Positions 1 through 64,000 of a DNA stretch of 64,000 nt are shown one piece after another. Location of the stretch: the NCBI GenBank assembly GCA_028683955.1, contig JAQUGR010000008.1, forward strand, positions 5,371-69,370, read 5' to 3'. Both the position numbers and the translations under genes were made by a program. Below the pieces are notes generated by a model. That model did not search any database, was not told the origin of the DNA, and saw nothing but the letters and a program-made list of their open reading frames with translations. Within the stretch, counting starts at the first letter, position 1. Every line of letters begins with the position of its first letter. This DNA is from Bacillota bacterium. GTDB lineage: Bacteria; Bacillota; TC1.

Positions 1-585
1 TTCATAATAAGGGCTTTCATGTTGATTAATTAAAATCCCATCATCTTTTAATGCATTATAGCAATTAGTATAGAAACTTTTTGTAAATAGTCCTTCACCT
101 GGTCCAATTGGATCAGTAGAATCTATTATTATAAGATCATATTCACTATTTTTCCTCTCAATAAAGGCTACTCCATCTTCAAAAAATAGATTTACTCTTG
201 GATCATCAAGTTGTGATGAAGTTATTGGCAAGTATTTTTTGCAAGCTTGAACAACCATTTCATCAATTTCTACCATGTCTATATTTTTTATGCTTTTATA
301 TCTAGTAAGTTCTCTTACAGTTCCACCATCACCACCACCAATGACTAAAATATTTTTAATCTCAGGGTTAACAGCCATAGGAATATGACTTATCATATCA
401 TGATATATAAATTCATCTTTTTCAGTTACCATCATAAGACCATCAAGTGTAAAAAATGTTCCAAATTCATCAGATGTAAAAAAATCTATATCTTGAAATG
501 GACTTTTATCATGATAAAGTTGTTCTTTTATCCTAATTGAAAATTTTACATTGTCTGTGTGATTTTCTGTATACCATAAATCCAT
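1..585 (-). CDS. speE: Spermidine synthase; 3' end cut by the window edge, N-terminal ~195 aa present
   Basis: My own translation of the minus strand from the ATG at 585 gives MDLWYTENHTDNVKF. Further on are IGGGDGG (nt ~331-350) and DLIIIDSTDPIGP (nt ~101-140). The ORF is missing from the supplied track because no stop codon lies inside the window. Confidence 0.9.
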   Translation of the reverse strand, partial: MDLWYTENHTDNVKFSIRIKEQLYHDKSPFQDIDFFTSDEFGTFFTLDGLMMVTEKDEFIYHDMISHIPMAVNPEIKNILVIGGGDGGTVRELTRYKSIKNIDMVEIDEMVVQACKKYLPITSSQLDDPRVNLFFEDGVAFIERKNSEYDLIIIDSTDPIGPGEGLFTKSFYTNCYNALKDDGILINQHESPYYE

Positions 586-594
586 AATAACCTC

Positions 595-1386
595 CTAATA
601 GTTTTTGCTGTAGAAAATTTCATACATTTCTTTTTTAATTTCTTTTATAATTTTATTTTTTTCCTTTAAAGCTAAGTCTTTTTCAGTTATATCAAATAAA
701 TATTCGTCAAGCACAAAATTCTTTAAAACCATTTTTGTGTGAAAAATATTTTCTTGATATACATTAACATCAATCATTTCATAATTATCTTTTATTTCTT
801 TAGGAATAAAATCTTGTATTGATGCTATTTTATGATCAATATAGAATTTTTTACCATTAAGGTCTCTTGTAAATCCTCTAACTCTATAGTCAATGCTAAT
901 AATATCTGAATCAAAGCTTTCAATCAAATACTTAAGAGACTTCAATGGTGAAATAGTGCCACATGTAGAAACATCAATATCAGCCCTAAAAGAAGATACA
1001 CCTTTTCTTGGATGACTTTCTGGATAAGTATGTACCGTTACATGGCTTTTATTTAAATGGGCAACTACATCTGTAGTTGGAATTACTCCAGCATTACATG
1101 AAGGATCAAGGAATTTTTTAGGTACTTTTTCTTCAGAAATCATAATAGTAACACTAGCACCTTCTGGATCATAATCTTGTTTAGCTATATTTAAAACATA
1201 AGCTCCAATAATTTCTGTTACATTTTTCAATATATTAGTTACACGTTCAGCATTGAATTGTTCATCAATATAAGCTTTATATGCATTTTGTTCTTCATTA
1301 TCTCTTGTATAACAAATATCGAAGATATTGAAACTTAAAGTTTTTGTCAAATTGTTAAAACCATATAATTTCATTTTATTAGCCAT
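595..1386 (-). CDS. speD: S-adenosylmethionine decarboxylase proenzyme, long E. coli-type form
   Basis: The 263-aa product aligns end to end with my memory of E. coli SpeD ([24 protein letters not shown] self-cleavage site, [22 protein letters not shown]). Confidence 0.93.
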
Positions 1387-2254
1387 TTATATACCCCCTC
1401 AAGTTATCGGAAATTATTAGAGCAAGTTCTCTAACTACTTTACATGCACAAGCTGTTGATACTCCGCTTAAATCTAGATTAGGCGCCAGTTCAACAATAT
1501 CAGCACCAACAATATTTAAGCCTTTTAAATTTTTAATACCTTCAATCATTTCATTAAAGGTTATTCCACCAGGTTCTTGTGTCCCTGTGCCTGAAAATAT
1601 ACTTGGATCTAATACATCTAAGTCAATTGTGACATATATTGGTTTTTCCCCTATTTGACTAGTTAAATCTGCCATTTTTTCAAGATTAAATAAATTAGGA
1701 ATACAATATTTATCAGAAAAATTAAATTCTTCTTTTGTTCCAGATCTAATACCAAATTGGTAAATACGCTTAGGACCTACTAAATCATAAATGCGTCTCA
1801 TGACAGTAGCGTGAGATAATTTATCTCCTTCATAATCATTTCGCAAATCCATATGTGCATCTAAATGAATTACTTGTAAATCGGGGTATTTTTCAAAAAC
1901 AGCTTCAGCCACTGGTAAAGTAACTAAGTGTTCTCCTCCGACCATAAATGGAACTTTGTTATCTGTTAAAATATTTTGAGTAAAAGATTTAATTTCATTT
2001 AAGACATCATCTAATGACATAACTTGCAGATTCAAATCTCCAACATCAATTATTTTAGTATCATCTTCTAAATCCATCTTTAAATATGGGCTATAAGTTT
2101 CCAAGCCAAATGAAGCTGTCCTAATTTCTTCTGGTCCTAATAAAGCGCCTTTTTTAAATGAGGCCGTTCCATCAAAAGGACAACCAAAATAAACAATTTT
2201 GGCCTCATGGTAACTTTTATCAAAAGACATAAATGTATTATCTATGTTTTTCAT
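1379..2254 (-). CDS. speB: Agmatinase (ureohydrolase family)
   Basis: Arginase-family metal motifs are present: [25 protein letters not shown]. It sits between speA and speD. Confidence 0.9.
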
Positions 2255-2260
2255 TCTAAT

Positions 2261-3700
2261 TTAACTCCCTAAAATCAATATAGTTTCCAATTTAGGATCA
2301 TCTGTCCCTGTTAATACACAATCTTGCTTTTGCAAGAAATCAATATATTCTAAAACCTCTTTTGTAATTTTTTCTCCTGGTGCAACAATTGGAATACCAG
2401 GTGGATAAGCCATAACTGATTCACCTGCGATTTCTCCGATTGAAGAAGATAATGGTACAGACTTTTTATTAGCATAATAGGCTTCTCTAGGAGTTACCAC
2501 CATATGTGGTCTACTCCATAAAAAATCTGTTTTTATGACTTTATCTATTTTGTATATCTTTCTAATATCAATTAATGCATCAATTAATATATCCATATTA
2601 ATTCTAGTATCACCTATACTAACTATAGCCATAATAGTATGGATATCACCTAGTTCTACTTGAATATTATAACTATCTCTTAATATATCATAAACTTCTA
2701 TTCCAGTTAAACCTATGTCTGATACTTTTATTGATAATTTTGTTAAATCTAGGTCAAATATACCTGGTTGACCAATAAGTTCTCTTCCTAAAACATAATA
2801 GTCTCCAATATTATTTATCTTATTACGAGCATATTCGCTTAACTCTATAGCTTCATCCAATAATTCTTTACCGCTATTTATTAGAACTTCTCTAGCTACA
2901 TCCAAACTAGACAATAATAAATATGAAGGGCTTGTTGTCTGAGTTAGCTCTATAGTTCTTTGAATTATATGAGTATCAATATGCCTCCTATGAGCTAGTA
3001 AAACGGAGCTTTGTGTTAATGATCCACCAGTTTTATGCAAACTTACTGCGGACATATCAGCTCCAACTGACATAGCACCTAAAGGTAAGCTATCATTAAA
3101 ATAGAAATGTGAGCCGTGTGCTTCATCACAAAGAAAAATCATGTTGTGAAGTCTAGTTAATGATATTATTTCTTTCAAATCACTTGTTGCACCGTAATAT
3201 GTTGGATTTATGATCAAGACTGCTTTAGCATCAAGATTATTATTAATTGCATTTTTCACGCCATCAACAGTTACCCCATGTGCAATACCCAGTTTATCAT
3301 CGATTACGGGTTCTACATATACAGGCATAGCACCAGATAAAATTAATGCATTTATAGCAGATTTATGAACATTACGTGGTAAAATAATTTTATCACCAGG
3401 TTTTAGAACTGACATAATCATATTTTGAACGCCTGCAGTAGTTCCATTAACCATAAGAAAAGCATCTTCAGACAAAAATGCTTTTGCCATTAATTGAGAT
3501 GCTTCCTTTATTACACCTGTTGGTGTACCAATCATATCTAAGGGTTTAGCAGAACTTGCATCTAATTCAATTAACTTATGATTAAAAAAATCTTTTAACA
3601 ATTCAGTTTTAGGGTTTCTTTTATGCCCAGGCACATCAAAATGTACTTTCTTAGATTTTACATATTTTAACAAAGCATTATAAATTGGCATGTTATCCAT
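2261..3700 (-). CDS. speA: Arginine (Orn/Lys/Arg family) decarboxylase, PLP-dependent
   Basis: The 479-aa product has the fold-I Orn/Lys/Arg decarboxylase layout and the PLP lysine motif SLHKTGGSLTQSS. It is similar to Bacillus SpeA and lies in a polyamine operon. Confidence 0.85.
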   Translation of the reverse strand: MDNMPIYNALLKYVKSKKVHFDVPGHKRNPKTELLKDFFNHKLIELDASSAKPLDMIGTPTGVIKEASQLMAKAFLSEDAFLMVNGTTAGVQNMIMSVLKPGDKIILPRNVHKSAINALILSGAMPVYVEPVIDDKLGIAHGVTVDGVKNAINNNLDAKAVLIINPTYYGATSDLKEIISLTRLHNMIFLCDEAHGSHFYFNDSLPLGAMSVGADMSAVSLHKTGGSLTQSSVLLAHRRHIDTHIIQRTIELTQTTSPSYLLLSSLDVAREVLINSGKELLDEAIELSEYARNKINNIGDYYVLGRELIGQPGIFDLDLTKLSIKVSDIGLTGIEVYDILRDSYNIQVELGDIHTIMAIVSIGDTRINMDILIDALIDIRKIYKIDKVIKTDFLWSRPHMVVTPREAYYANKKSVPLSSSIGEIAGESVMAYPPGIPIVAPGEKITKEVLEYIDFLQKQDCVLTGTDDPKLETILILGS

Positions 3701-4295
3701 TTTCTATATTTTCCTCATCTAAATATTCATCCATTTTGTCTAACAATTCATCAATACCTGTTCTATCTAAAGTTGAACAAGGAACTATAGAATCATAATC
3801 TACTCCAAGTGTTTCTTTTATTACTTTTAAGTATTTTGCTCTTTGTCCTCTACTAATTTTATCTGCTTTTGTAACAGCTACTAAAAATGGAATATCATAA
3901 TGTTTAATAAATTCCAGCATATTCTCATCACCTTTAGATGGTTTATGTCTAATATCAACTAAAATAATTATAACTTTCAATTCTTCTCTATTAATTAAAT
4001 ACTGTTCCATCATTCTTCCCCAACTGGCTTGTAGGTCTTTTGGAACTTTTGCATAACCGTATCCTGGTAAATCTACAAAATAAAAACTGTTATTTATAAG
4101 AAAATAATTTATAGTTCTTGTTTTACCTGGATTACCACTAGTCTTTGCAAGTTTTTTATTATTAGTTATAAGATTTATTAATGATGATTTACCCACATTA
4201 GATCTTCCTACAAAGGCAATTTCTTTAATACCTTCAGTTGGATATTGATCTCTTGCTACTACTGTTGTAAAAAATTCTGCTTGTTTAATTAACAT
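3693..4295 (-). CDS. engB: Ribosome biogenesis GTPase YsxC/EngB
   Basis: G1 motif GRSNVGKSSLIN, DLPGYGYA and TKADK are present. It keeps the conserved position after lon. Confidence 0.92.
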   Translation of the reverse strand: MLIKQAEFFTTVVARDQYPTEGIKEIAFVGRSNVGKSSLINLITNNKKLAKTSGNPGKTRTINYFLINNSFYFVDLPGYGYAKVPKDLQASWGRMMEQYLINREELKVIIILVDIRHKPSKGDENMLEFIKHYDIPFLVAVTKADKISRGQRAKYLKVIKETLGVDYDSIVPCSTLDRTGIDELLDKMDEYLDEENIENG

Positions 4296-4296
4296 T

Positions 4297-6648
4297 TTAT
4301 ACCAATGCCTTTTCTAGAACTTCATCGAAGCTCTCCACTAGGATAATTTCAATTTTTTCTCTAACTTCAATTGGAATTTCCTCAATATTTTTCTCGTTTG
4401 CTTTTGGTAATATTACTGTTTTAATACCTTCTTTAAAAGCCGCTAAAACTTTTTCTTTAACTCCTCCTATTGGAAGAACATTACCTCTGATTGTTATTTC
4501 ACCAGTCATAGCTATATCTTTTCTTATTTTTTTCTTTAGAAAAATCGATGCTATTACTGTACCCATTGCAATACCTGCAGATGGACCATCTTTTGGTATC
4601 GCACCTTCAGGAACATGAATATGTAAATCCAATTCTAGTTCTTCTAAACTAGACTGAATAATATTTTTGGATTTTAAATAACTTATTGCAGCTTGTACTG
4701 ATTCTTTCATAACATCACCTAGTTGGCCGGTAAGCATTAATTTTCCTTTACCTTTATAAATTGTTGCTTCAATAATTAGCACATCTCCTCCAAAGGAAGT
4801 AACTGCTAATCCATTAACAACACCAATATCAGTTTTCCTCTTAGCAACATAATCATTAACTTTAGGTATACCTAAATAATGAGATACATCCTTTGATGTT
4901 ATGTTTATACTTATAAATTTATTGCTTAAAATATCAACTGCTATTTTTCTTAAAAGTGATCCAATTTCTCTTTCAAGGTTTCTTACTCCACTTTCTCTTG
5001 TGTAATTCCTAATTATCTTCATTAAAGCGGTATCTTGAATTTTAATTTGATAGTCTTCTAATCCATTAGCTGCTATTTGTTTTTTGAATAAATGTCTTTT
5101 TGCTATCTCTTTTTTTTCTTTTTCAGTATAACTAGATACTTTTATAATCTCCATTCTATCTCTTAATGGAGCAGGAATGGTATTTAAAGTATTTGCTGTA
5201 GTTATAAATAAAACTTCACTTAAATCAAAAGGTATTTCTATAAAATGATCAGTAAATGAATTGTTTTGTTCAGGATCAAGCGCTTCTAATAAAGCAGCTG
5301 ATGGATCCCCTTTATAATCAGCTCCAATTTTATCAATCTCATCAAGTAAAATTATTGGATTCTTTGTTCCTGCTAACTTCATGCTTTGTATTATTCTGCC
5401 TGGTAATGCTCCTACATAGGTTCTTCTATGTCCTCTTATTTCAGCTTCATCACGAACTCCACCTAAAGACATTCTTATGAATTTTCTATTTATTGCGTCA
5501 CCGATGCTACTCGCCAAGGATGTTTTACCTGTCCCTGGTGGTCCTACAAAACATAGTATTGGTGCTTTACCTTTACCTTTAATCAGTTTTTTAACTGCTA
5601 AGTATTCAATTATTCTATCTTTAACTTCTTGAAGACCAAAATGTCCATCATCAAGTACTTTTTTCACTTTTTCTATATCAATGTATTCATCAGTTCTTTT
5701 GTTCCAAGGTAAGTCTAAAAGCCATTCTATATAATTTCTTATAACAGCACCTTCAGTCATATTTGGATGCATAATTTCTAATCGATCAATTTCTTTCTTG
5801 ATTTTGTCATATACACTTTCCGGATAATCTCCTTGAGTAAGTCTCTCTCTAAGTTTATCGATTTCTTCTTCATAATCGACTTTTTCATTAAGTTCTTTTT
5901 TTATAACCTTAATTTGCTCACGAAGGTAATATTCTTTTTGAGCTTTATCAATACTCTCTTTTACTTTTTCGCCGATTTCTTTTTCTAACTCGATAAGATT
6001 CTTCTCAACTGATATCATGCTCAATACTGTTTCTAACTTTTCTTTTAAATCATTCATTTCTAAAACTTTTTGTTTTTCTGTATAATCTACCATTAGATTA
6101 GAAACAATTAAATCAGCAATTGTATTTGGATTATTAATATTTTTTATCTTTAAAATGTTTTCATTTGAAAAATTCACATTCATGTCAGAAAAATCACTAA
6201 AGTCATGAAGTATTAGTCTGTTCAATGCCTTTATTTCTAATCCTTGATCATTTAGTGGATCATCTAATAAGACTACTTTACCTTCAAAATGTGTTTTACT
6301 TTGATATATTTTTTTAAGTTCTCCCCTAGCAGAAGTTTCAATTAACACCCTGACAATTCCTGTAGGTAACTTCATAATCTGTTTTATTTCAGCAAATACA
6401 CCAATTTTATATAAATCGTTAATTGTTGGATCTTCAATCATAGTATCTTTTTGTGCTACTAGAAATATTTTTTTCTGATTATTCATCCCTATATTTAAAG
6501 ACTCTATTGATTTTGGTCTTCCTACATCTAAATGAATAGTTGTTTTAGGAAAGATAACCATACCTCTTAAAGGTAAAATTGCAATCGGATCCAAACTTAA
6601 AAAGTTTACAGGATTATCTTCATAAAATTCTACAAAATTATCACTCAT
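4297..6648 (-). CDS. lon: ATP-dependent Lon protease
   Basis: The 783-aa product has Walker A GPPGTGKTS, the catalytic Ser motif DGPSAGIAM and the Lys motif GGVKEKVLAA. Confidence 0.97.
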   Translation of the reverse strand: MSDNFVEFYEDNPVNFLSLDPIAILPLRGMVIFPKTTIHLDVGRPKSIESLNIGMNNQKKIFLVAQKDTMIEDPTINDLYKIGVFAEIKQIMKLPTGIVRVLIETSARGELKKIYQSKTHFEGKVVLLDDPLNDQGLEIKALNRLILHDFSDFSDMNVNFSNENILKIKNINNPNTIADLIVSNLMVDYTEKQKVLEMNDLKEKLETVLSMISVEKNLIELEKEIGEKVKESIDKAQKEYYLREQIKVIKKELNEKVDYEEEIDKLRERLTQGDYPESVYDKIKKEIDRLEIMHPNMTEGAVIRNYIEWLLDLPWNKRTDEYIDIEKVKKVLDDGHFGLQEVKDRIIEYLAVKKLIKGKGKAPILCFVGPPGTGKTSLASSIGDAINRKFIRMSLGGVRDEAEIRGHRRTYVGALPGRIIQSMKLAGTKNPIILLDEIDKIGADYKGDPSAALLEALDPEQNNSFTDHFIEIPFDLSEVLFITTANTLNTIPAPLRDRMEIIKVSSYTEKEKKEIAKRHLFKKQIAANGLEDYQIKIQDTALMKIIRNYTRESGVRNLEREIGSLLRKIAVDILSNKFISINITSKDVSHYLGIPKVNDYVAKRKTDIGVVNGLAVTSFGGDVLIIEATIYKGKGKLMLTGQLGDVMKESVQAAISYLKSKNIIQSSLEELELDLHIHVPEGAIPKDGPSAGIAMGTVIASIFLKKKIRKDIAMTGEITIRGNVLPIGGVKEKVLAAFKEGIKTVILPKANEKNIEEIPIEVREKIEIILVESFDEVLEKALV

Positions 6649-6667
6649 GTTTATCTCTCCTTACAAG

Positions 6668-6691
6668 AAAAGCAACAGTAGTCTGCTGCTT
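6668..6691 (-). terminator. Possible partial terminator or attenuating hairpin between clpX and lon
   Basis: The minus strand reads AAAGCAGCAG-ACTA-CTGTTGCTTT. This is a 10-bp stem with one G-U pair, followed by TCTTGT. The T-tract is weak. Confidence 0.35.
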
Positions 6692-6698
6692 TTAATTC

Positions 6699-7946
6699 TT
6701 AAGATATTTTCTTTTTACTTAATATTGGTTTCGCACCATGTCTTACTACATCTTCAGTTATTTCACATTCAGTTATACTCGGCTTAGATGGGATGTCATA
6801 CATAACATCAGTCATAATATGTTCCATTATACTTCGTAAACCTCTTGCACCTGTTTTTCTCTTTAAAGCTTCTTCTGCTATTGCTTTAATAGCTTTTTCA
6901 TCCACTTTTAAATTTACATTATCATATTTTAATAATAATTCGAATTGTTTTAACAATGCATTTTTAGGTTCTTTTAAAATCCTTATTAGAGCTTTTTTAT
7001 CTAAAGGTTCTAAAGTTGTAATGACTGGTACTCTACCAATGAATTCTGGTATCAGTCCGTATTTTAAGATATCGTCTGGTTGTACATCATTCAAGGCGTA
7101 TTTAGTTTCTTTTTTAACACTTTGATTCATATTGTTACCAAAACCTAACAAACCTTTACCTGATCTATTCTCGATAATTCTTTCTAAACCGTTAAAGGCA
7201 CCACCACAAATAAATAAAATATTTTTAGTGTCAATTTCTATGTTTTCCTGTTGAGGATGTTTTCTTCCGCCATTTGGTGGCACCGTAGCTACCGTTCCTT
7301 CAATAATTTTCAGTAAAGCTTGCTGAACACCTTCACCAGAAACATCTCTTGTTATCGAAACATTTTCTGATTTTCTTGCGATTTTATCAATTTCATCAAT
7401 ATAAATGATTCCTTTTTCAGCAAGATTAACATTATAGTCTGCTGCTTGAATTAATCTTAATAAGATATTTTCCACATCATCACCAACATAACCTGCTTCA
7501 GTTAATGTTGTAGCATCTGCTATTGCAAAAGGAACATTAAGATATTTTGCCAATGATTGAGCTAACAATGTTTTCCCACTACCAGTTGGTCCAATTAAAA
7601 GAATATTAGATTTTTGCAATTCTATTTCATTGTTATTGATGTCTTGATTAGAAAACAATCTTTTATAGTGATTATAAACTGCCACTGATAAAACTTTTTT
7701 TGCTCTATCCTGGTTAATTACATATTGATCTAAATAACCTTTAATCTCTTGTGGCTTAGGTAGTTTTTTAAAATCTAGTTCAACTTCATCTTCAACTTCA
7801 TCTTCATTGCGAGAAACAATTTCCATGCATAGTTCTACACATTCGTTACAAATAAACACTCCTGGTCCAGAGACTAGTTGATCTACTTCAGTCCTATGCT
7901 TTCCACAAAATGAACAATACAATCCATCTTCTTGGTTTTTTTCCAT
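6699..7946 (-). CDS. clpX: ATP-dependent Clp protease ATP-binding subunit ClpX
   Basis: N-terminal zinc ribbon CSFCGK...CNEC, Walker [10 protein letters not shown], and the IGF-loop region LGFG. Confidence 0.97.
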
Positions 7947-7955
7947 ATTTTCTCC

Positions 7956-8537
7956 CTATTTCCTTTGACCAAAAACATCGTCGATAATTCCATATTCCTT
8001 GGCTTCAAGAGAAGTCATAAAATAATCTCTATCAGTATCTTTTTCAATTCTTTTTAATGTTTGGCCTGTATTTGAGGCTAATATCTCATTCAATCTTTTT
8101 TTAATTGCCATTATTCTTTTAGCCTGAATATCGATATCAGCAGCTTGACCTGCAGCACCACCAGAAGGCTGGTGAATCATTATTTCTGAGTTTGGTAATG
8201 CAAATCTCTTTCCTTTTGTTCCAGCACTAAGTAAGAAGGCTCCCATACTAGCTGCCATTCCTACACATATAGTGGAAACATCAGGTTTAATATACTGCAT
8301 TGTATCATAGATAGCCATGCCAGCAGTTATAGCACCACCTGGGCTATTAATATATAGACTAATATCTTTACCTGGATCTTCACCTTCAAGAAATAATAAT
8401 TGAGCAATTACTAAATTAGCTAAATTATCATCAATTTCAGATCCTAAAAATATTACTCGGTCTTTTAGTAATCTGGAGTAAATATCAAAAGATCTTTCAC
8501 CAGCACTTGTTTGTTCTACAACCATAGGTATTAACAT
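7956..8537 (-). CDS. clpP: ATP-dependent Clp protease proteolytic subunit
   Basis: The 193-aa product has the Ser-His-Asp triad contexts [14 protein letters not shown] and DTDRDYFM. Confidence 0.97.
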
Positions 8538-8555
8538 ATTTGTTCCTCCCTATTT

Positions 8556-9860
8556 TTATTTTTCTTCCTTAACGTCTGTTATTTCTGCTTTATCAAGTAT
8601 ACTTTGAAGAGCTTTTTCTCTTTTTATACCTTTTGAAAGCATTTTAGTATTTTCAGGTGCTTGGAAATACGTTTCTAACATAGCTTTGTCTTGTCCATAA
8701 ATTTGTGATATCGCATTTATTTCTTTTTCTAGGTCAGCAGGAGTTACTTCGATTTTTTCAGCCATAGCAACTTCATCTAATAAGATATCTCTCTTTATAT
8801 GTTTTTCTGCATTAGCTCTATATTCTGATCTAACTTTTTCTTCAGTCATTCCTGTTAGTTCAAAATATTTTTGTAAATCCATACCTTGTTGTTGTAAATC
8901 ACCTTCAATATCTTTTAAGAACTGATTAGTTCTTTCTTCAATCATAATTTCAGGAACTTCAACTTCAAGTTTTTCAATTGCTAAGTCTAAAGCTTGTGCT
9001 CTTAAAGCATTATCAGCTTGTTGTTGTTTTTGATTAGTAACACTCATTTTTACATCGTTTCTTAATTCTTCTAAAGTATCAAAATCACTAACTTCTTTAG
9101 CAAAGTCATCATTTAATTCAGACAATTTTTTTCTTTTTACTTCATGAGCTAGAACTTTAAACACACTTTCTTTGCCTTTTAAGTCTTCACTGTGATATTC
9201 ATCAGGAAACTTGACATTAACTTCTCTATTTTCTCCTGCTTTTATACCAACTAATTGTTCTTCAAAACCTGGTATAAATGAATTAGAACCTAATTCTAAT
9301 GGGAACTTAGAACCAGTTCCACCATCAAATTTAACTTCATCAACATAACCTTCAAAATCAATTACTACAGTATCTCCATTTTCAGCTGGATCTTCAACTG
9401 TTTCTATTTTTGCAGTTTTAGTTCTCATAGCTTCTATTTCATTATCAATATAGGTTTCATCTAAGTTTATTAATTTTCTTTCTAGTTTAAGGCCTGTATA
9501 ATCTCCTAAAATACCTTTAGGAACTAATTGTAATTCTACAGTAAATACAGCTGGTCCTTTTTTTTCAAAAGATACTATATCAACTTTAGGTCTATCAATA
9601 GGATCTAAGTCTAAATCTAGTAAAGCTTGACTATAAGCTGCTGGTAACATAATATCCATAGCTTCTTCAATAATACTACCTTCACCTACGTGTTTTGATA
9701 ATATTTCTGCTGGCACTTTGCCTTTTCTGAATCCAGGTACAGATACTTTTTGTCCTAGGTTTTGTGACGCCTGTTTATAGGCTTTTTCAACCTCTTGACC
9801 ATCAACAGTTATTTCTACTGTTACTATATTTTTTTCTTGATTAATAATTTTACTTGCCAT
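8556..9860 (-). CDS. tig: Trigger factor
   Basis: The 434-aa product has the ribosome-binding motif GFRKGKVP and an FKBP-type middle domain. It lies upstream of clpP-clpX. Confidence 0.95.
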   Translation of the reverse strand: MASKIINQEKNIVTVEITVDGQEVEKAYKQASQNLGQKVSVPGFRKGKVPAEILSKHVGEGSIIEEAMDIMLPAAYSQALLDLDLDPIDRPKVDIVSFEKKGPAVFTVELQLVPKGILGDYTGLKLERKLINLDETYIDNEIEAMRTKTAKIETVEDPAENGDTVVIDFEGYVDEVKFDGGTGSKFPLELGSNSFIPGFEEQLVGIKAGENREVNVKFPDEYHSEDLKGKESVFKVLAHEVKRKKLSELNDDFAKEVSDFDTLEELRNDVKMSVTNQKQQQADNALRAQALDLAIEKLEVEVPEIMIEERTNQFLKDIEGDLQQQGMDLQKYFELTGMTEEKVRSEYRANAEKHIKRDILLDEVAMAEKIEVTPADLEKEINAISQIYGQDKAMLETYFQAPENTKMLSKGIKREKALQSILDKAEITDVKEEK

Positions 9861-9890
9861 TTTAAGACTCCCTTCATTTTCTAATTAATA

Positions 9891-9919
9891 ATTATACAAT
9901 ATTTTTATGAACCTAACAA
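9891..9919 (-). promoter_or_regulatory. Sigma-A type promoter for tig
   Basis: The minus strand reads TTGTTA, a 17-nt spacer, then TATAAT, ending about 30 nt upstream of the tig ATG. Confidence 0.5.
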
Positions 9920-9930
9920 CTTTAAAAAGA

Positions 9931-9960
9931 AAATACCTCGAATTGGAATTCGAGGTATTT
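9931..9960. terminator. Intrinsic terminator hairpin after the tRNA cluster
   Basis: Inverted repeat AAATACCTCGAATT / AATTCGAGGTATTT, flanked by A and T runs. It begins 6 nt after the tRNA-Gly 3' end. Confidence 0.75.
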
Positions 9961-9965
9961 TTCTA

Positions 9966-10040
9966 TGGAGCGGAAGACGGGATTCGGACCCGCGACCCTC
10001 TCCTTGGCAAGGAGATACTCTACCACTGAGCCACTTCCGC
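9966..10040 (-). tRNA. tRNA-Gly (anticodon GCC), CCA encoded
   Basis: The reverse complement is GCGGAAGTGGCTCAGTGGTAGAGTATCTCCTTGCCAAGGAGAGGGTCGCGGGTCCGAATCCCGTCTTCCGCTCCA. It folds as a cloverleaf with anticodon loop CTTGCCAAG. Confidence 0.93.
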
Positions 10041-10044
10041 GACG

Positions 10045-10130
10045 TGGTGCGGATGAAGGGACTTGAACCCCCACGATCTTACTCACTAGAGCCTAAATCT
10101 AGCGCGTCTGCCAATTCCGCCACATCCGCA
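10045..10130 (-). tRNA. tRNA-Leu (anticodon TAG), long variable arm, CCA encoded
   Basis: The reverse complement is GCGGATGTGGCGGAATTGGCAGACGCGCTAGATTTAGGCTCTAG... The anticodon stem CTAGA/TCTAG encloses the loop TTTAGGC. A class II variable arm is present. Confidence 0.9.
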
Positions 10131-10132
10131 TC

Positions 10133-10208
10133 TGGTGATCCATCCGCGACTCGAACGCGGGACACCCTGATTAAAAGTCAGGTGCTCTACCGACTGAGCT
10201 AATGGATC
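10133..10208 (-). tRNA. tRNA-Lys (anticodon TTT), CCA encoded
   Basis: The reverse complement is GATCCATTAGCTCAGTCGGTAGAGCACCTGACTTTTAATCAGGGTGTCCCGCGTTCGAGTCGCGGATGGATCACCA. Confidence 0.93.
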
Positions 10209-10212
10209 ATCT

Positions 10213-10288
10213 TGGGGTGGATGATGGGATTTGAACCCACGACAACTAGTACCACAAACTAGCGCTCTACCACTGAACTACACCCACC
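10213..10288 (-). tRNA. tRNA-His (anticodon GTG) with extra 5' G(-1), CCA encoded
   Basis: The reverse complement is GGTGGGTGTAGTTCAGTGGTAGAGCGCTAGTTTGTGGTACTAGTTGTCGTGGGTTCAAATCCCATCATCCACCCCA. Confidence 0.9.
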
Positions 10289-10315
10289 ATGTCTGCGCCC
10301 TTAAGCGCAAGAATA

Positions 10316-10344
10316 ATTATATACTTTTTAATAATATATTTCAA
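10316..10344 (-). promoter_or_regulatory. Sigma-A type promoter for the tRNA cluster
   Basis: The minus strand reads TTGAAA, a 17-nt spacer, then TATAAT, about 28 nt upstream of tRNA-His. Confidence 0.55.
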
Positions 10345-10358
10345 GTCTATTTTTAAAA

Positions 10359-11153
10359 TTATTTCATAATTTCAAAATCTGATTTAGGGGCTCCACATAA
10401 AGGACATGTGTAACTGTCTGGCAAGTCTTTAAACTCTATTCCTTCAACTGCAGGATCATGTACATATCCACATACTGTGCAAATATATTTTTCTCCACCT
10501 TCCATGTTTTCCACCTCTTTCTCTTCTTTTATAATTTCATTAACTTGAATTTTTTTCCCACTTTTGATTAATCTAAAGTCACTATAACTTAATGGTAAAA
10601 CATCTTTTTTATTAACATTTATAAAAGCGTCTTCAATAGAACAAACCATTAACCAATGTGTTCCAACATCCATTTTATTTTCCACTTTACAAATCATACC
10701 AGATAATGCATCATCTAACAATACTGGCATACTATTAATTTCATTGTATTGTATTTTTTCAAATTTGTTACGATCTCTTCCTGAAGAAAAACCGAAATTT
10801 GAAATCATTTGAAATCCATCTTGGCCGATTATATTAATTACTAATTTATTTGATTCTAGAACTAATTCGGTTGTGTAATTATTTTTATTTAAACATACGG
10901 CTATCTGACTTGGTTCACTAGTTAGTTGGAAAACTGTATTTGCTGCTTGTCCATTTATCTTACCTTTACTTTCAGTAGTTATTACAAACATTCCATATAT
11001 AATTTGACGTATTGAAGTTTTAATTGCATTAGCATCTTTGTTTTTTTCTTCAACTTGTACAAAATTGGTTTTATCAACTCCACAAACTGGACAAATATCT
11101 ATAGGCTCTTGCCCTTCCATTTCATAACCGCATATTTCACATTTCCACTTCAT
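10359..11153 (-). CDS. Rubredoxin-like Zn-ribbon / flavin reductase / rubredoxin fusion (high-molecular-weight rubredoxin type)
   Basis: The N-terminus has WKCEICGY...CPVCGV. A flavin-reductase-like core occupies the middle. The C-terminus has [12 protein letters not shown]...[15 protein letters not shown] chose the second ATG (11153) because AAAGGAAG lies 7 nt upstream of it. Confidence 0.75.
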
Positions 11154-11247
11154 ATGTCTACTTCCTTTCATTTATCATATTATTTGAATTATACCATTTT
11201 TTTCAATAATAATAAATGCTACAATTATTAATAAAGGAGTTGAAATA

Positions 11248-11616
11248 ATGGATAATTTAAAAAAAGGTTTAGAGATAACTGAAAAAATATGGGGTTTTAA
11301 AAGAGATGATTTAATAACAGAAAATGGTGAATTAGGTGAAAATATATTAAAATATGCTTTCGGTGATATTTATTCTCGAAAAGGTCTTTCCCTTAGAGAT
11401 CGAGAAATAGTTACTATTTCATTTCTAATTGCACAAGGATGTCCTGAATCCCAACTTAGAAACCACTTTTTAGGTGCTTTAAATGTCGGTTTAACCGAGG
11501 ATGAAATAATGGAGATAATCTTACAAGCTCCAATATATAATGGCTATCCTAAAGCAATTATGGCACTTAAAATCCTAAAGTCGATTTCAAAAGATATAAA
11601 AGCGCAAGATGAATAG
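11248..11616 (+). CDS. Carboxymuconolactone decarboxylase (CMD/AhpD-like) family protein
   Basis: The 122-aa product has the CMD-like segment LSLRDREIVTISFLIAQG....L..H. The SD AAAGGAG lies upstream. Confidence 0.65.
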   Translation: MDNLKKGLEITEKIWGFKRDDLITENGELGENILKYAFGDIYSRKGLSLRDREIVTISFLIAQGCPESQLRNHFLGALNVGLTEDEIMEIILQAPIYNGYPKAIMALKILKSISKDIKAQDE

Positions 11617-12280
11617 GATAAAAGAAATAAAAGAAATACTTGTTTCCATTACCTCTTTTCCCATTATATAGGAAAATTAATGGCAAGGTTAAAAGAGATA
11701 TTATTTGCAAAAGATTTGGTATCAATTGAACCTCATTATATTGCATTATAAAATTCAAAGCATTAATTAAGATTAGACTCAAAACAAGTTTTAGCCTACT
11801 ATCTTTTAATAAATAAAACAAAATAATCATAGCTATTCCATACCAACCATAATCAACATTTAATAATTCGCCTCCACTACATATTAACAAAGAAGTTGTT
11901 AGATAAACAAAAGGATTATCTTTATATTTTTTAATTATTATAATTGCTAATAAACCTATCGCTAAAGTAATAAAAATATTTTTATCTAAAATAATGAAAT
12001 CTGTTAGAAATACAAGTATAGAACTTTTATCTACTATAGCCAATGAATATATTAATTGAATTAACAAACCGAATACAAAAATATTTAAAAAATACTTCTT
12101 AATATTTTTTGTGTGTAATGCACCTTCAGTTAAGGCCCAAAAGAAGATTGGTGCAGCCAGTCTTCCTATGCCTCTACCTACAAAATATATAGTTGTACCA
12201 TAATCAAGAAATAATAAAGAAAAATGATCAATAAACATAAATATGGCAGCAATGTATTTTAATTGTGTGTTATTTAACAT
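11567..12280 (-). CDS. TraX family membrane protein
   Basis: This is a polytopic hydrophobic 237-aa protein. The N-terminal LKYIAAIFMFIDH is the characteristic TraX start. Confidence 0.7.
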   Translation of the reverse strand: MLNNTQLKYIAAIFMFIDHFSLLFLDYGTTIYFVGRGIGRLAAPIFFWALTEGALHTKNIKKYFLNIFVFGLLIQLIYSLAIVDKSSILVFLTDFIILDKNIFITLAIGLLAIIIIKKYKDNPFVYLTTSLLICSGGELLNVDYGWYGIAMIILFYLLKDSRLKLVLSLILINALNFIMQYNEVQLIPNLLQIISLLTLPLIFLYNGKRGNGNKYFFYFFYPIHLALLYLLKSTLGF

Positions 12281-13052
12281 GTTCTATTTCCAAATCTTTG
12301 TTTTTAATTTTTTGAAATCCATTCGTTATTTTTTTAAAACAATTAATTTCAGTTGTATTATAAATAATATCATCTATTTTATTTATAGGTAATAAATCAA
12401 TAGATGTACCTGTAATGAATGCGCCTTCATACTCTTTTAACTCATCATAATATATATTAGTTTCAATAATATTTATATTGTTATCTAAAGCAGATGAAAA
12501 AACTTTATTTCTAGTAATCCCTGGTAATACTGCATCAACAGAGGAAGTAAATATCTTATCATTCTTTATAAAAAACACATTTGATCTACTACCTTCCTTA
12601 ATAATCTGAGCATCACTTATTAAGGTCTCAAAGACTCCAGTATTTTTAAGATGTTTTTCTATAATTTTTTTGTAGGTATCATCATAGACTTTTTTATTAG
12701 GGTCGTTTCTTTTTATGTTAAAAGTATTAATTGATATTCCTTTTTCATACCATTCTTTTGGAGGATAGAAGCCTTTTATAATAAAAATAGCTCTTTCATT
12801 TTTTAAAATATTAACACTAATAAAAATATTATCATTTAGAAATCCTTCGTAAGAATTAATTAAATCTAATATTTCATTTCTAATCAATCCAATTTTTATA
12901 TTAGTATTAGTTTTATATAAACGCTCTAGATGCTCTTCTAAAAATAAAGGCTTATCATTTATGACCCTTAATACTTCATAAACATTACCTTTTTTTTTCC
13001 AATTATCTATTAATTCATTATCTCTAATTTCTCCATTTATGATACTTTTCAT
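12270..13052 (-). CDS. Aminotransferase class IV family protein (BCAT / D-aa / ADC-lyase-like)
   Basis: The 260-aa product has the class IV motifs EGSRSNVFFIKNDKIFT and LPGITR. It is a second paralog besides pabC. Confidence 0.7.
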   Translation of the reverse strand: MKSIINGEIRDNELIDNWKKKGNVYEVLRVINDKPLFLEEHLERLYKTNTNIKIGLIRNEILDLINSYEGFLNDNIFISVNILKNERAIFIIKGFYPPKEWYEKGISINTFNIKRNDPNKKVYDDTYKKIIEKHLKNTGVFETLISDAQIIKEGSRSNVFFIKNDKIFTSSVDAVLPGITRNKVFSSALDNNINIIETNIYYDELKEYEGAFITGTSIDLLPINKIDDIIYNTTEINCFKKITNGFQKIKNKDLEIEHVK

Positions 13053-13073
13053 ATTATCTCCTGCTTTATATAA

Positions 13074-14477
13074 TTATTTAGTTATATCAAAACTATTTCC
13101 GTCACTAACTTTTCTCCAAGATTTATCATACAAATTTTTAAAAATTCCACTATTAAACTTTGCCCATCCAAGAATATTATTTTGATAAATTATACCATAA
13201 TATCCATTTTCTCTATTAAATAATAAGGTTTCTCCCTTTAGATACTTATTTGCATTATCGAAATCTACTTCAATAATATTTTTAAAATCACTTTTATTTA
13301 AAGTCATTGCAAAACTTTGACTAGGTATAAAATTATATTTGTTTATTAAACCTAAATGTATTCCAATATTTTCAATCTTATTTTTTTCATTAAATGGGTA
13401 TTTATCATCCATAATATAATATTCTTCATCCTTAACAAAATAAAAATAATTATCATAATTTAAATTTAAATAACTATCTATAAAAATTTTAATTTTTTCA
13501 TTTATTTCTTTAAATGGTTTCCACTTTATCTTTAATGTTTTGCTTTTATATTCATCACCAGAAAGCTTTGTTAATTTAGCTACAAAATGCCCTTCACCAA
13601 TAACTTTGTGAGGCCAAAACCTTACAGTTTTAATTAATTCACTATTATTGCTTTTAGCCCACATTGGTCTACCATCAGATATACCATTTGATTTTTTTGC
13701 AGTGGTTAATTGACAGTCGTAATTATCTAACATATATTCTATTTGTTGTTCATTTTCTTCAGGACTAAATGTACAGGTAGAATATACTAATTGACCTCCA
13801 ATTTTTAATAATTTAAAAGCATAATCTAAAATATCTCTTTGTATAGCATATAATTCCTCTGTAGCATATTTTTCATACTCTTTAATAGAATGCTTGTCTT
13901 TTCTAAACGTGCCTTCACCTGAGCAAGGTGCATCGACTAGAATTTTATCAAAATATGTACCATAAGTTTCAAATAAATTTTTTCCTGTGCTATTAGTTAT
14001 TATTGTATTTTTAATTCCATAAAGTTCTATGTTTTTCTTAAGTGCTTTAACTCTTTTAGGACTTATTTCATTGCTTACTAATAGACCTTGGTTTTTCATT
14101 TTACAAGCAATTTGTACAGATTTGCCTCCTGGCGCAGCACATAAATCCAGAACTTTATCACCCGGAGATGGATCTAAAAATTCCGCAGGAAACATTGCAG
14201 AAGGCTCTTGTATATAAAATAAACCTTGGTGATAGTATGGATGAATTGTCAGCCTTACTTCTGATTCATCTTTATTAAAATAATATCCATCACTTGTCCA
14301 AGGAATTTTGTTTGAAACACTTTTAATTCGTTCATAAAACTCTTCCTCTGTTAATTTGTTTGAATTATATCTAATTCCATCAACAGAATGTCCTTCTAAA
14401 CTTTTTATAAAATTTTCATATTCATCATTATTCATTAATTTATGAAATTTATTTGTAAATATTTTTGGTAAATTCAT
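13074..14477 (-). CDS. NOL1/NOP2/Sun family rRNA m5C methyltransferase (RsmF/YebU-like)
   Basis: SAM-binding motifs DLCAAPGGKS and DAPCSGEGTFRKD and the catalytic Cys context YSTCT are present. There is a C-terminal RsmF-type extension. Confidence 0.85.
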   Translation of the reverse strand: MNLPKIFTNKFHKLMNNDEYENFIKSLEGHSVDGIRYNSNKLTEEEFYERIKSVSNKIPWTSDGYYFNKDESEVRLTIHPYYHQGLFYIQEPSAMFPAEFLDPSPGDKVLDLCAAPGGKSVQIACKMKNQGLLVSNEISPKRVKALKKNIELYGIKNTIITNSTGKNLFETYGTYFDKILVDAPCSGEGTFRKDKHSIKEYEKYATEELYAIQRDILDYAFKLLKIGGQLVYSTCTFSPEENEQQIEYMLDNYDCQLTTAKKSNGISDGRPMWAKSNNSELIKTVRFWPHKVIGEGHFVAKLTKLSGDEYKSKTLKIKWKPFKEINEKIKIFIDSYLNLNYDNYFYFVKDEEYYIMDDKYPFNEKNKIENIGIHLGLINKYNFIPSQSFAMTLNKSDFKNIIEVDFDNANKYLKGETLLFNRENGYYGIIYQNNILGWAKFNSGIFKNLYDKSWRKVSDGNSFDITK

Positions 14478-15292
14478 TTATTTTTTATCGCCTTTATAAA
14501 TTTTTCAACATATATATCAGGGACTTCTACCCCAAGATGATTAGGTAAACTACTATAACTTCCATGATAATCACTTCCACCACTAACCAGTAAGTTATAT
14601 TTGTCGGCATATTCTAGAGCTAATAGAATATCATTTTGATTATGTCTTTTATGATATACTTCTATTCCTTCAAGACCAAGATTTACTAAAATAGGTATAA
14701 TATCCCAATTTTCATAAATAGCAGGGTGTGCTAAAAAAATTTTTGCTTCAATATCTTTTAATAAACTTAGACCTTCTTGATAACTTATATATTTCAATTC
14801 TTGAAATATACCTTGTTCTCTAAAATCATGATAAAGTTGACCATATATACGGTCAGTATATCCTGCTTTTATTAATTTTTCCATAATATGTTGCTTGTAA
14901 ATAGGTAAATTATTATTAATTCTATTTTCGAAATCATCTAATTCTATTTTATAGCCTTCACTAATTAATCTTCTAATTATTTTTGTACTATTTTCTTTTC
15001 TAAGATTAAAATAATACTCTGTATATTCTTTCAATCTTTTATGATTAGGATCAAATTCATAACCTAACAAATGTACTTTTTTATTATTTTGATAATCTTT
15101 AGCAGATATTTCTATTCCCCTATAATTTGTTAATTTTTCAGGCAAGAAAAAAGCATTTAGCTCCCCTCCATAAAAATCATGGTCGGTAATACTAAAATGC
15201 TTGATGTTCTCAACAGTCAATATCTCGACTATTTGTTCAAATGTTGCTGAGCCATCAGAAAAATGACTATGGCAATGTAAATCAATCTTCAT
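14474..15292 (-). CDS. PHP domain phosphoesterase
   Basis: MKIDLHCHSHFSDGS at the N-terminus and GGSDYHG near the C-terminus. Confidence 0.8.
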   Translation of the reverse strand: MKIDLHCHSHFSDGSATFEQIVEILTVENIKHFSITDHDFYGGELNAFFLPEKLTNYRGIEISAKDYQNNKKVHLLGYEFDPNHKRLKEYTEYYFNLRKENSTKIIRRLISEGYKIELDDFENRINNNLPIYKQHIMEKLIKAGYTDRIYGQLYHDFREQGIFQELKYISYQEGLSLLKDIEAKIFLAHPAIYENWDIIPILVNLGLEGIEVYHKRHNQNDILLALEYADKYNLLVSGGSDYHGSYSSLPNHLGVEVPDIYVEKFIKAIKNK

Positions 15293-15698
15293 GAGTTTTA
15301 CCTAAAGACAATCTAATTAAAGCTTTTTTTAGCGCTAATTCAGCTTTAAATCCGGCTTCAATTTCATGAATACCTTGTGATAATAGGCCTTCTGCTAATT
15401 CTTTTGCTCTTTTTGCTCTCATGATATCTATATCTTCTTCATTTTCAGCAGTATGAACATAAATAGATACGTGGTTTTTATATACTTCCACAATACCATG
15501 AGTTCCTAAAGCTACCTTTTTTTCTATACCATCTTTTTTATATCTCAAAACACCAATATTTAAAAGACTAATAAATGAAGTATGGTTTCTTAATATTGTA
15601 GCTGGTCCATTGACCGTAGGCATATTAACCATTTCTACATTATCAGCTTTTAATATTTGTCCGTGATGGGATAAAACTTCAAGTAATAAATCTCCCAT
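15282..15698 (-). CDS. atpC: F1 ATP synthase epsilon subunit
   Basis: The 138-aa product is the last gene of the atp operon, after beta. It has the epsilon-like beta-sandwich plus helical tail pattern. Confidence 0.9.
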   Translation of the reverse strand: MGDLLLEVLSHHGQILKADNVEMVNMPTVNGPATILRNHTSFISLLNIGVLRYKKDGIEKKVALGTHGIVEVYKNHVSIYVHTAENEEDIDIMRAKRAKELAEGLLSQGIHEIEAGFKAELALKKALIRLSLGKTHED

Positions 15699-15699
15699 G

Positions 15700-17974
<2,275 letters not shown>

Positions 17975-17975
17975 T

Positions 17976-19487
17976 TTAGTCCTCTACAATGCTTTCTAAA
18001 TACTTATTAATAGTATTCTTAATTTCACTAAATTCATCTTTAGAAAGTTTTTCGCTATTCCTGATTTTAATTAATAAATCACCATTAACCTCTTTTACTT
18101 TATTAAATATATCTTTTTCTAATTTAGCTATTTTAATTAATGGTACTTCATCATAAACGCCTATATTTGCTGAAAATATTGCAATAACTTGTTCTTCAAC
18201 ACCAATAGGGTCGTAATTCGGCTGTATTAAAATCTCAACTAGTTTTTGACCTCTAATCAGTTTTTTTCTAGTTTCACTATCAAGATCTGAACTAAATTGT
18301 GAGAATGCTTCTAAATCTCTATACTGAGCTAAATCTATCCTAAGAGTAGCAGCAACTTGTTTAAGTGCTGGAAATTGAGCATTACCTCCAACCCTAGAAA
18401 CAGAAACTCCTGGATTAATTGCCGGTCTTATACCTTCATTAAATAAATCTGTTTCCAAGAATATTTGTCCGTCAGTTATTGATATTACATTTGTAGGAAT
18501 ATATGATGATATATCTCCTGCTTGTGTTTCAACTATAGGTAAAGCTGTAATTGAGCCTCCACCTAATTCTTTTGAAACTTTTGCTGCTCTTTCCAATAAT
18601 CTTGAGTGCAAATAGAAAACGTCTCCTGGATAAGCTTCACGACCAGGTGGTCTTTTTAATAGTAGAGATATTTCTCTGTATGCTACAGCATGTTTTGTTA
18701 AGTCATCATAAACTATCAAAACATCTTTTCCTTGATCCATAAAGTATTCAGCGATTGCACAACCTGCGTATGGTGCAATATATAGAAGTGGTGCATTATC
18801 ACTTGCAGTAGCAGCTACAACAACTGTATATTCCATAGAGCCTTTTGCTTCTAATTCTTTTACAATTTGAGCAATAGTTGAGGCTTTTTGACCAATTGGC
18901 ACATAAACGCAAATTACGTCTTTACCTTTTTGGTGAATAATTGTATCAATAGCCAAGGAAGTTTTACCTGTCTGTCTATCGCCTACAATTAACTCTCTTT
19001 GTCCTCTACCAATAGGAACTAAAGCATCGATTGCTTTTATACCAGTTTCTAATGGTGTTCTTACGAAATCTCTATCAATAATGCCTGGTGCTTCTTTTTC
19101 AATAGGATAATAATCAGTAACATTCATTTCACCTTTTCCGTCAATAGGTTCACCTATAGGGTTTATAATTCTCCCTAAAAGTCCATCACCACAAGGAGCC
19201 TTTAGAACTTCATTAGTTCTTTTAACAGAATCTCCTTCTTTGATGTCTTTGAACTCACCTAATATAACTACACCTACATGATGTTCATCAAGGTTTAGAA
19301 CTGTACCTTTTATCCCATTACTGAATAATACAACTTCACCAGCCATAACATTGTCTAAACCATAAACTAAAGCGATACCATCACCAACTTGAATAACGGT
19401 TCCAATTTCGCTTTGTTCTAATTTCGCATCGAAATCTTCAATTTTCCCTTTAATTATTTCACTTATTTCTTCTGGTCTTAAATACAT
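17976..19487 (-). CDS. atpA: F1 ATP synthase alpha subunit
   Basis: Walker A GDRQTGKT, then [42 protein letters not shown]. Confidence 0.98.
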
Positions 19488-19490
19488 TTT

Positions 19491-20036
19491 TTATACCTTC
19501 ATCCAATTCTTTAGATTTGCTAATCGCATTTTAAGGTTATCCTCATATACCATGCCATCAATTTCTAAGTAAGAACCATCAATTAATGTTGAATCAACCT
19601 TAACTTCAAGTTCAAGTTTAAATCCTAGTTTATCACCAATTTTTTGTGTTAACAATTTTGCCTCATCAGGGCTAAGAGGTTTTGATAAATACAAAACACC
19701 TTGTTTTATACCCATACTTTTCTTATAAAGATTATTAAATGTTATATAAGACAAATGTGGTATTGTATAATTGAATCTTGAATTTTCTAAATATAGTTTA
19801 AAATAATTTTGAGTATATTCATTAACTTCTAATCCGTTTAATATCTTTAAAAGAAGATCTTTCTTTTCAATAGCAGGAATAGATTTTAATTCAAAGAAAA
19901 GTTTTAAATCTTTAGATTTTTCAAATGAATCATCTAATTTTCCAAGATCATCTTTTATCTTTTCGATTAATTTCTTTTCTTTTGCTACTTCAAAAAGAGT
20001 AGCAGTATATCTCTCGACAACGTTTAAACTACTCAT
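19491..20036 (-). CDS. atpH: F1 ATP synthase delta (OSCP) subunit
   Basis: Assigned by position between atpF and atpA and by its OSCP-like length. I set the start at the internal ATG (20036), which is preceded by GGGAGA. Confidence 0.85.
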   Translation of the reverse strand: MSSLNVVERYTATLFEVAKEKKLIEKIKDDLGKLDDSFEKSKDLKLFFELKSIPAIEKKDLLLKILNGLEVNEYTQNYFKLYLENSRFNYTIPHLSYITFNNLYKKSMGIKQGVLYLSKPLSPDEAKLLTQKIGDKLGFKLELEVKVDSTLIDGSYLEIDGMVYEDNLKMRLANLKNWMKV

Positions 20037-20538
20037 TTTTATCTCCCAGATTATCAACTAATTCATTAATCATAGAACTGTAATCATTATTGTTAATTTC
20101 TTTTTTAACTACAGCTTCAGCTCCTAAAATAACTAGTTCTGAAATATTTTTTTTGATTTCAGTTAAAGCCTTATTTTTTTCATTTTCAATCGAAATCCTT
20201 GCTCTTTCTAATTCTGCTTCTGCTTTATTGCGTGCTTCTAATTCTATTTTTTCTTTTTGCACCTTAGCTTCAGATAGAGCATTATTGAAAATTACATTTT
20301 TTTCCTCTTTGATATTAACTATCAAATCGTTATATTTATTTTCTTTATGCTTAATTTCAACCCAAGCTTCATCTATATCTTTATAGATGTTGGTTACTTC
20401 TAGATTCCTATTATCAATAACAGCCATAACTTTTAGAAAAAGAAATTTTTTCAAAAAGAATATAATTATACTAATATTAATAACTTGAAATATGAAGTCT
20501 GCTAAATTAAAGTTGAGCAAATCAAACATTTCATTCAT
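20029..20538 (-). CDS. atpF: Fo ATP synthase b subunit
   Basis: A single N-terminal TM is followed by a long charged coiled coil (EKIELEARNKAEAELERAR). Confidence 0.9.
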   Translation of the reverse strand: MNEMFDLLNFNLADFIFQVINISIIIFFLKKFLFLKVMAVIDNRNLEVTNIYKDIDEAWVEIKHKENKYNDLIVNIKEEKNVIFNNALSEAKVQKEKIELEARNKAEAELERARISIENEKNKALTEIKKNISELVILGAEAVVKKEINNNDYSSMINELVDNLGDKNE

Positions 20539-20553
20539 TTCAATATCTCCTAA

Positions 20554-20757
20554 CTACATTTTTATCCAAAGTAACAAGCCAAGGATAAAAGCAAAAATAA
20601 TACCAGTTTCAACAAGTGCTGCACCAATAATCATCAATGTTCTTAAGGTACCTGCTGATTCAGGTTGTCTTGCAACTCCCTCTATTGTTGCTTTCACTAC
20701 CAAAGCCTCCCCAAAAGATGCGGAAGCTATCGCTATCCCAATTGCTAAAAATTCCAT
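20554..20757 (-). CDS. atpE: Fo ATP synthase c subunit (67 aa)
   Basis: A hairpin proteolipid with the ARQPE loop and the ion-binding Glu in ALVETGIIFAF. Confidence 0.95.
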   Translation of the reverse strand: MEFLAIGIAIASASFGEALVVKATIEGVARQPESAGTLRTLMIIGAALVETGIIFAFILGLLLWIKM

Positions 20758-20778
20758 AATAATTCCTCCTTAATAAAT

Positions 20779-21486
20779 TTATTCTAAACCTTCGCTAATA
20801 AACATTGTTAAAAGCAAAGTAAAAACATACGCTTGAATTCCTCCAGTTAAAATACTTAATACACTAAATACTATAGGAGCTAATAACGGTATAGACATCA
20901 TGATGATAGAATCTAAAATCTTCCCGGCGAACATATTACCAAATAAACGCATTGAAATAGATAGTGGTCTTGCAAAAATATTTATTACATTTCCTATTAT
21001 CATAAATGCGTTTGGTTCAATATAACTTTTAAGATATTTAAAAAAATTTTTTTCTCTTATAATTACATATTGAGTATATAAAAATCCTATGATACCTAAA
21101 GCTAAAGTTGTACTGACACTTGCTGTTGGTGTTGTAAATGTCGGAATAACCCACATGAAATTCATCAATAATATGGTTATGAAAATACTGCCTAAAACAC
21201 CATAAAACTTTTTAGCACTTTCGCCAAGAACCTCATAAACAAAATTATAGAAAAATAAGGTTATTTTTTCAGCCACAGCTTGTCTTCTAGTTTTTGATAT
21301 TTTTTCAAGTTTGCTAGTTATTATCATAACAAATATAAATAACAACAACATCATAAACCAAGTTGTTACAATTGTAGATGATATTCTGAAATTTCCATTT
21401 TGATAAAATACTGTTGGTTTAGTAGTATCTAACAGATTAGGAAGTTTCTCTATAATACCTTTCAAGTAATTGACAATTATGTTCAT
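20779..21486 (-). CDS. atpB: Fo ATP synthase a subunit
   Basis: The 235-aa polytopic protein has the conserved Arg context SISMRLFGNMFAG. Confidence 0.95.
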   Translation of the reverse strand: MNIIVNYLKGIIEKLPNLLDTTKPTVFYQNGNFRISSTIVTTWFMMLLLFIFVMIITSKLEKISKTRRQAVAEKITLFFYNFVYEVLGESAKKFYGVLGSIFITILLMNFMWVIPTFTTPTASVSTTLALGIIGFLYTQYVIIREKNFFKYLKSYIEPNAFMIIGNVINIFARPLSISMRLFGNMFAGKILDSIIMMSIPLLAPIVFSVLSILTGGIQAYVFTLLLTMFISEGLE

Positions 21487-21743
21487 TATTTACCTTCTTT
21501 ATCTTCTTTATCATTTTTAAAAAAAAAACTTATATCCTGAAAAAGGGAGATTATACCCAATAATCCCCCTATTAAAACACCTATCCCAGCACCTAATACT
21601 CCCCAAATATTTCCAATGAAATAACCAATTAATACAAAGGCTATTATCATGAAAACACTTGAACTCGCAAATGCAAATGCTTTGACTATTGATATTTTAT
21701 TATTTTCTTTATTATTTCCTTTATTATTATCATTATTATTCAT
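21486..21743 (-). CDS. AtpZ/AtpI-type small membrane protein; first gene of the atp operon
   Basis: The 85-aa product has two TM helices after an Asn-rich N-terminus. Its stop overlaps the atpB start. Confidence 0.7.
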   Translation of the reverse strand: MNNNDNNKGNNKENNKISIVKAFAFASSSVFMIIAFVLIGYFIGNIWGVLGAGIGVLIGGLLGIISLFQDISFFFKNDKEDKEGK

Positions 21744-21763
21744 TTATTTTTCCTTACTTAAAC

Positions 21764-21792
21764 ATTATATATTTTTAGACATATCTTTTCAA
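21764..21792 (-). promoter_or_regulatory. Sigma-A type promoter of the atp operon
   Basis: The minus strand reads TTGAAA, a 17-nt spacer, then TATAAT, about 20 nt upstream of the atpZ ATG. Confidence 0.55.
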
Positions 21793-21817
21793 CATTAATT
21801 GATTAATATGTTAAAAT
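21788..21817 (+). promoter_or_regulatory. Candidate promoter of rqcH, sharing its -35 with the divergent atp promoter
   Basis: The plus strand reads TTCAAC, a 17-18 nt spacer, then (TG)TTAAAAT, about 20 nt upstream of the ATG at 21837. Confidence 0.35.
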
Positions 21818-21836
21818 ATATACTAGAGGTGAAATT

Positions 21837-23477
21837 ATGATTGATGGAATTTACTTATATAAACTAATTAATGTTATTAAAGAAGAATTAATAGGATCAA
21901 GAATTGATAAAATTTATCAACCTAATGAAAAATTATTAATATTCAGAATAAAAAATAATAAACTAGATTTAAATAAATTAGTAATTAGCATAGACCCTAA
22001 CTTTTGTTCTTTACATCTTTCTTCAATAAGTTTAATAAATCCTGATCAACCAACAAGTTTTTGTATGTTACTAAGAAAACATTTAGAGAGTGGAATCATA
22101 GTTGATATAAAACAATTTGGCTATGAAAGGATCATTGAACTATCAATTGAATCTTATAATGAACTAGGTATAAAGACACTTAAAGTATTACATATAGAAT
22201 TAATGGGTAAATATGCAAATGTTATCCTCACTGATAGCAAAATAATAGTTGATGCAATCTACAAATACCCAATTGGTGTTAACGGATTTAGAGAAATCTT
22301 ATCAAAAAGAGCATACATCCTTCCACCTTTAAACAACAAACTAACTCTCGATGATAAAAACATAAATAAACTATTAGCAACTATTAATAATAAGGAACTA
22401 CAAGATTTATCTTTATCAACTTTTTTGCAACAACATCTTCAAGGTTTTGGCAAGAAATCCATGAATGATTTAATTGAATTATTAAATTTAAAAGATATGA
22501 AGATTGGAAACCTAAATACTAATCATTTGATATCCTTGAGAAAAGGTATAATTGAATATCGAGAAGCTCTTGATGTGAAGAATGTAAATATCAAATACGA
22601 AACTGATACTGCTTTTAATCAATTCTATTTCAATAAAGAAATTGGACAAAAAAAGCAAATTCTGAATTCAATTGTGAATAAACAAATTAAGAAATTGATT
22701 AAAAAAGCAAATATTTATAAAGATAAAATAAATCAGGATACTGATAGTGAGAACCTAAGAATAAAAGGTGAACTTTTATCTGCAAATTTATATCAGATTA
22801 ATAAACGTTTAAACTATGTTGATTTAGAAAATTATTATGATCCAGAACTGCCAATTATGAGAATTGATTTAAATGAAGCCTTGTCTCCCTCTCAAAATGT
22901 AAAACAATATTTCAAAAAATATCATAAAGTTAAAGAGGGTAAAAAACAAAGCGAAATATTATTAAATGAGGTTGGTAATGAATTAGACTATTTTAATTCT
23001 ATTGAAGTTAGCATTAATAACTGCAATGATTTAATGGATCTTCAGGAAATAAGAGATGAATTAGAATCAATAGGCTTATTACAAAAGAAATCTAAAGGTA
23101 AGAAACCAGCTAAAAAACTAAATTATTTAAGAGTTGAGTTAGATAATGGCGACATTATTCTAATTGGAAAAAATAATAAGCAAAATGATTACTTAACTTT
23201 TAAAGATGCTAGTAATAGAGATTTATGGTTCCATCGTCAAGATTATCCAGGAGCCCACGTAATCCTTAAATCTATAGGGGAACCTAATAATGAAAGTATA
23301 GAAAAAGCAGCCTGGTATGCCGGATTTTATGGAAATAATGATAATTTAGATGGGGTTACAGTTGATTATACTTTTAAAAAACACGTTAAGAGACACCCCT
23401 CTCTTAAATTAGGCAAAGTCTTTTATACCGATTTTAATAGTATTTATATTAACAAAAAAATTAGTCAGGATAAATAA
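21837..23477 (+). CDS. rqcH: NFACT-family ribosome quality control protein RqcH (fibronectin-binding protein A-like)
   Basis: The 546-aa product has an NFACT-N domain, a coiled-coil middle and the DUF814 motif DLWFHRQDYPGAHVILK. Confidence 0.88.
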   Translation: MIDGIYLYKLINVIKEELIGSRIDKIYQPNEKLLIFRIKNNKLDLNKLVISIDPNFCSLHLSSISLINPDQPTSFCMLLRKHLESGIIVDIKQFGYERIIELSIESYNELGIKTLKVLHIELMGKYANVILTDSKIIVDAIYKYPIGVNGFREILSKRAYILPPLNNKLTLDDKNINKLLATINNKELQDLSLSTFLQQHLQGFGKKSMNDLIELLNLKDMKIGNLNTNHLISLRKGIIEYREALDVKNVNIKYETDTAFNQFYFNKEIGQKKQILNSIVNKQIKKLIKKANIYKDKINQDTDSENLRIKGELLSANLYQINKRLNYVDLENYYDPELPIMRIDLNEALSPSQNVKQYFKKYHKVKEGKKQSEILLNEVGNELDYFNSIEVSINNCNDLMDLQEIRDELESIGLLQKKSKGKKPAKKLNYLRVELDNGDIILIGKNNKQNDYLTFKDASNRDLWFHRQDYPGAHVILKSIGEPNNESIEKAAWYAGFYGNNDNLDGVTVDYTFKKHVKRHPSLKLGKVFYTDFNSIYINKKISQDK

Positions 23478-23490
23478 TTATCCTGACTAA
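23461..23490. terminator. Bidirectional intrinsic terminator shared by rqcH and folBK
   Basis: A 12-bp inverted repeat TTAGTCAGGATA / TATCCTGACTAA has an A-run upstream and a T-run downstream. It overlaps the rqcH stop. Confidence 0.75.
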
Positions 23491-23497
23491 TTTTTAT

Positions 23498-24346
23498 TTA
23501 TGATAAAGATTCTTTAAATAATCTAACACTATCTTTATCAACCTTAGCTATCATCTCATCAATATTCATGCCCTTAATTTCAAAGTCATCATTTACTACA
23601 TCTTTTAATGGTAATAGAACAAATGCTCTTTGTGTAATACCAGGATGTGGTAGAGTTAATATTTCTTCATCAGATGTATAATTATCATAGGTCAAAATAT
23701 CAACATCAATTGTTCTAGGACCCCATCTTACATCTCTTTTTCTTAAAAGATTACCTTCAATATGATTACAATATTTTAATAAGGCTCTTGGACTAAGACT
23801 AGTTTTAACCTCTACAACCATATTTAAAAACATACCTTGATCTTCATAACCAAATGGATCTGTTTCATAAACTTTACTAATTTTTGTAACTTCTATTTCT
23901 TTATTAAATTCTAATTGGTGAATAGCTGAATTTAAATACCCTTCTCTATCACCTAGATTGCTGCCTAACCCAATATAGGAAATCAATTCTCTTTTTATTT
24001 CTTGTTGGATACCAAAATAATCACAAGTAACTGGTATAGGAACTTCAGGTTTCATAACAAATACTTGAACTGATTTAATTCTAAAGAATTTATCAATTAT
24101 TGCTTTACCGATATCATAACCTAGCTGCTCCAAAATCTTATATTTTTTGCTAAAAAACACCTCATTTACAACATCATAAATATCAACATAACTTACTGAG
24201 TCATCTAAATCACCACTTGTGTGAGATAAACTTAACTCACCATAGGCTTCGATAGTAACTTTAAATCTTTGTCCTAAAATATTTTCCTCGGGAAAATAGC
24301 CATGGTAGCCATAAAATTCAAGGTTGCTTAATACAATCTTATCCAA
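23498..24346 (-). CDS. folBK: Bifunctional dihydroneopterin aldolase / HPPK
   Basis: The N-terminal half has the FolB motif LEFYGYHGYFPEE. The C-terminal half has the FolK motifs IGLGSNLGD and RWGPRTIDVDIL. Confidence 0.92.
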   Translation of the reverse strand: MDKIVLSNLEFYGYHGYFPEENILGQRFKVTIEAYGELSLSHTSGDLDDSVSYVDIYDVVNEVFFSKKYKILEQLGYDIGKAIIDKFFRIKSVQVFVMKPEVPIPVTCDYFGIQQEIKRELISYIGLGSNLGDREGYLNSAIHQLEFNKEIEVTKISKVYETDPFGYEDQGMFLNMVVEVKTSLSPRALLKYCNHIEGNLLRKRDVRWGPRTIDVDILTYDNYTSDEEILTLPHPGITQRAFVLLPLKDVVNDDFEIKGMNIDEMIAKVDKDSVRLFKESLS

Positions 24347-25082
24347 AACATTTCCTCCTATCTAATTCCTTTTCTAATAAATATAATTTTTTAATTTTAT
24401 CAAAACTAACTTGATCAAAACTTATACGTTTATCTTTTATTCCTTCAATTCTCAATAATTCAATAAGTGAATTACTAATAAATATACCATCAGAATTTAT
24501 AAAATCTTCAATATGATAATTACCTTCAATACAATCGCATTTTTTAAATATTACTTCTCTTAATATTCCATTTAATACCCCATTTTTTAATGCAGGAGTA
24601 TGAATAACTCCTCCTTTAATAAAATAAATATTAGCAATGGAACAGCTTGTAACAAAACCTTTTTCATTTAAATAAATGGTATCTAAAAATCCAGACTCTC
24701 TAACTTTTTTCAGTTCTTCTAGTCGCTCTAAATAATCATTTGTTTTATAAAAATACTTTACATCTTTACTATTTCTGATTATCTTAGATATATCTAAAAA
24801 TCCAGACCCTTTATATTCTACATCTCTAAACGATAAAATACAACCTTTACTATCCCAAACTAATCTACCACCATGCTTTCCAAGCTTTGGAACATTATCT
24901 CTAATAAATGATTTAATATTATCAATATCTATACTACTATTAAATAAATCATTAGAGGCTATATTTAGTCTACTTAGATGCTCATCTAAAAAGTATGTGT
25001 GACCGTCTTCTATTAAAAAAGTCTCGAATAGGCTATTATTATATTCTGTAATACTTTTATTTTCTTCGATCCTATAATTCAA
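24339..25082 (-). CDS. pabC: Aminodeoxychorismate lyase (class IV aminotransferase fold)
   Basis: This 247-aa class IV-like protein sits directly after pabB in a folate cluster. Confidence 0.75.
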   Translation of the reverse strand: MNYRIEENKSITEYNNSLFETFLIEDGHTYFLDEHLSRLNIASNDLFNSSIDIDNIKSFIRDNVPKLGKHGGRLVWDSKGCILSFRDVEYKGSGFLDISKIIRNSKDVKYFYKTNDYLERLEELKKVRESGFLDTIYLNEKGFVTSCSIANIYFIKGGVIHTPALKNGVLNGILREVIFKKCDCIEGNYHIEDFINSDGIFISNSLIELLRIEGIKDKRISFDQVSFDKIKKLYLLEKELDRRKCFG

Positions 25083-26388
25083 GGTCTAAACTCCTTCTTA
25101 ATCCTAATCCTTTGTGTTCTGTTTCTAAAAATTCTGAATTACTATCTGATTTCCAAGTAATCCCTCCACCAACATTATAATTAAAATGATTACCTTCTGT
25201 TATTATAGTTCTTATTGCTATATTAAAGTCAAAATCTCCATCACTATTTATATAGCCAATCGCTCCTGTATATAAACCTCTAGGAAATTCTTCTAATTCA
25301 TCTATAATTTCAACTGCTCTTTTTTTAGGTGTTCCTGTTATAGACCCTCCTGGGAATAATCTGTAAAGAACATCAAAAGGACTTAACCCTATTTCAATTT
25401 CACTTTCAATAGTACTTACTAAATGATGAACCGTCTCATAAGTTTCAAGTTTGAAAAGTTCTTTAACTCTTACACTACCACTTTTACTCACTCTGCTTAA
25501 ATCATTTCTTTCTAAATCTACTATCATTAATAATTCGCTTTTATCTTTTTCACTTGTTTTTAATTTCCTTTTTTTCATGAAATCAGTAATAATATTTTTA
25601 CCTTTATCAATTGTGCCTTTTATAGGACGGGTTTCTAAAACACCAGATTTCGATTTTATTAATCTTTCTGGTGAACTTGATAAAATTGCCCAATCATGAT
25701 GTCTAATAAATGCAGAAAATGGAGCTGGATTAGTATTTCTTAATTTAAGATACATTTCATTATAATTTATATTTTCTAAAACACCTGAAAACCTTCTAGT
25801 GTAATTAATCTGATAAACATCACCTTCATAAATATAATCTTTTATAGTTTTGATTTTTTTTTTATATTCATTATAAATCTCGTGATAGGTAATTATATAT
25901 ATGTTTTTAACTAACTTTTTATTAATAGTCATATAATCTTCTATTTTGTTATATATTTCAAGTGCATATTCTTCATGAAGATGATCAAAATATATTGAAA
26001 ACTTGTTTTCTTTTATATTTTCAACTATAACAACAGGATAATACCCTAAGAATCCTAGTGGAATTTTAGAAGTATAGTCAAACCTGCTTTTTACATCTAG
26101 AAATGTCATACCTAAATCATAGGTTAAAAAAGAAAAAAAACTAGGAAAGGTTAATTCTTCAATACCTTTCCTGTACTTCTCGTAAAAATCATTCAATTTA
26201 TTTATTGCTTGTAAACCACCTGATTTTATAATCATATAATCTAAAGGTTTTATGCCAATATATGTATAGTTACTCTGTGAGTCATTTCTTTTATTACTTT
26301 CTAACATAAAAAAATAATCTTCATCTTTAAATATTTCTATTATATCTTCAATTGTAATTTTGTTTATTATATCAATTTGTTTTTTCAT
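25072..26388 (-). CDS. pabB: Aminodeoxychorismate synthase component I
   Basis: Chorismate-binding motifs are present: FPGGSITGTPKKRAVEII and RGLYTGAIGY. Confidence 0.9.
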   Translation of the reverse strand: MKKQIDIINKITIEDIIEIFKDEDYFFMLESNKRNDSQSNYTYIGIKPLDYMIIKSGGLQAINKLNDFYEKYRKGIEELTFPSFFSFLTYDLGMTFLDVKSRFDYTSKIPLGFLGYYPVVIVENIKENKFSIYFDHLHEEYALEIYNKIEDYMTINKKLVKNIYIITYHEIYNEYKKKIKTIKDYIYEGDVYQINYTRRFSGVLENINYNEMYLKLRNTNPAPFSAFIRHHDWAILSSSPERLIKSKSGVLETRPIKGTIDKGKNIITDFMKKRKLKTSEKDKSELLMIVDLERNDLSRVSKSGSVRVKELFKLETYETVHHLVSTIESEIEIGLSPFDVLYRLFPGGSITGTPKKRAVEIIDELEEFPRGLYTGAIGYINSDGDFDFNIAIRTIITEGNHFNYNVGGGITWKSDSNSEFLETEHKGLGLRRSLDLEL

Positions 26389-26956
26389 TTTTTATCCTTA
26401 AAAAATTTTTAAATAAATCTAATCCTTGTTCAGTCAATATTGCTTCAGGATGGTACTGTACTCCATATAACATCATATCTTTATTTTCTATACTCATAAT
26501 AGTACTATCTTTTAATTTAGAAGTTATAGTAAACATTTTATCAAGATTACTTTTATCGATAGATAATGAATGATACCTAGTTACCTTTAAAGGGTTTTTT
26601 AAATCTTCGTATAATCCATCTTTGTTATGATATATTTTATCAACAACTCCATGTACTGGATTGCCTTTAAGTAAAGTTCCATTATGAACATAATTTATAC
26701 ATTGAAATCCAAGACATATTCCTAAAATTGGTATTTTCCCTTCATATAATTTAATTATATCTAAAGAGAATCCTGCATCTTCTGGTCTTTTGGGACCAGG
26801 TGAAATTATTATATGACTAATATTATCAAAATCTAGATCAAATAACCGTATATCGTCATTATTTATCACTATAACTTCTTGATGTAATATTTTTAAGTAT
26901 TCATATATATTAAATGTAAAAGAATCATAATTATCAATTAAAAGTACCATCTTCAT
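26372..26956 (-). CDS. pabA: Aminodeoxychorismate/anthranilate synthase component II (glutamine amidotransferase)
   Basis: GATase-1 motifs are present: GICLGFQ and YHPE. Confidence 0.9.
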   Translation of the reverse strand: MKMVLLIDNYDSFTFNIYEYLKILHQEVIVINNDDIRLFDLDFDNISHIIISPGPKRPEDAGFSLDIIKLYEGKIPILGICLGFQCINYVHNGTLLKGNPVHGVVDKIYHNKDGLYEDLKNPLKVTRYHSLSIDKSNLDKMFTITSKLKDSTIMSIENKDMMLYGVQYHPEAILTEQGLDLFKNFLRIKNEKTN

Positions 26957-27049
26957 ACCTCTTCTGCAATATTATAACATAAATAAACTTTAAAATAGGG
27001 AAAAAGAATAAAAGATAATATATAATAAAGTTATATTAAGGAGGGAAAG

Positions 27050-27823
27050 ATGTACGATGAATTAAAAGTTGCTTTAAAAGCAGGAGAAATTATGTTAAGA
27101 AATGGCTCAGAAACTTTCAGAGTCCAATATATAATAAAAAAAATGCTTAAAAATTTAGAAATAACTTCTGATGATGTTGTGGTTATAGGGACTGCAATTA
27201 TAGTTACAATTGAACCAAAAAAAGGTAATCCTATTACTCTTTCTAGAAGTATACCTAGAAGAATGAACAATTTACAAAAACTATCCCTTGTAACTAAAGT
27301 AGTTGACGATTATTCAAAAAATATTATAAATATGAGTGAATCTATGGAAAAACTTAATACCATTGACAATACCATTACATATCCATTTTGGTTAAAGGTT
27401 ATCGGGACAAGTTTAGGAACATTTTCTTTTACTTTAGGTTTTGGTGGTTCTTTAACAGGGGCTATCGCTATATTTCTTATAACCCTTTTCCCTGCTTATT
27501 TTATTCAAGTTTTCTATAAGAATAATGTTCCGTATTTTATATCAAATATACTTGCTGGAGCATTAATAAGTATATTTAGCCTTATAGCTTTCAATTTTTA
27601 CCCATTATTACAATATGACAAAATGATAGCTAGTGCTATTGTTATTCTTACACCTGGTATTGCCGCAATAACTGCTATTCGAGATGTTGTAAATGGTGAT
27701 TTTATTACAGGTGCTAGTAGAGGTATGGAAGCACTTCTATCAGCAGCCGGTTTAAGTATTGGCGTAGGCTTTATCTTTGCTCTATATGTATTTATAACTG
27801 GAGGTGGAGTATGGCAATTCTAG
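27050..27823 (+). CDS. Threonine/serine exporter family protein, ThrE (DUF1212) part
   Basis: The 257-aa product has a cytoplasmic N-domain followed by five TM helices. It is paired with a DUF3815-like partner downstream. Confidence 0.75.
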   Translation: MYDELKVALKAGEIMLRNGSETFRVQYIIKKMLKNLEITSDDVVVIGTAIIVTIEPKKGNPITLSRSIPRRMNNLQKLSLVTKVVDDYSKNIINMSESMEKLNTIDNTITYPFWLKVIGTSLGTFSFTLGFGGSLTGAIAIFLITLFPAYFIQVFYKNNVPYFISNILAGALISIFSLIAFNFYPLLQYDKMIASAIVILTPGIAAITAIRDVVNGDFITGASRGMEALLSAAGLSIGVGFIFALYVFITGGGVWQF

Positions 27824-28260
27824 AAATTATTATGATGGGTATAGGTACAGGTTTTATAAGTATTGCCTTAGAAGCTAGTAAAGAAGATCTTCCTATAAAT
27901 GCAATGTTAGGTTCTATTTGCTGGGCAACCTATTTATATTCTTTTCAGATCTTTGATAATACCATGTTATCGATTTTTTTAGCTTCATTTCTAATTTCCT
28001 TTTTGTCAATATATTTAACAAGAAAAATTGGTAAGCCACTTCAAGTATATTTGATTGCTGGCATAATTCCTCTCCTTCCAGGTTTAAATATTTATTATAT
28101 GGTATTTGGTTTTGTTAATCAGGATTCAAAAGAGATAATAGAAAATGCCAACCTAACAGTTCAAATATTGGCAATTATTGTTTTGAGTTTGGTGTTTGCA
28201 TCCTCAATAACAAAACTATTAAAACGGTTAAATTTTACAAAAAAAAGATCAGAGAATTAA
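27811..28260 (+). CDS. Threonine/serine exporter family protein, DUF3815 part
   Basis: This 149-aa four-TM protein overlaps the upstream gene by 13 nt. Confidence 0.7.
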   Translation: MAILEIIMMGIGTGFISIALEASKEDLPINAMLGSICWATYLYSFQIFDNTMLSIFLASFLISFLSIYLTRKIGKPLQVYLIAGIIPLLPGLNIYYMVFGFVNQDSKEIIENANLTVQILAIIVLSLVFASSITKLLKRLNFTKKRSEN

Positions 28261-28280
28261 AAATCTCTGATCTTTTTTAT
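28241..28280. terminator. Bidirectional intrinsic terminator between the exporter pair and the fdh/nuoF-like operon
   Basis: Inverted repeat AAAGATCAGAGA / TCTCTGATCTTT with flanking A and T runs. Confidence 0.75.
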
Positions 28281-28295
28281 CTTATTAACTTATTT

Positions 28296-29969
28296 TTAAA
28301 GTAAATCTTTATAATTAGTTAAAATACTAGTTATTGTAGATGGAGCTAATTGACCTAATGCGCATAATGATGCGGATTCCATCAATTGAGTTAATGAGGT
28401 TAATTTTTCTAAATTACTTTCATTACTTCCATCTTTACTTATTGTTTCTAACAATTCTGCAGCTCTCTTTGTACCTTCTCTACAAGGTACACACTTTCCA
28501 CAAGATTCCTTTATTGCATATTCCATGGATTCTTTTGCTAAGTCCATCATTGAAGTTTTTCCAGCAACCACATAAATACTTGTTCCTTCCATCACTCCAG
28601 AAATTAATCCAAACTTTAAAGGAGTATCTAAATCAACAGCTTTTTCAAGTTTATCTAATGTTAGGATAGGACCAATAGGACCACCTATTCTAACTCCTAC
28701 TAATTCTCCAATTACTCCACCTGAATAGGTATCAATAATTTCTTTTATTGTTGTATTTGTTGGTACTTCAATTATAGAGGGCGTATTTACATCTCCTTCT
28801 AATGAAATGATTTTGAAACCTGGATTTTTTGGAGTTCCAATTTCCTTATATGCATCAACTCCTAAATTAAGTACATCAGGTACATTAATTAATGTTTCTA
28901 CATTTGCTACTAAATTTGTATATACAATAGCTGCTACAGGACATACTGACATACAATTTCCACATTGTATACATATTGTTGGATCAATAATATGTCTTGT
29001 CTTTGGAGCACTTTCTATACAGGAAACTGGACAATTCTTTGCACATTTCGTACAACCTATACATTTTTCTGTAATGTAGTACTCTAATGGTTTTCCACTA
29101 ACACCAAATGATCTTACATTAACATTTTTATCACGATGTACATTAATATCTCTTTCAATATATTCATCAACTTCTACTTCTCTTGGACTAACGAAATTAT
29201 CAGCTGAGAATCTAACCTCAATATTAAAAGAAAATTCATTATTTAATACTTTTTCTCCTAGTATACCGGCTGCATACGCATCTTTAACAGCCTTTTCCAT
29301 CTCTTTTGTATAACTAGTATAAATATAACCTTGATTAGTACCAACTGAATATCCAGCAATTATCATGCCTTCTATTAGTTTAAATGGATTATCGTTAATT
29401 ATTTTTCCATCAATTGCATTATTATTGATATCAGCATTACAAATAATACCTTTATTATTAAATTCTATAATATTAGCAATAGCTTCCCACTTAATACTAG
29501 CGACAAAGCCCCCATCACCTTTACCTTTAAAACCAGAATCTTTAATAGTTTGTAAAGTATTGGCTTTAGCATGTGATAATACATTAGCTAAGGCACCAAA
29601 TCCTCCATTATCTATATATGAATCAATATCTTTGAATACGCTTAAAGATGGTATCTCTTTTTTATCTATAGCAATAATATCCTTTAAAGTATACTTCTTC
29701 TTAATTTGAGAAACATATGGTTTTTGTCTTTCTGTATATTCAACAGGTTGATCATTTAAAAATGAATAATATTGTATTAAATTATCAATTCGAGATATTG
29801 GTGCACCTAATACTTCTTCAATTAGAATAACAATATCTCTTGGAATATAACCAATTAATTCTTGTGATTTAAACAAAGTAGCCATTAAAACGCCCTTTGC
29901 TTCTCTATTATCATTCATATATTGAACTAAATTATCAACTATATCTTTATTTTTTTCTATTTCAAACAT
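28296..29969 (-). CDS. NuoF/HydB-like Fe-S subunit, atypical: degenerate FMN/NADH motifs and an inserted 2x[4Fe-4S] ferredoxin module
   Basis: NuoF-like blocks GFKGKGDGGFVASIKW, ICNAD, LIEGMIIAGY and NVETL are present. So are an SLBB-like segment and the C-terminal ESCGKCVPCREG...SLCALGQ. The insert CIGCTKCAKNCP...CIQCGNCMSVCP spans aa 297-350. The gene starts 1 nt after the fdhA stop. Confidence 0.75.
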   Translation of the reverse strand: MFEIEKNKDIVDNLVQYMNDNREAKGVLMATLFKSQELIGYIPRDIVILIEEVLGAPISRIDNLIQYYSFLNDQPVEYTERQKPYVSQIKKKYTLKDIIAIDKKEIPSLSVFKDIDSYIDNGGFGALANVLSHAKANTLQTIKDSGFKGKGDGGFVASIKWEAIANIIEFNNKGIICNADINNNAIDGKIINDNPFKLIEGMIIAGYSVGTNQGYIYTSYTKEMEKAVKDAYAAGILGEKVLNNEFSFNIEVRFSADNFVSPREVEVDEYIERDINVHRDKNVNVRSFGVSGKPLEYYITEKCIGCTKCAKNCPVSCIESAPKTRHIIDPTICIQCGNCMSVCPVAAIVYTNLVANVETLINVPDVLNLGVDAYKEIGTPKNPGFKIISLEGDVNTPSIIEVPTNTTIKEIIDTYSGGVIGELVGVRIGGPIGPILTLDKLEKAVDLDTPLKFGLISGVMEGTSIYVVAGKTSMMDLAKESMEYAIKESCGKCVPCREGTKRAAELLETISKDGSNESNLEKLTSLTQLMESASLCALGQLAPSTITSILTNYKDLL

Positions 29970-29970
29970 T

Positions 29971-32646
29971 TTAGGCCTCCTTTGCTATTTTTACTGCAGT
30001 AACTTTGTACTCTGCAGTTTTAGTTACTGGGTCATATGCCGAGTTTGTTAACTCATTAACAGGTGACTCATGAAAATGGAAGGTCATATAGATTGTTCCT
30101 GGTTGAACTCTTTTAGTTATTTTAATATTAGCAGTAACTGAACCTCTCCTTGATGTTACTCTAACTATACTATCTTTATTAAGATCATACTTTTTAGCAT
30201 CTTCAGGATGTATTTCTACTCTTTCCACAGGACTAATAGCATCTAAAGTTTCTGATATTCTTGTAGATACGTTATAGTGATATAATATTCTACCTGTATT
30301 CATCAAAACAGGATACTCATCATCTACTAATTCTGCAGGTGGTAAGTATTCAATAGGCAACATAAGTCCTTTTCCTCGAGTAAATTCACCAGAATGCAAA
30401 TATTTGCTTCCTGGACTATCTAAAGTAGGACAGCCCCATTGTAATCCATCCTTCTCAATTCTCTCGTAAGTAATACCAGCATATGTTGACATAGTTTTTC
30501 TAATTTCTTCAAATATATCTTCAGCTGAAGTATAATCAAAACCTTTATAACCTAATCTTTTAGCAATTTCAGCAACCATAACCCAATCAAGCATAACACC
30601 TTTTGGTGGTTCAACAGCTTTTCTAACTCTTTGTACTCTTCTTTCAGTATTTGTGAAAGTTCCATCTTTTTCTGCATAGATAGTAGCTGGAAGAACCACA
30701 TGAGCTAACTTAGCTGTTTCTGTTAAGAATATATTTTGAACAATTAATAAATCTAAGCTAGACATTGCTTTTCTTACATGGTTAGCATCAGGATCAGTCA
30801 ATACAGGATCCTCACCCATTACATACATGGCTTTAACATCACCATCAACAATTCCATCAAGCATCTCTGGTATTCTTAGACCTAGATGGTCACTTAGTTT
30901 AACACCCCAGTGTTTTTCAAATATTTCAATGTTATCTTTGTTATCACAAGCTTTATAACCAGGGAAATAGTTAGGTAATGCACCCATGTCACAAGCTCCT
31001 TGCACATTGTTTTGTCCTCTTAAAGGATTAATTCCTGCATTTTCAAAGCCAATGTGACCTGTTAACATTCCCAGATTAGCTAAATTCATAACATTATCTG
31101 TACCAGTTGTATGTTCAGTTATGCCTAACGTATAGAATATACCTGCTTTTTTAGTATTAGCATACAATTTTGCTGCTTTATAAAGCTGGTCTTTACCTAT
31201 ACCAGTTATTTCCTCTACAACTTCTGGTGTATACTTGGCTACATTCTCTTTTAGACTTTCATAACCAGTACATCTTTCATTAATATAATCTTCATCTTGC
31301 CAGTTTTCTTCAATGATTATATGCATTAAACCATTGACTAAAGCTGCATCTGTACCAGATTTAAGTCTTAAGTGATATTTTGCCATAGTGGCTAATTCAG
31401 TTTTTCTAGGATCAATAACTATGAGTTTAGAACCTTTTTGAACTGCTTTTTTCATTTTATTTCCGATTATTGGATGAGCTTCTGTAGCATTTGAACCAAT
31501 GATGAATAACACATCATTATCTTCAATTTCTCCAATAGAGTTTGTCATTGCTCCACTACCTAATGTTGTTGCAAGACCTGCAACAGTAGGTGCATGTCAG
31601 GTTCTAGCGCAATGATCTACGTTATTAGTACCAAAACCAGCTCTAAATAATTTTTGAAATATGAAATTATCTTCATTTGTACAACGAGCAGAAGATAAAC
31701 CAGTTATGGAATCAGCTCCATATTTATCTTTTATTTCTGTAATCTTAGTAGCAATATAATCAAATGCTTCATCATATGTAGCTTCCACAAAAACGCCATC
31801 TTTTTTAATTAATGGAGTTGTTAATCTTTGTTTGCTACTAATCATATCTGAATGATATCTACCTTTTACACATAAAGAAGCTCCATTAACTGTAGCATCC
31901 TCTATTGGAGTAACACCAACTACTTTATCATCAACAACATTTAAATCAAAATTACAACCAGTACCACAGAATGGACAGGTAGTTCTAACTTTTTTGATTT
32001 TTTCAGGTTCAATATTTGCAAGTTGTTTATGAATAAGTGAACCAGTTGGGCACACACTAACACATTGGCCACATAAGCGACAATTATCTGTACTAATTGG
32101 TAAATCAAATGCAGTACCAACTTTTGTATTAAAACCTTTACCTAAGAAATCAATTGTATGAGAAATTTGAATTTGATCACAAACACTTACACACTGTCCG
32201 CATAATATACATTTATTAGGATCTCTATAATATGCTGCATTTGCAGAATCAATCTCGTAGTTTTTCTTTTCGCCTTCATAACTGCCTTCAAGAACTTCAT
32301 ATTCTTTTGCATATTCTTGAAACTTATTATTACCAACTTTAACTTGAGTAAATAAGTCTTTTGGATGATTTGAAATCAATAAGTCTAAGATATCTCTTCT
32401 AGACTTCATAACTTTATCAGAATGGGTTTGAATTACCATTCCCTCCAAAGGTTTAGTGGAACATGATGCAGCTAGGTTTTTTCTACCAGCTATTTCCACG
32501 ACACACATTCTGCATCCTGAAAATGCCTTCAATTTTTCATTATAGCAAAGAGTCGGAACATCTATTCCATTTTCTCTAGAAATTTCTAGTATACTCTTAT
32601 CAGCACTTACTTCCATCTTCTGACCATTAAGTGTAATTGAAACCAT
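29971..32646 (-). CDS. fdhA: Formate dehydrogenase alpha subunit; selenocysteine-containing (in-frame TGA at 31597-31599), with a NuoG-like N-terminal Fe-S extension
   Basis: Track ORFs 31597..32646 and 29971..31548 are in the same frame, separated only by a TGA. Read-through gives DHCART-U-HAPTVAGLATTLGSGAMTNS, the active-site context of Sec/Cys formate dehydrogenases. The N-terminus has a 2Fe-2S motif, two CxxCxxCxxxCP motifs and a MopB CPFCGTGC cluster. Confidence 0.9.
31559..31599 (-). promoter_or_regulatory. UGA(Sec) codon plus bacterial SECIS hairpin
   Basis: The minus strand reads UGA CAUGCA CCUA-CU-GUUGCA-GGUCU-UGCAAC-AACAU-UAGG. The apical part, GUUGCAGGUCU, closely matches my memory of the E. 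coli fdhF SECIS (GGUUGCAGGUCUGCACC). Confidence 0.8.
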
Positions 32647-32651
32647 AAATA

Positions 32652-33128
32652 TTATTCTCCTTTCAAAAATCTAAATTTAATAAAATTAACGATATTCATA
32701 ATATCATCAATATTAAAACAAATATTCACTAACCTACAATCAGTCAAGTTATCAGTTATTACACCAATCAGGTTACTTAAATTATAATCTATTTTTTTTA
32801 TATTTTCTCGTTTTAAATAAAATTTAGGATAAGAAAGTTTTTTAAAGCCTTCTAGAATAATTAAATCAATATCCCTTTTATTTAAATTTTCAATGATTTT
32901 TTCGGGTGTTTCATGACCTATACATAAAAATACTTCCTTAGCACCACTTTGTAAAAATAAGTTAGTATCTTTAATTTCATTTCCTGAATTTACTTTGCCA
33001 ATATGTCCATGATGCTTTATAACTGCTACCTTATAATTACGACACAGAATATTCAATATTTTACAAATCAATGTAGTTTTGCCTGAATTAGAATAACCTA
33101 CAAAAGAAACAACTGGTTTATCAATCAT
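32652..33128 (-). CDS. mobB: Molybdopterin-guanine dinucleotide biosynthesis adapter protein MobB
   Basis: The P-loop VGYSNSGKTTLI in a 158-aa protein. Confidence 0.85.
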   Translation of the reverse strand: MIDKPVVSFVGYSNSGKTTLICKILNILCRNYKVAVIKHHGHIGKVNSGNEIKDTNLFLQSGAKEVFLCIGHETPEKIIENLNKRDIDLIILEGFKKLSYPKFYLKRENIKKIDYNLSNLIGVITDNLTDCRLVNICFNIDDIMNIVNFIKFRFLKGE

Positions 33129-34351
33129 TAATATATATCCTCATCAACAAAAAAAAAGTCTACCCTATCTCCTATTTTAACAGGTTCATCAGGATTTATA
33201 ACTTTTGCCAATGCAGTATAGCTTAACATTGATTGAAGTACACCAGCATTTTGTTTGCCTGCAAGATGAATTTCATATCCATCATTACCAGTAGTTATAT
33301 ATACTCTAAGAAATCTTGTTATATTACTAAGTTTTTTAAAATTATCCATCATAATGCCAGAAAATAATTTTGGCAAATATTTATTGTAGCCCATTATATA
33401 CTTTATTGCCGGCTTAGCTATAACTTCATAAGTAATTAAACTTGCAGCTGGTGAACCTGGTAATGAAATAATCAATTTATCGCCTAATTTCCCTGCTAAT
33501 ACAGGTGTTCCAGGTTTCATTTTAACTGACCAGAAAATTTTTTCTATATTAAGTAAACTATAAACATCTTGAATATAATCAAAATCTCCAACTGAAACTC
33601 CTCCAGTAGTAATTATAACATCATTTTCTTCTAAAGCTAAATTAATTTTATCTTTTAAATCATCGATATTATCACTTGCCACACCATAATCATGAGCTTT
33701 GAGACCTAGTTCATTAATAAAAGCTAGCAAAGCATATTTATTACTATTGTAAATCTTACCCGGTGAAAGTTCCTTGTATAAATCAATAATTTCATCTCCT
33801 GAAGTTATTAATCCGATCTTAGGTAATTGAAATACTTCTACCTCAAAAACACCTATTGCAGCTAACATTGCTACTACTCCTGGTTTTATTTTAATGCCTT
33901 TTTTTACAATTCTTACACCTGATGCAACATCTTCCCCAATTTGTATAATATTTTCATCAGGCTTACCTTCTTTATATATTAAAACATAATCTGAACCACA
34001 ATCTGTATCTTCTTTTTTTATAACCAAATCACAAAATTCTGGAACCTCAGCTCCAGTCATAATTTTATATACCCCATCTGATAATAAACTAATATCATCC
34101 CCTGCTTTAATAGTACCATCTATTTTAAGTTTAACAGGATTGTTAAGACTCACACCTTTTGTATATATGCTTTTTAGGCAATAACCGTCAAATGGTGATT
34201 TTATAAAGTTAGGGATAGGTACTTTGGTATAAATGTCAGAAGCTAGAATCCTATTAAACGAGTCTTCTAGCTTGATAATCTCTTTATTTTGATGTTTAAT
34301 TTTAGATAGGATAAGCTCAATTGCTTTTTGAGTATCAATAAATTTTTCCAT
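33128..34351 (-). CDS. moeA: Molybdopterin molybdenumtransferase
   Basis: The 407-aa product has the MoeA domain order and the MoCF motif TTGGVSVGDFDY. Confidence 0.9.
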   Translation of the reverse strand: MEKFIDTQKAIELILSKIKHQNKEIIKLEDSFNRILASDIYTKVPIPNFIKSPFDGYCLKSIYTKGVSLNNPVKLKIDGTIKAGDDISLLSDGVYKIMTGAEVPEFCDLVIKKEDTDCGSDYVLIYKEGKPDENIIQIGEDVASGVRIVKKGIKIKPGVVAMLAAIGVFEVEVFQLPKIGLITSGDEIIDLYKELSPGKIYNSNKYALLAFINELGLKAHDYGVASDNIDDLKDKINLALEENDVIITTGGVSVGDFDYIQDVYSLLNIEKIFWSVKMKPGTPVLAGKLGDKLIISLPGSPAASLITYEVIAKPAIKYIMGYNKYLPKLFSGIMMDNFKKLSNITRFLRVYITTGNDGYEIHLAGKQNAGVLQSMLSYTALAKVINPDEPVKIGDRVDFFFVDEDIY

Positions 34352-34376
34352 ATTTTACCTACAATCAATTTTTGAA

Positions 34377-34955
34377 CTAATTAGATCTACTTCCTGGTTT
34401 TACAATTGGTAATCCTGCTTTACATAAAGGACAATCATCAGCTTCATATGACTTAACATCCATTGATAGACAAGCTTCAACTCTTGCGCCCAAATCAACT
34501 TTACCATTACTTCTATCTACTAATAAAGCTACACCGACAACTATGCCATCATTTTCTTTAACAATATCAATAACTTCTTTAACACTTCCACCAGTTGTTA
34601 CAACATCTTCAACAACCAATACTCTTTGACCAGGTTCTATAGTAAAATTCCTTCTAAGTGTCATTTTACCATCAACTCTTTCAGTAAATAATGATGGAAC
34701 ACCAAGCTGTTTTGCCATTTCATAAGAAATTACAATTCCACCCATTGCTGGTCCAACAACTAAATCAACTTTTTCATTTTTAAAAGCTTCAGCTAGATGA
34801 CCACATAATGCTGAAGTATATTTTGGTTCCATTAAAACTCTGGCACATTGAATATATCTATCACTATGTCTTCCTGATGTTAATCTAAAATGACCTTCTA
34901 GTAATGCTCCAGATTCAATAAATATTTTTTTAATTTCTTCTGTTGATAATTTCAT
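34377..34955 (-). CDS. pyrE: Orotate phosphoribosyltransferase
   Basis: The PRPP motif VLVVEDVVTTGGS in a 192-aa protein. Confidence 0.93.
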   Translation of the reverse strand: MKLSTEEIKKIFIESGALLEGHFRLTSGRHSDRYIQCARVLMEPKYTSALCGHLAEAFKNEKVDLVVGPAMGGIVISYEMAKQLGVPSLFTERVDGKMTLRRNFTIEPGQRVLVVEDVVTTGGSVKEVIDIVKENDGIVVGVALLVDRSNGKVDLGARVEACLSMDVKSYEADDCPLCKAGLPIVKPGSRSN

Positions 34956-34964
34956 GTTTACCTC

Positions 34965-35681
34965 CTATATTCCTTCCATTTCAGCAACTATTTTTTTTGC
35001 TGCTTCTTTAATATTTTCTGCCTTTGTAATTGGTCTACCAACAACTATATATGTAGATCCACCTTTTATAGCTTGTCCTGGTGTAGTAATTCTTTTTTGG
35101 TCGCCAACATCTCCACCTGCAAGTCTTACTCCTGGTGTAACGGTAATAAACCCATCATGACATGCTTTTTTAATTATACCAGCTTCTAAAGGAGAACAAA
35201 CAACACCATCTAATCCTGCTTTGTCTGTCAATAAGCCAAGATGTTCTACCATCTCTTTTGGACTTTTAGTATAACCAATTTCTTCAACTTCATTATCTCC
35301 TAAACTAGTTAAAATAGTTACTGCTATAAGCATTGGAGCTTTAATACCAAATTCATTAGCAGTTTTAACACTTGTTTCTTTAGCTAATTTCATCATTTCA
35401 TAACCGCCTTGACTATGAACATTCATCATATCTACCCCAGATTTAGTTAAAACACGAACTGTTTCGCTTACTGTGTTGGGAATATCATGTAATTTAAGAT
35501 CAAGGAAGACTTTACCACCTCTTTGTTTAATATATGCTATTATATCATTTCCCATACTTGTATATAATTGCAAACCAACTTTGAACATCCCAATTTCATC
35601 TTTTAATTCATTTACTAAATATTCAACTTCTTCAATTGTATCCACATCAAGTGCTACAATTAATCTTTCTTTTGCGTTCAT
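34965..35681 (-). CDS. pyrF: Orotidine 5'-phosphate decarboxylase
   Basis: LIVALDV, DLKLHDIPNT and IVVGRPIT are present. I set the start at the ATG at 35681, which is preceded by GGAGAG. Confidence 0.93.
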   Translation of the reverse strand: MNAKERLIVALDVDTIEEVEYLVNELKDEIGMFKVGLQLYTSMGNDIIAYIKQRGGKVFLDLKLHDIPNTVSETVRVLTKSGVDMMNVHSQGGYEMMKLAKETSVKTANEFGIKAPMLIAVTILTSLGDNEVEEIGYTKSPKEMVEHLGLLTDKAGLDGVVCSPLEAGIIKKACHDGFITVTPGVRLAGGDVGDQKRITTPGQAIKGGSTYIVVGRPITKAENIKEAAKKIVAEMEGI

Positions 35682-35694
35682 TATAACTCTCCTT

Positions 35695-36603
35695 CTATTT
35701 GTGCGCAGCACCTATAATATCAGTATAGGATGACAAACCTTTATTATCCAAATATTCATTTATGCCTTTAATAATATCAATTGGTATATAGGGATCTACA
35801 AAATTACCAGTTCCAACACTTATTGCAGAAGCCCCAGCCATAATAAATTCTAAAGCATCTGTAGTGTTCATAATTCCACCCATACCAATAATAGGTATAT
35901 TAACGGCTTTGTAGACTTCATAAACCATTCTTAAAGCTACTGGTTTTATAGGAGGACCTGAATAACCCCCGATAATATTATTAATGATAGGTCTTTGTTT
36001 TTCAACATCTATAGCCATGCCTATTAAAGTATTAATCATTGAAATTATATCAGCACCACCACTTTCTACTGCTTGGGCCATAATTGCAATATTTGTTACA
36101 TTTGGTGATAGTTTCATAATTATCGGCTTTGAAGTATTATTTTTGACCATCTTTGCTACATCAAAAGCCATATTAGGGTCTGTACCAAAGGTAATACCAC
36201 CCTCTTTAACATTAGGACAAGAAATATTAACTTCTAAGGCACTCACTCCATCAATACTCAATCTATCAGCCATATAACCATAATCATCTATTGAACTACC
36301 TGATATATTGACAATTATTTCTGTACCATAAGTTTTAGCTTCAGGTAAAATATTATTAATAAAGTCATCTACTCCGCCATTTGCAAGACCTATAGAGTTA
36401 ATAATACCACCACTAGTTTCTACTAAACGCTGTGGTTTATTCCCAACTCTTTTTTCAGGTGTAGTACCTTTAACCATAATACCACCTAATAAACTAAGGT
36501 CATAAAAATCTTTAAATTCTTTTCCAGAACCAAATGTACCTGAAGCAACTGTCACAGGGTTCTTCATTTTAAATTTTCCAAGATTACATTCAAGTTTATT
36601 CAT
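35695..36603 (-). CDS. pyrD: Dihydroorotate dehydrogenase B, catalytic subunit
   Basis: NPVTVASGTFG, NISCPNV and GMGGI are present. I set the start at the ATG at 36603, which is preceded by AAAGGAGG. Confidence 0.93.
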   Translation of the reverse strand: MNKLECNLGKFKMKNPVTVASGTFGSGKEFKDFYDLSLLGGIMVKGTTPEKRVGNKPQRLVETSGGIINSIGLANGGVDDFINNILPEAKTYGTEIIVNISGSSIDDYGYMADRLSIDGVSALEVNISCPNVKEGGITFGTDPNMAFDVAKMVKNNTSKPIIMKLSPNVTNIAIMAQAVESGGADIISMINTLIGMAIDVEKQRPIINNIIGGYSGPPIKPVALRMVYEVYKAVNIPIIGMGGIMNTTDALEFIMAGASAISVGTGNFVDPYIPIDIIKGINEYLDNKGLSSYTDIIGAAHK

Positions 36604-37363
36604 CAAAAGATACCTCCTTTGACTTAAATACTGGACCTTCTTTACAAACTCTTTTATATGTACCATCTGTCATCTTACATACACAACTTAAACAAGCTCC
36701 AAGGCCACAACCCATATAGGCTTCTAATGATAACTCAAGATTCACCTTATCTTCAAGTGTTTTCAAGTACTTGAGCATAGGTTCAGGCCCACAGGCATAA
36801 GCTTTATCAAAAGTATTTAACTCATAATTACTTAAGATTGCTTCAACTGTTCCTTTTATGCCTAAACTACCATCCATAGTAGCTACTGTTAAGGTCCCAA
36901 GTTTTGAGAAATAATCTAGAGCATATGAAGTATCTTTACTACTAAAACCCAAGACAATTTCTATTTCATTACCTGATTCTTTTAATTTAAGTCCTAAATC
37001 ATAAAGAGGTGCAATTCCTATTCCACCGCCAATTAATAGACATTTATTATCAAATTTCTTAACTGTAAATCCAGTCCCAAGTGGACCAATTATGTCTAAT
37101 TGTTGATTAGCTTTCAGTTCAGACAGATTTTTAGTTCCTGGTCCCTTAACTTGATAAAGTATTGAAATTGTTTCAGCTACTTTATCTACTTCAAATATAC
37201 TAATAGGTTTTCTAAGTAATGGAACAGAGCCAGTCTTTATTTCTAAAAACTGGCCTGGTTTGGCTATATCTGCAATATTTTTCTCATTGATTTTCATTAA
37301 ATAAACAAAGTCTTCAATTATAGGTTCATTAGAAATAATTATTCCATTATTTTTAAAAATCAT
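36596..37363 (-). CDS. pyrK: Dihydroorotate dehydrogenase B, electron transfer subunit
   Basis: An FAD/NAD-binding fold plus the C-terminal 2Fe-2S Cys cluster CGLGACLSCVC...C. Confidence 0.9.
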   Translation of the reverse strand: MIFKNNGIIISNEPIIEDFVYLMKINEKNIADIAKPGQFLEIKTGSVPLLRKPISIFEVDKVAETISILYQVKGPGTKNLSELKANQQLDIIGPLGTGFTVKKFDNKCLLIGGGIGIAPLYDLGLKLKESGNEIEIVLGFSSKDTSYALDYFSKLGTLTVATMDGSLGIKGTVEAILSNYELNTFDKAYACGPEPMLKYLKTLEDKVNLELSLEAYMGCGLGACLSCVCKMTDGTYKRVCKEGPVFKSKEVSFDE

Positions 37364-37365
37364 AA

Positions 37366-38649
37366 TTAAATCACCTTACCATCTTTTAAGGCAAAGTCAC
37401 CTTTTACAATAGTATGTACTACTTCACCTTCTAGATTCCACCCTTTAAATGGTGTGTTTCTACCCATTGAATAAAACACATCTGGATTAACTACCCATTC
37501 TTTATTAGGATCAAAGATAGTTATATCTGCATCTGCACCAATCTTTAATTCTCCCCCAAGTTTAAAAATCCTACCTGGATTATTTGCCATTTTTTCCACT
37601 AAAGTGTTGTAAGATATTATTCCAGTTTTCACAAACTTTGTATACATTAAAGAAAGTGAAGTTTCTAGGCCTACTACACCAAAAGGAGCATATGCATATT
37701 CTACTTCTTTTTCCCATCTAGCATGTGGTGCATGATCAGTAACAATTAAGTCAATAGTTCCGTCAATAATACCAGCAAGTAGAGCTTCACGGTCATCTTC
37801 ACTTCTAAAAGGAGGATTAATTTTAGTTGAAGTATCAAAAGATTCCACAACTTGATCTGTTAGAACAAGATGTTGTGAAGTAACCTCTGCTGTAACATTA
37901 ATTCCTTTTATTTTTGCTTCTCTAACTAATTGCACTGAATTTTTACTGCTCATATGTGCTATATGAACCTTGCCTCCAGTCATTTTAGCAAGAGCTATAT
38001 CTCTGGCCACTATTAAATCTTCAGATTCTCTTGGTATCCCTTTTAAACCGAGTATAGTTGAATAGTACCCCTCATGTATAAAACCTCCATTGGCCATACT
38101 CTCATCTTCACAATGTTCAATCAATATAAGGTCGAATTTTTTTGCATATTCCAAAACTCTTCTAGTAATATATGCATTTTTAACTGGTTTACCATCATTA
38201 CTTATAGCTACGATACCTGCTTCTTTCATATCGCCCATTTCAGTTAGTTGATCAGAATCAATATTTTTAGTAGCTGCTCCAATAACTTTTAAATTGACTT
38301 TTGCACCTCTTGCTTTTCTATCTAATGCTTCTACTATAGTTCTATCATCAATTGCTGGCTTAGTATTTGGCATACAAGCAACTGTAGTAAATCCACCTTT
38401 AGCTGCTGCCGCTAATCCAGTTTGGATTGTTTCTTTATGTTCAAAACCTGGTTCTCTTAAATGAACATGCATATCAATAAGACCAGGAAACACCTTAAGA
38501 CCTTTAGCATTAATTATTTCACATTCAACATTCGCATCTATATTTTTCTCTATTTTACTAATTTTATCATTAACAATTAAGATATCCATAATATCATCTA
38601 ATGAATTTGCTGGGTCGATTACATGTCCATCCTTAATTAATTTCATCAC
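37366..38649 (-). CDS. pyrC: Dihydroorotase
   Basis: The metal motif DMHVHLREPG and, later, TDHAPH. Confidence 0.93.
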   Translation of the reverse strand: MMKLIKDGHVIDPANSLDDIMDILIVNDKISKIEKNIDANVECEIINAKGLKVFPGLIDMHVHLREPGFEHKETIQTGLAAAAKGGFTTVACMPNTKPAIDDRTIVEALDRKARGAKVNLKVIGAATKNIDSDQLTEMGDMKEAGIVAISNDGKPVKNAYITRRVLEYAKKFDLILIEHCEDESMANGGFIHEGYYSTILGLKGIPRESEDLIVARDIALAKMTGGKVHIAHMSSKNSVQLVREAKIKGINVTAEVTSQHLVLTDQVVESFDTSTKINPPFRSEDDREALLAGIIDGTIDLIVTDHAPHARWEKEVEYAYAPFGVVGLETSLSLMYTKFVKTGIISYNTLVEKMANNPGRIFKLGGELKIGADADITIFDPNKEWVVNPDVFYSMGRNTPFKGWNLEGEVVHTIVKGDFALKDGKVI

Positions 38650-39568
38650 TAGTTTTCCCTCCTAACATCATGAATAATAGAGCCATTCTAACCGCAACCC
38701 CATTAGTTACTTGTTCATCAACAACTGATCTTGGGTGTTCATAAACTTCAGGCATTATTTCAACACCTCTGTTCATAGGACCTGGATGCATTATAATTGC
38801 ATCTTCTTTAAGTAGTTCTACTCTTTTGGAAGTTAATCCCCAAAATTTATTATATTCTACCAAACTTGGTAGTAATCCACTAGACATTCGTTCCTTTTGA
38901 AGTCTTAAAACATTTACTACATCTGCACCTCTTAATGCTTTGTCAACATCCGTATATACTTCAACACCCATTTTTTGCATTTCAACAGGTATTAGTGTTT
39001 CTGGAGCTACTACTCTAACCTTTGCTCCATATTTTGTTAATCCCCAAATATTACTTCTTGCAACTCTACTATGTGCTACGTCTCCAAGTATTGTAACTGT
39101 TAGATTACCAAGATCACCTTTTTTATCTTTCATTGTAAACATATCTAATAATCCTTGTGTAGGATGTTCATTCATTCCATCTCCAGCATTAATAATTCTA
39201 GCTTTGGTATTTCTTCCAAGAAAATGTGGAGCACCACTTGCACCATGTCTCATAACAAATAGTTCTATGCCCATTACTTCTAAAGTAATAGCCGTGTCTA
39301 TTAAAGTTTCACCTTTTTGGACACTACTTGTACTAACTGCTAAATTAGTACAATCTGCACTAAGGTATTTTGCTGCCAATTCAAAGGAGCTTTTTGTTCT
39401 TGTGCTATTTTCAAAGAATAATGTGGCCATTGACTTACCACGTAATGCAGGGGCTTTTTTTATGTCTCTCTTAATTATATCTTTCATAGGAATAGCGATT
39501 CCCAATATTTCATCAATTTCATCTGTAGATATATTCCTTAATCCAAGTAAGTCTTTAGCTTTTAGCAT
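38633..39568 (-). CDS. pyrB: Aspartate carbamoyltransferase catalytic subunit
   Basis: STRTKSSFE, HPTQ and HPGP motifs are present. Confidence 0.95.
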   Translation of the reverse strand: MLKAKDLLGLRNISTDEIDEILGIAIPMKDIIKRDIKKAPALRGKSMATLFFENSTRTKSSFELAAKYLSADCTNLAVSTSSVQKGETLIDTAITLEVMGIELFVMRHGASGAPHFLGRNTKARIINAGDGMNEHPTQGLLDMFTMKDKKGDLGNLTVTILGDVAHSRVARSNIWGLTKYGAKVRVVAPETLIPVEMQKMGVEVYTDVDKALRGADVVNVLRLQKERMSSGLLPSLVEYNKFWGLTSKRVELLKEDAIIMHPGPMNRGVEIMPEVYEHPRSVVDEQVTNGVAVRMALLFMMLGGKTSDEIN

Positions 39569-40129
39569 CTATTCATCCTCCTCTAATAATTCCTTAATTA
39601 CAACTTTATCGATACCATCAATTTCTTTAAGGAGAACATCAATTTTTTCTCTTTTAGATGTTGGTACATTTTTACCTACAAAATCTGCTCTAATTGGCAA
39701 TTCGCGATGACCTCTGTCAACCATAACAACTAGTTGTATAAGTTCAGGTCTTCCCATATCTATAATGGAGTCTAAAGCTGCTCTAATTGTTCTACCTGTA
39801 TATAGAACATCATCGACTAAAATTATTTTTTTACCTTTTATACCAACTGGTATAACAGTTTGATGAATTACAGGTTGTTCTGTTAAAGATGTTAAATCAT
39901 CTCTATAAAGATTTATATCTAAAACACCAATAGGAAGAACAATACCATGGATTTCTTCAATAGTTTTTTTAAGTCTTTCTGCTAAAGGCACACCTCTAGT
40001 TCTTATACCAAGAATAACAGCATTATCTAAAGTCTTATTTTTTTCCAAAAGTTCATGAGCTATTCTTTTTAATGCTCTATCCATCTGATCCTCATCCATA
40101 ATAACTGCTTTTTCAATAAATTTTTTCAT
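39569..40129 (-). CDS. pyrR: Bifunctional pyr operon regulator / uracil phosphoribosyltransferase PyrR
   Basis: The 186-aa product has the PRT motif [13 protein letters not shown]. It is the first gene of the pyr operon. Confidence 0.93.
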
Positions 40130-40140
40130 ATTTACCTCCT

Positions 40141-40180
40141 AAAAAAAATAGTCTATCTGACTAAATCAGATAGACTATAG
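40141..40180 (-). terminator. Leader attenuator terminator of the pyr operon
   Basis: The minus strand reads TAGTCTATCTGA-TTTA-GTCAGATAGACTA followed by TTTTTTTT, ending about 12 nt before the pyrR RBS. Confidence 0.8.
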
Positions 40181-40235
40181 TATTTCGTAAATCGCTTTTA
40201 AATAGCTACATAAATATTATATTCTTATCATCTTT

Positions 40236-40250
40236 CTAGTCTCTCGTACC
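40236..40250 (-). promoter_or_regulatory. Candidate PyrR-binding loop in the pyr leader RNA
   Basis: The minus strand reads GGUACGAGAGACUAG, which resembles the remembered PyrR box (..UCCAGAGAGGCU.G). It lies between the promoter and the attenuator hairpin. Confidence 0.55.
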
Positions 40251-40271
40251 AAATTAAAGATTACTGTATTT

Positions 40272-40300
40272 ATTTTACTATTTATGTTCATTTTTGTCAA
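40272..40300 (-). promoter_or_regulatory. Sigma-A type promoter of the pyr operon
   Basis: The minus strand reads TTGACA, a 17-nt spacer, then TAAAAT. Confidence 0.6.
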
Positions 40301-40368
40301 TTATGTTTATGAGATTATTGTAATAATTTGTTCTATAAGTTAATATATATGAAGACAGGAGTGATTAT

Positions 40369-40581
40369 ATGTATTCAAATAAATCTAGATTGATTGCCTT
40401 CTTATTATGTCTGTTTCTTGGTGAATTTGGTATCCATAGATTTTATGTAGGTAAAATTGGAACTGGAATGATATGGCTGATTAGTGGTGGTCTTTTAGAA
40501 ATTGGCTGGATTATAGATTTAGTTATGATAATTGCTGGGAGTTTTGAAGATAAAAACGGTAATAAATTAATAGAGTGGTAA
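40369..40581 (+). CDS. TM2 domain-containing small membrane protein
   Basis: The 70-aa product has LLCLFLGEFGIHRFYVGKIGTGMIWLI, typical of TM2 domains. The SD AGGAG lies upstream. Confidence 0.75.
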   Translation: MYSNKSRLIAFLLCLFLGEFGIHRFYVGKIGTGMIWLISGGLLEIGWIIDLVMIIAGSFEDKNGNKLIEW

Positions 40582-40590
40582 TATACTAAA

Positions 40591-40612
40591 GGAGGAAGCT
40601 TAGCTTCCTCCT
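40591..40612. terminator. Bidirectional intrinsic terminator
   Basis: GGAGGAAGC-TTA-GCTTCCTCC followed by TTTTT. It serves the TM2 gene on the plus strand and the yicC...metK-orf247 operon on the minus strand. Confidence 0.8.
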
Positions 40613-40617
40613 TTTTA

Positions 40618-41361
40618 TTAATCATACTTTAAATTTTTTGAAAACAAACTTCCCAATTCTATTATTTCAACAGAATCATCATCGCTTTTACTTAATTTAT
40701 AAGGAGTGAAAATCAATAAACCTGATCCACTTCTATATTTTTTCAAAACATCAAGGTTATGATTTCTTTCTACATGAAAAGAATCTGTACCTTCTAGCAT
40801 CAAGTCTATGCCTTCATTTATACTCTCATCTTTAAGCAAATAGCTTTCTGCAATACCTAATGATTCTCCTATATCTAATAAAAACTCATGACTAAAGAAG
40901 TTTTCATTAATAATACTAAAATTATCCTTTTTTAATTTAATAAAGTAAATCCAAAGTCCTTCTCTTCCTTTTTGAACCTTCAATTTTTCTTTACTTGCGA
41001 TACTAAACAAATTAATTAAAAATGTAGTTGATGTATTGGGTACTAATGTTTGTTGAAAATCAAAATCAATTTTGAATTCTTCGCTAATAGTTTTAATACA
41101 TCTAATAATCTCTTCAGCAGAATTACTATCTTCAGTAAAAATATTAACCAAACCATTAAAAGGTCTATCTCCACCAATTAATATAATCTCTGCTAACAAA
41201 GTATTAATTTTTTCTTTAACAAGATAATATGGTAATATAATTTCTTTGTCATACTTACCAAGACCAGCCCCAATTGAAATTTCTTGTCCAATCAATTGAT
41301 ATTTAGTTGTAGAAAGTGAATTTATAAAAATATTTCTACCTGGGTATCTTATTTGAATCAC
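40618..41361 (-). CDS. Hypothetical protein (247 aa), probably translationally coupled to metK
   Basis: A long ORF with codon usage typical of the window. It has a GTG start 4 nt after the metK stop (TAA-TGAG-GTG). I could not recognise any family motif. Confidence 0.6.
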   Translation of the reverse strand: MIQIRYPGRNIFINSLSTTKYQLIGQEISIGAGLGKYDKEIILPYYLVKEKINTLLAEIILIGGDRPFNGLVNIFTEDSNSAEEIIRCIKTISEEFKIDFDFQQTLVPNTSTTFLINLFSIASKEKLKVQKGREGLWIYFIKLKKDNFSIINENFFSHEFLLDIGESLGIAESYLLKDESINEGIDLMLEGTDSFHVERNHNLDVLKKYRSGSGLLIFTPYKLSKSDDDSVEIIELGSLFSKNLKYD

Positions 41362-41365
41362 CTCA

Positions 41366-42544
41366 TTAATTTAAATAGTTAGCTAATAGTTGGGCCTTAT
41401 CAGTTTTTTCCCATGGTAAATCAAGCTCTGTTCTTCCGAAATGACCATAAGCTGCTATTTGATGATACAATGGCCTTCTTAAATCAAAGTGTCTAATTAT
41501 TGCTGCTGGTTTTAAATCAAAATTCTCATTTACTATATCAACTAATTTGTCATCTGGTAATTTACCAGTTCCATAAGTATCTACAAAAACAGAAATAGGT
41601 TTAGCAATTCCAATGGCATATGAAAGTTGAATTTCACATCTATCCGCCAATCCAGCAGCAACTATATTTTTTGCTACATATCTTGCTGCATATGCTGCTG
41701 ATCTGTCAACTTTTGTTGGATCTTTACCACTAAATGCTCCACCACCATGTGCTGCAGCTCCACCATAGGTATCAACAATTATTTTACGTCCGGTTAAACC
41801 TGTATCTCCTAAAGGTCCTCCAATAACAAATCTACCTGTTGGATTGATATGATATTTAGTATTTTCATCAAGCAATTCACTTGGAACTACTACTTTAATA
41901 ACTTTTTCTAACATATCTTTATAAATAGTTTCTTGTGAAGTTTCAGGGTTATGTTGAGTTGATAGAACAATTGCTTCAATTCTTATTGGTTTATGGTCAT
42001 CATACTCAAAAGTTACTTGTGTTTTACCATCAGGTCTTAAATAATTTATAGACCCATCTTTTCTAACTTCAGCTAGTTTTTTAGCTAATTTATGAGCATA
42101 TATAATTGGAGCTGGCATTAATTCTTCAGTTTCGTTAGTTGCATAACCAAACATCATACCTTGATCTCCTGCACCAATTGCATCTTCAATAGCATATTCC
42201 CCTTTTTTGCCTTCTTCAGAAACATCTACACCAAGAGCAATATCAGCAGACTGTTCATCAAGAGCAACCATAACTCCGCATGTGTCAGCATCAAATCCAT
42301 ACTTGGCACGTGTATACCCAATATTTCTTATAGTATTTCTAACAATTTTTTGTATATCAATATAACACGATGTTGAAATTTCTCCGGCCACTACTACCAA
42401 TCCTGTTGTTACAAATGTTTCACAAGCGACCCTACCATTTGGATCTTCTTTTAGAATAGCATCTAAAACAGCATCTGATATTTGATCACATACCTTATCT
42501 GGATGTCCTTCTGTTACTGATTCTGATGTAAAAAATTTTTTCAT
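41366..42544 (-). CDS. metK: S-adenosylmethionine synthetase
   Basis: [30 protein letters not shown] and [19 protein letters not shown] are present. Confidence 0.98.
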
Positions 42545-42555
42545 TACGCGTTCTC

Positions 42556-43542
42556 CTACCCTTCTATTTTAGCTTTAAGTTCAGTTAAAAGCTCTTCATA
42601 TAAAATTTTATTATCTTTAAAGGCAATTATATCTATATCGCCTTCTTTATTTATTAATTTAACGAATGGTTTAAACCCATTTGTTGATTTATTAATTTCA
42701 CTTAACATTACAATATTAACGCCTGTATTATCAAATAAATATTTTATAGCATCCTCATTATCTATTATGCCATTTATAACTTCAATAATTAATTGATTAT
42801 TAGAGGATAAATCTTTATCTGCAAAAGGTAAATATTTTTCATCAAATTCTGCAAAATATCTTTTGTATTCAATTTTAAAACGTTCGTCTTTTCTAAGACC
42901 AAACCTAGGTATATTAATAGCATCAATAACAAAGTCATATTTGAAGTACTTTGAATTTAACACTACTTCTAATTCTTCTTTATTTTTAACAAATACTATA
43001 TCTTCATTTTTAATAAATGGAACTTTATCAATGTTAGCTGAAGCAATAACACTTACATTTGCTCCGGCTAATATTAAAGATTTTATTAATCCGTTGATAA
43101 GTTCATCGTTTTTATACGTTCCTATATAATGATTATTAGTTAAGAACTCATTAAAATAACCAAGTGTAAATAAAAAGGAATACTCGGACATTTTGTTTCC
43201 TTTTGTTCCAACTTGGATTTTTTCAATTATTAAATCTAGATTATTAAAATCTTCAAAGAAAATTATTTTGTTTTTATTTAACTCAATTAGATTTAGTAAT
43301 TCTTCATCTAATTTATATTTATTCAAATCTTTTCTGTTGGGTCCTATAACAATTAAATCCCAGTCTAATTCATCCATAGTTGATAATTCATCTAAACATG
43401 CAAGTGGTATATAATCATCACTAGTTGAAGTTTTATAAATATATGAATCATAGCCTATTTTTCTTAATTTATAGGCTAATTCTACCATTAAATAGGCTTC
43501 TTTATCCTCAATTATACCCAAGAGAATCTTCCTGCCTATCAT
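42556..43542 (-). CDS. CoaBC-like protein with degenerate catalytic motifs (probable pseudoenzyme)
   Basis: It sits in the gmk-rpoZ-coaBC syntenic slot. By eye the 328-aa product aligns with CoaBC: [15 protein letters not shown] against GKNILLxVSGGIAAYK, and [46 protein letters not shown] against [33 protein letters not shown]...GA.VTLISG. The key motif residues are replaced. Confidence 0.55.
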
Positions 43543-43544
43543 TT

Positions 43545-43832
43545 TTACTCTTCCTCTTTAAAACTGTAAGTAATTTTATCTTCCATTAATTCATCAAGTG
43601 CAACAATTATTGGTTTATGATTTTTTAATGCAATTCTTTCTTCTTCTGTTAATAATCCAATATTATCCAAGTCTGATCTTGATTTTAGTTTATCAGGCTC
43701 TTCTTTAAGGATTTTGTCTTTTTGTTCCAATAATGATAATTGTCTAGATCTCTTAGCCGCAATCATCACCAATAGATACTTACTATTTACTTTTTCGACT
43801 ATTTTACTTATGTTTATAAATTTATCAGTCAT
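43545..43832 (-). CDS. rpoZ: DNA-directed RNA polymerase omega subunit
   Basis: KYLLVMIAAKRSRQL is present. I set the start at the ATG at 43832, preceded by GAAGGAG. The longer track ORF would overlap gmk. Confidence 0.85.
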   Translation of the reverse strand: MTDKFINISKIVEKVNSKYLLVMIAAKRSRQLSLLEQKDKILKEEPDKLKSRSDLDNIGLLTEEERIALKNHKPIIVALDELMEDKITYSFKEEE

Positions 43833-43878
43833 TAAAACACTCCTTCTAATTTCTTTGCTCATTATATCATAATTGGCA

Positions 43879-44493
43879 TTAAATATCTTTAATAAATGTT
43901 TCAATATCTAAAGTTTTTTCATCCATTCTGCATTTCTCGGCTACTATGATCGACTCAATTTTTGATACTGCATCTTCAAGCTTATCATTAACTACTATAT
44001 AATCATAATCTTTTATATATTTTAATTCACTAGCAACTTTATCAAGTCTATTTTGAATATCTTCTTCACAATCTCTTTTCCTTCGTAATAATCTTGCTCT
44101 TAATTCTTTAAAAGAAGGAGGCATAATAAAAATCAATATGGCTTCTTTTGACTTTTCACGTATTTGTAAAGCTCCTTGCATTTCAATTTCTAATATCACA
44201 TCTGCTTTAAGTGAAAACAATCTTTGAACTTCATCTTTCAAGGTTCCATAATAATTACCATAAACTTCTGCATACTCTAAAAATTGATCTTTTTCGATTT
44301 TAGAAAGAAATTTTTCTTTGCCTATATAATAATATGTTTTATCAGGAATTTCTCCTGGTCTAACTTCTCTACTTGTTGCTGACAATGAACATTGCATGCT
44401 TTCAGGATGTTTGTCTACTAAAGCTTTACATATTGTTCCTTTCCCAGCTCCTGAAGGTCCTGAGATAACTAAAAGTAGGTTTCTTTCGAACAT
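43879..44493 (-). CDS. gmk: Guanylate kinase
   Basis: The P-loop ISGPSGAGKGT and YYGT are present. Confidence 0.95.
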   Translation of the reverse strand: MFERNLLLVISGPSGAGKGTICKALVDKHPESMQCSLSATSREVRPGEIPDKTYYYIGKEKFLSKIEKDQFLEYAEVYGNYYGTLKDEVQRLFSLKADVILEIEMQGALQIREKSKEAILIFIMPPSFKELRARLLRRKRDCEEDIQNRLDKVASELKYIKDYDYIVVNDKLEDAVSKIESIIVAEKCRMDEKTLDIETFIKDI

Positions 44494-44508
44494 CTTATTA
44501 TCTCCCTT

Positions 44509-45384
44509 CTATTCAATATTTTGTACTTGTTCTCTTATTTTCTCTAATTCACTTTTTAGAGAAACTATTATAACACCAATATCAGTTGAACTTGACTTTG
44601 AACCTATAGTATTAATTTCTCTATTCATCTCCTGAATGAGGAAGTCCATTTTTCTACCAATAGGTTCTTTAATTTCAAAGTAATCTTTAAAATGTGTCAT
44701 ATGAATTTTAAGTCTTATAATTTCTTCCGTAATGTTACTCTTATCAGCAAATGCAGCTACTTCATATGCTATTCTATCATCATTTACTGGTACTGCATCT
44801 AACAAGGTTTTAATTCTTTCTGTTAATTTTTCTTTATATTCTCCTACAACCAATTCTGCATATTTATCTACTTCAATAATATTTTTGTTAATAACTTCTA
44901 AGCTATCAAGGAAAAACATTTCTAGTTTTTCACCTTCATCTTTTCTCATTTTTTTTACGTTAGTGCAAGCATCCTCTAAAGCAGATTTAATGTCATACCA
45001 AACTTTTTCATCATCAAAATCTTTATCATCAGAAGAGATAACTTCTGGATATCTTATAATGTCTTGTAATGATAAATCATATGCTAGATTAAAATGCTCT
45101 TTAATACTTTTCCCCGCTTTAAAATATGCTTCTGCTAAATTAAAATCTATATTAAAATCTTTATTATATTCCTTGTTGTTTTCTATATTTAAAAATACTG
45201 AAAAAGAACCTCTGTTAAATTTACTTTTCAGAAATTTATCAATTTTTTCTTCAACAAATAACATACCTTTTGGTAGTCTGTATTTAACTTCTAAAAATCT
45301 ATGATTTACTACTCTTAGTTCCAAAGTATAAATTCTTTCTTTAGTTTCTTTTATTCCTTTACCATATCCTGTCATGCTATACAT
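44509..45384 (-). CDS. yicC: YicC family protein
   Basis: N-terminal MYSMTGYGKG and the C-terminal DUF1732-like GRKMDFLIQEMNREINTIGSKS. Confidence 0.9.
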   Translation of the reverse strand: MYSMTGYGKGIKETKERIYTLELRVVNHRFLEVKYRLPKGMLFVEEKIDKFLKSKFNRGSFSVFLNIENNKEYNKDFNIDFNLAEAYFKAGKSIKEHFNLAYDLSLQDIIRYPEVISSDDKDFDDEKVWYDIKSALEDACTNVKKMRKDEGEKLEMFFLDSLEVINKNIIEVDKYAELVVGEYKEKLTERIKTLLDAVPVNDDRIAYEVAAFADKSNITEEIIRLKIHMTHFKDYFEIKEPIGRKMDFLIQEMNREINTIGSKSSSTDIGVIIVSLKSELEKIREQVQNIE

Positions 45385-45463
45385 ATTTTTGTTTTCCCCC
45401 TAAAATATTTTGGTATATTTTAACAATTATATCATAAAATCTTTTAAAAGTACTTTAAATGAG

Positions 45464-45492
45464 AAAAAAGCTTGACTATATTAGTCAAGCTT
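45464..45492 (-). terminator. Intrinsic terminator ending the Tad operon
   Basis: The minus strand reads AAGCTTGACTA-ATA-TAGTCAAGCTT followed by TTTTTCTC. It overlaps the stop codon of the DUF192 gene. Confidence 0.8.
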
Positions 45493-45853
45493 TCTCTTTA
45501 ATTTTAATTTTTTCACCTTTTTTGAGATTTTCAAAACTTCCTGCATTACCCTCAATACAAAAAATGCTATTTTTATGAATTTTAGAAATTCTCCAAGGTA
45601 ACATATTTTTATATATTTCTATAATAGTATTATTCTTATCTATAAATATAACATCTAAATTAATTTTCATAAAAAAAGTATGAATACTATTACAAGGTTT
45701 TATTAATAACCCTTCATCTTTATTTAAATTTTTCTTCCACATTAACCCTTTAAGCCTTTTAAAATAACTATCAGCAATTACCACATTAGCCAATAAATTT
45801 TCATTAACTTCAGTTACTATTTGAATAGTTTTAATTCTTTTCATTTTCAACAT
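45485..45853 (-). CDS. DUF192 domain protein; last gene of the Tad operon
   Basis: RLKGLMWKK......GLLIKPCNSIHTFFMKINLDVIFIDKNNTII fits the DUF192 pattern. The start is uncertain (ATG at 45853 or 45844, or the track start 45892). It overlaps the upstream gene. Confidence 0.7.
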   Translation of the reverse strand: MLKMKRIKTIQIVTEVNENLLANVVIADSYFKRLKGLMWKKNLNKDEGLLIKPCNSIHTFFMKINLDVIFIDKNNTIIEIYKNMLPWRISKIHKNSIFCIEGNAGSFENLKKGEKIKIKEKA

Positions 45854-46931
45854 ATCTAAATAGTATATCTCCTGAATCAAATTTACTTCCATCCACTATA
45901 AAGTGTTTACTATAAACAAATTCACCAAAATTTAAAATTCCAGGTTCTGTTGCAGAAACTCTAAGTTTTATAGGATTACGATCTTTATTAAAAGATCTAT
46001 ACCCTTCCAAAAAGTGTGGTAAATTCATTTCAGAAACTTTTTCAATAATTAATTGAAAAGTATAAGAACTATCACCAATGTAAAAATCAGCCTTCTTATA
46101 ATTCTGATCAAAACTAATCATTAATCTTCTTTTATGTTTTCTTTTTAAATCCAAATAATTTATAAATTTTTCATCTTCTCTACTAGTTGGTTTATAATAA
46201 AGTTTTCCTTTGATAATTAATCTAGATTTAATCCTGAATCCATATAAAATTTGTCCTATTGCAAAAAACATAAATAATAATATTGTAAAACCACCAATAA
46301 TTAATTGTAAAATTGTCAGATTACCAAAAAAACCATTTATAATAGATGTTGATTCAGGTGTTATTGAATTCTGAACCTTGTTATTAATAAAAGTTTTTTC
46401 GACAGGTTCCAAAGTCCACTTTTGGTTTGCTGTTCCTGCATATGGTTCTGCGGTTACTAAGCTTCCAGCATTTAAATCTCCTTCTACCGTAGTTATCGCG
46501 GCATTGGTTAAATAATTAATAAAAACTACTGTTCCATCACTTAAAATTCTAATATCCCATAACTGATTAAACTTACTAGAAAAGTCCCATTGTTGTAAAA
46601 ATGCTCCTGGTTCTTTAGAATCATCCTTAATCTCAATAATTTTAAGATTTTTTTCCATACTTAAAACATATCGTAAAGAAACATCTTTACTTATTTTAAA
46701 TACTTGATTAGAATTATCGGCCCCAAGTGCTTGGACGCATAAAGCCCCATTAGCATTACTACCATCTTGAATATCAAGATATAATCCGCTATATACATTT
46801 CTGATTTTATATAATCCATTATCAATATTATTAAACTCTGCTTTCACATTATTATTTCCTGTAAATATATACATACAGCCTATAAATAATAAAAATATTA
46901 ATAATAGAGATAATTTTGAGAATAATTTCAT
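45831..46931 (-). CDS. Membrane protein: signal/anchor, ricin-type beta-trefoil lectin ectodomain, TM helix, and an uncharacterised 134-aa cytoplasmic domain
   Basis: Q-x-W/F repeats lie at aa 76-78 (QVF), 123-125 (QLW) and 170-172 (QKW). Hydrophobic segments span aa 5-24 and 201-232. The SD AGGAAAGGA lies upstream, and the gene starts 15 nt after the tadC stop. Confidence 0.7.
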   Translation of the reverse strand: MKLFSKLSLLLIFLLFIGCMYIFTGNNNVKAEFNNIDNGLYKIRNVYSGLYLDIQDGSNANGALCVQALGADNSNQVFKISKDVSLRYVLSMEKNLKIIEIKDDSKEPGAFLQQWDFSSKFNQLWDIRILSDGTVVFINYLTNAAITTVEGDLNAGSLVTAEPYAGTANQKWTLEPVEKTFINNKVQNSITPESTSIINGFFGNLTILQLIIGGFTILLFMFFAIGQILYGFRIKSRLIIKGKLYYKPTSREDEKFINYLDLKRKHKRRLMISFDQNYKKADFYIGDSSYTFQLIIEKVSEMNLPHFLEGYRSFNKDRNPIKLRVSATEPGILNFGEFVYSKHFIVDGSKFDSGDILFRYVENEKN

Positions 46932-46946
46932 ATTATAGTCCTTTCC

Positions 46947-47879
46947 TTATAGAATACCTTTTAAACTGTCCATAGCATTTAATGCTGCTGGACCAAGTAT
47001 AACTATAAATATAGCGGGAAACATGAAAAAAAGCAACGGGAATATCATTTTTATTGGTAGTTTCATAGACTTTTCTTCTGCTCTTTGTTTTCTTTTTTGT
47101 CGTAACATATTGGATTGAATCCTTAACATATTAGCTATGTTTGATCCTAGCTGCTCAGCTTGGATTATGGCTGTTATAAAACTATTTAAATCTTCAACAC
47201 CAGTTCTTTTATAAACTGCTCTTAGTGCTTCTTCTCTTTCTTTACCTTTTGAAATATCATCTAAAGCCCATTTTAACTCATTACTTAATTCACCTTTAAT
47301 TTTATCAGTTGCTCTTTTCATTGACATATCAAAGCCAAGACCAGCTTCAACAGAGACATACAATAAATCTAGAATATCAGGTAATTTATTTTGTATTTCT
47401 AATGCTCTATTTTTCGCTTTTGTTCTTAATTGAAAATAAGGTAATAAAAATCCTATAATAGCTATAAGCAACATATATAACGGATTTAGAAAACCAATCA
47501 TTATAAAAACTGCCCCAAAAATGATTAGCATTAAAAAGGAAACAACAAATTGTTGGGCTAAAATATTACTAGTTGTCATCTTCTTATAATTTCCAGACTG
47601 ATAAATAATATTTTCATAATTATCCTTCATTGATTGCGGAGTCATCCTTGCTAGAAAATTAAGAAATTTTTGATAAATTGGTGTCCCAACACGATCCAAG
47701 AATGATTTTCTAAACTCATCATCTTCAGGATTTTCGCTAGCAAGAGGTTGAATTTTATTAAGTCTATCTTCCATTAAATATTTTTTTTGAAATATACTAG
47801 TATATAATAATATAAATAATGAGGCTACTGTCAAACCACCTGCAAATGCAATTAAAACTGCCATGTTATAGTACCTCAC
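46947..47879 (-). CDS. tadC: Tad pilus platform protein TadC (T2SS-F family)
   Basis: The 310-aa product has the T2SSF-type domain LPDILDLLYVSVEAGLGFDMSM flanked by TM helices. Confidence 0.85.
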   Translation of the reverse strand: MRYYNMAVLIAFAGGLTVASLFILLYTSIFQKKYLMEDRLNKIQPLASENPEDDEFRKSFLDRVGTPIYQKFLNFLARMTPQSMKDNYENIIYQSGNYKKMTTSNILAQQFVVSFLMLIIFGAVFIMIGFLNPLYMLLIAIIGFLLPYFQLRTKAKNRALEIQNKLPDILDLLYVSVEAGLGFDMSMKRATDKIKGELSNELKWALDDISKGKEREEALRAVYKRTGVEDLNSFITAIIQAEQLGSNIANMLRIQSNMLRQKRKQRAEEKSMKLPIKMIFPLLFFMFPAIFIVILGPAALNAMDSLKGIL

Positions 47880-47882
47880 TTT

Positions 47883-48875
47883 CTAGACTTTTAAATCTAA
47901 TAGTTTTACCAAAATAAATATTCCTATGGCTTGCATTAATAATGCAATTCCTAAAAGAACATTACCTATTAAAGTTGTAAATAAAGGCATCATGAAATCT
48001 TTATTTAATAAATATAATATTATTACAATGAAAAATGGTATACCACCTACAACTAAGGCTGATAATTTAGCTTGAGCAGTCATAGTTCTTATATCCCCTT
48101 TTAGTTTTACTCTTTCTCTTATTGTATTTGAAATTGTATCTAAGATTTCTGACAAATTACCACCAACTTGTCTCTGAATAAGTACGGCTGTTACCAATAT
48201 TTCCACATCTTCATCATCAGTTCTTTCAGCAAAATCTTTTAAAGCTTCTTCCATATCTTTGCCAAGAACATTATCATGAACAACTTTATTAAAGTCATCA
48301 GATATTGGTGGTTCCATTTCTTTTGCTGCAATTACCATAGATTGATTAAAACTTAATCCTGCTCTTAGTCCATTTGCTAGAACACTCAAGGCAACTGGTA
48401 ATTGATTATTTAGTTTTTTTGCTCTTGATTTTTTAACATTTTTAACATACATAATCGGAATTTGAAAACCAATTAAAAACCCAAATATAAATACTATAAT
48501 CTTTACTAATATAAATCCATCAAATAACAAATATAAAATTATTCCTAGTATTAAGCCAATTATTATACATATACCCAACAATTCTTCCGGCTTAATTAAT
48601 AACCTTGCCCTTGATAAAAGAATTTTCTTTTTTTCAAAATACTTATCTAAAGGAACTATATTACCAATAATTCCAACAAAAGTAACTTTTTCATTTTTCT
48701 TACCAACTTTTGTTACCTCTGTTTCCTTATAATCATTACTGGCATTACCGGTAGTATATCTTTCGAGTCTATTTTTAATTACTATCTTATTTTCATTTAG
48801 TGCTATATAAATTAGTAAAAAGACAGATGTTACTAATAATGTAATAAAAAACATTAATCCTAACAAAAATTCCAC
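47883..48875 (-). CDS. tadB: Tad pilus platform protein TadB (T2SS-F family)
   Basis: The 330-aa product has LPVALSVLANGLRAGLSFNQSM and N- and C-terminal TM helices. Confidence 0.85.
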   Translation of the reverse strand: MEFLLGLMFFITLLVTSVFLLIYIALNENKIVIKNRLERYTTGNASNDYKETEVTKVGKKNEKVTFVGIIGNIVPLDKYFEKKKILLSRARLLIKPEELLGICIIIGLILGIILYLLFDGFILVKIIVFIFGFLIGFQIPIMYVKNVKKSRAKKLNNQLPVALSVLANGLRAGLSFNQSMVIAAKEMEPPISDDFNKVVHDNVLGKDMEEALKDFAERTDDEDVEILVTAVLIQRQVGGNLSEILDTISNTIRERVKLKGDIRTMTAQAKLSALVVGGIPFFIVIILYLLNKDFMMPLFTTLIGNVLLGIALLMQAIGIFILVKLLDLKV

Positions 48876-48894
48876 CTCCTAAATACTTTATTAA

Positions 48895-50250
48895 TTAATC
48901 TGCACATTTAAATATTGAAGATTGTACATTTTCACCATGTGCTCTAAGTTTTTCCATAAATGACGGTACTATACCTGTTGGCAAATAGTGACCAATTACT
49001 TTATTTGTTTCATCAAATCCTTCTTGATTGTAACGGAATATATCTTGTAAAGTTATTGTATCATTTTCCATACCTATTACTTCAGTAATCTTTGTAATTT
49101 TTCTTGTACCATCGTTAAACCTAGATATTTGAATAATTAAATCTAAGGCAGAAGAAATTTGTTCCCTTATTGCTCTAGAAGGTAAATCCATACCAGCCAT
49201 TAAAACCATTGTTTCTATCCTAGAAAGTGCATCCCTTGGACTGTTGGAGTGAACTGTGGTTATAGATCCATCATGACCAGTATTCATAGCTTGTAGCATG
49301 TCTAAAGCTTCTCCACTCCTTACCTCCCCAACTATTATCCTATCTGGTCTCATCCTCAAAGAATTTACTACTAAATCTCTTATTGTTATTCTACCTTTAC
49401 CTTCTATATTTGCAGTCCTACTTTCCAAAGTTACAACGTGATCTTGTTGAAGCTGCATCTCAGCAGCATCCTCTATTGTAACAATTCTTTCATCATGTGA
49501 AATAAAACCTGAAATAACATTCATCAATGTTGTTTTACCACTACCAGTACCACCTGATACTATAATATTCAGCCTACCTCGAACACATGAACGCAGAAAC
49601 TTTGCCATACTCATATTTAGTGAACCAAAAGTTATTAAATCTTCTAAACCATATGGGTCAGTTGAAAATTTTCTTATTGTAATTGTAGGTCCTTTAATAG
49701 CCAAAGGTGGAATAATTATGTTTACACGAGAACCATCTGGAAGTCTTGCATCAACCATTGGGCTACTTTCATCTACTCTTCTTCCAATGGGTGCAACAAT
49801 TTTATCAATAGTATGTAAAACATGTTGATTATTCCTGAAAACTTTATCTGTCTTTTCTATCTTACCTAATCTCTCAATATAAATTGAATTATAGCCGTTA
49901 ACCATTACTTCAGTTATTGTTGGATCTTCAAGCAATGATGTTATTGGTCCAAAAGCAATGATTTCATCCAATACAAGTTTAGCTATTTTTTGTTTATCTC
50001 CGGGTAAAAAATGTTTATTGCTTTTTCCAGCCAACTCATTCATTGTAGACATAATCTGTTCTTCAAGAATTTTCAAATCCTCATTATTATTCTTATTTGG
50101 AGTAAATGTTAAATCATCTATTACTCCCTCAAGTACGATTATTGCAAAATCTTCGAATTCTTTTTTTCTTTTTTCTTGAATGTCTTCAGTTGGTTTTTTG
50201 TCATCATTTATTACTTCATTTTGATTTGTTCCAAAATTTACAAAGTTCAT
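48895..50250 (-). CDS. tadA: Tad pilus secretion ATPase CpaF/TadA
   Basis: Walker A GGTGSGKTT, then the Asp box and His box (RPDRIIVGEVRSGEALDMLQAMNTGHDGSITTVHSN). Confidence 0.93.
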   Translation of the reverse strand: MNFVNFGTNQNEVINDDKKPTEDIQEKRKKEFEDFAIIVLEGVIDDLTFTPNKNNNEDLKILEEQIMSTMNELAGKSNKHFLPGDKQKIAKLVLDEIIAFGPITSLLEDPTITEVMVNGYNSIYIERLGKIEKTDKVFRNNQHVLHTIDKIVAPIGRRVDESSPMVDARLPDGSRVNIIIPPLAIKGPTITIRKFSTDPYGLEDLITFGSLNMSMAKFLRSCVRGRLNIIVSGGTGSGKTTLMNVISGFISHDERIVTIEDAAEMQLQQDHVVTLESRTANIEGKGRITIRDLVVNSLRMRPDRIIVGEVRSGEALDMLQAMNTGHDGSITTVHSNSPRDALSRIETMVLMAGMDLPSRAIREQISSALDLIIQISRFNDGTRKITKITEVIGMENDTITLQDIFRYNQEGFDETNKVIGHYLPTGIVPSFMEKLRAHGENVQSSIFKCAD

Positions 50251-50272
50251 AATACAACCCTCTCATATACCA

Positions 50273-51433
50273 CTATTTTTCTTCACCTACAATATTGCTA
50301 ACAATATTACTGAAGCTTTTACCTATTTCACTTCTAGGATATTTCTGTACATATGGTATTCCTTGATTTAAAGAAGCCATAACTTTCAGATAATCATCAG
50401 GCACTTTATAAAATATATCAAATCCTAATATCTTTTCAATATCATTAGACCTTATATCACTGTTTTTAGAAAATTTATTAAGTACAATGTTGATTTTATT
50501 TTTAGGGTAATTGAAATCCGTTAAAGTTGTAATTGCACCTTTAATATTTTTGACAGACATAATTTCTGGTGTTGTAATTAAAAATAGTTTTTCAGAAAAT
50601 ACAAAAGCTGGATTAGTAGTTTCCGTAAATCTAGATGACATATCAATAATAATATAATCATATGCAGATTGTAATGTTTTTATTATTATCTGAATATGTT
50701 CAGTATTTATAAAATCATTAACATTAGCTTCTTTACTAGCAGCTAAAACTTTTAGACCTGACTCATGATTAGTTAAAAATGTTTCAATATAATCTGGATC
50801 TATACTTTTAATATCATCAATAACATCAATAATAGTAAATTTTGGCACTATATCTAGAGCTAGAGAAATATTTCCATAATCTAAATCAAAATCCAATAAA
50901 CAGACTTTTTTATTGGTTTCTTTTAATAAAGTTATAGCTAAATTAGTTGCAAAAAATGTTTTACCTGTGCCACCTTTTGTACTGAAAACTGAATAAACTT
51001 GTCCATATCCACTTTTCTTTTTCTTAGTTATATCAACCTTACGGTGATGTTCTAATCTTTTCTTAGTTAGCTTATTAGCCTTATATATTGAATCTACAAG
51101 TTTATTTGGTTTTACAGGAAGTAAAATAACATCCTTTGCACCTGAAAAAATCGCTTGATACATAGTATCTTCATTAATTTCTTTTTCAAGAATAATAGTA
51201 GCTTTATCAATAAATTCTGTTGAAAGATTTTCTGCTATTTCATATCCTCCACCATTAAAACTGTTAGAAACTAGAATAACATCTACAAAGTCGCTTTCTA
51301 TTATTGCAATAGCTTCCTCAAGATCATCTGGTGTTCTTGCAATTTCAATATAATCAATATTGGCTAGTGCGTTTTCTATGTCAAATCTTTCTTCAAGATT
51401 GTTGTCTAAAATAATTACTTTGATTTTATCCAT
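50273..51433 (-). CDS. tadZ: TadZ/CpaE: atypical (pseudo) receiver domain fused to a ParA/MinD-like ATPase
   Basis: The N-terminus has a REC-like fold. The C-terminus has the deviant Walker A STKGGTGKTF. I set the start at the ATG at 51433, preceded by GGAAAGGAAGG. Confidence 0.85.
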   Translation of the reverse strand: MDKIKVIILDNNLEERFDIENALANIDYIEIARTPDDLEEAIAIIESDFVDVILVSNSFNGGGYEIAENLSTEFIDKATIILEKEINEDTMYQAIFSGAKDVILLPVKPNKLVDSIYKANKLTKKRLEHHRKVDITKKKKSGYGQVYSVFSTKGGTGKTFFATNLAITLLKETNKKVCLLDFDLDYGNISLALDIVPKFTIIDVIDDIKSIDPDYIETFLTNHESGLKVLAASKEANVNDFINTEHIQIIIKTLQSAYDYIIIDMSSRFTETTNPAFVFSEKLFLITTPEIMSVKNIKGAITTLTDFNYPKNKINIVLNKFSKNSDIRSNDIEKILGFDIFYKVPDDYLKVMASLNQGIPYVQKYPRSEIGKSFSNIVSNIVGEEK

Positions 51434-51438
51434 TGAAA

Positions 51439-52158
51439 TTACCTTCCTTTCCAACTAGCAATATTATTATCACCATAAGATGGTAATGTAACTATTTTGT
51501 TATCTGTAGGATTTCTCAAGATTACTGCTATGGGGTTACTCATATTTAATGCGTAAGCAACCACTTCAGCCTGTGCTGGAGTAACCAATATAGTCAGTGA
51601 CTCTGTTAAGCCACTGTTTATTGCTTGTAAATCTAAATTATTACCAGCATTAACACCTTTTTCTAAGACAATGATATTTTGAAGTTTAGTAGTTGTTATA
51701 TTTTTCCCGCTAACTACATCATTAATCAATATATCTATTTTATCTCCAATTGAAACGTACCCAGCTACACCAGTAGTTTCTTTAATAGGTATAGAAATAG
51801 CCCTCATATTTTCCGGTATAGTATAAGATACTGAAGCATTTGCTTGTCCTATAGCTAATCTCTCGGTTATAATTTGCTCCCCAGATATAATATTTGTACT
51901 TGTTATTTGACCTACAGCTTCACTTATACTTCTAATAGCATTAGCTTGAATAGCACTTGCTGGAATTTCTTTAACTGTAACCATATTATTAGTTATCTCT
52001 GTATTAGCAGGTATATCACTAATTGCGACAATAACTTCACTGTTTTTCAAACTAACTGGTATTTGGTTACTGCTATTATTAATATAGCTTACTGTTAAAA
52101 ATGCTGTAATTAAACCTGCGATAATAGCTATAATATAGATTCTCTTTTTAATTTTCAT
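51439..52158 (-). CDS. cpaB: Flp pilus assembly protein CpaB/RcpC (SAF domain)
   Basis: An N-terminal TM is followed by a SAF-like segment (VVAISDIPANTEIT) and a beta-rich C-terminus. Confidence 0.8.
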   Translation of the reverse strand: MKIKKRIYIIAIIAGLITAFLTVSYINNSSNQIPVSLKNSEVIVAISDIPANTEITNNMVTVKEIPASAIQANAIRSISEAVGQITSTNIISGEQIITERLAIGQANASVSYTIPENMRAISIPIKETTGVAGYVSIGDKIDILINDVVSGKNITTTKLQNIIVLEKGVNAGNNLDLQAINSGLTESLTILVTPAQAEVVAYALNMSNPIAVILRNPTDNKIVTLPSYGDNNIASWKGR

Positions 52159-52180
52159 TGGATAATCACTCTCCCTTATA

Positions 52181-53296
52181 TTATTGAATTAGTTTACTGT
52201 ATTTTGCACCACTTGTGATTGTTAATATATTACCATCTTGATCATTTTTTTCAATAATCACCTCAAGTTCTCTTACTTCTCCAGTGAATTTACCGTATAT
52301 TGTTCCTTTTTCGTAGTCATTTCCTTCATTATCCGCTGGACTATATGTTTTACCTGTACCTATTTTAGTATAATTTGAGCCTAATAAAGCTTCTGGTGAG
52401 CCTGTATTGGTTTTTGTCATCACATCAATTATTTCATATACTGCAAATGATTTAATTTGAAAATATACTGTATTTCCTGAACTGCTATAAAATTCTGCAA
52501 TAGGAACTAGTCCATACATATAAGCTCTTCGGTCTGTAGGAGTTTCTAATTTTTGTGCATTTTTCATTCTTGTTTCAACAGAACCTATAACAGACTGAGC
52601 AACACCACTTTTTCCTTCAAACACTGTATCTAATGCCAATGTTATTTTAGTAGGAACACCTTCAATTGCTTCATTTATAATATTTTGTCCATTCCAAGCA
52701 GGATCTAGGTAAATATATCCTCTTTGATTTGGAAATAATGAATCATTAAAAGACATTTTTCCACTATGCAGTGTATTACTACTTAAAAATAAATCTGGTG
52801 TTGTATATAATGGCAACAACTGTCCTGCTGTAACATTAGTAACATAACCCCAAGTAGCTATAGCTACTCCATTTACATCCAAATTAAACTTATCAATAAA
52901 CCTAAAGAAAATTAATTTTTCATCAGTAGTTACTTTTACTTTTATTACATCTCTATAGTCAGTCGTACCATCAGCTAACTTAATATTCATTTTTTCAATA
53001 ACAACTTCTGGTTCACCTTGTGCTCCATTTTCAATTGCTATATTTTTTGCAATAGTAATCGCTCTTGCTTTTATTTGACTTATAGAAGATTCACTACTTT
53101 CACTTAATGTCTTTTCCATCTCTTTAGCCCCTGCTAATGCTGCTGCATCTGCAGATGTTATCATCTGTTTTCTTGTACTATAGACAAATCCTACATCAAT
53201 TACAACAGCAGAGAATACTAATATTACGAATAAGAATATCAACATCGTAAAAATACTTACTGATCCTCTATTGCTTTTCATGAATTCTTTTTTCAT
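52181..53296 (-). CDS. TadG-like pilus-associated protein (Tad N-terminal domain)
   Basis: RGSVSIFTMLIFLFVILVFSAVVIDVGFVYSTRKQMITSADAAALAGA is the TadE/G-like N-terminal signature. The product is 371 aa. Confidence 0.75.
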   Translation of the reverse strand: MKKEFMKSNRGSVSIFTMLIFLFVILVFSAVVIDVGFVYSTRKQMITSADAAALAGAKEMEKTLSESSESSISQIKARAITIAKNIAIENGAQGEPEVVIEKMNIKLADGTTDYRDVIKVKVTTDEKLIFFRFIDKFNLDVNGVAIATWGYVTNVTAGQLLPLYTTPDLFLSSNTLHSGKMSFNDSLFPNQRGYIYLDPAWNGQNIINEAIEGVPTKITLALDTVFEGKSGVAQSVIGSVETRMKNAQKLETPTDRRAYMYGLVPIAEFYSSSGNTVYFQIKSFAVYEIIDVMTKTNTGSPEALLGSNYTKIGTGKTYSPADNEGNDYEKGTIYGKFTGEVRELEVIIEKNDQDGNILTITSGAKYSKLIQ

Positions 53297-53308
53297 AATA
53301 ATCCCCTC

Positions 53309-53728
53309 CTACTCAATTCTCATGATGGCTTTTGCATTAATTTCAAATGGGTCATCAACAAATATACCAATTAAAGGTTTTACATTACCTTTAATTTCTA
53401 CAATTGCATTTCTCACATTATTAACAGTATCTTCTTCCTCATAATAATTATAGTGAGTACTATCATTAACTAAGGTTATGCCACTAGTACCTGTAACAGC
53501 TTTATCAGCTGCGTCGAAGGCTCTTGAATCTCTACTAACAGTTGAAACTACTGCAGCCCGTACCCCTTCTCTTGCTGCACTGGTCAAAGTAATCTTTGCA
53601 TTTAGTAACCATCCATATTCTAATATTCCTAATATAAATATTAATAATATAGGGATAACTAAAGCAAACTCAACTAATGACTGCCCACTTTCCTTATTTT
53701 CTCTTTTTAACGATCTTATTAATTTCAT
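53309..53728 (-). CDS. tadE: TadE-like pseudopilin
   Basis: ESGQSLVEFALVIPILL contains the G/xxxxEF processing motif, followed by LTSAAREGVRAA. I set the start at the ATG at 53728, preceded by GGAGAGGTG. Confidence 0.85.
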   Translation of the reverse strand: MKLIRSLKRENKESGQSLVEFALVIPILLIFILGILEYGWLLNAKITLTSAAREGVRAAVVSTVSRDSRAFDAADKAVTGTSGITLVNDSTHYNYYEEEDTVNNVRNAIVEIKGNVKPLIGIFVDDPFEINAKAIMRIE

Positions 53729-53746
53729 TACAAACACCTCTCCACT

Positions 53747-54328
53747 TTATAGTAGATTGCTTACATTTCCAATTAAAACAGCTATTGTGCCAAATGCTAT
53801 TGGTATTGCATATGGAATATATAAATCTGGGTTTTCCTTTTTTACACTATCAAAATATGTGAATATTCTTCTTGCTGTTTTATTACCAAAATTTAAATAT
53901 ATTATTTTCGTTATAGGTCTAATGAACATACCAAACATATTTATTATTGTTTGCAATAATTGTTTTTTATATATTATATATACTACAACTATAATGCCTC
54001 CAGCTAATCCGGCTGCAACTAAAGAATTAAAAGTAAAATTCAAACCTTTAAGTGCACCAATAGCAGCCATAAGTTTTAAATCTCCAGCTCCCATAAACCC
54101 GATAATGAATGGGATTAAGAAAATAAAGAAACCTAAAAGAAATCCGTAAAAACTATCTTGCAAACCAATAAATCCACCTTTTACCGTCATTAAAATAAAA
54201 CCACTAAGTAACGCCGGAATCGTATATTTATTAGGAATAATCTTTAATTTCACATCAGTGTAACTAGCTAATATCAATAACATAACTAACAATATATCTA
54301 TACTTATTTCTACGATTAACTCAAACAT
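53747..54328 (-). CDS. tadV: Prepilin peptidase TadV/CpaA (A24 family)
   Basis: The 193-aa polytopic protein has Asp contexts YTDVKLKIIPN and MGAGDLKLMAAIG. Confidence 0.85.
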   Translation of the reverse strand: MFELIVEISIDILLVMLLILASYTDVKLKIIPNKYTIPALLSGFILMTVKGGFIGLQDSFYGFLLGFFIFLIPFIIGFMGAGDLKLMAAIGALKGLNFTFNSLVAAGLAGGIIVVVYIIYKKQLLQTIINMFGMFIRPITKIIYLNFGNKTARRIFTYFDSVKKENPDLYIPYAIPIAFGTIAVLIGNVSNLL

Positions 54329-54344
54329 CTTACTCCTTAATTAA

Positions 54345-54533
54345 TTATTCAGTAATAGTATCAACTGCTGTATTTATTTCACCATCAAGACCACCAAATA
54401 CCCCTACGATACCATCACCAAATATAGTTAGGGCTGCAACAGCAACAACTATAATTAAAACAATAAGTAAACCATATTCAACCAAACCTTGACCACTTTC
54501 ATTTAATATAATTCTTTTAAATAAATCTTTCAT
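54345..54533 (-). CDS. flp: Flp family type IVb pilin (copy 1, 62 aa)
   Basis: MKDLFKRIILNESGQGLVEYGLLIVLIIV contains the Flp G/xxxxEY motif. The ATG at 54533 is preceded by AAGGAGTG. Confidence 0.9.
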   Translation of the reverse strand: MKDLFKRIILNESGQGLVEYGLLIVLIIVVAVAALTIFGDGIVGVFGGLDGEINTAVDTITE

Positions 54534-54589
54534 AATAAACACTCCTTACTTTAATTACAAGATATCTTATTACTACTCTATTTACTTAT

Positions 54590-54618
54590 ATTATCACTTT
54601 TTATTGACCTTTAGTCAA
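54590..54618 (-). promoter_or_regulatory. Candidate internal promoter in front of flp copy 1
   Basis: The minus strand reads TTGACT, a 17-nt spacer, then GATAAT. These hexamers and the spacing are the same as at the flp copy 2 promoter. The -35 lies inside the palindrome TTGAC-CTTTA-GTCAA. Confidence 0.45.
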
Positions 54619-54687
54619 TAATTATAAACAATTTACTAGTCTCATAAAAGATATATCTAATCACTTTTTATGAATTTAACTTAATAA

Positions 54688-54721
54688 AAGAATAAAGCCT
54701 CCAAAAGGAGGCTTTATTCTT
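54688..54721 (-). terminator. Strong hairpin (partial terminator) between the two flp genes
   Basis: A 15-bp perfect stem AAGAATAAAGCCTCC-TTTT-GGAGGCTTTATTCTT, followed by TTATT. Confidence 0.65.
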
Positions 54722-54738
54722 AATAATTAAACTTAATA

Positions 54739-54927
54739 TTAATCTCCAGCTACTGCTCCAGCAGCATCAGTTACTTGACCATCGATACCACCGAATAATG
54801 CTGCTATGCTATCTCCGAATACAGTCAATGCTGCAACTGCGATAACAATAATCAATACGATTAAAAGACCATATTCCACTAAACCTTGTCCACTTTCGTC
54901 TTTCCATAGTTTTTGTAATAATTTCAT
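54739..54927 (-). CDS. flp: Flp family type IVb pilin (copy 2, 62 aa)
   Basis: MKLLQKLWKDESGQGLVEYGLLIVLIIV. The ATG at 54927 is preceded by GGGGAG. The 34-codon N-terminal extension in the track contains the promoter. Confidence 0.9.
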   Translation of the reverse strand: MKLLQKLWKDESGQGLVEYGLLIVLIIVIAVAALTVFGDSIAALFGGIDGQVTDAAGAVAGD

Positions 54928-54987
54928 CTCAATCTCCCCTTTTCGTGTTTCTAAAATACACCTATATTTATTAGGTTTCTTATATAT

Positions 54988-55016
54988 ATTATCATACCTA
55001 TCACTTATATAGTCAA
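54988..55016 (-). promoter_or_regulatory. Sigma-A type promoter of the Tad/Flp operon
   Basis: The minus strand reads TTGACT, a 17-nt spacer, then GATAAT, about 60 nt upstream of the flp copy 2 ATG. Confidence 0.55.
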
Positions 55017-55111
55017 GGTTTTTAAACATATTTATATATTTGCGATCAATTTATCAATACAACCCTAACCTAAACTTAAGATAAACTTTACACCATCTAC
55101 TAATTACTTTT

Positions 55112-57262
55112 TTATTGTAGATTAAAATAATCTACCAGTCTATTAGCCAAATAACTATTTCTTTTTAAAACATGCTCTCTTTTAATAGTCGCTCCAATTA
55201 CTTCATCTGTTGAAATAAGAACTAATAATTTTTTTGCTCTAGTTACAGCTGTATATAACAAGTTTTTCTCTAACATAATATAATGTTGACTGGAAAGAAG
55301 TATAACTACAACCTCATATTCACTTCCTTGGCTTTTATGAATCGTTACACAATAACCTAGCAGCAATTCATCTAATTCACTTTGTTCAAAAGGAATAATG
55401 TCACCATCAAAATCTACCATTAACATACAATCATCGTCAATGTCTACAATTTTACCAATATCACCATTAAATATTCTTTTCTCATAGTTGTTTCTAATTT
55501 GCATAACCTTATCACCTATACGAAAAATATTATCTCCATAAATCAAAGATTTCCCATGTGGATTTAATACACCTTGTATAACTTTATTTAAATTTACACT
55601 TCCATGGATACCTTTTTTCATAGGAACTAGTACTTGTATATCTTTAATAGGATTAATCCCGTACTTTTCAGGAAGTCGAACAGCACAAAGATCAACCAAT
55701 AATTCAACTGCTTTTTCAGCTTTTGGTTCTCTTATATAAAAGAAGTCACTATCATTGTTATTAGTTAAATCTGGTTTTTGTTTCTTATTGATTAAATGTG
55801 CATTTTTTATGATTTTACTTTCTTTAGCTTGTCTAAAAATTTCTTCTAAATATACCACTGGGACAACGTGAGAATCAATTATATCTCTTAAAATACTTCC
55901 AGGACCAACTGATGGCAATTGATCAACATCACCAGCAAATATTATAGATGCTTTATCAGGTAAAGCTATTAAAAAACTATATAGCAAATTTACATCAATC
56001 ATTGAACACTCATCTAAAATAAACACATTTCCATCTAATTTATTTTCATTATTCCTTTGAAAACCAGTTTCCATATTATATTCTAACAAACGATGAATTG
56101 TCTGCCCTTCACAACCTGTAACTTCAGATAAACGCTTAGCGGCTCTACCCGTAGGAGCTGCTAATACAACTGATAAATGCATTTTTTTCAACATTTCAAT
56201 TATGCCAATTACCGTGGTTGTTTTGCCAGTGCCAGGTCCACCAGTAACAACTAATATTTTACTTAGGTAACTTAATCTGATTGCATTGATTTGTGCATCA
56301 TTATATAACAACTTATTTTCATCAATTAAATCATTTATTATTCTATCAATATTTTCAGTTTCATTTAAATTATTTATTTCACTCAATCGATATAATTCTT
56401 TAACAATACCAGTTTCTGCTAAATACAAATAAGGTAAATAAATTCTCTCTTTATTTTCCTCGTTAGATAAATATAACTTGTTTTCCTTTATTAATATATC
56501 TAATGCATATGAAATTTGTTCATTTTCAATATTTACAATTTTACCCACAAAGGCTTCAAGTTCATTTCTATAAACAAATACATGTCCTGATCTACTTTTG
56601 TCCCTTAAAGCATAAAATATAGCAGCTTTTGACCTTGCCAATGAATTTTCTTCGAATCCCATTTTAAGAGCAATTTGATCAGCTATAATAAAACCAATAC
56701 CAACAATATCCTCTGCCAGTTGATATGGATTTTTAGAGACAATATCAATACTGTCTTTCCCATAATTTCTATAAATTTTCAAAGCATAATTAGAAGATAT
56801 ACCAAACCCACTTAGAAATAACATAACTTCTTTAATATCTTTTTGTTTTTCAACTGATAAAATTATAGAATTGACTTTCTTTGATCCAATGCCAGGAATC
56901 TCTAACAATCTTTTAGTATTTAACTCTAAAATATCTAAAGTGCTTTCACCAAATTTTTCTATAATTTTTTTTGCATAAACTGGACCAATCCCCTTTATGA
57001 GTCCACTAGCTAAGTATCTTTCAATATTATCTAATGTTAGAGGCGGTCTCTCGCAATAATTAACCGCCTCAAATTGTTCTCCATATTTATTCATACTTAC
57101 TTGGCCTGATATCTCAAGACTTATACCTGGGTGAATGTTATAAAAAATGCCTTTAACAGTAATAATTTGCTTATCATTATCAGATTTTAACCTAAAAATG
57201 GTAAAATCATTACTAATATTTCTATAAACAATTCTTTCAACTGTACCAGTAATTTTTTCCAT
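55112..57262 (-). CDS. recD2: SF1B ATP-dependent DNA helicase RecD2
   Basis: The 716-aa product has HhH motifs (IKGIGPVYAKKI, IPGIGSKKV), Walker A GGPGTGKTT, and C-terminal VTIHKSQGSEY. Confidence 0.9.
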   Translation of the reverse strand: MEKITGTVERIVYRNISNDFTIFRLKSDNDKQIITVKGIFYNIHPGISLEISGQVSMNKYGEQFEAVNYCERPPLTLDNIERYLASGLIKGIGPVYAKKIIEKFGESTLDILELNTKRLLEIPGIGSKKVNSIILSVEKQKDIKEVMLFLSGFGISSNYALKIYRNYGKDSIDIVSKNPYQLAEDIVGIGFIIADQIALKMGFEENSLARSKAAIFYALRDKSRSGHVFVYRNELEAFVGKIVNIENEQISYALDILIKENKLYLSNEENKERIYLPYLYLAETGIVKELYRLSEINNLNETENIDRIINDLIDENKLLYNDAQINAIRLSYLSKILVVTGGPGTGKTTTVIGIIEMLKKMHLSVVLAAPTGRAAKRLSEVTGCEGQTIHRLLEYNMETGFQRNNENKLDGNVFILDECSMIDVNLLYSFLIALPDKASIIFAGDVDQLPSVGPGSILRDIIDSHVVPVVYLEEIFRQAKESKIIKNAHLINKKQKPDLTNNNDSDFFYIREPKAEKAVELLVDLCAVRLPEKYGINPIKDIQVLVPMKKGIHGSVNLNKVIQGVLNPHGKSLIYGDNIFRIGDKVMQIRNNYEKRIFNGDIGKIVDIDDDCMLMVDFDGDIIPFEQSELDELLLGYCVTIHKSQGSEYEVVVILLSSQHYIMLEKNLLYTAVTRAKKLLVLISTDEVIGATIKREHVLKRNSYLANRLVDYFNLQ

Positions 57263-57263
57263 T

Positions 57264-57515
57264 TTATTTATCCGTTCTTTTATTAATAATCGAATTTACT
57301 AAATCTTTATGTTGTTTTTTTAATCTGTAATACTTAATAGCAAAAACACTTGTTGTCCATAGAATCCCTATTATTATAAACATCAGCATAAAAAAACTTA
57401 TAGGTATATTCTTAATGACCAATCCTAAAAAATTTATTGTAATAACTCCTGGATTCATTTGACTTAATACTATTAAAAATATCAATATTATTAAAGTAAA
57501 AAACAACACTATCAT
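57264..57515 (-). CDS. LapA-domain (DUF1049) small membrane protein
   Basis: The 83-aa product has two TM helices followed by a basic tail (YYRLKKQHKDL). Confidence 0.55.
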   Translation of the reverse strand: MIVLFFTLIILIFLIVLSQMNPGVITINFLGLVIKNIPISFFMLMFIIIGILWTTSVFAIKYYRLKKQHKDLVNSIINKRTDK

Positions 57516-57529
57516 AATAAACTCTCCTC

Positions 57530-57802
57530 CTATACTTTGTTACTGCCAAGTTCCATCATTTTAGCTAAGTCTTTAAGTTGCTTATATTCTTTTTGAATTT
57601 TATTTTTTTCGTCTAGAATTTGTAAAGCAACCAAAGACATTATTTGTATGTCAGAATGCTTATTATCCATACTTTCAGCAGATTCAATTCTTTGATTTAA
57701 TTCTTCAACTAAATTTTTCAAATAAGAATCATCATCCGTTGTTTTTAAAAGATATTTACGATCGAATATCATTACTTCGATATTTTTAAAATCTTTACTC
57801 AT
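57530..57802 (-). CDS. zapA: Cell division protein ZapA
   Basis: The 90-aa product has IEVMIFDRKYLLKT and a coiled-coil tail. It keeps the conserved position after pheT. Confidence 0.75.
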   Translation of the reverse strand: MSKDFKNIEVMIFDRKYLLKTTDDDSYLKNLVEELNQRIESAESMDNKHSDIQIMSLVALQILDEKNKIQKEYKQLKDLAKMMELGSNKV

Positions 57803-60192
57803 TATCTTAATCTCGCTCCTAGATTATCGACTAATTCATTAACTATATTATTATGAATTTCACTAACTTCATCATCTGTCATTGTCTTTTCAGGATTTTG
57901 ATAGATTAAAGAAAAAGCTACACTTTTTACATCAGCTCCTATTTGAGGCCCTTCAAAAATATCAAATATTCTACAACCCACAACCATATTATTAGATGAT
58001 TTTGAAATAACATCATATATTTTCGCATAATTTAAATCTTTCGGAAGAATTACTGCCAAATCTCGTTCTATAGAAGGATATTTTGGTAAACTACTATATT
58101 GTTTAGTCATAGGCTCAACAAAAGATTTTAAATCTAATTCAAGATAAAAACCCTTTTCTTTTATGTCATACTCTCCAAGTACATTTGGATGAATCTCCCC
58201 AATATGCCCTATTATTTCTTTATTAGAAATAATACTAGCTGATCTCCCTGGATGCAAAGTTTTCATATCAGTCAATTTTTCAAAAACTAACTTCTTATTT
58301 GATATATCTGATACTAACTTTTCCAACAAACCTTTCAAAGTATAAAAATCATTTTTAGTTTTACCATACCATTCTTTAACTTCATTTTCTAACAAAAATA
58401 TACCTAATTGTAAATTTTCTTCAGGTAATTTATCATCAGTACCCTTAAATACTCTTCCAACTTCAAATATTCCAATATTTCTTCTTTGCCTTTTATAGTT
58501 TCTACTAGCTATTTCAATTATTCCCGGTAAAAGTTTTTCTCTCATATAAGATTGATTTTCACTCAGAGGATTCATAACTTTTAATCTTTCATCACCAGCA
58601 AAAGAATATCCGCATTTTCCATAACTTAATTTATCTATAAAACTATAACTAACAATTTCATTTAAACCATAATCAGCCAAATAACTTTTAATTTGATCAA
58701 TTAATTTAACCTTATATTCGACTTTTATAGTATTAGTAGATCCAATTGGCAAGGTAGCAGGTATATTCTCATACCCATATACTCTAACAACTTCTTCAAC
58801 TAGATCTATTTCAGTTTTTACATCGATTCTATGAGGTGATGGTGTTACGAGTAAGTTATTATCTTCAACCTCTACCTTAAAATTCAATTTATTATATATA
58901 TCTATAATCTCTTCACTTTTAATATTCATGCCCAAAATTGCATTTACTCTTTTTACAGTAGATGTAATTGTTGGGATAACTTGTTTAACAGGATATGATT
59001 CAAAATATGATTTTTCTACTTGACCAGCACCTAATAGTTCAACAAGAAACATAGCCCTATTCATAGCTTTTAAAGCAATATCTTCTGACAAGCCTCTTTC
59101 AAATCTACCTGAAGCTTCAGATCTAAGTCCAAGTTTACGACTTGTTCGTCTAATGCTCGCACTATTGAAATTAGCTGATTCAAATAGAATGTTTTTTGTA
59201 TTTTCATCAACTTCAGAATTAAAACCACCCATAACTCCTGCTAAAGCTACACTTTTAACTCCATCTTTGATTAACAGCATATCTTTTTCCAATTTTCTTT
59301 CTTTGCCATCTAAAGTAGTAAACAATTCACCATCATTAGCAATATCAACAATTATTTTTCCACCTTCAAGTTTATCATAATCAAAAGCATGCATTGGTTG
59401 TCCTAATTCGAACATGACATAGTTTGTAATATCAACAATATTATTTATTGGTCTTACTCCTACGTTTCTTAAAAGATTTGCAAACCATAAAGGTGAAGGC
59501 TCTATTTTTACATTTTTAATTTTCCTAGCCACATATCTGTGACATAAATCTTCATTATTAATTATAATTTCCAAACCATCCTCGGCTAAATCACCTTTTA
59601 AAGTTTCAAGCTCTTTTAAAACAAAGTCTTTTTTAAGAATAATTTCTTTGGCAACATTATAAATACCATAACAATCAGCTCTATTAGGAGTTAATCCTAA
59701 ATCTAATACTTCATCATGCAGAGAAAATACATCTAATAAATCTTTACCTAGTTCTAAACCTTCAGATAAAGGAAGTATACCTTCTTTTTCCTTGTCTGAT
59801 AATAAACTAGCGTCTATTCCTAATTCTGTTCCTGAACAAAGCATCCCATATGAAGGAAGTCCTCTTAATTTTGATTCTAAAATACTACCACCAACAACTT
59901 TTGACCCAACCAAAGCAACTGGCACATACATTCCTACATATACATTTTGTGCACCAGTTATAATTTGTAAATTTTCACTCTTTCCAACATTAATCATGCA
60001 AATTTGTAATTTATCTGCATCAGGATGTTTTTCTAAAGAGTCTATTTTACCTACAACAACATTTGAAAAGGATTCATCAAGCTTTTCTCTATTTTCCACC
60101 TCTAGACCTAGCTTAGTCAAAATTATTTCAATCTCAGAACCATCAAGATTTCCATCAAAATATTGTTTTAACCAATTTAAACTAACTTTCAT
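57802..60192 (-). CDS. pheT: Phenylalanine--tRNA ligase beta subunit
   Basis: The 796-aa product starts MKVSLNWLKQY and has tRNA-binding, B3/4, B5 and FDX-ACB domains in the usual order. Confidence 0.97.
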   Translation of the reverse strand: MKVSLNWLKQYFDGNLDGSEIEIILTKLGLEVENREKLDESFSNVVVGKIDSLEKHPDADKLQICMINVGKSENLQIITGAQNVYVGMYVPVALVGSKVVGGSILESKLRGLPSYGMLCSGTELGIDASLLSDKEKEGILPLSEGLELGKDLLDVFSLHDEVLDLGLTPNRADCYGIYNVAKEIILKKDFVLKELETLKGDLAEDGLEIIINNEDLCHRYVARKIKNVKIEPSPLWFANLLRNVGVRPINNIVDITNYVMFELGQPMHAFDYDKLEGGKIIVDIANDGELFTTLDGKERKLEKDMLLIKDGVKSVALAGVMGGFNSEVDENTKNILFESANFNSASIRRTSRKLGLRSEASGRFERGLSEDIALKAMNRAMFLVELLGAGQVEKSYFESYPVKQVIPTITSTVKRVNAILGMNIKSEEIIDIYNKLNFKVEVEDNNLLVTPSPHRIDVKTEIDLVEEVVRVYGYENIPATLPIGSTNTIKVEYKVKLIDQIKSYLADYGLNEIVSYSFIDKLSYGKCGYSFAGDERLKVMNPLSENQSYMREKLLPGIIEIASRNYKRQRRNIGIFEVGRVFKGTDDKLPEENLQLGIFLLENEVKEWYGKTKNDFYTLKGLLEKLVSDISNKKLVFEKLTDMKTLHPGRSASIISNKEIIGHIGEIHPNVLGEYDIKEKGFYLELDLKSFVEPMTKQYSSLPKYPSIERDLAVILPKDLNYAKIYDVISKSSNNMVVGCRIFDIFEGPQIGADVKSVAFSLIYQNPEKTMTDDEVSEIHNNIVNELVDNLGARLR

Positions 60193-60201
60193 TTCTACCT
60201 C

Positions 60202-61293
60202 CTAAAATTGTTCTAAGAATCTTAAATCATTATCAAATAATAGTCTCATATCGTCAATGCCATATTTTAACATAGCAACTCGCTCTATTCCAAGACCAAA
60301 AGCAAACCCTGACACTTCATTTGGATCATATCCAGCCATTTCTAGAACACTAGGATGAACCATACCACTTCCAAGAATTTCTAACCATCCAGTATAACCA
60401 CAGACTCTACAGCCTTCTTGGTTGCAGTTGCCACATGACACATCAACCTCAGCACTTGGTTCAGTAAATGGAAAATAACTTGGACGTAATCTAATTTTTC
60501 TTTCTTCACCGAAAATAGATTTAACTAGATGTAATAAAATACCTTTTAAATCAGCAAATGTGATATTCTTATCTACCATTAAACCTTCTATCTGATGAAA
60601 CATAGGAGAATGTGTAGAATCATCATCTCTTCTAAACACTTTACCTGGTGCTATAATTTTAACAGGTAGTTGAGGACACATCTTATCCATAATTCTTGCT
60701 TGTACTGGCGATGTATGTGTTCTTAAAACAACATCTTCATTTAAATAGAAAGTGTCTTGCATTTCTCTAGCAGGATGATCTTTTGGTATATTTAATCTTT
60801 CAAAATTATAATAATCTTCTTCTATTTCGTATCCTTCAACTACAGTAAATCCTATATTAGTAAAGATATTTTTTATCTCTTCTTCAATCAAAGTTAGTGG
60901 ATGTTTATGTCCTATACTTGAATTAGTTCCTGGTAAAGTCACATCAATTGTTTCTGCTTCTAACTTAGCTTGATTTTCTGCATTTTTAAAACTAATCAAT
61001 CTTTCATTAAGTTTGTTTTCTAAAGTAGTTTTAAAATCATGAATAATTTTTCCAAGAATAGGTTTATCCTTATTGCTAACCTTACCCATATATTTCATCA
61101 AATCAGGTAAAAGACCTTTTTTACCAAAATATTTGGTTTGAATTATTTTTAATTCATCAACTGTTTGACCTCCATTAATTTCACTTAGACCTTCTTCTTT
61201 AGTCACTAAAAGTATGTTTTCTAAAATATCACTTTTAGATTCTAATGAATCTACTTCTAATTCCTCAAAAAATAATTTAATTTTTTGTAACAT
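60202..61293 (-). CDS. pheS: Phenylalanine--tRNA ligase alpha subunit
   Basis: Class II motifs are present: FRRDDDSTHSPMFHQIEG and GFAFGLGIERVAM. The start is the ATG at 61293, preceded by GGAGGTG. Confidence 0.97.
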   Translation of the reverse strand: MLQKIKLFFEELEVDSLESKSDILENILLVTKEEGLSEINGGQTVDELKIIQTKYFGKKGLLPDLMKYMGKVSNKDKPILGKIIHDFKTTLENKLNERLISFKNAENQAKLEAETIDVTLPGTNSSIGHKHPLTLIEEEIKNIFTNIGFTVVEGYEIEEDYYNFERLNIPKDHPAREMQDTFYLNEDVVLRTHTSPVQARIMDKMCPQLPVKIIAPGKVFRRDDDSTHSPMFHQIEGLMVDKNITFADLKGILLHLVKSIFGEERKIRLRPSYFPFTEPSAEVDVSCGNCNQEGCRVCGYTGWLEILGSGMVHPSVLEMAGYDPNEVSGFAFGLGIERVAMLKYGIDDMRLLFDNDLRFLEQF

Positions 61294-61295
61294 TT

Positions 61296-61525
61296 TACAC
61301 CTCCAAAAAAATAAATACTTCCATCCCAAGGGACGAAAGTATTTCGCAGTACCACCCTAAATAGCCTAAGCTTATTTTAAATTTCTTAACGCGAATAACG
61401 TCTTCCCTACTTAAGTTCAGGTTGAAGCTCCAAGATGAATTTCACTCACTGTAAAATAGGAAAATTTCCAGTCTGGATTTCCCCTCCCTGTATCCCACGA
61501 AAAAGAGTTACTTATTCTTTTCATA
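61296..61525 (-). promoter_or_regulatory. T-box leader riboswitch, Phe specifier (UUC)
   Basis: The T-box core AUUUAGGGUGGUACUGCG lies on the minus strand at 61345-61362. A terminator hairpin and U-run end just before the pheS RBS. The specifier-loop candidate GAAA-UUC-A lies at 61436-61443. Confidence 0.85.
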
Positions 61526-61565
61526 GCCTTTGATTAATTCTATCAAATATAGTGTTATTATTCAA

Positions 61566-62216
61566 TTAATTCATTAACATTCTAACAGCATACTTAACAT
61601 CTACAATTCTAAAATTATCACCGGATTCAAGATCCTTCTTGTTAATAATTTCAGCAATTTCATCATACATCGCTTTGGGAACAGAAAAGCTCTTAGCAGC
61701 TTCCTTTTCTTCTTTTTCAAAGAAATTAAATGCCAATTCATCATTTTCAAATTTATGAAATGCTGCTCTACCTTCCATTAGTTTTAATTGAGTTCTTGCC
61801 AAAATTTTACAGCCTTCTACCACTCTATCATCAAGCTTCGCATCAAATATTAAAATCTTTTCTAACATGTTATAGTATTCAAAAACAATTCTTTTTCTAT
61901 TATTATAACCTGAATCTAAAATATTTAAAGTTTGTGATCTTAAGTTAGCAAGTAAAAGATCTTCCTCTTTTTTATCAATTGGGAATTCTGGAACCAAATA
62001 AATAAAAAATTTAGCTTTAGCGTCATTATAATAAAAAGGAATATCTATTCTACTTACAAAACCACATTTATTACAAACTAAATTATTTATTTTTTCTGTA
62101 AATAATTTTTCTTTTAAATCTGGGTTCATATCTACATTTACTTTTTCCCATAAAATAACTTCATTTTCAACACTACAATTTGGACAGTTTATTTTTTTAA
62201 TAATTTGTTGTAACAC
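61566..62216 (-). CDS. CpXC domain-containing protein
   Basis: INCPNCS...CNKCGF are paired CxxC motifs with the usual CpXC spacing. The GTG start is preceded by AGGAGG. Confidence 0.65.
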   Translation of the reverse strand: MLQQIIKKINCPNCSVENEVILWEKVNVDMNPDLKEKLFTEKINNLVCNKCGFVSRIDIPFYYNDAKAKFFIYLVPEFPIDKKEEDLLLANLRSQTLNILDSGYNNRKRIVFEYYNMLEKILIFDAKLDDRVVEGCKILARTQLKLMEGRAAFHKFENDELAFNFFEKEEKEAAKSFSVPKAMYDEIAEIINKKDLESGDNFRIVDVKYAVRMLMN

Positions 62217-62286
62217 TATTACATCCTCCTAATTATTGTACCGTATAACATTATATCATTAATTGACAAAATATTTAAGATTGTAT

Positions 62287-64000
62287 TTAAATTTTAAATC
62301 TTCTTAATCTTAATGCATTACTGACTACTGATACTGAACTTAAACTCATTGCCATGGCGGCAAAAATAGGGTTTAATAATGGTCCACCAAGAGCATATAC
62401 GATACCAGCTGCTAATGGAATACCAACAATATTATATATAAAAGCCCAAAATAGATTTTGTTTAATATTAATTATAGTTTTTTTACTTAATATTATTGCA
62501 TTAATTATATAATTCAAATTATCCTTAACTAGTACAATATCAGCAGATTCTATAGCAATATCAGTTCCCCCACCAACAGCTATACCTACATCACTTTGAA
62601 CTAAAGCTGGAGCATCATTAATTCCATCACCAACCATAGCCACAACATAACCTTCTGCTTGTATTTCTTTTACTATTTCGGCTTTTTTTGTTGGTAATAC
62701 ATTTGCATATATTCTCTCAATTCCAACTTTAACACCAATAACTTCTGCAGTCTTTCTATTATCGCCTGTTATCATAAACGTTTTAATACCCATATTTTTA
62801 AATTTAGCAACAACCTCTTTACTTTCTATTTTCAAAGTATCAGCTATACCAACAATAGCAATAATTTTATTATTTATTGATACATAGACTGTTGTTTTAC
62901 CGTCATTATTTAAAATATTAGATTTTTGTTCCCAGTCATCTAATAAAATGTTATTTTCTACCATTAAGGCTTTATTACCAATACTTACAGTCTCACCAGA
63001 AACTTTACCTTTTATTCCATGCCCTGGTACTGCATTGAAATCTACATAGTCTAATAATGTCAGCTTTTCTTCTATAGCTTTATTTATAAAAGCATCCTTT
63101 AATGGATGTTCAGATGCTTTTTCTAAACTTGCAGAAAATTGTATTGCAATTTTCTTGTTTTCTTCCCTATCAGTTATAATATCAGTAATTTTAGGTTCAC
63201 CAACAGTAAGTGTACCTGTTTTATCAAATACTATTCCAGATATTTTATGGGCTGCTTCTAAAGCTTCTCCACCTTTTATTAAAATACCAAGTTCTGCACC
63301 TTTTCCTGTAGCAACCATAATTGCTGTTGGGGTTGCTAAACCTAAAGCACACGGGCAAGCTATGACTAAAACTGAAATGAATATTTTTAAAGAAAATTGG
63401 AAATCACCAGTAAATATCATCCAAACTATAAATGCTAAACTGGCTATTGAAATAACAACAGGAACAAAATAACCTGAAACTACATCTGCTAATCTAGCAA
63501 TTGGAGCTTTTGTTCCTTGTGCTTCTTCAATAAATTTTATAATATTTGCAATTGCTGTATTTTCACTATCTTTTGTTACTATAATCTCTAAAATTCCTTC
63601 TTTGTTTTGTGTTCCACCAAAGACTTCATTGTTTTCTACTTTTTTTACAGGCATACTTTCACCAGTCAACATTGACTCGTCAATGTATGAAAATCCTTTT
63701 AGCACTGTGCCATCTATTGGCACTTTTGAGCCTGGTTTTACAATTAAGTGGTCCCCAATTTCTATATCTTCAATAAAAACTTCAGTTTCAACACCTTCAA
63801 ATAACCTCAAAGCTGTCTTAGGTGCTATATCGTAAAGTTTTTTTAAATTATTAGTAGTTTTAATTTTAGCTCTATTTTCGAGGTACTTACCTAAGAATAT
63901 TAAGGTAATAATCATACCTGCTGTTTCAAAATATAGACCATTCATATTTGAATGCATAGGATCTATTAAAATATAAATCAAATTATACAAACTATATATT
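62287..64000 (-). CDS. copA: Heavy-metal (Cu+-type) P1B-ATPase; N-terminus lies beyond the window edge
   Basis: CPCALGLATP, DKTGTLT, GDGINDAP and the C-terminal MSLSSVSVVSNALRL are present. The frame stays open upstream of the track Met through nt 64000. Confidence 0.88.
   Translation of the reverse strand, partial: IYSLYNLIYILIDPMHSNMNGLYFETAGMIITLIFLGKYLENRAKIKTTNNLKKLYDIAPKTALRLFEGVETEVFIEDIEIGDHLIVKPGSKVPIDGTVLKGFSYIDESMLTGESMPVKKVENNEVFGGTQNKEGILEIIVTKDSENTAIANIIKFIEEAQGTKAPIARLADVVSGYFVPVVISIASLAFIVWMIFTGDFQFSLKIFISVLVIACPCALGLATPTAIMVATGKGAELGILIKGGEALEAAHKISGIVFDKTGTLTVGEPKITDIITDREENKKIAIQFSASLEKASEHPLKDAFINKAIEEKLTLLDYVDFNAVPGHGIKGKVSGETVSIGNKALMVENNILLDDWEQKSNILNNDGKTTVYVSINNKIIAIVGIADTLKIESKEVVAKFKNMGIKTFMITGDNRKTAEVIGVKVGIERIYANVLPTKKAEIVKEIQAEGYVVAMVGDGINDAPALVQSDVGIAVGGGTDIAIESADIVLVKDNLNYIINAIILSKKTIINIKQNLFWAFIYNIVGIPLAAGIVYALGGPLLNPIFAAMAMSLSSVSVVSNALRLRRFKI

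Follow-up and report, generated by a model that had tools for sequence, protein, structure and literature searches.

The window analysed here, a stretch of 64,000 nucleotides, carries on its minus strand an operon whose last gene, an open reading frame starting with ATG, specifies a protein that is, on the evidence of its sequence, a member of the NuoF/HydB(BfuB) family (Table 1). Ahead of it lies fdhA, and ahead of that mobB (32652-33128) and moeA (33128-34351), a mobB/moeA gene order conserved in L001-L006. The fdhA stop codon, TAA (29971-29973), is followed by 1 base and then by the ATG of the nuoF-like gene, with a GGAGG 8-12 nt 5′ of that ATG, and this 1-nt junction is kept in 7/7 genomes; the coupling to the selenocysteine formate dehydrogenase gene put forward in the initial annotation is confirmed as to the junction, with the strand of the gene corrected to minus. 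The hairpin past the end of the nuoF-like gene looks like a bidirectional terminator closing the operon. There is no NuoE/HydC/BfuC or HylA gene in the operon, and a NuoE-like BfuC partner with cluster C1 was found neither there nor within ±10 kb in seven genomes. Nor was any further redox gene found in 20 kb of synteny across seven species, or any gene for ferredoxin, flavodoxin, Rnf, hydrogenase, PFL or Fhs in the 64-kb window. What the search of the window for redox partners did bring up was housekeeping genes and one rubredoxin/flavin-reductase protein.

Table 1. Genes of the operon, its downstream hairpin, and domains and motifs of the NuoF-like protein (coordinates are those of the window)
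Feature	Position	Strand	Basis or comment
15-bp hairpin between A-run and T-run	28241..28278		between the convergent nuoF-like and thrE-like genes
Gene for 557-aa NuoF/HydB(BfuB)-like protein	28296..29969	-	last in operon; ORF, Pfam, NCBIfam, PDB phmmer, Foldseek
fdhA, 891-aa selenocysteine formate dehydrogenase alpha subunit with NuoG-like N-terminus	29971..32646	-	TIGR01591, Pfam, UGA context
mobB and moeA, molybdopterin cofactor genes	32652..34351	-	directly upstream of fdhA, same strand; Pfam MobB, MoeA_N, MoCF_biosynth
aa 1-69, helical domain homologous to N-terminal half of NuoE/HydC/HylC, no Cys	29763..29969	-	Pfam, BLASTP
aa 70-113, poorly conserved linker, at the place of the HylC [2Fe-2S] thioredoxin-like half and HylB N-terminal [2Fe-2S] domain	29631..29762	-	alignment
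aa 114-296, former FMN/NADH-binding Rossmann-like domain, remodelled	29082..29630	-	Complex1_51K score, column comparison
KGKGDGGFVAS, aa 148-158	29496-29528	-	canonical RGRGGAGFPTG
ADINNNAIDG, aa 179-188	29406-29435	-	canonical ADEGEPG segment
SADNFVSPREVEV, aa 255-267	29169-29207	-	at canonical flavin/nucleotide motif
aa 297-350, 2x[4Fe-4S] ferredoxin-like module (= BfuB B3/B4), between GKP294 and NVET strand	28920..29081	-	Pfam Fer4 families
aa 351-475, NVET strand and helix, ubiquitin-like/SLBB domain	28545..28919	-	alignment, weak SLBB match, pLDDT 82-92
aa 476-557, C-terminal helical domain with N3/B1-type [4Fe-4S] ligands	28299..28544	-	NADH_4Fe-4S, alignment

The partner whose gene is so close, FdhA, matches the Fdh-alpha profile and has the Mo-domain [4Fe-4S] site and the active-site Sec followed by His; with its halves scanned separately, TIGR01591 gives 653 bits for the C-terminal part and 167 bits for the N-terminal part. 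The in-frame TGA for Sec is at 31597-31599, in the context HCART-U-HAPTVAG, and its position is conserved in L001-L006. The hairpin after the UGA is where a SECIS should be, but has an energy not distinguishable from that of shuffles (z = -0.14) and no Rfam match. Besides the Mo-domain site, FdhA retains its [2Fe-2S] and 2x[4Fe-4S] sites, and its His/Cys3 [4Fe-4S] site has lost all three Cys. Is the chain of clusters broken thereby? In the formate dehydrogenase of R. capsulatus electrons go MGD-A1-A2-A3-A5[2Fe-2S]-B6(N3)-FMN and A4 is off the path (PMC7171172), so the loss of A4 from FdhA leaves the chain to N3 unbroken.

The kinship of the 557-residue protein to NuoF and HydB, as initially claimed, is well borne out. 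Its phmmer E-values to HydB, NfnB and HoxF chains are about 1e-69 (NuoF/HydB chains span about 1e-69 to 1e-40), Foldseek to T. maritima HydB gives E 1e-30 with TM about 0.6 (Foldseek TM values run from 0.57 to 0.60), and NADH_4Fe-4S (PF10589) scores 81 bits, while the TIGR01959 nuoF equivalog gives 225.1 bits in two stretches, against a cut-off of 558.65. The NuoF fold and domain order (Rossmann-like, UBL/SLBB, 4-helix N3) are present, broken by a 54-residue insert. The segment that starts with the NVET strand has GGPIG for GGPSG and three inserted residues (GVMEG). The N3 motif reads ESCGKCVPCREGT...SLCALGQ, and the four N3 (= B1) ligands that the initial annotation took to be kept, C490, C493, C496 and C536, are present and invariant. 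Right after the N3 domain the protein ends, with no B2 linker (CPAGxC) and no C-terminal ferredoxin domain. AlphaFold2, run with a 76-sequence alignment, gave a confident core, with pLDDT below 50 at 263-347, in the remodelled loop and ferredoxin module, and below 50-60 at 1-80.

Where the family binds flavin and NADH the protein is very different, and the three motif replacements proposed from the DNA (the Gly-rich loop, ADEGEPG and the flavin motif, now SADNFVSPREVEV) were found in their places. Complex1_51K (PF01512) scores 45.6 bits here and 45-49 in clade members, against 157-161 in canonical relatives. Motifs were compared column by column in 26 clade and 50 canonical sequences, and the FMN/NADH contact motifs were not conserved, the opposite of the alignment that would have told against the initial reading. 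Across the clade the Gly-rich loop RGRGGAGFP has become KGRGDGGFV, D152 and G153 being fixed in 100% of members against the canonical G-A, and P156 having become V. The acidic loop, canonically ADEGDPGAFMD, is AD-INNN-(2-residue deletion)-LD with both Glu positions lost. E95 and E97 of Aquifex NuoF are acidic NADH contacts (PMC6560083), and AFM is a motif of Bfu enzymes, whose FMN signatures are the Gly-rich loop, AFM, the Phe loop and GGPSG (PMC12018979); due to the acidic-loop deletion the E95/E97 equivalents and the AFM motif are gone. Those signatures as a set are absent: the Gly-rich loop differs, AF(M) has been deleted, the Phe persists in a rewritten loop and GGPSG is GGPIG. Further on, GAGAFVCGEGTAL has become S.D.FISPREVE in the clade, i.e., of the motif G-A-G-A-Y/F-I/V-C-G-E-E-T-A-L the Phe alone is kept, SPREVE is invariant in 26 sequences, and Arg stands where the adenosine-ribose Glu would be (Glu-286 in Tsi NfnB). 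EGRRGMPR reads ERDLNIHR in the clade. ERDINVHR is a further motif in the remodelled domain.

Are such motifs ‘eroded’, as they were called in the initial annotation? That word does not fit, as the replaced residues are fixed and among the best conserved in the clade; they are remodelled, not decayed. Mean identity is 0.84 in the remodelled segment 255-279, 0.83 in the ferredoxin module and 0.86 in the Gly-rich loop, and these are the most conserved regions. The acidic loop, 179-187, is relaxed (1/9 columns invariant, mean identity 0.62), and in the linker, aa 70-113, mean pairwise identity is 0.40 with 0/48 columns invariant. None of the 14 Cys, 12 of them Fe-S ligands, varies among 26 relatives; in the ferredoxin module these are the 8 ligand Cys and C317. 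A pseudogene or decaying remnant is rejected on account of the intact reading frame in 8/8 genomes, dN/dS of 0.10-0.26 and the invariance of the altered residues. The nuoF-like gene is under purifying selection. The pocket for FMN and NADH would, on these alignments, have been rewritten into a new conserved charged surface.

The 2x[4Fe-4S] domain had been described as inserted. Its limits were given exactly, but the domain is better seen as relocated from the C-terminus than as newly acquired: its match to the C-terminal ferredoxin-like domain of canonical HydB/HylB proteins runs from one end to the other, and the clade has no C-terminal ferredoxin domain. With the last 55 residues of HylB-type proteins it shares 56-71% identity, against 32-47% in other regions. 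Acquisition of a free ferredoxin gene is rejected in view of that end-to-end match, which includes the flanking LEYYI and AV/I. As for B3/B4, which Bfu enzymes carry at the C-terminus, the domain with its 8 Cys is seen here at an internal position. In Bfu enzymes this domain is the site of ferredoxin reduction (PMC12018979). Its insertion point here is the N-terminal end of the NVET strand, which may put the module on the sheet face opposite the old flavin pocket. At the other end of the protein the initial description, some 90 Cys-free residues like the helices of NuoE, is upheld. Residues 17-76 match positions 4-63 only of the 145-position 2Fe-2S_thioredx profile, BLASTP to residues 5-72 of a Tissierellaceae HylC gives E 1e-12, and the clade is invariant in 20/65 columns of aa 1-69. 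No Cys precedes C177, and the B5 N-terminal [2Fe-2S] domain is absent. At these loci the helical N-half is all that survives of BfuC, without Cys and fused to the NuoF-like protein, which has neither the cluster-bearing half of HylC nor that of HylB.

Only in one narrow clade, of uncultured Bacillota, does this architecture occur. The nearest relatives of the protein are in hylC-hylB-hylA plus Sec-fdhA clusters, i.e., those of bifurcating formate dehydrogenases, which agrees with the descent from the bifurcating HylB/HydB family suggested at the outset. ‘Fusobacteria’ labels on two of the MAGs were rejected, as AtpD places them in Bacillota near endosymbiont TC1 and Peptococcales. The nearest named relative of the lineage is an endosymbiont of an anaerobic ciliate. 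In public annotation the proteins of the clade are ‘NADH-quinone oxidoreductase subunit F’.

On balance the protein is probably the flavin-free, NAD(H)-independent Fe-S subunit of a two-subunit Sec formate dehydrogenase linked to ferredoxin or flavodoxin. This is close to what was first proposed, that it is not an NADH-oxidising flavoprotein but an Fe-S wire or scaffold in a ferredoxin- or partner-linked enzyme; the lost contact motifs, the invariant Fe-S ligands and the lack of a NuoE/HydC gene alongside it stand as its basis, and the function is what we infer from them. It would descend from a bifurcating FdhA/HylCBA enzyme, and there from the HylC-HylB (BfuC-BfuB) core. An in-frame deletion may have joined the core of HylB to the helical N-half of HylC, removing both thioredoxin-like [2Fe-2S] domains (C1 and B5); the B2 linker would have been lost and the ferredoxin-like B3/B4 domain moved from the C-terminus to the loop before the NVET strand, the FMN/NADH pocket would have turned into the charged surface, and hylA and the off-pathway His/Cys3 cluster of FdhA would have gone, perhaps in that order. 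Formate would be oxidised at the Sec-Mo/W-bisPGD centre of FdhA and its electrons would pass by the [4Fe-4S] clusters of FdhA to its [2Fe-2S], on to the N3/B1 [4Fe-4S] of the NuoF-like subunit, and by the two [4Fe-4S] of the relocated module to a low-potential one-electron carrier outside the complex, either ferredoxin or flavodoxin. Run in reverse, the path would serve CO2 reduction. Against this reading speak the low pLDDT of the remodelled loop and ferredoxin module, the site of insertion at the NVET strand and the absence from the window of a gene for a redox partner; NuoE- or HylA-like genes may also lie unlinked elsewhere in these genomes. A more particular version has this as a linear wire: it is possible, though we hold it only tentatively, that the Bfu (HylCB) core had [4Fe-4S] clusters take the place of FMN and mobile C1, giving an undescribed two-subunit flavin-free ferredoxin-dependent Sec formate dehydrogenase. 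The structural part of it, that the flavin pocket is closed and B3/B4 transposed into the Rossmann domain in direct contact with B1/N3, is likewise conceivable but doubtful.

Might the remodelled pocket instead hold a cofactor or nucleotide (flavin in a new mode, NAD(P)H or another dinucleotide), making the subunit a substrate-binding module and not a pure wire? That S261-E266, E272-R279 and D152 are 100% conserved is more constraint than a filled-in cavity would need, and with such very high conservation of new pocket residues some ligand could still be bound; moreover D180 of CNAD, F259, N356-T359 (NVET), GGPIG (as GGP-G) and R279 persist, and these survivors count against the flavin-free reading. 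However, binding in the pocket is unlikely given the substitutions G152D, G255S, G257D, C261S and G262P, Arg in place of the ribose-binding Glu, and the deletion of AF(M). The acidic NADH loop has gone too, its site being the stretch of the core that now varies most, no motif for a new nucleotide site can be recognised, and the profile score has fallen by about 110 bits. The preferred flavin-free wire could also end elsewhere than at free ferredoxin, with the subunit connecting FdhA to an unlinked catalytic partner, e.g., an FHL/HDCR-like hydrogenase, a heterodisulfide-type module or a membrane complex. Cores of Bfu type combine in modular fashion with many third-substrate modules (PMC9304861), and contacts with another protein could be made by the HylC-like N-terminal helices and the conserved charged surface. 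Yet the operon ends at the nuoF-like gene and the terminator-like hairpin, the 20 kb of synteny in seven species is devoid of another redox gene, and the closest likeness of the ferredoxin module is to the Bfu domain at which free ferredoxin docks (PMC12018979), so that such a connector too is rather improbable. Most improbable is a mainly structural or stabilising remnant with clusters off the pathway, FdhA meeting the carrier via its own surface [2Fe-2S]/[4Fe-4S], for though vestigial parts of redox modules are common in the superfamily (the cluster-less thioredoxin-like domain of FdsB and off-path A4, PMC7171172; Zn in place of clusters in Tsi NfnB, PMC12018979) and the NuoF-like protein evolves faster than FdhA (58-79% vs 77-92% identity), the Fe-S ligand Cys are 12/12 invariant, the ferredoxin module is among the most conserved regions, dN/dS is 0.10-0.26 and the 1-nt junction with fdhA is tight in 7/7 genomes.

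NuoF/BfuB is treated as the archetypal FMN/NADH-binding module of complex I, of NAD-linked hydrogenases and formate dehydrogenases, and of the Bfu bifurcating enzymes. If the present protein is flavin-less, then a clade in which B1 and B3/B4 are under purifying selection and the flavin motifs, C1, B2 and B5 are gone would mean that the fold can work as a scaffold for Fe-S clusters alone. Nature would thereby have supplied a ‘bifurcation-site knockout’ in which the routing of electrons from B1 to the ferredoxin site of Bfu enzymes could be tested, and the subunit F annotation would wrongly ascribe NAD-dependence to the formate metabolism of an uncultured Bacillota lineage. The clade is small. 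No precedent for an FMN-less NuoF/HydB, or for such a formate dehydrogenase partner, was found in the open-access literature, which is not proof of novelty.

How does it compare with what is known? With HylB/HydB, i.e., BfuB (e.g., the FdhF2-HylCBA type of Gottschalkia acidurici, and T. maritima HydB, PDB 7P5H/7P8N), it shares the fold (Foldseek E 1e-30), the B1/N3 motif ESCGKCxPCREGT...SLCxLGQ and a 2x[4Fe-4S] ferredoxin-like module; but its FMN/NADH motifs are replaced, B5, the B2 linker and the BfuC partner are lacking, its module is internal, and its N-terminus comes from the helices of BfuC/NuoE. FdsB of the NAD+-dependent FdsABG(D) enzymes (R. capsulatus, 6TGA; C. necator, 6VW7) is likewise of NuoF type with a NuoG-like FdhA/FdsA, N3 being expected beside the [2Fe-2S] of FdsA, and its N-terminus carries a cluster-less remnant domain (PMC7171172). 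FdsB, however, still has FMN and the NADH site, depends on FdsG (NuoE) and is without the ferredoxin-like module, whereas in the present case the FMN motifs and FdsG are absent, the module is internal, and FdhA uses Sec and is without A4. The likeness to NuoF/Nqo1, the 51-kDa subunit of complex I, is in the core fold and N3 ligands; in contrast to it the flavin and NADH motifs are not conserved here, there are extra Fe-S modules, the context is a cytoplasmic formate dehydrogenase and the helical half of NuoE is fused on. Ferredoxin-dependent formate dehydrogenases or CO2 reductases have small poly-ferredoxin subunits (HycB-type in HDCR and FHL), whose function is the one proposed here: to wire a Sec-FdhF-type catalytic subunit to a low-potential partner by Fe-S clusters alone. 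Those, however, are simple poly-ferredoxins unrelated to NuoF, whereas the wire here would be a gutted flavoprotein fold.

That the NuoF-like protein adjoining Sec-fdhA belongs to the NuoF/HydB (BfuB) family is secure: phmmer against the PDB gives E ~1e-69 to HydB/BfuB-type subunits and ~1e-47 to Thermus Nqo1, and its AlphaFold model matches T. maritima HydB (E 1e-30, TM ~0.6). Every motif quoted in the initial annotation sits where it had been placed, and the interval assigned to the gene holds a single ORF, the strand, left unsaid there, being minus; the plus strand across it is full of stops. Three of the four motifs looked for in NuoF flavoproteins were not found and the curated score fell short (nuoF equivalog 225 bits; cut-off 559). 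Of the Bfu core, the FMN motifs, B2, B5 and BfuC were not recovered, B1 (= N3) was, and B3/B4 are present at a non-canonical position.

Features of the NuoF-like protein, its locus and the rest of the window
Feature	Position	Strand	Remark
NuoF-like gene	28296-29969	-	single ORF, 557 aa
KGKGDGGFVAS	aa 148-158		NuoF-like protein
ADINNNAIDG	aa 179-188		NuoF-like protein
SADNFVSPREVEV	aa 255-267		NuoF-like protein
2x[4Fe-4S] module	aa 297-350 (nt 28920-29081)		NuoF-like protein
N3-type ligands	C490, C493, C496, C536		NuoF-like protein
fdhA, formate dehydrogenase alpha subunit	29971-32646	-	TIGR01591 653 bits for C-part; NuoG-like Fe-S N-terminus
FdhA in-frame TGA	31597-31599		active-site context HCART-U-HAPTVAG
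Hairpin, GGUCUU loop region	31545-31596	-	~11 nt past fdhA UGA
FdhA His/Cys3 site	32337-32399 (aa 83-103)	-	HPKDLFTQVKVGNNKFQ
Hairpin, 15-bp perfect stem, A6 + T6 flanks	28241-28278		between convergent genes
Pyrimidine-biosynthesis run	34351-40129	-	~26 nt from moeA
AtpD	15700-17106	-	
Rubredoxin/flavin-reductase protein	10359-11171	-	270 aa
Tad/Flp-type pilus set	45831-52158	-	
tRNA cluster; T-box leader	9969-10287; 61326-61533	-; -	four tRNA genes; one leader, 96 bits

Were the flavin and NADH motifs simply eroded, as had been proposed? In a column-by-column comparison of 26 clade members (close relatives with the same architecture) with 50 canonical HydB/HylB-type relatives, RGRGGAGFP has become KGRGDGGFV with Asp152 100% fixed, ADEGDPGAFMD has become AD-INNN-LD through a two-residue deletion, GAGAFVCGEGTAL has become S.D.FISPREVE, EGRRGMPR has become ERDLNIHR, and the RAEYP turn is missing through a five-residue deletion. 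The second change takes out both the NADH-contacting acidic residues, E95 and E97 in Aquifex NuoF (PMC6560083), and the Bfu-enzyme signature AFM (PMC12018979). With the FMN-domain profile PF01512, clade members score 45-49 bits and canonical relatives 157-161. The ex-NADH loop (179-187; mean identity 0.62, one of nine columns invariant) is the least conserved stretch of the core, whereas the rewritten segment 255-279 (0.84, 13 of 25) is among the protein's most conserved parts, so that 'eroded' fits the NADH loop alone, the remaining pocket being rebuilt and constrained; a dN/dS of 0.10-0.26 in eight genomes places the gene under purifying selection. As judged from these alignments, the flavin/NADH site has been replaced, not merely degraded. 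A less likely rival reading, favoured by that conservation and disfavoured by the low profile scores, is that the remodelled pocket still binds a ligand.

The ferredoxin module is present as placed, though it is not a new insertion. PDB alignments match residues 297-348 to the Fd-like domain at the C-terminus of HydB, NfnB and HoxF, which in Bfu enzymes bears clusters B3/B4 and is the site of ferredoxin reduction (PMC12018979), and residues 114-294 and 354-555 are colinear with the core of the same proteins. The module is 56-71% identical to the last 55 residues of Tissierellia, Finegoldia and Clostridia HylB-type proteins, the match extending to the flanks LEYYIT...AV(I), versus 32-37% for the ex-FMN domain, 33-40% for the UBL domain and 42-47% for the N3 domain; and clade proteins stop directly past the N3 domain, with neither the CPAGxC (B2) linker nor a C-terminal domain. 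Sequence identity thus identifies the module as the relocated C-terminal domain of HylB-type proteins. The exact junction is ...GKP(294) / LEYY...VYT(351) / N-L-V-A-N-V-E-T, the insertion point being at the N-terminus of the NVET strand; the AlphaFold model is unreliable at 263-347, the stretch with the remodelled loop and the module. The first Cys in the protein is residue 177. At the N-terminus, where the predicted resemblance to only the helical part of NuoE is borne out, residues 2-69 are colinear with 5-72 of a 161-aa HylC encoded beside Tissierellaceae hylB (E 1e-12 and 3e-11). Of the 145 profile positions of the NuoE-type family Pfam matches only 4-63, canonical HylB N-termini matching the complementary half, 61-143, the thioredoxin-like [2Fe-2S] part. 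The N-terminus, by these alignments, is half of HylC/NuoE. We infer an origin by a single in-frame deletion in the canonical order hylC-hylB, from mid-hylC to the end of the hylB N-terminal domain, which would give exactly such a fusion and would take away clusters C1 and B5.

The ORF starts 1 nt past the fdhA TAA, with GGAGG 8-12 nt upstream, and no NuoE/HydC-like or HylA-like gene was found at the locus. Downstream, what looks like a bidirectional intrinsic terminator separates it from two convergent ThrE-family genes. The hairpin past the fdhA UGA is at the expected place of a bacterial SECIS; its energy is not better than shuffles (z = -0.14) and Rfam has no match there. Upstream on the same strand are mobB and moeA and, directly before them, a pyrimidine run (by Pfam: aspartate/ornithine carbamoyltransferase, dihydroorotase, DHODH-B Fe-S subunit, dihydroorotate dehydrogenase, OMP decarboxylase, phosphoribosyltransferases), a layout kept in all relatives; co-transcription with moeA-mobB-fdhA is possible. 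In FdhA itself none of the three Cys of the His/Cys3 [4Fe-4S] site remain, as in two relatives' loci, L001 and L006; the site is HPxDC-LTC-x5-C in the nearest FdhA relatives (Tissierellaceae, Finegoldia) and in R. capsulatus FdsA. In RcFDH this cluster, A4, is at the dimer interface off the direct pathway, MGD-A1-A2-A3-A5[2Fe-2S]-B6(N3)-FMN (PMC7171172), so by analogy its loss is expected to leave the chain to N3 unbroken.

The architecture was found in seven of 185,579 species genomes scanned, all MAGs inconsistently labelled Bacillota, Eubacteriales or 'Fusobacteria', and the window's gene order over ~20 kb is common to all seven. The genome of one locus, L007 (CAYMDI010000017.1), has 51% GC versus 29-34% in the other clade genomes and the window; it keeps this order, and its NuoF-like protein is 58% identical. 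Searched exhaustively with a profile, 1.84 billion cluster representatives yielded a single full-length hit (1028 bits) and a fragment; beyond these scores drop to 336 bits, the canonical hits listed all match in at least two separate stretches, not one colinear, and no intermediates were found. AtpD shares 80% identity with its counterpart in TC1, an endosymbiont of the anaerobic ciliate Trimyema compressum, and ~70% with Peptococcales, pointing to a Bacillota group near TC1 as the source lineage. The nearest canonical relatives, whose FdhA are 50-68% identical to the window's, occur in hylC-hylB-hylA + Sec-fdhA clusters, the layout of the G. acidurici-type bifurcating FDH (PMC9304861). The window also holds a protein with a flavin-reductase (RutF/HpaC-like) domain between rubredoxin-like ends, which possibly serves an anaerobe in electron transfer linked to oxygen or oxidative stress, and a pilus set (RcpC/CpaB-like, ParA-like ATPase, T2SSE, two T2SSF genes), behind which comes a protein with a ricin-type lectin domain.

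How would electrons leave FdhA through such a subunit? The best-supported reading is of a flavin-free Fe-S subunit with a predicted three [4Fe-4S] clusters, because the ferredoxin-reducing part of its ancestors is best preserved, the FMN/NADH-binding part is most changed and the bifurcation-enabling parts (C1, B5, B2, the FMN motifs) are gone. Electrons would pass from the FdhA chain to its [2Fe-2S], N3/B1, the Fd-like module and then ferredoxin or flavodoxin, and the enzyme would work without bifurcation and independently of NAD, as a formate:ferredoxin oxidoreductase or CO2 reductase. No carrier candidate of ferredoxin or flavodoxin type was found in the 64-kb window. Less likely rivals are that the subunit connects FdhA to an unlinked enzyme, or that it is mainly a structural remnant, against which the purifying selection speaks. 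The variant is plainly real, is neat in evolutionary terms and bears on Bfu mechanism and on annotation, within a small uncultured clade and with a predicted function. In the searchable literature no description was found of a flavin-motif-less NuoF/BfuB or of a C-terminal-to-internal Fd domain transposition. In its proposed working the putatively flavin-free subunit would resemble the Fe-S-only electron-transfer subunit of ferredoxin-linked FDHs, here built on a NuoF/BfuB fold.

Follow-up and report, generated by a model that had tools for sequence, protein, structure and literature searches.

What does a lectin carried by a membrane protein do inside an operon for a Tad pilus? The gene that raises this question lies directly after tadC in the window, that is, the whole stretch of 64,000 nucleotides analysed here. 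Tad (Flp) pili drive adhesion and colonisation. Gram-positives lack the secretin, the pilotin and the other outer-membrane parts of the Gram-negative Tad models, and their machinery is poorly defined because these known parts are absent. The 366-aa product is 100% identical to NCBI MDD2371731.1, a "RICIN domain-containing protein" from a Firmicutes MAG. Its features and neighbours are collected in Table 1.

Table 1. Coordinates, strand and basis of the features of the ricin-tail gene and its surroundings.
Feature	Position	Strand	Basis
Whole gene, 366 aa + stop, ATG start	45831..46931	-	ORF list
Predicted Sec signal peptide, aa 1-31	46839..46931	-	sequence pattern
Predicted extracytoplasmic ricin-type beta-trefoil lectin, aa 35-172	46416..46829	-	Pfam PF14200, PF00652
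Predicted single transmembrane (TM) helix, aa 201-232	46236..46331	-	Kyte-Doolittle window (measured on homologue P0005), AlphaFold2
Predicted cytoplasmic FHA-fold domain, aa 233-366, apparently without canonical pThr-binding residues	45834..46235	-	HMMER family, AlphaFold2, Foldseek
tadC (T2SSF platform protein)	46947..47879	-	Pfam T2SSF E=1.4e-20
tadC-to-gene spacer, 15 nt, with AGGA	46932..46946	-	sequence inspection
DUF192 gene	45485..45850	-	Pfam PF02643 E=2.5e-20
Hairpin, 12-bp palindromic, then T-run	45467..45493	.	terminator scan + sequence inspection

The signals around the gene are those of an operon. The tadC stop and the ricin gene are separated by GGAAAGGACTATAAT, where AGGA is a Shine-Dalgarno-like motif. 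Downstream, the DUF192 gene probably starts at ATG 45844 or TTG 45850, with an overlap of 14-20 nt with the 3' end of the ricin gene. Between the flp genes and the 3' end of DUF192, the terminator scan gave no terminator-like site for the minus strand. The sole strong hairpin of this region follows the DUF192 stop codon immediately, has its T-run on the minus strand, and is likely the terminator of the tad operon. Promoter-like matches within the operon do not exceed the background (78 against an expected 66 +/- 8.5) and carry no information on an independent transcript. The preliminary description had reported the short spacing, the separate Shine-Dalgarno motif and the lack of a terminator before the hairpin, and all three points hold. 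The ricin-tail protein would be co-produced with the platform proteins TadB and TadC. The canonical Tad components are each encoded separately (46947..55029), another gene, at 52181..53296, is TadG-like, and no further ricin-domain ORF was found in the window.

The N-terminus of the protein presents a hydrophobic segment (aa 7-24) and ends in V-K-A|E, with A31 invariant in 18 homologues. Both features fit a cleavable Sec signal, and the cut would likely occur after V-K-A. The lectin scores above the gathering cut-offs of two Pfam models. These are RicinB_lectin_2 (PF14200, E=3.8e-22, 79.2 bits against 25.6) and Ricin_B_lectin (PF00652, aa 41-172, E=2.7e-12, 47.4 bits against 29). It consists of a three-fold internal repeat with Q-x-W/F ends (QVF 76-78, QLW 123-125, QKW 170-172). 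Across the 18 homologues, Q76, Q123, W125, Q170, K171 and W172 are invariant. The alpha and gamma sugar sites seem to be intact, judging from the conserved residues D53, N73 and Q76 and Y164, N169 and Q170. The ectodomain is thus a bona fide member of the R-type, CBM13-like lectins, with (QxW)3-like repeats. However, other R-type lectins differ in their context: here a TM helix joins the domain to an FHA-like domain, in a pilus operon, and there is no enzyme or toxin partner.

The residues from about aa 203 to 232 are hydrophobic, and the K/R-rich segment RIKSRLIIKGK comes after them. The single-sequence AlphaFold2 model of the full protein places a helix at aa 192-231, although the pLDDT of the whole model is just 39.8. 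By the positive-inside rule, the K/R-rich segment after the TM helix puts the tail in the cytoplasm. We infer this orientation from that rule and from the N-terminal signal peptides. The layout first proposed for this protein (ricin, TM, cytoplasmic tail) is recovered, and so is its ricin assignment.

The tail is the hallmark of the family. It had been called an orphan domain, which it is not. An exhaustive HMMER search with the tail only gave 67 representatives of 50%-identity clusters at E<=1e-3, of which 14 reach E<=1e-10. Members without a ricin domain match the tail down to E=2.8e-20 in phmmer, and at the surveyed loci the family HMM gives E values of 1e-38 to 1e-58. The domain, of about 130 aa, is C-terminal in every family member found. 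It begins some 8 residues past the TM helix, which precedes it in nearly all full-length members (hydropathy scan, 63 members). Within the ricin clade, it is also the most conserved region, with a mean identity of 78% against 67% in the ricin domain and 23% in the linker.

The ectodomains, in contrast to the tail, are interchangeable. Some members carry a VWA domain plus about 450 aa (proteins of ~840-870 aa). Others present a VWA domain in 440-660 aa, a ricin domain in 356-372 aa, or no ectodomain. The VWA domain of P0020 keeps an intact D-x-S-x-S MIDAS motif ("IDVSGSM"). P0038 has only 186 aa and no ectodomain, and occupies the same operon position. Glycan sensing had been suggested as one possible role; since ricin is one of several exchangeable ectodomains (VWA with repeats, short VWA, none), it can be at most a lineage-specific addition and not the core of the module.

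Other searches were blind to this family, which only the exhaustive HMMER search brought to light. No Pfam or NCBIfam model matched the tail, nor the tail of any of the 72 members. Word-indexed searches with the tail alone, or with a profile of 47 tail sequences, returned only the fragment P0001. We found no description of the tail domain in the literature. The proteins with a TM helix and an FHA-like tail encoded after tadC are a so far undescribed Firmicutes Tad family.

The gene neighbourhood recurs across lineages. The family gene lies directly 3' of tadC in all 11 lineages having upstream sequence, as expected if the arrangement recurs beyond this locus. Flanking genes differ between these lineages, among which are MAGs of Dethiobacteria and of Syntrophomonadaceae as well as a Youngiibacter-type locus. 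Youngiibacter fragilis 232.1 (ETA82089.1 / WP_278279600.1) is one cultivable species that carries the family gene. In 9 of 12 lineages a DUF192 gene comes next downstream, usually overlapping by 4-20 nt; the other 3 lack it there. The family gene appears to be usually translationally coupled to the cytoplasmic DUF192 gene. The narrower tail alignments yielded two genome loci and four metagenome loci; with so few, the survey covers about a dozen lineages and not hundreds, and much of its evidence comes from metagenomic contigs. The ricin clade of 18 members is fully syntenic, including the housekeeping flanks, and was therefore scored as a single observation.

We modelled the tail with AlphaFold2 from an alignment of 72 sequences. 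The model (pLDDT 86.3, pTM 0.79) is beta-rich, with 11 strands. The top 50 Foldseek matches in the PDB were all FHA domains. Of these, 49 had a probability of 0.95-1.0, and the T7SSb core unit at rank 47 had 0.72. The target-normalised TM-score reached its maximum of 0.71 with the Ki67 FHA domain (rmsd 3.2). Cytoplasmic domains of the T3SS proteins PscD/YscD appeared at ranks 29, 37 and 41 (6uid, 4d9v, 4a0e). The best E-value was a modest 1.8e-3, and the query-normalised TM-scores were 0.45-0.56. On this one predicted model, to which the assignment is tied, the tail is an FHA fold, and the faint FHA-like likeness seen earlier is thereby strengthened.

The fold is cryptic at the sequence level. 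Pfam FHA (PF00498) matched none of the 72 family members at E<=10. An hhalign comparison of the family profile with the GarA FHA domain (sequence verified against PDB 6i2p) gave a probability of 0.9%. A PDB sequence-profile search with the tail returned chance matches only (MARK kinases and eL38, E about 0.05-0.4). The canonical pThr-binding residues appear to be replaced, in line with the earlier remark that G-R and S-x-x-H are lacking. Mapped by strand order and not by structural superposition, S273-F274 occupies the G-R position after strand 3 (family consensus [ST]-F). Likewise, S289-Y-T-F292 is found at the S-x-x-H position before strand 5 (consensus x-Y-x-[YF]), and the invariant P330-G331 at the N-G position after strand 6. 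Compared with canonical FHA domains (GarA, Ki67, KIF1A, TIFA), the modelled tail has the 11-strand beta-sandwich in common. Nevertheless, its strands 5 and 6 are separated by an additional insertion of about 20 aa, in which F-x-[EQ]-G-[WY] is conserved.

Two other identities were considered and rejected. The R233-x-x-x-R237 of the tail resembles the RxxxR motif of PilZ. However, it is not conserved (KVKPD in P0019, MVGPL in P0020), and the fold search gives FHA. A minor pilin or TadG-like protein was the other candidate. TadG and the VWA Tad pseudopilins are, like the tail family, encoded at Tad loci and can carry VWA-type adhesive domains. Conversely, the ricin protein has no class III prepilin leader (G/XXXXEY) at its N-terminus but a Sec-type signal, and its TM anchor is C-terminal. 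Only ricin models match it; none of the canonical Tad Pfam models (Flp, TadV, TadE/F/G, RcpC, TadZ, TadA, TadB, TadC) does, as had been claimed for this architecture.

FHA-like domains of YscD/PrgH in the T3SS and of EssC in the T7SS serve as scaffolds. The docking proposed here for the tail resembles that role. Like YscD/PscD/PrgH, the ricin-tail protein would be a bitopic inner-membrane part of an envelope-spanning nanomachine, with a membrane-proximal cytoplasmic FHA fold that seems to lack the pThr residues. In the YscD type, this domain is a docking scaffold. The orientation, however, is opposite: ectodomain-TM-FHA (N-out, C-in) here, and FHA-TM-periplasmic ring in YscD. The ectodomain is a lectin or VWA instead of ring-building motifs, and the machine is Tad instead of T3SS. 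No similarity to YscD was detected by sequence, and PF16697 (Yop-YscD_cpl) matched neither the ricin protein nor its family. The tail protein is analogous to a scaffold of the YscD/PrgH type and not a member of that class.

Within type IV filament systems, FHA domains have other arrangements. Class III CpaF and Myxococcus KilF are Tad ATPases with fused N-terminal FHA domains (PMC12019362; PMC8460266). The tail is also associated with the Tad motor, but it is anchored in the membrane and not part of the ATPase chain. In Sulfolobus, ArnA (FHA) and ArnB (vWA) regulate the archaellum (PMC4858521), so FHA and VWA modules are paired with a filament machine there as in the tail family. Most family members combine VWA and FHA-like domains in one chain. 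In contrast, ArnA and ArnB are soluble, cytoplasmic, phospho-regulated and encoded outside the filament locus. In the tail family, the VWA or ricin domain is predicted to be extracytoplasmic and the pThr site appears lost.

With the architecture, the family, its modelled fold and its neighbourhood shown, a role can be proposed, of which we infer the topology, the partners and the anchoring. We give about even weight to the whole reading: the gene product would be the ricin-ectodomain version, specific to its lineage, of a conserved Firmicutes Tad (Flp) accessory, with phospho-independent FHA docking and a tie to the envelope. The tail family probably belongs to the pilus machine as an accessory. 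By analogy with the known scaffolds, its FHA-like domain, held against the inner face of the membrane, would probably act as a phospho-independent docking module for the motor or platform complex. Candidate partners are TadA, TadZ, the cytoplasmic domains of TadB/C, and DUF192. The swappable ectodomain (lectin, VWA with Ig-like repeats, or none) probably binds envelope ligands and would couple the machine to them. In the ricin protein, a lectin of ~145 aa on a short linker would find its ligand, a glycan, in the cell-wall zone. Of the two roles first proposed, the candidate wall- or glycan-anchoring accessory agrees better with the data than glycan sensing.

The same protein could instead be an outside-in sensor. 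A ligand of the ectodomain (a glycan, or a protein in the VWA forms) would act through the TM helix on an FHA-like switch of TadA/TadZ and gate pilus assembly or retraction. The ricin and VWA domains are both ligand-binding modules, the latter with its MIDAS intact in P0020, yet the ectodomain-free P0038 keeps the operon position, so ligand sensing is not needed for the core role. FHA domains are typical signalling modules, which favours a sensor, although the few residues between TM helix and tail leave little space for a signalling linker, and the pThr-binding residues seem to be missing. FHA proteins are also found clustered with Tad-like systems for which triggering by contact is presumed (PMC8460266; bioRxiv 2026.07.08.737194). 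In one relative (L015), an EAL gene comes right after DUF192. Conversely, no kinase or phosphatase gene is present in the surveyed tad loci. On balance, we consider a sensor unlikely.

A phospho-dependent adaptor is a clearly weaker candidate, and we regard it as quite improbable. Here a Ser/Thr kinase encoded elsewhere would act upstream, and the tail would bind pThr on TadA, on TadZ or on some other protein. The modelled FHA fold and the canonical FHA domains of class III CpaF and KilF agree with it. However, Arg, Ser, His and Asn are seemingly replaced by the family-conserved [ST]-F, Y-x-[YF] and P-G (strand-order mapping), and both the Pfam FHA model, even at its permissive threshold, and the comparison with GarA speak against a canonical domain. 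Finally, the gene might be a passenger, an ordinary surface lectin or adhesin placed in the operon by chance with no functional tie to the pilus. Surface enzymes with ricin domains are indeed common in related genomes (in L011 a glucosaminidase carries ricin repeats, and L010 has a Peptidase_C1-ricin protein). Nevertheless, the conserved element is the tail and not the lectin. The position after tadC is kept over class-level diversity with varied flanks, and the gene is tightly packed, 15 nt from tadC and overlapping the DUF192 gene. The passenger reading is disfavoured, and its chance is very small.

A bolder form of the accessory reading is doubtful at present. It would make the family the missing envelope-coupling (alignment or stator) subunit of the monoderm Tad machine, whose FHA domain clamps TadA/TadZ/TadBC while the ectodomain grips cell-wall polymers. 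If true, DUF192 would possibly co-clamp the motor complex, and the subunit would stand in for the secretin-side components that Gram-positives do not have.

For the Gram-positive machine, a conserved and unannotated membrane component beside the platform genes is a candidate scaffold, wall anchor or regulator. The tail, a definable new domain for the databases, adds a sequence-cryptic family to the predicted FHA folds. It may extend the theme of phospho-independent FHA scaffolds, represented by YscD and EssC, to type IV filaments. The swapping of ectodomains (VWA, ricin, none) is an experiment done by nature on the contribution of the outside part.

A complete tad operon of the Firmicute type lies on the minus strand of the window, with genes assigned by Pfam (table). 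The gene for the ricin-type protein begins 15 nt after the tadC stop codon and has an AGGA motif in front of it. Its 3' end overlaps by 14-20 nt a DUF192 (COG1430) gene. The latter starts with ATG at 45844 or TTG at 45850, within a longest ORF from 45892, and its product has no signal peptide. On the coding strand, the terminator scan detected nothing resembling a terminator within the operon. This agrees with the preliminary description, which had seen none before a hairpin near 45464-45492; a 12-bp hairpin with a T-run lies at the end of the DUF192 gene.

Features of the tad region, of the rest of the window and of relatives' loci (L0xx)
Feature	Coordinates	Strand	Basis
Promoter-like site before first flp	55016-54988		
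flp, first copy	54739-55029	minus	Pfam
Promoter-like site before second flp	54618-54590		
flp, second copy	54345-54542	minus	Pfam
Prepilin peptidase	53747-54328	minus	Pfam
tadE	53309-53737	minus	Pfam
tadG-like	52181-53296	minus	Pfam
rcpC/cpaB	51439-52158	minus	Pfam
tadZ/cpaE	50273-51454	minus	Pfam
tadA/cpaF	48895-50250	minus	Pfam
tadB	47883-48875	minus	Pfam
tadC	46947-47879	minus	Pfam
Ricin gene, 366 aa	45831-46931	minus	ORF
Tail insertion (protein aa 303-322)	~45966-46025	minus	AlphaFold2
DUF192 gene	45485-45850	minus	PF02643, E=2.5e-20
Hairpin	45467-45493		Terminator scan
328-aa protein	42556-43542	minus	
247-aa protein	40618-41361	minus	
EAL-domain phosphodiesterase, L015	10981-11751		
Second T2SSE-family ATPase, L017	9711-10781		
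TadA-like match, L014	11576-12685		
P0034, L016	3183-4295		
Glucosaminidase, L011	16337-18202		
Peptidase_C1 protein, L010	11779-14898		

The two flp pilin genes lie in tandem and have the 'ESGQGLVEYGLLIVLIIV' prepilin/TM core in common. At 96 aa, the ORF of the upstream copy is probably too long: homologues have 55-66 aa, so that its true start is likely the internal 'MKLLQKLW...'. Each copy is preceded by a promoter-like TTGACT-17-GATAAT site. Between rpoZ, metK and pyrR, the window also encodes two conserved uncharacterised proteins of 328 and 247 aa. Pfam matches to them are absent in every syntenic relative, and their genes are unrelated to the ricin/FHA-like finding.

The tail of the ricin-type protein (aa 233-366) matches nothing in Pfam or NCBIfam, and a word-indexed homology search with it returned one fragment. 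A full-length search found 18 proteins of the same architecture (55-100% identity), among them the protein of the window itself (NCBI MDD2371731.1, Firmicutes MAG). No other region is as well conserved in this clade as the tail. Its mean pairwise identity is 78%, against 67% for the ricin domain, 43% for the TM helix and 23% for the linker. A tail-only HMMER search, exhaustive over 1.84 billion cluster representatives, gave 67 proteins at E<=1e-3 (14 at E<=1e-10). The tail, previously taken for an orphan domain, belongs to a family.

The tail domain is C-terminal in all 67 proteins. Nearly all full-length members have one hydrophobic helix just upstream of it and an N-terminal signal peptide. 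The region between these two elements differs. The commonest form combines a VWA domain, its D-x-S-x-S motif intact, with ~450 further residues (proteins of ~840-870 aa). There are also shorter VWA forms (440-660 aa), ricin forms (356-372 aa) and a protein with only the TM helix and tail (P0038, 186 aa). Most VWA-type or bare members, including P0020, P0023, P0027, P0028 and P0038, carry an extra C-terminal motif, G-x-N-[IV]-L-E-G-[KR]-[IVMF], ~15-25 residues past the FHA-like domain (family alignments A2/A3). All ricin-type members, the window protein included, are without it. This terminal peptide is possibly a short linear motif for docking.

The window's clade is syntenic throughout the region (recD2, tad operon, yicC, gmk, rpoZ and onwards), so the whole clade counts as one observation. 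We scanned 22 fetched loci, from about a dozen mostly metagenomic lineages, with the tail HMM and the window's TadA, TadB, TadC and DUF192. Every distant member, at loci with other flanks, shows the order tadA-tadB-tadC-family gene. These are P0020 (VWA, 856 aa; L008), the ricin-type P0021 (L010) and P0024 (L011), with tails 35-38% identical to the window's, P0038 (L012, L013), a Dethiobacteria MAG (L014), a Syntrophomonadaceae MAG (L015), P0034 (L016), P0076 (VWA, 440 aa; L017), the Youngiibacter-type P0101 (L018) and a metagenome locus (L020). The family gene directly follows tadC in all 11 lineages with upstream sequence. DUF192 comes after it in 9 of the 12 with downstream sequence, in most cases with a 4-20 nt overlap. 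The three others are L016 (no DUF192 gene up to the contig end), L019 (tadE and tadG come next) and L020. Recurrence after tadC in related Firmicutes, the check first proposed, was found for the tail family; the lectin is not the element tied to tadC.

Some loci have further genes right after DUF192. They encode an EAL-domain c-di-GMP phosphodiesterase (L015), a second T2SSE-family ATPase that is shorter (356 aa; L017) and a weak TadA-like match (L014). These genes hint that some loci have c-di-GMP control or an additional motor. P0034 is an aberrant member of 370 aa. Between its signal/TM region and tail domain, it has sequence similar to the Flg_new-type repeats that the downstream ORF contains. 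Recombination or a chimeric assembly may have produced it.

From a 72-sequence alignment (A3), AlphaFold2 modelled the tail as an 11-strand beta-sandwich (mean pLDDT 86.3, pTM 0.79). The FHA-like layout noticed earlier was borne out by Foldseek, where all of the top 50 PDB matches are FHA domains. They include TIFA, KIF1A, Pml1, Ki67, GarA, OdhI and DgcB; matches also came from the T7SSb core and from the FHA-like domains that PscD/YscD of T3SS have in the cytoplasm. The best E-value is 1.8e-3, with probability ~1.0 for most matches and TM-scores of 0.45-0.56 (query-normalised) or up to 0.71 (target-normalised). The relationship is invisible to every sequence method used. None of the 72 members matches Pfam FHA at E<=10. 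Aligning the family profile with the verified GarA FHA domain by hhalign gave a probability of 0.9%, and a PDB profile search gave chance matches only.

Matching the strands in order, without superposition, we infer that the canonical G-R after strand 3 corresponds to S273-F274. Likewise, S-x-x-H before strand 5 would be S289-Y-T-F292 (family consensus x-Y-x-[YF]), and N-G after strand 6 would be P330-G331, invariant across the family. The canonical phosphothreonine-binding residues appear to be missing, as first reported. On this one predicted model, the tail is an FHA-fold domain, alike in fold and different in sequence and motifs, and it almost certainly no longer recognises phosphothreonine. 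The only low-confidence part of the model (tail residues 71-90, pLDDT 51-64) is an insertion relative to canonical FHA domains, bearing the family-conserved F-x-[EQ]-G-[WY]-[RK]-[AS]-[LF]. Because it is conserved yet folded without confidence, it is a candidate partner-binding element.

The ectodomain is a ricin-type beta-trefoil (PF14200 E=3.8e-22, PF00652 E=2.7e-12), and the window protein truly belongs to the ricin lectin family. This confirms the original assignment, and the three Q-x-W/F motifs lie exactly where they were first placed and are invariant among homologues. The window holds no second ricin ORF. The relatives with ricin-type members encode further ricin-repeat surface proteins near the tad locus, among them a glucosaminidase with RicinB and Flg_new repeats (L011) and a cysteine peptidase (Peptidase_C1) of 1039 aa with lectin and cadherin-like domains (L010). 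They suggest that this lineage commonly uses ricin to target proteins to the wall or surface, and they fit a wall-binding role of ricin.

The predicted Sec-type signal, the single TM helix and the K/R-rich sequence immediately after it indicate that the lectin is outside the cell and the FHA-like domain inside, as first read from the sequence. Strand 1 of this domain starts only ~8 residues past the membrane. So near the inner leaflet, the domain is placed where it could reach the cytoplasmic parts of TadB and TadC. Equally possible contacts would be TadA or TadZ, on the side that faces the membrane, or the DUF192 protein, which is co-translated. The TM helix and tail would do the core job, with the ectodomain as an add-on, because P0038 keeps the operon position without one. 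Because a linker of ~25 residues tethers the lectin, its ligand would have to be sought in the wall zone, among wall glycopolymers or possibly among glycosylated pilins.

Phospho-independent FHA-like domains are scaffolds in T3SS YscD/PrgH and T7SS EssC, and the window protein is analogous, not homologous, to YscD. We give an even chance to its serving as a scaffold or anchor for the Tad machine. A ligand-gated regulator, coupling the lectin outside to the domain inside, seems unlikely. A classical pThr adaptor, with the FHA fold present and its binding motifs apparently replaced, is very improbable. That a gene found after tadC in every lineage with upstream sequence is a passenger is hardly credible.

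The NCBI names of these proteins go no further than 'RICIN domain-containing' or 'VWA domain-containing', and our full-text literature searches found no description of the membrane FHA-like family. The literature mentions DUF192 only as a gene without explanation at the 3' end of tad operons in Gram-positive bacteria (PMC12786226). Direct fusions of FHA domains to Tad ATPases are known from class III CpaF and Myxococcus KilF (PMC12019362, PMC8460266), and canonical FHA proteins occur near Tad-like systems of Myxococcus and Bdellovibrio (PMC8460266; bioRxiv 2026.07.08.737194). The full-text search also turned up Tad loci next to T7SSg and T7SSh clusters. We class the window protein as a hitherto undescribed accessory part of a known machine, made of known folds.
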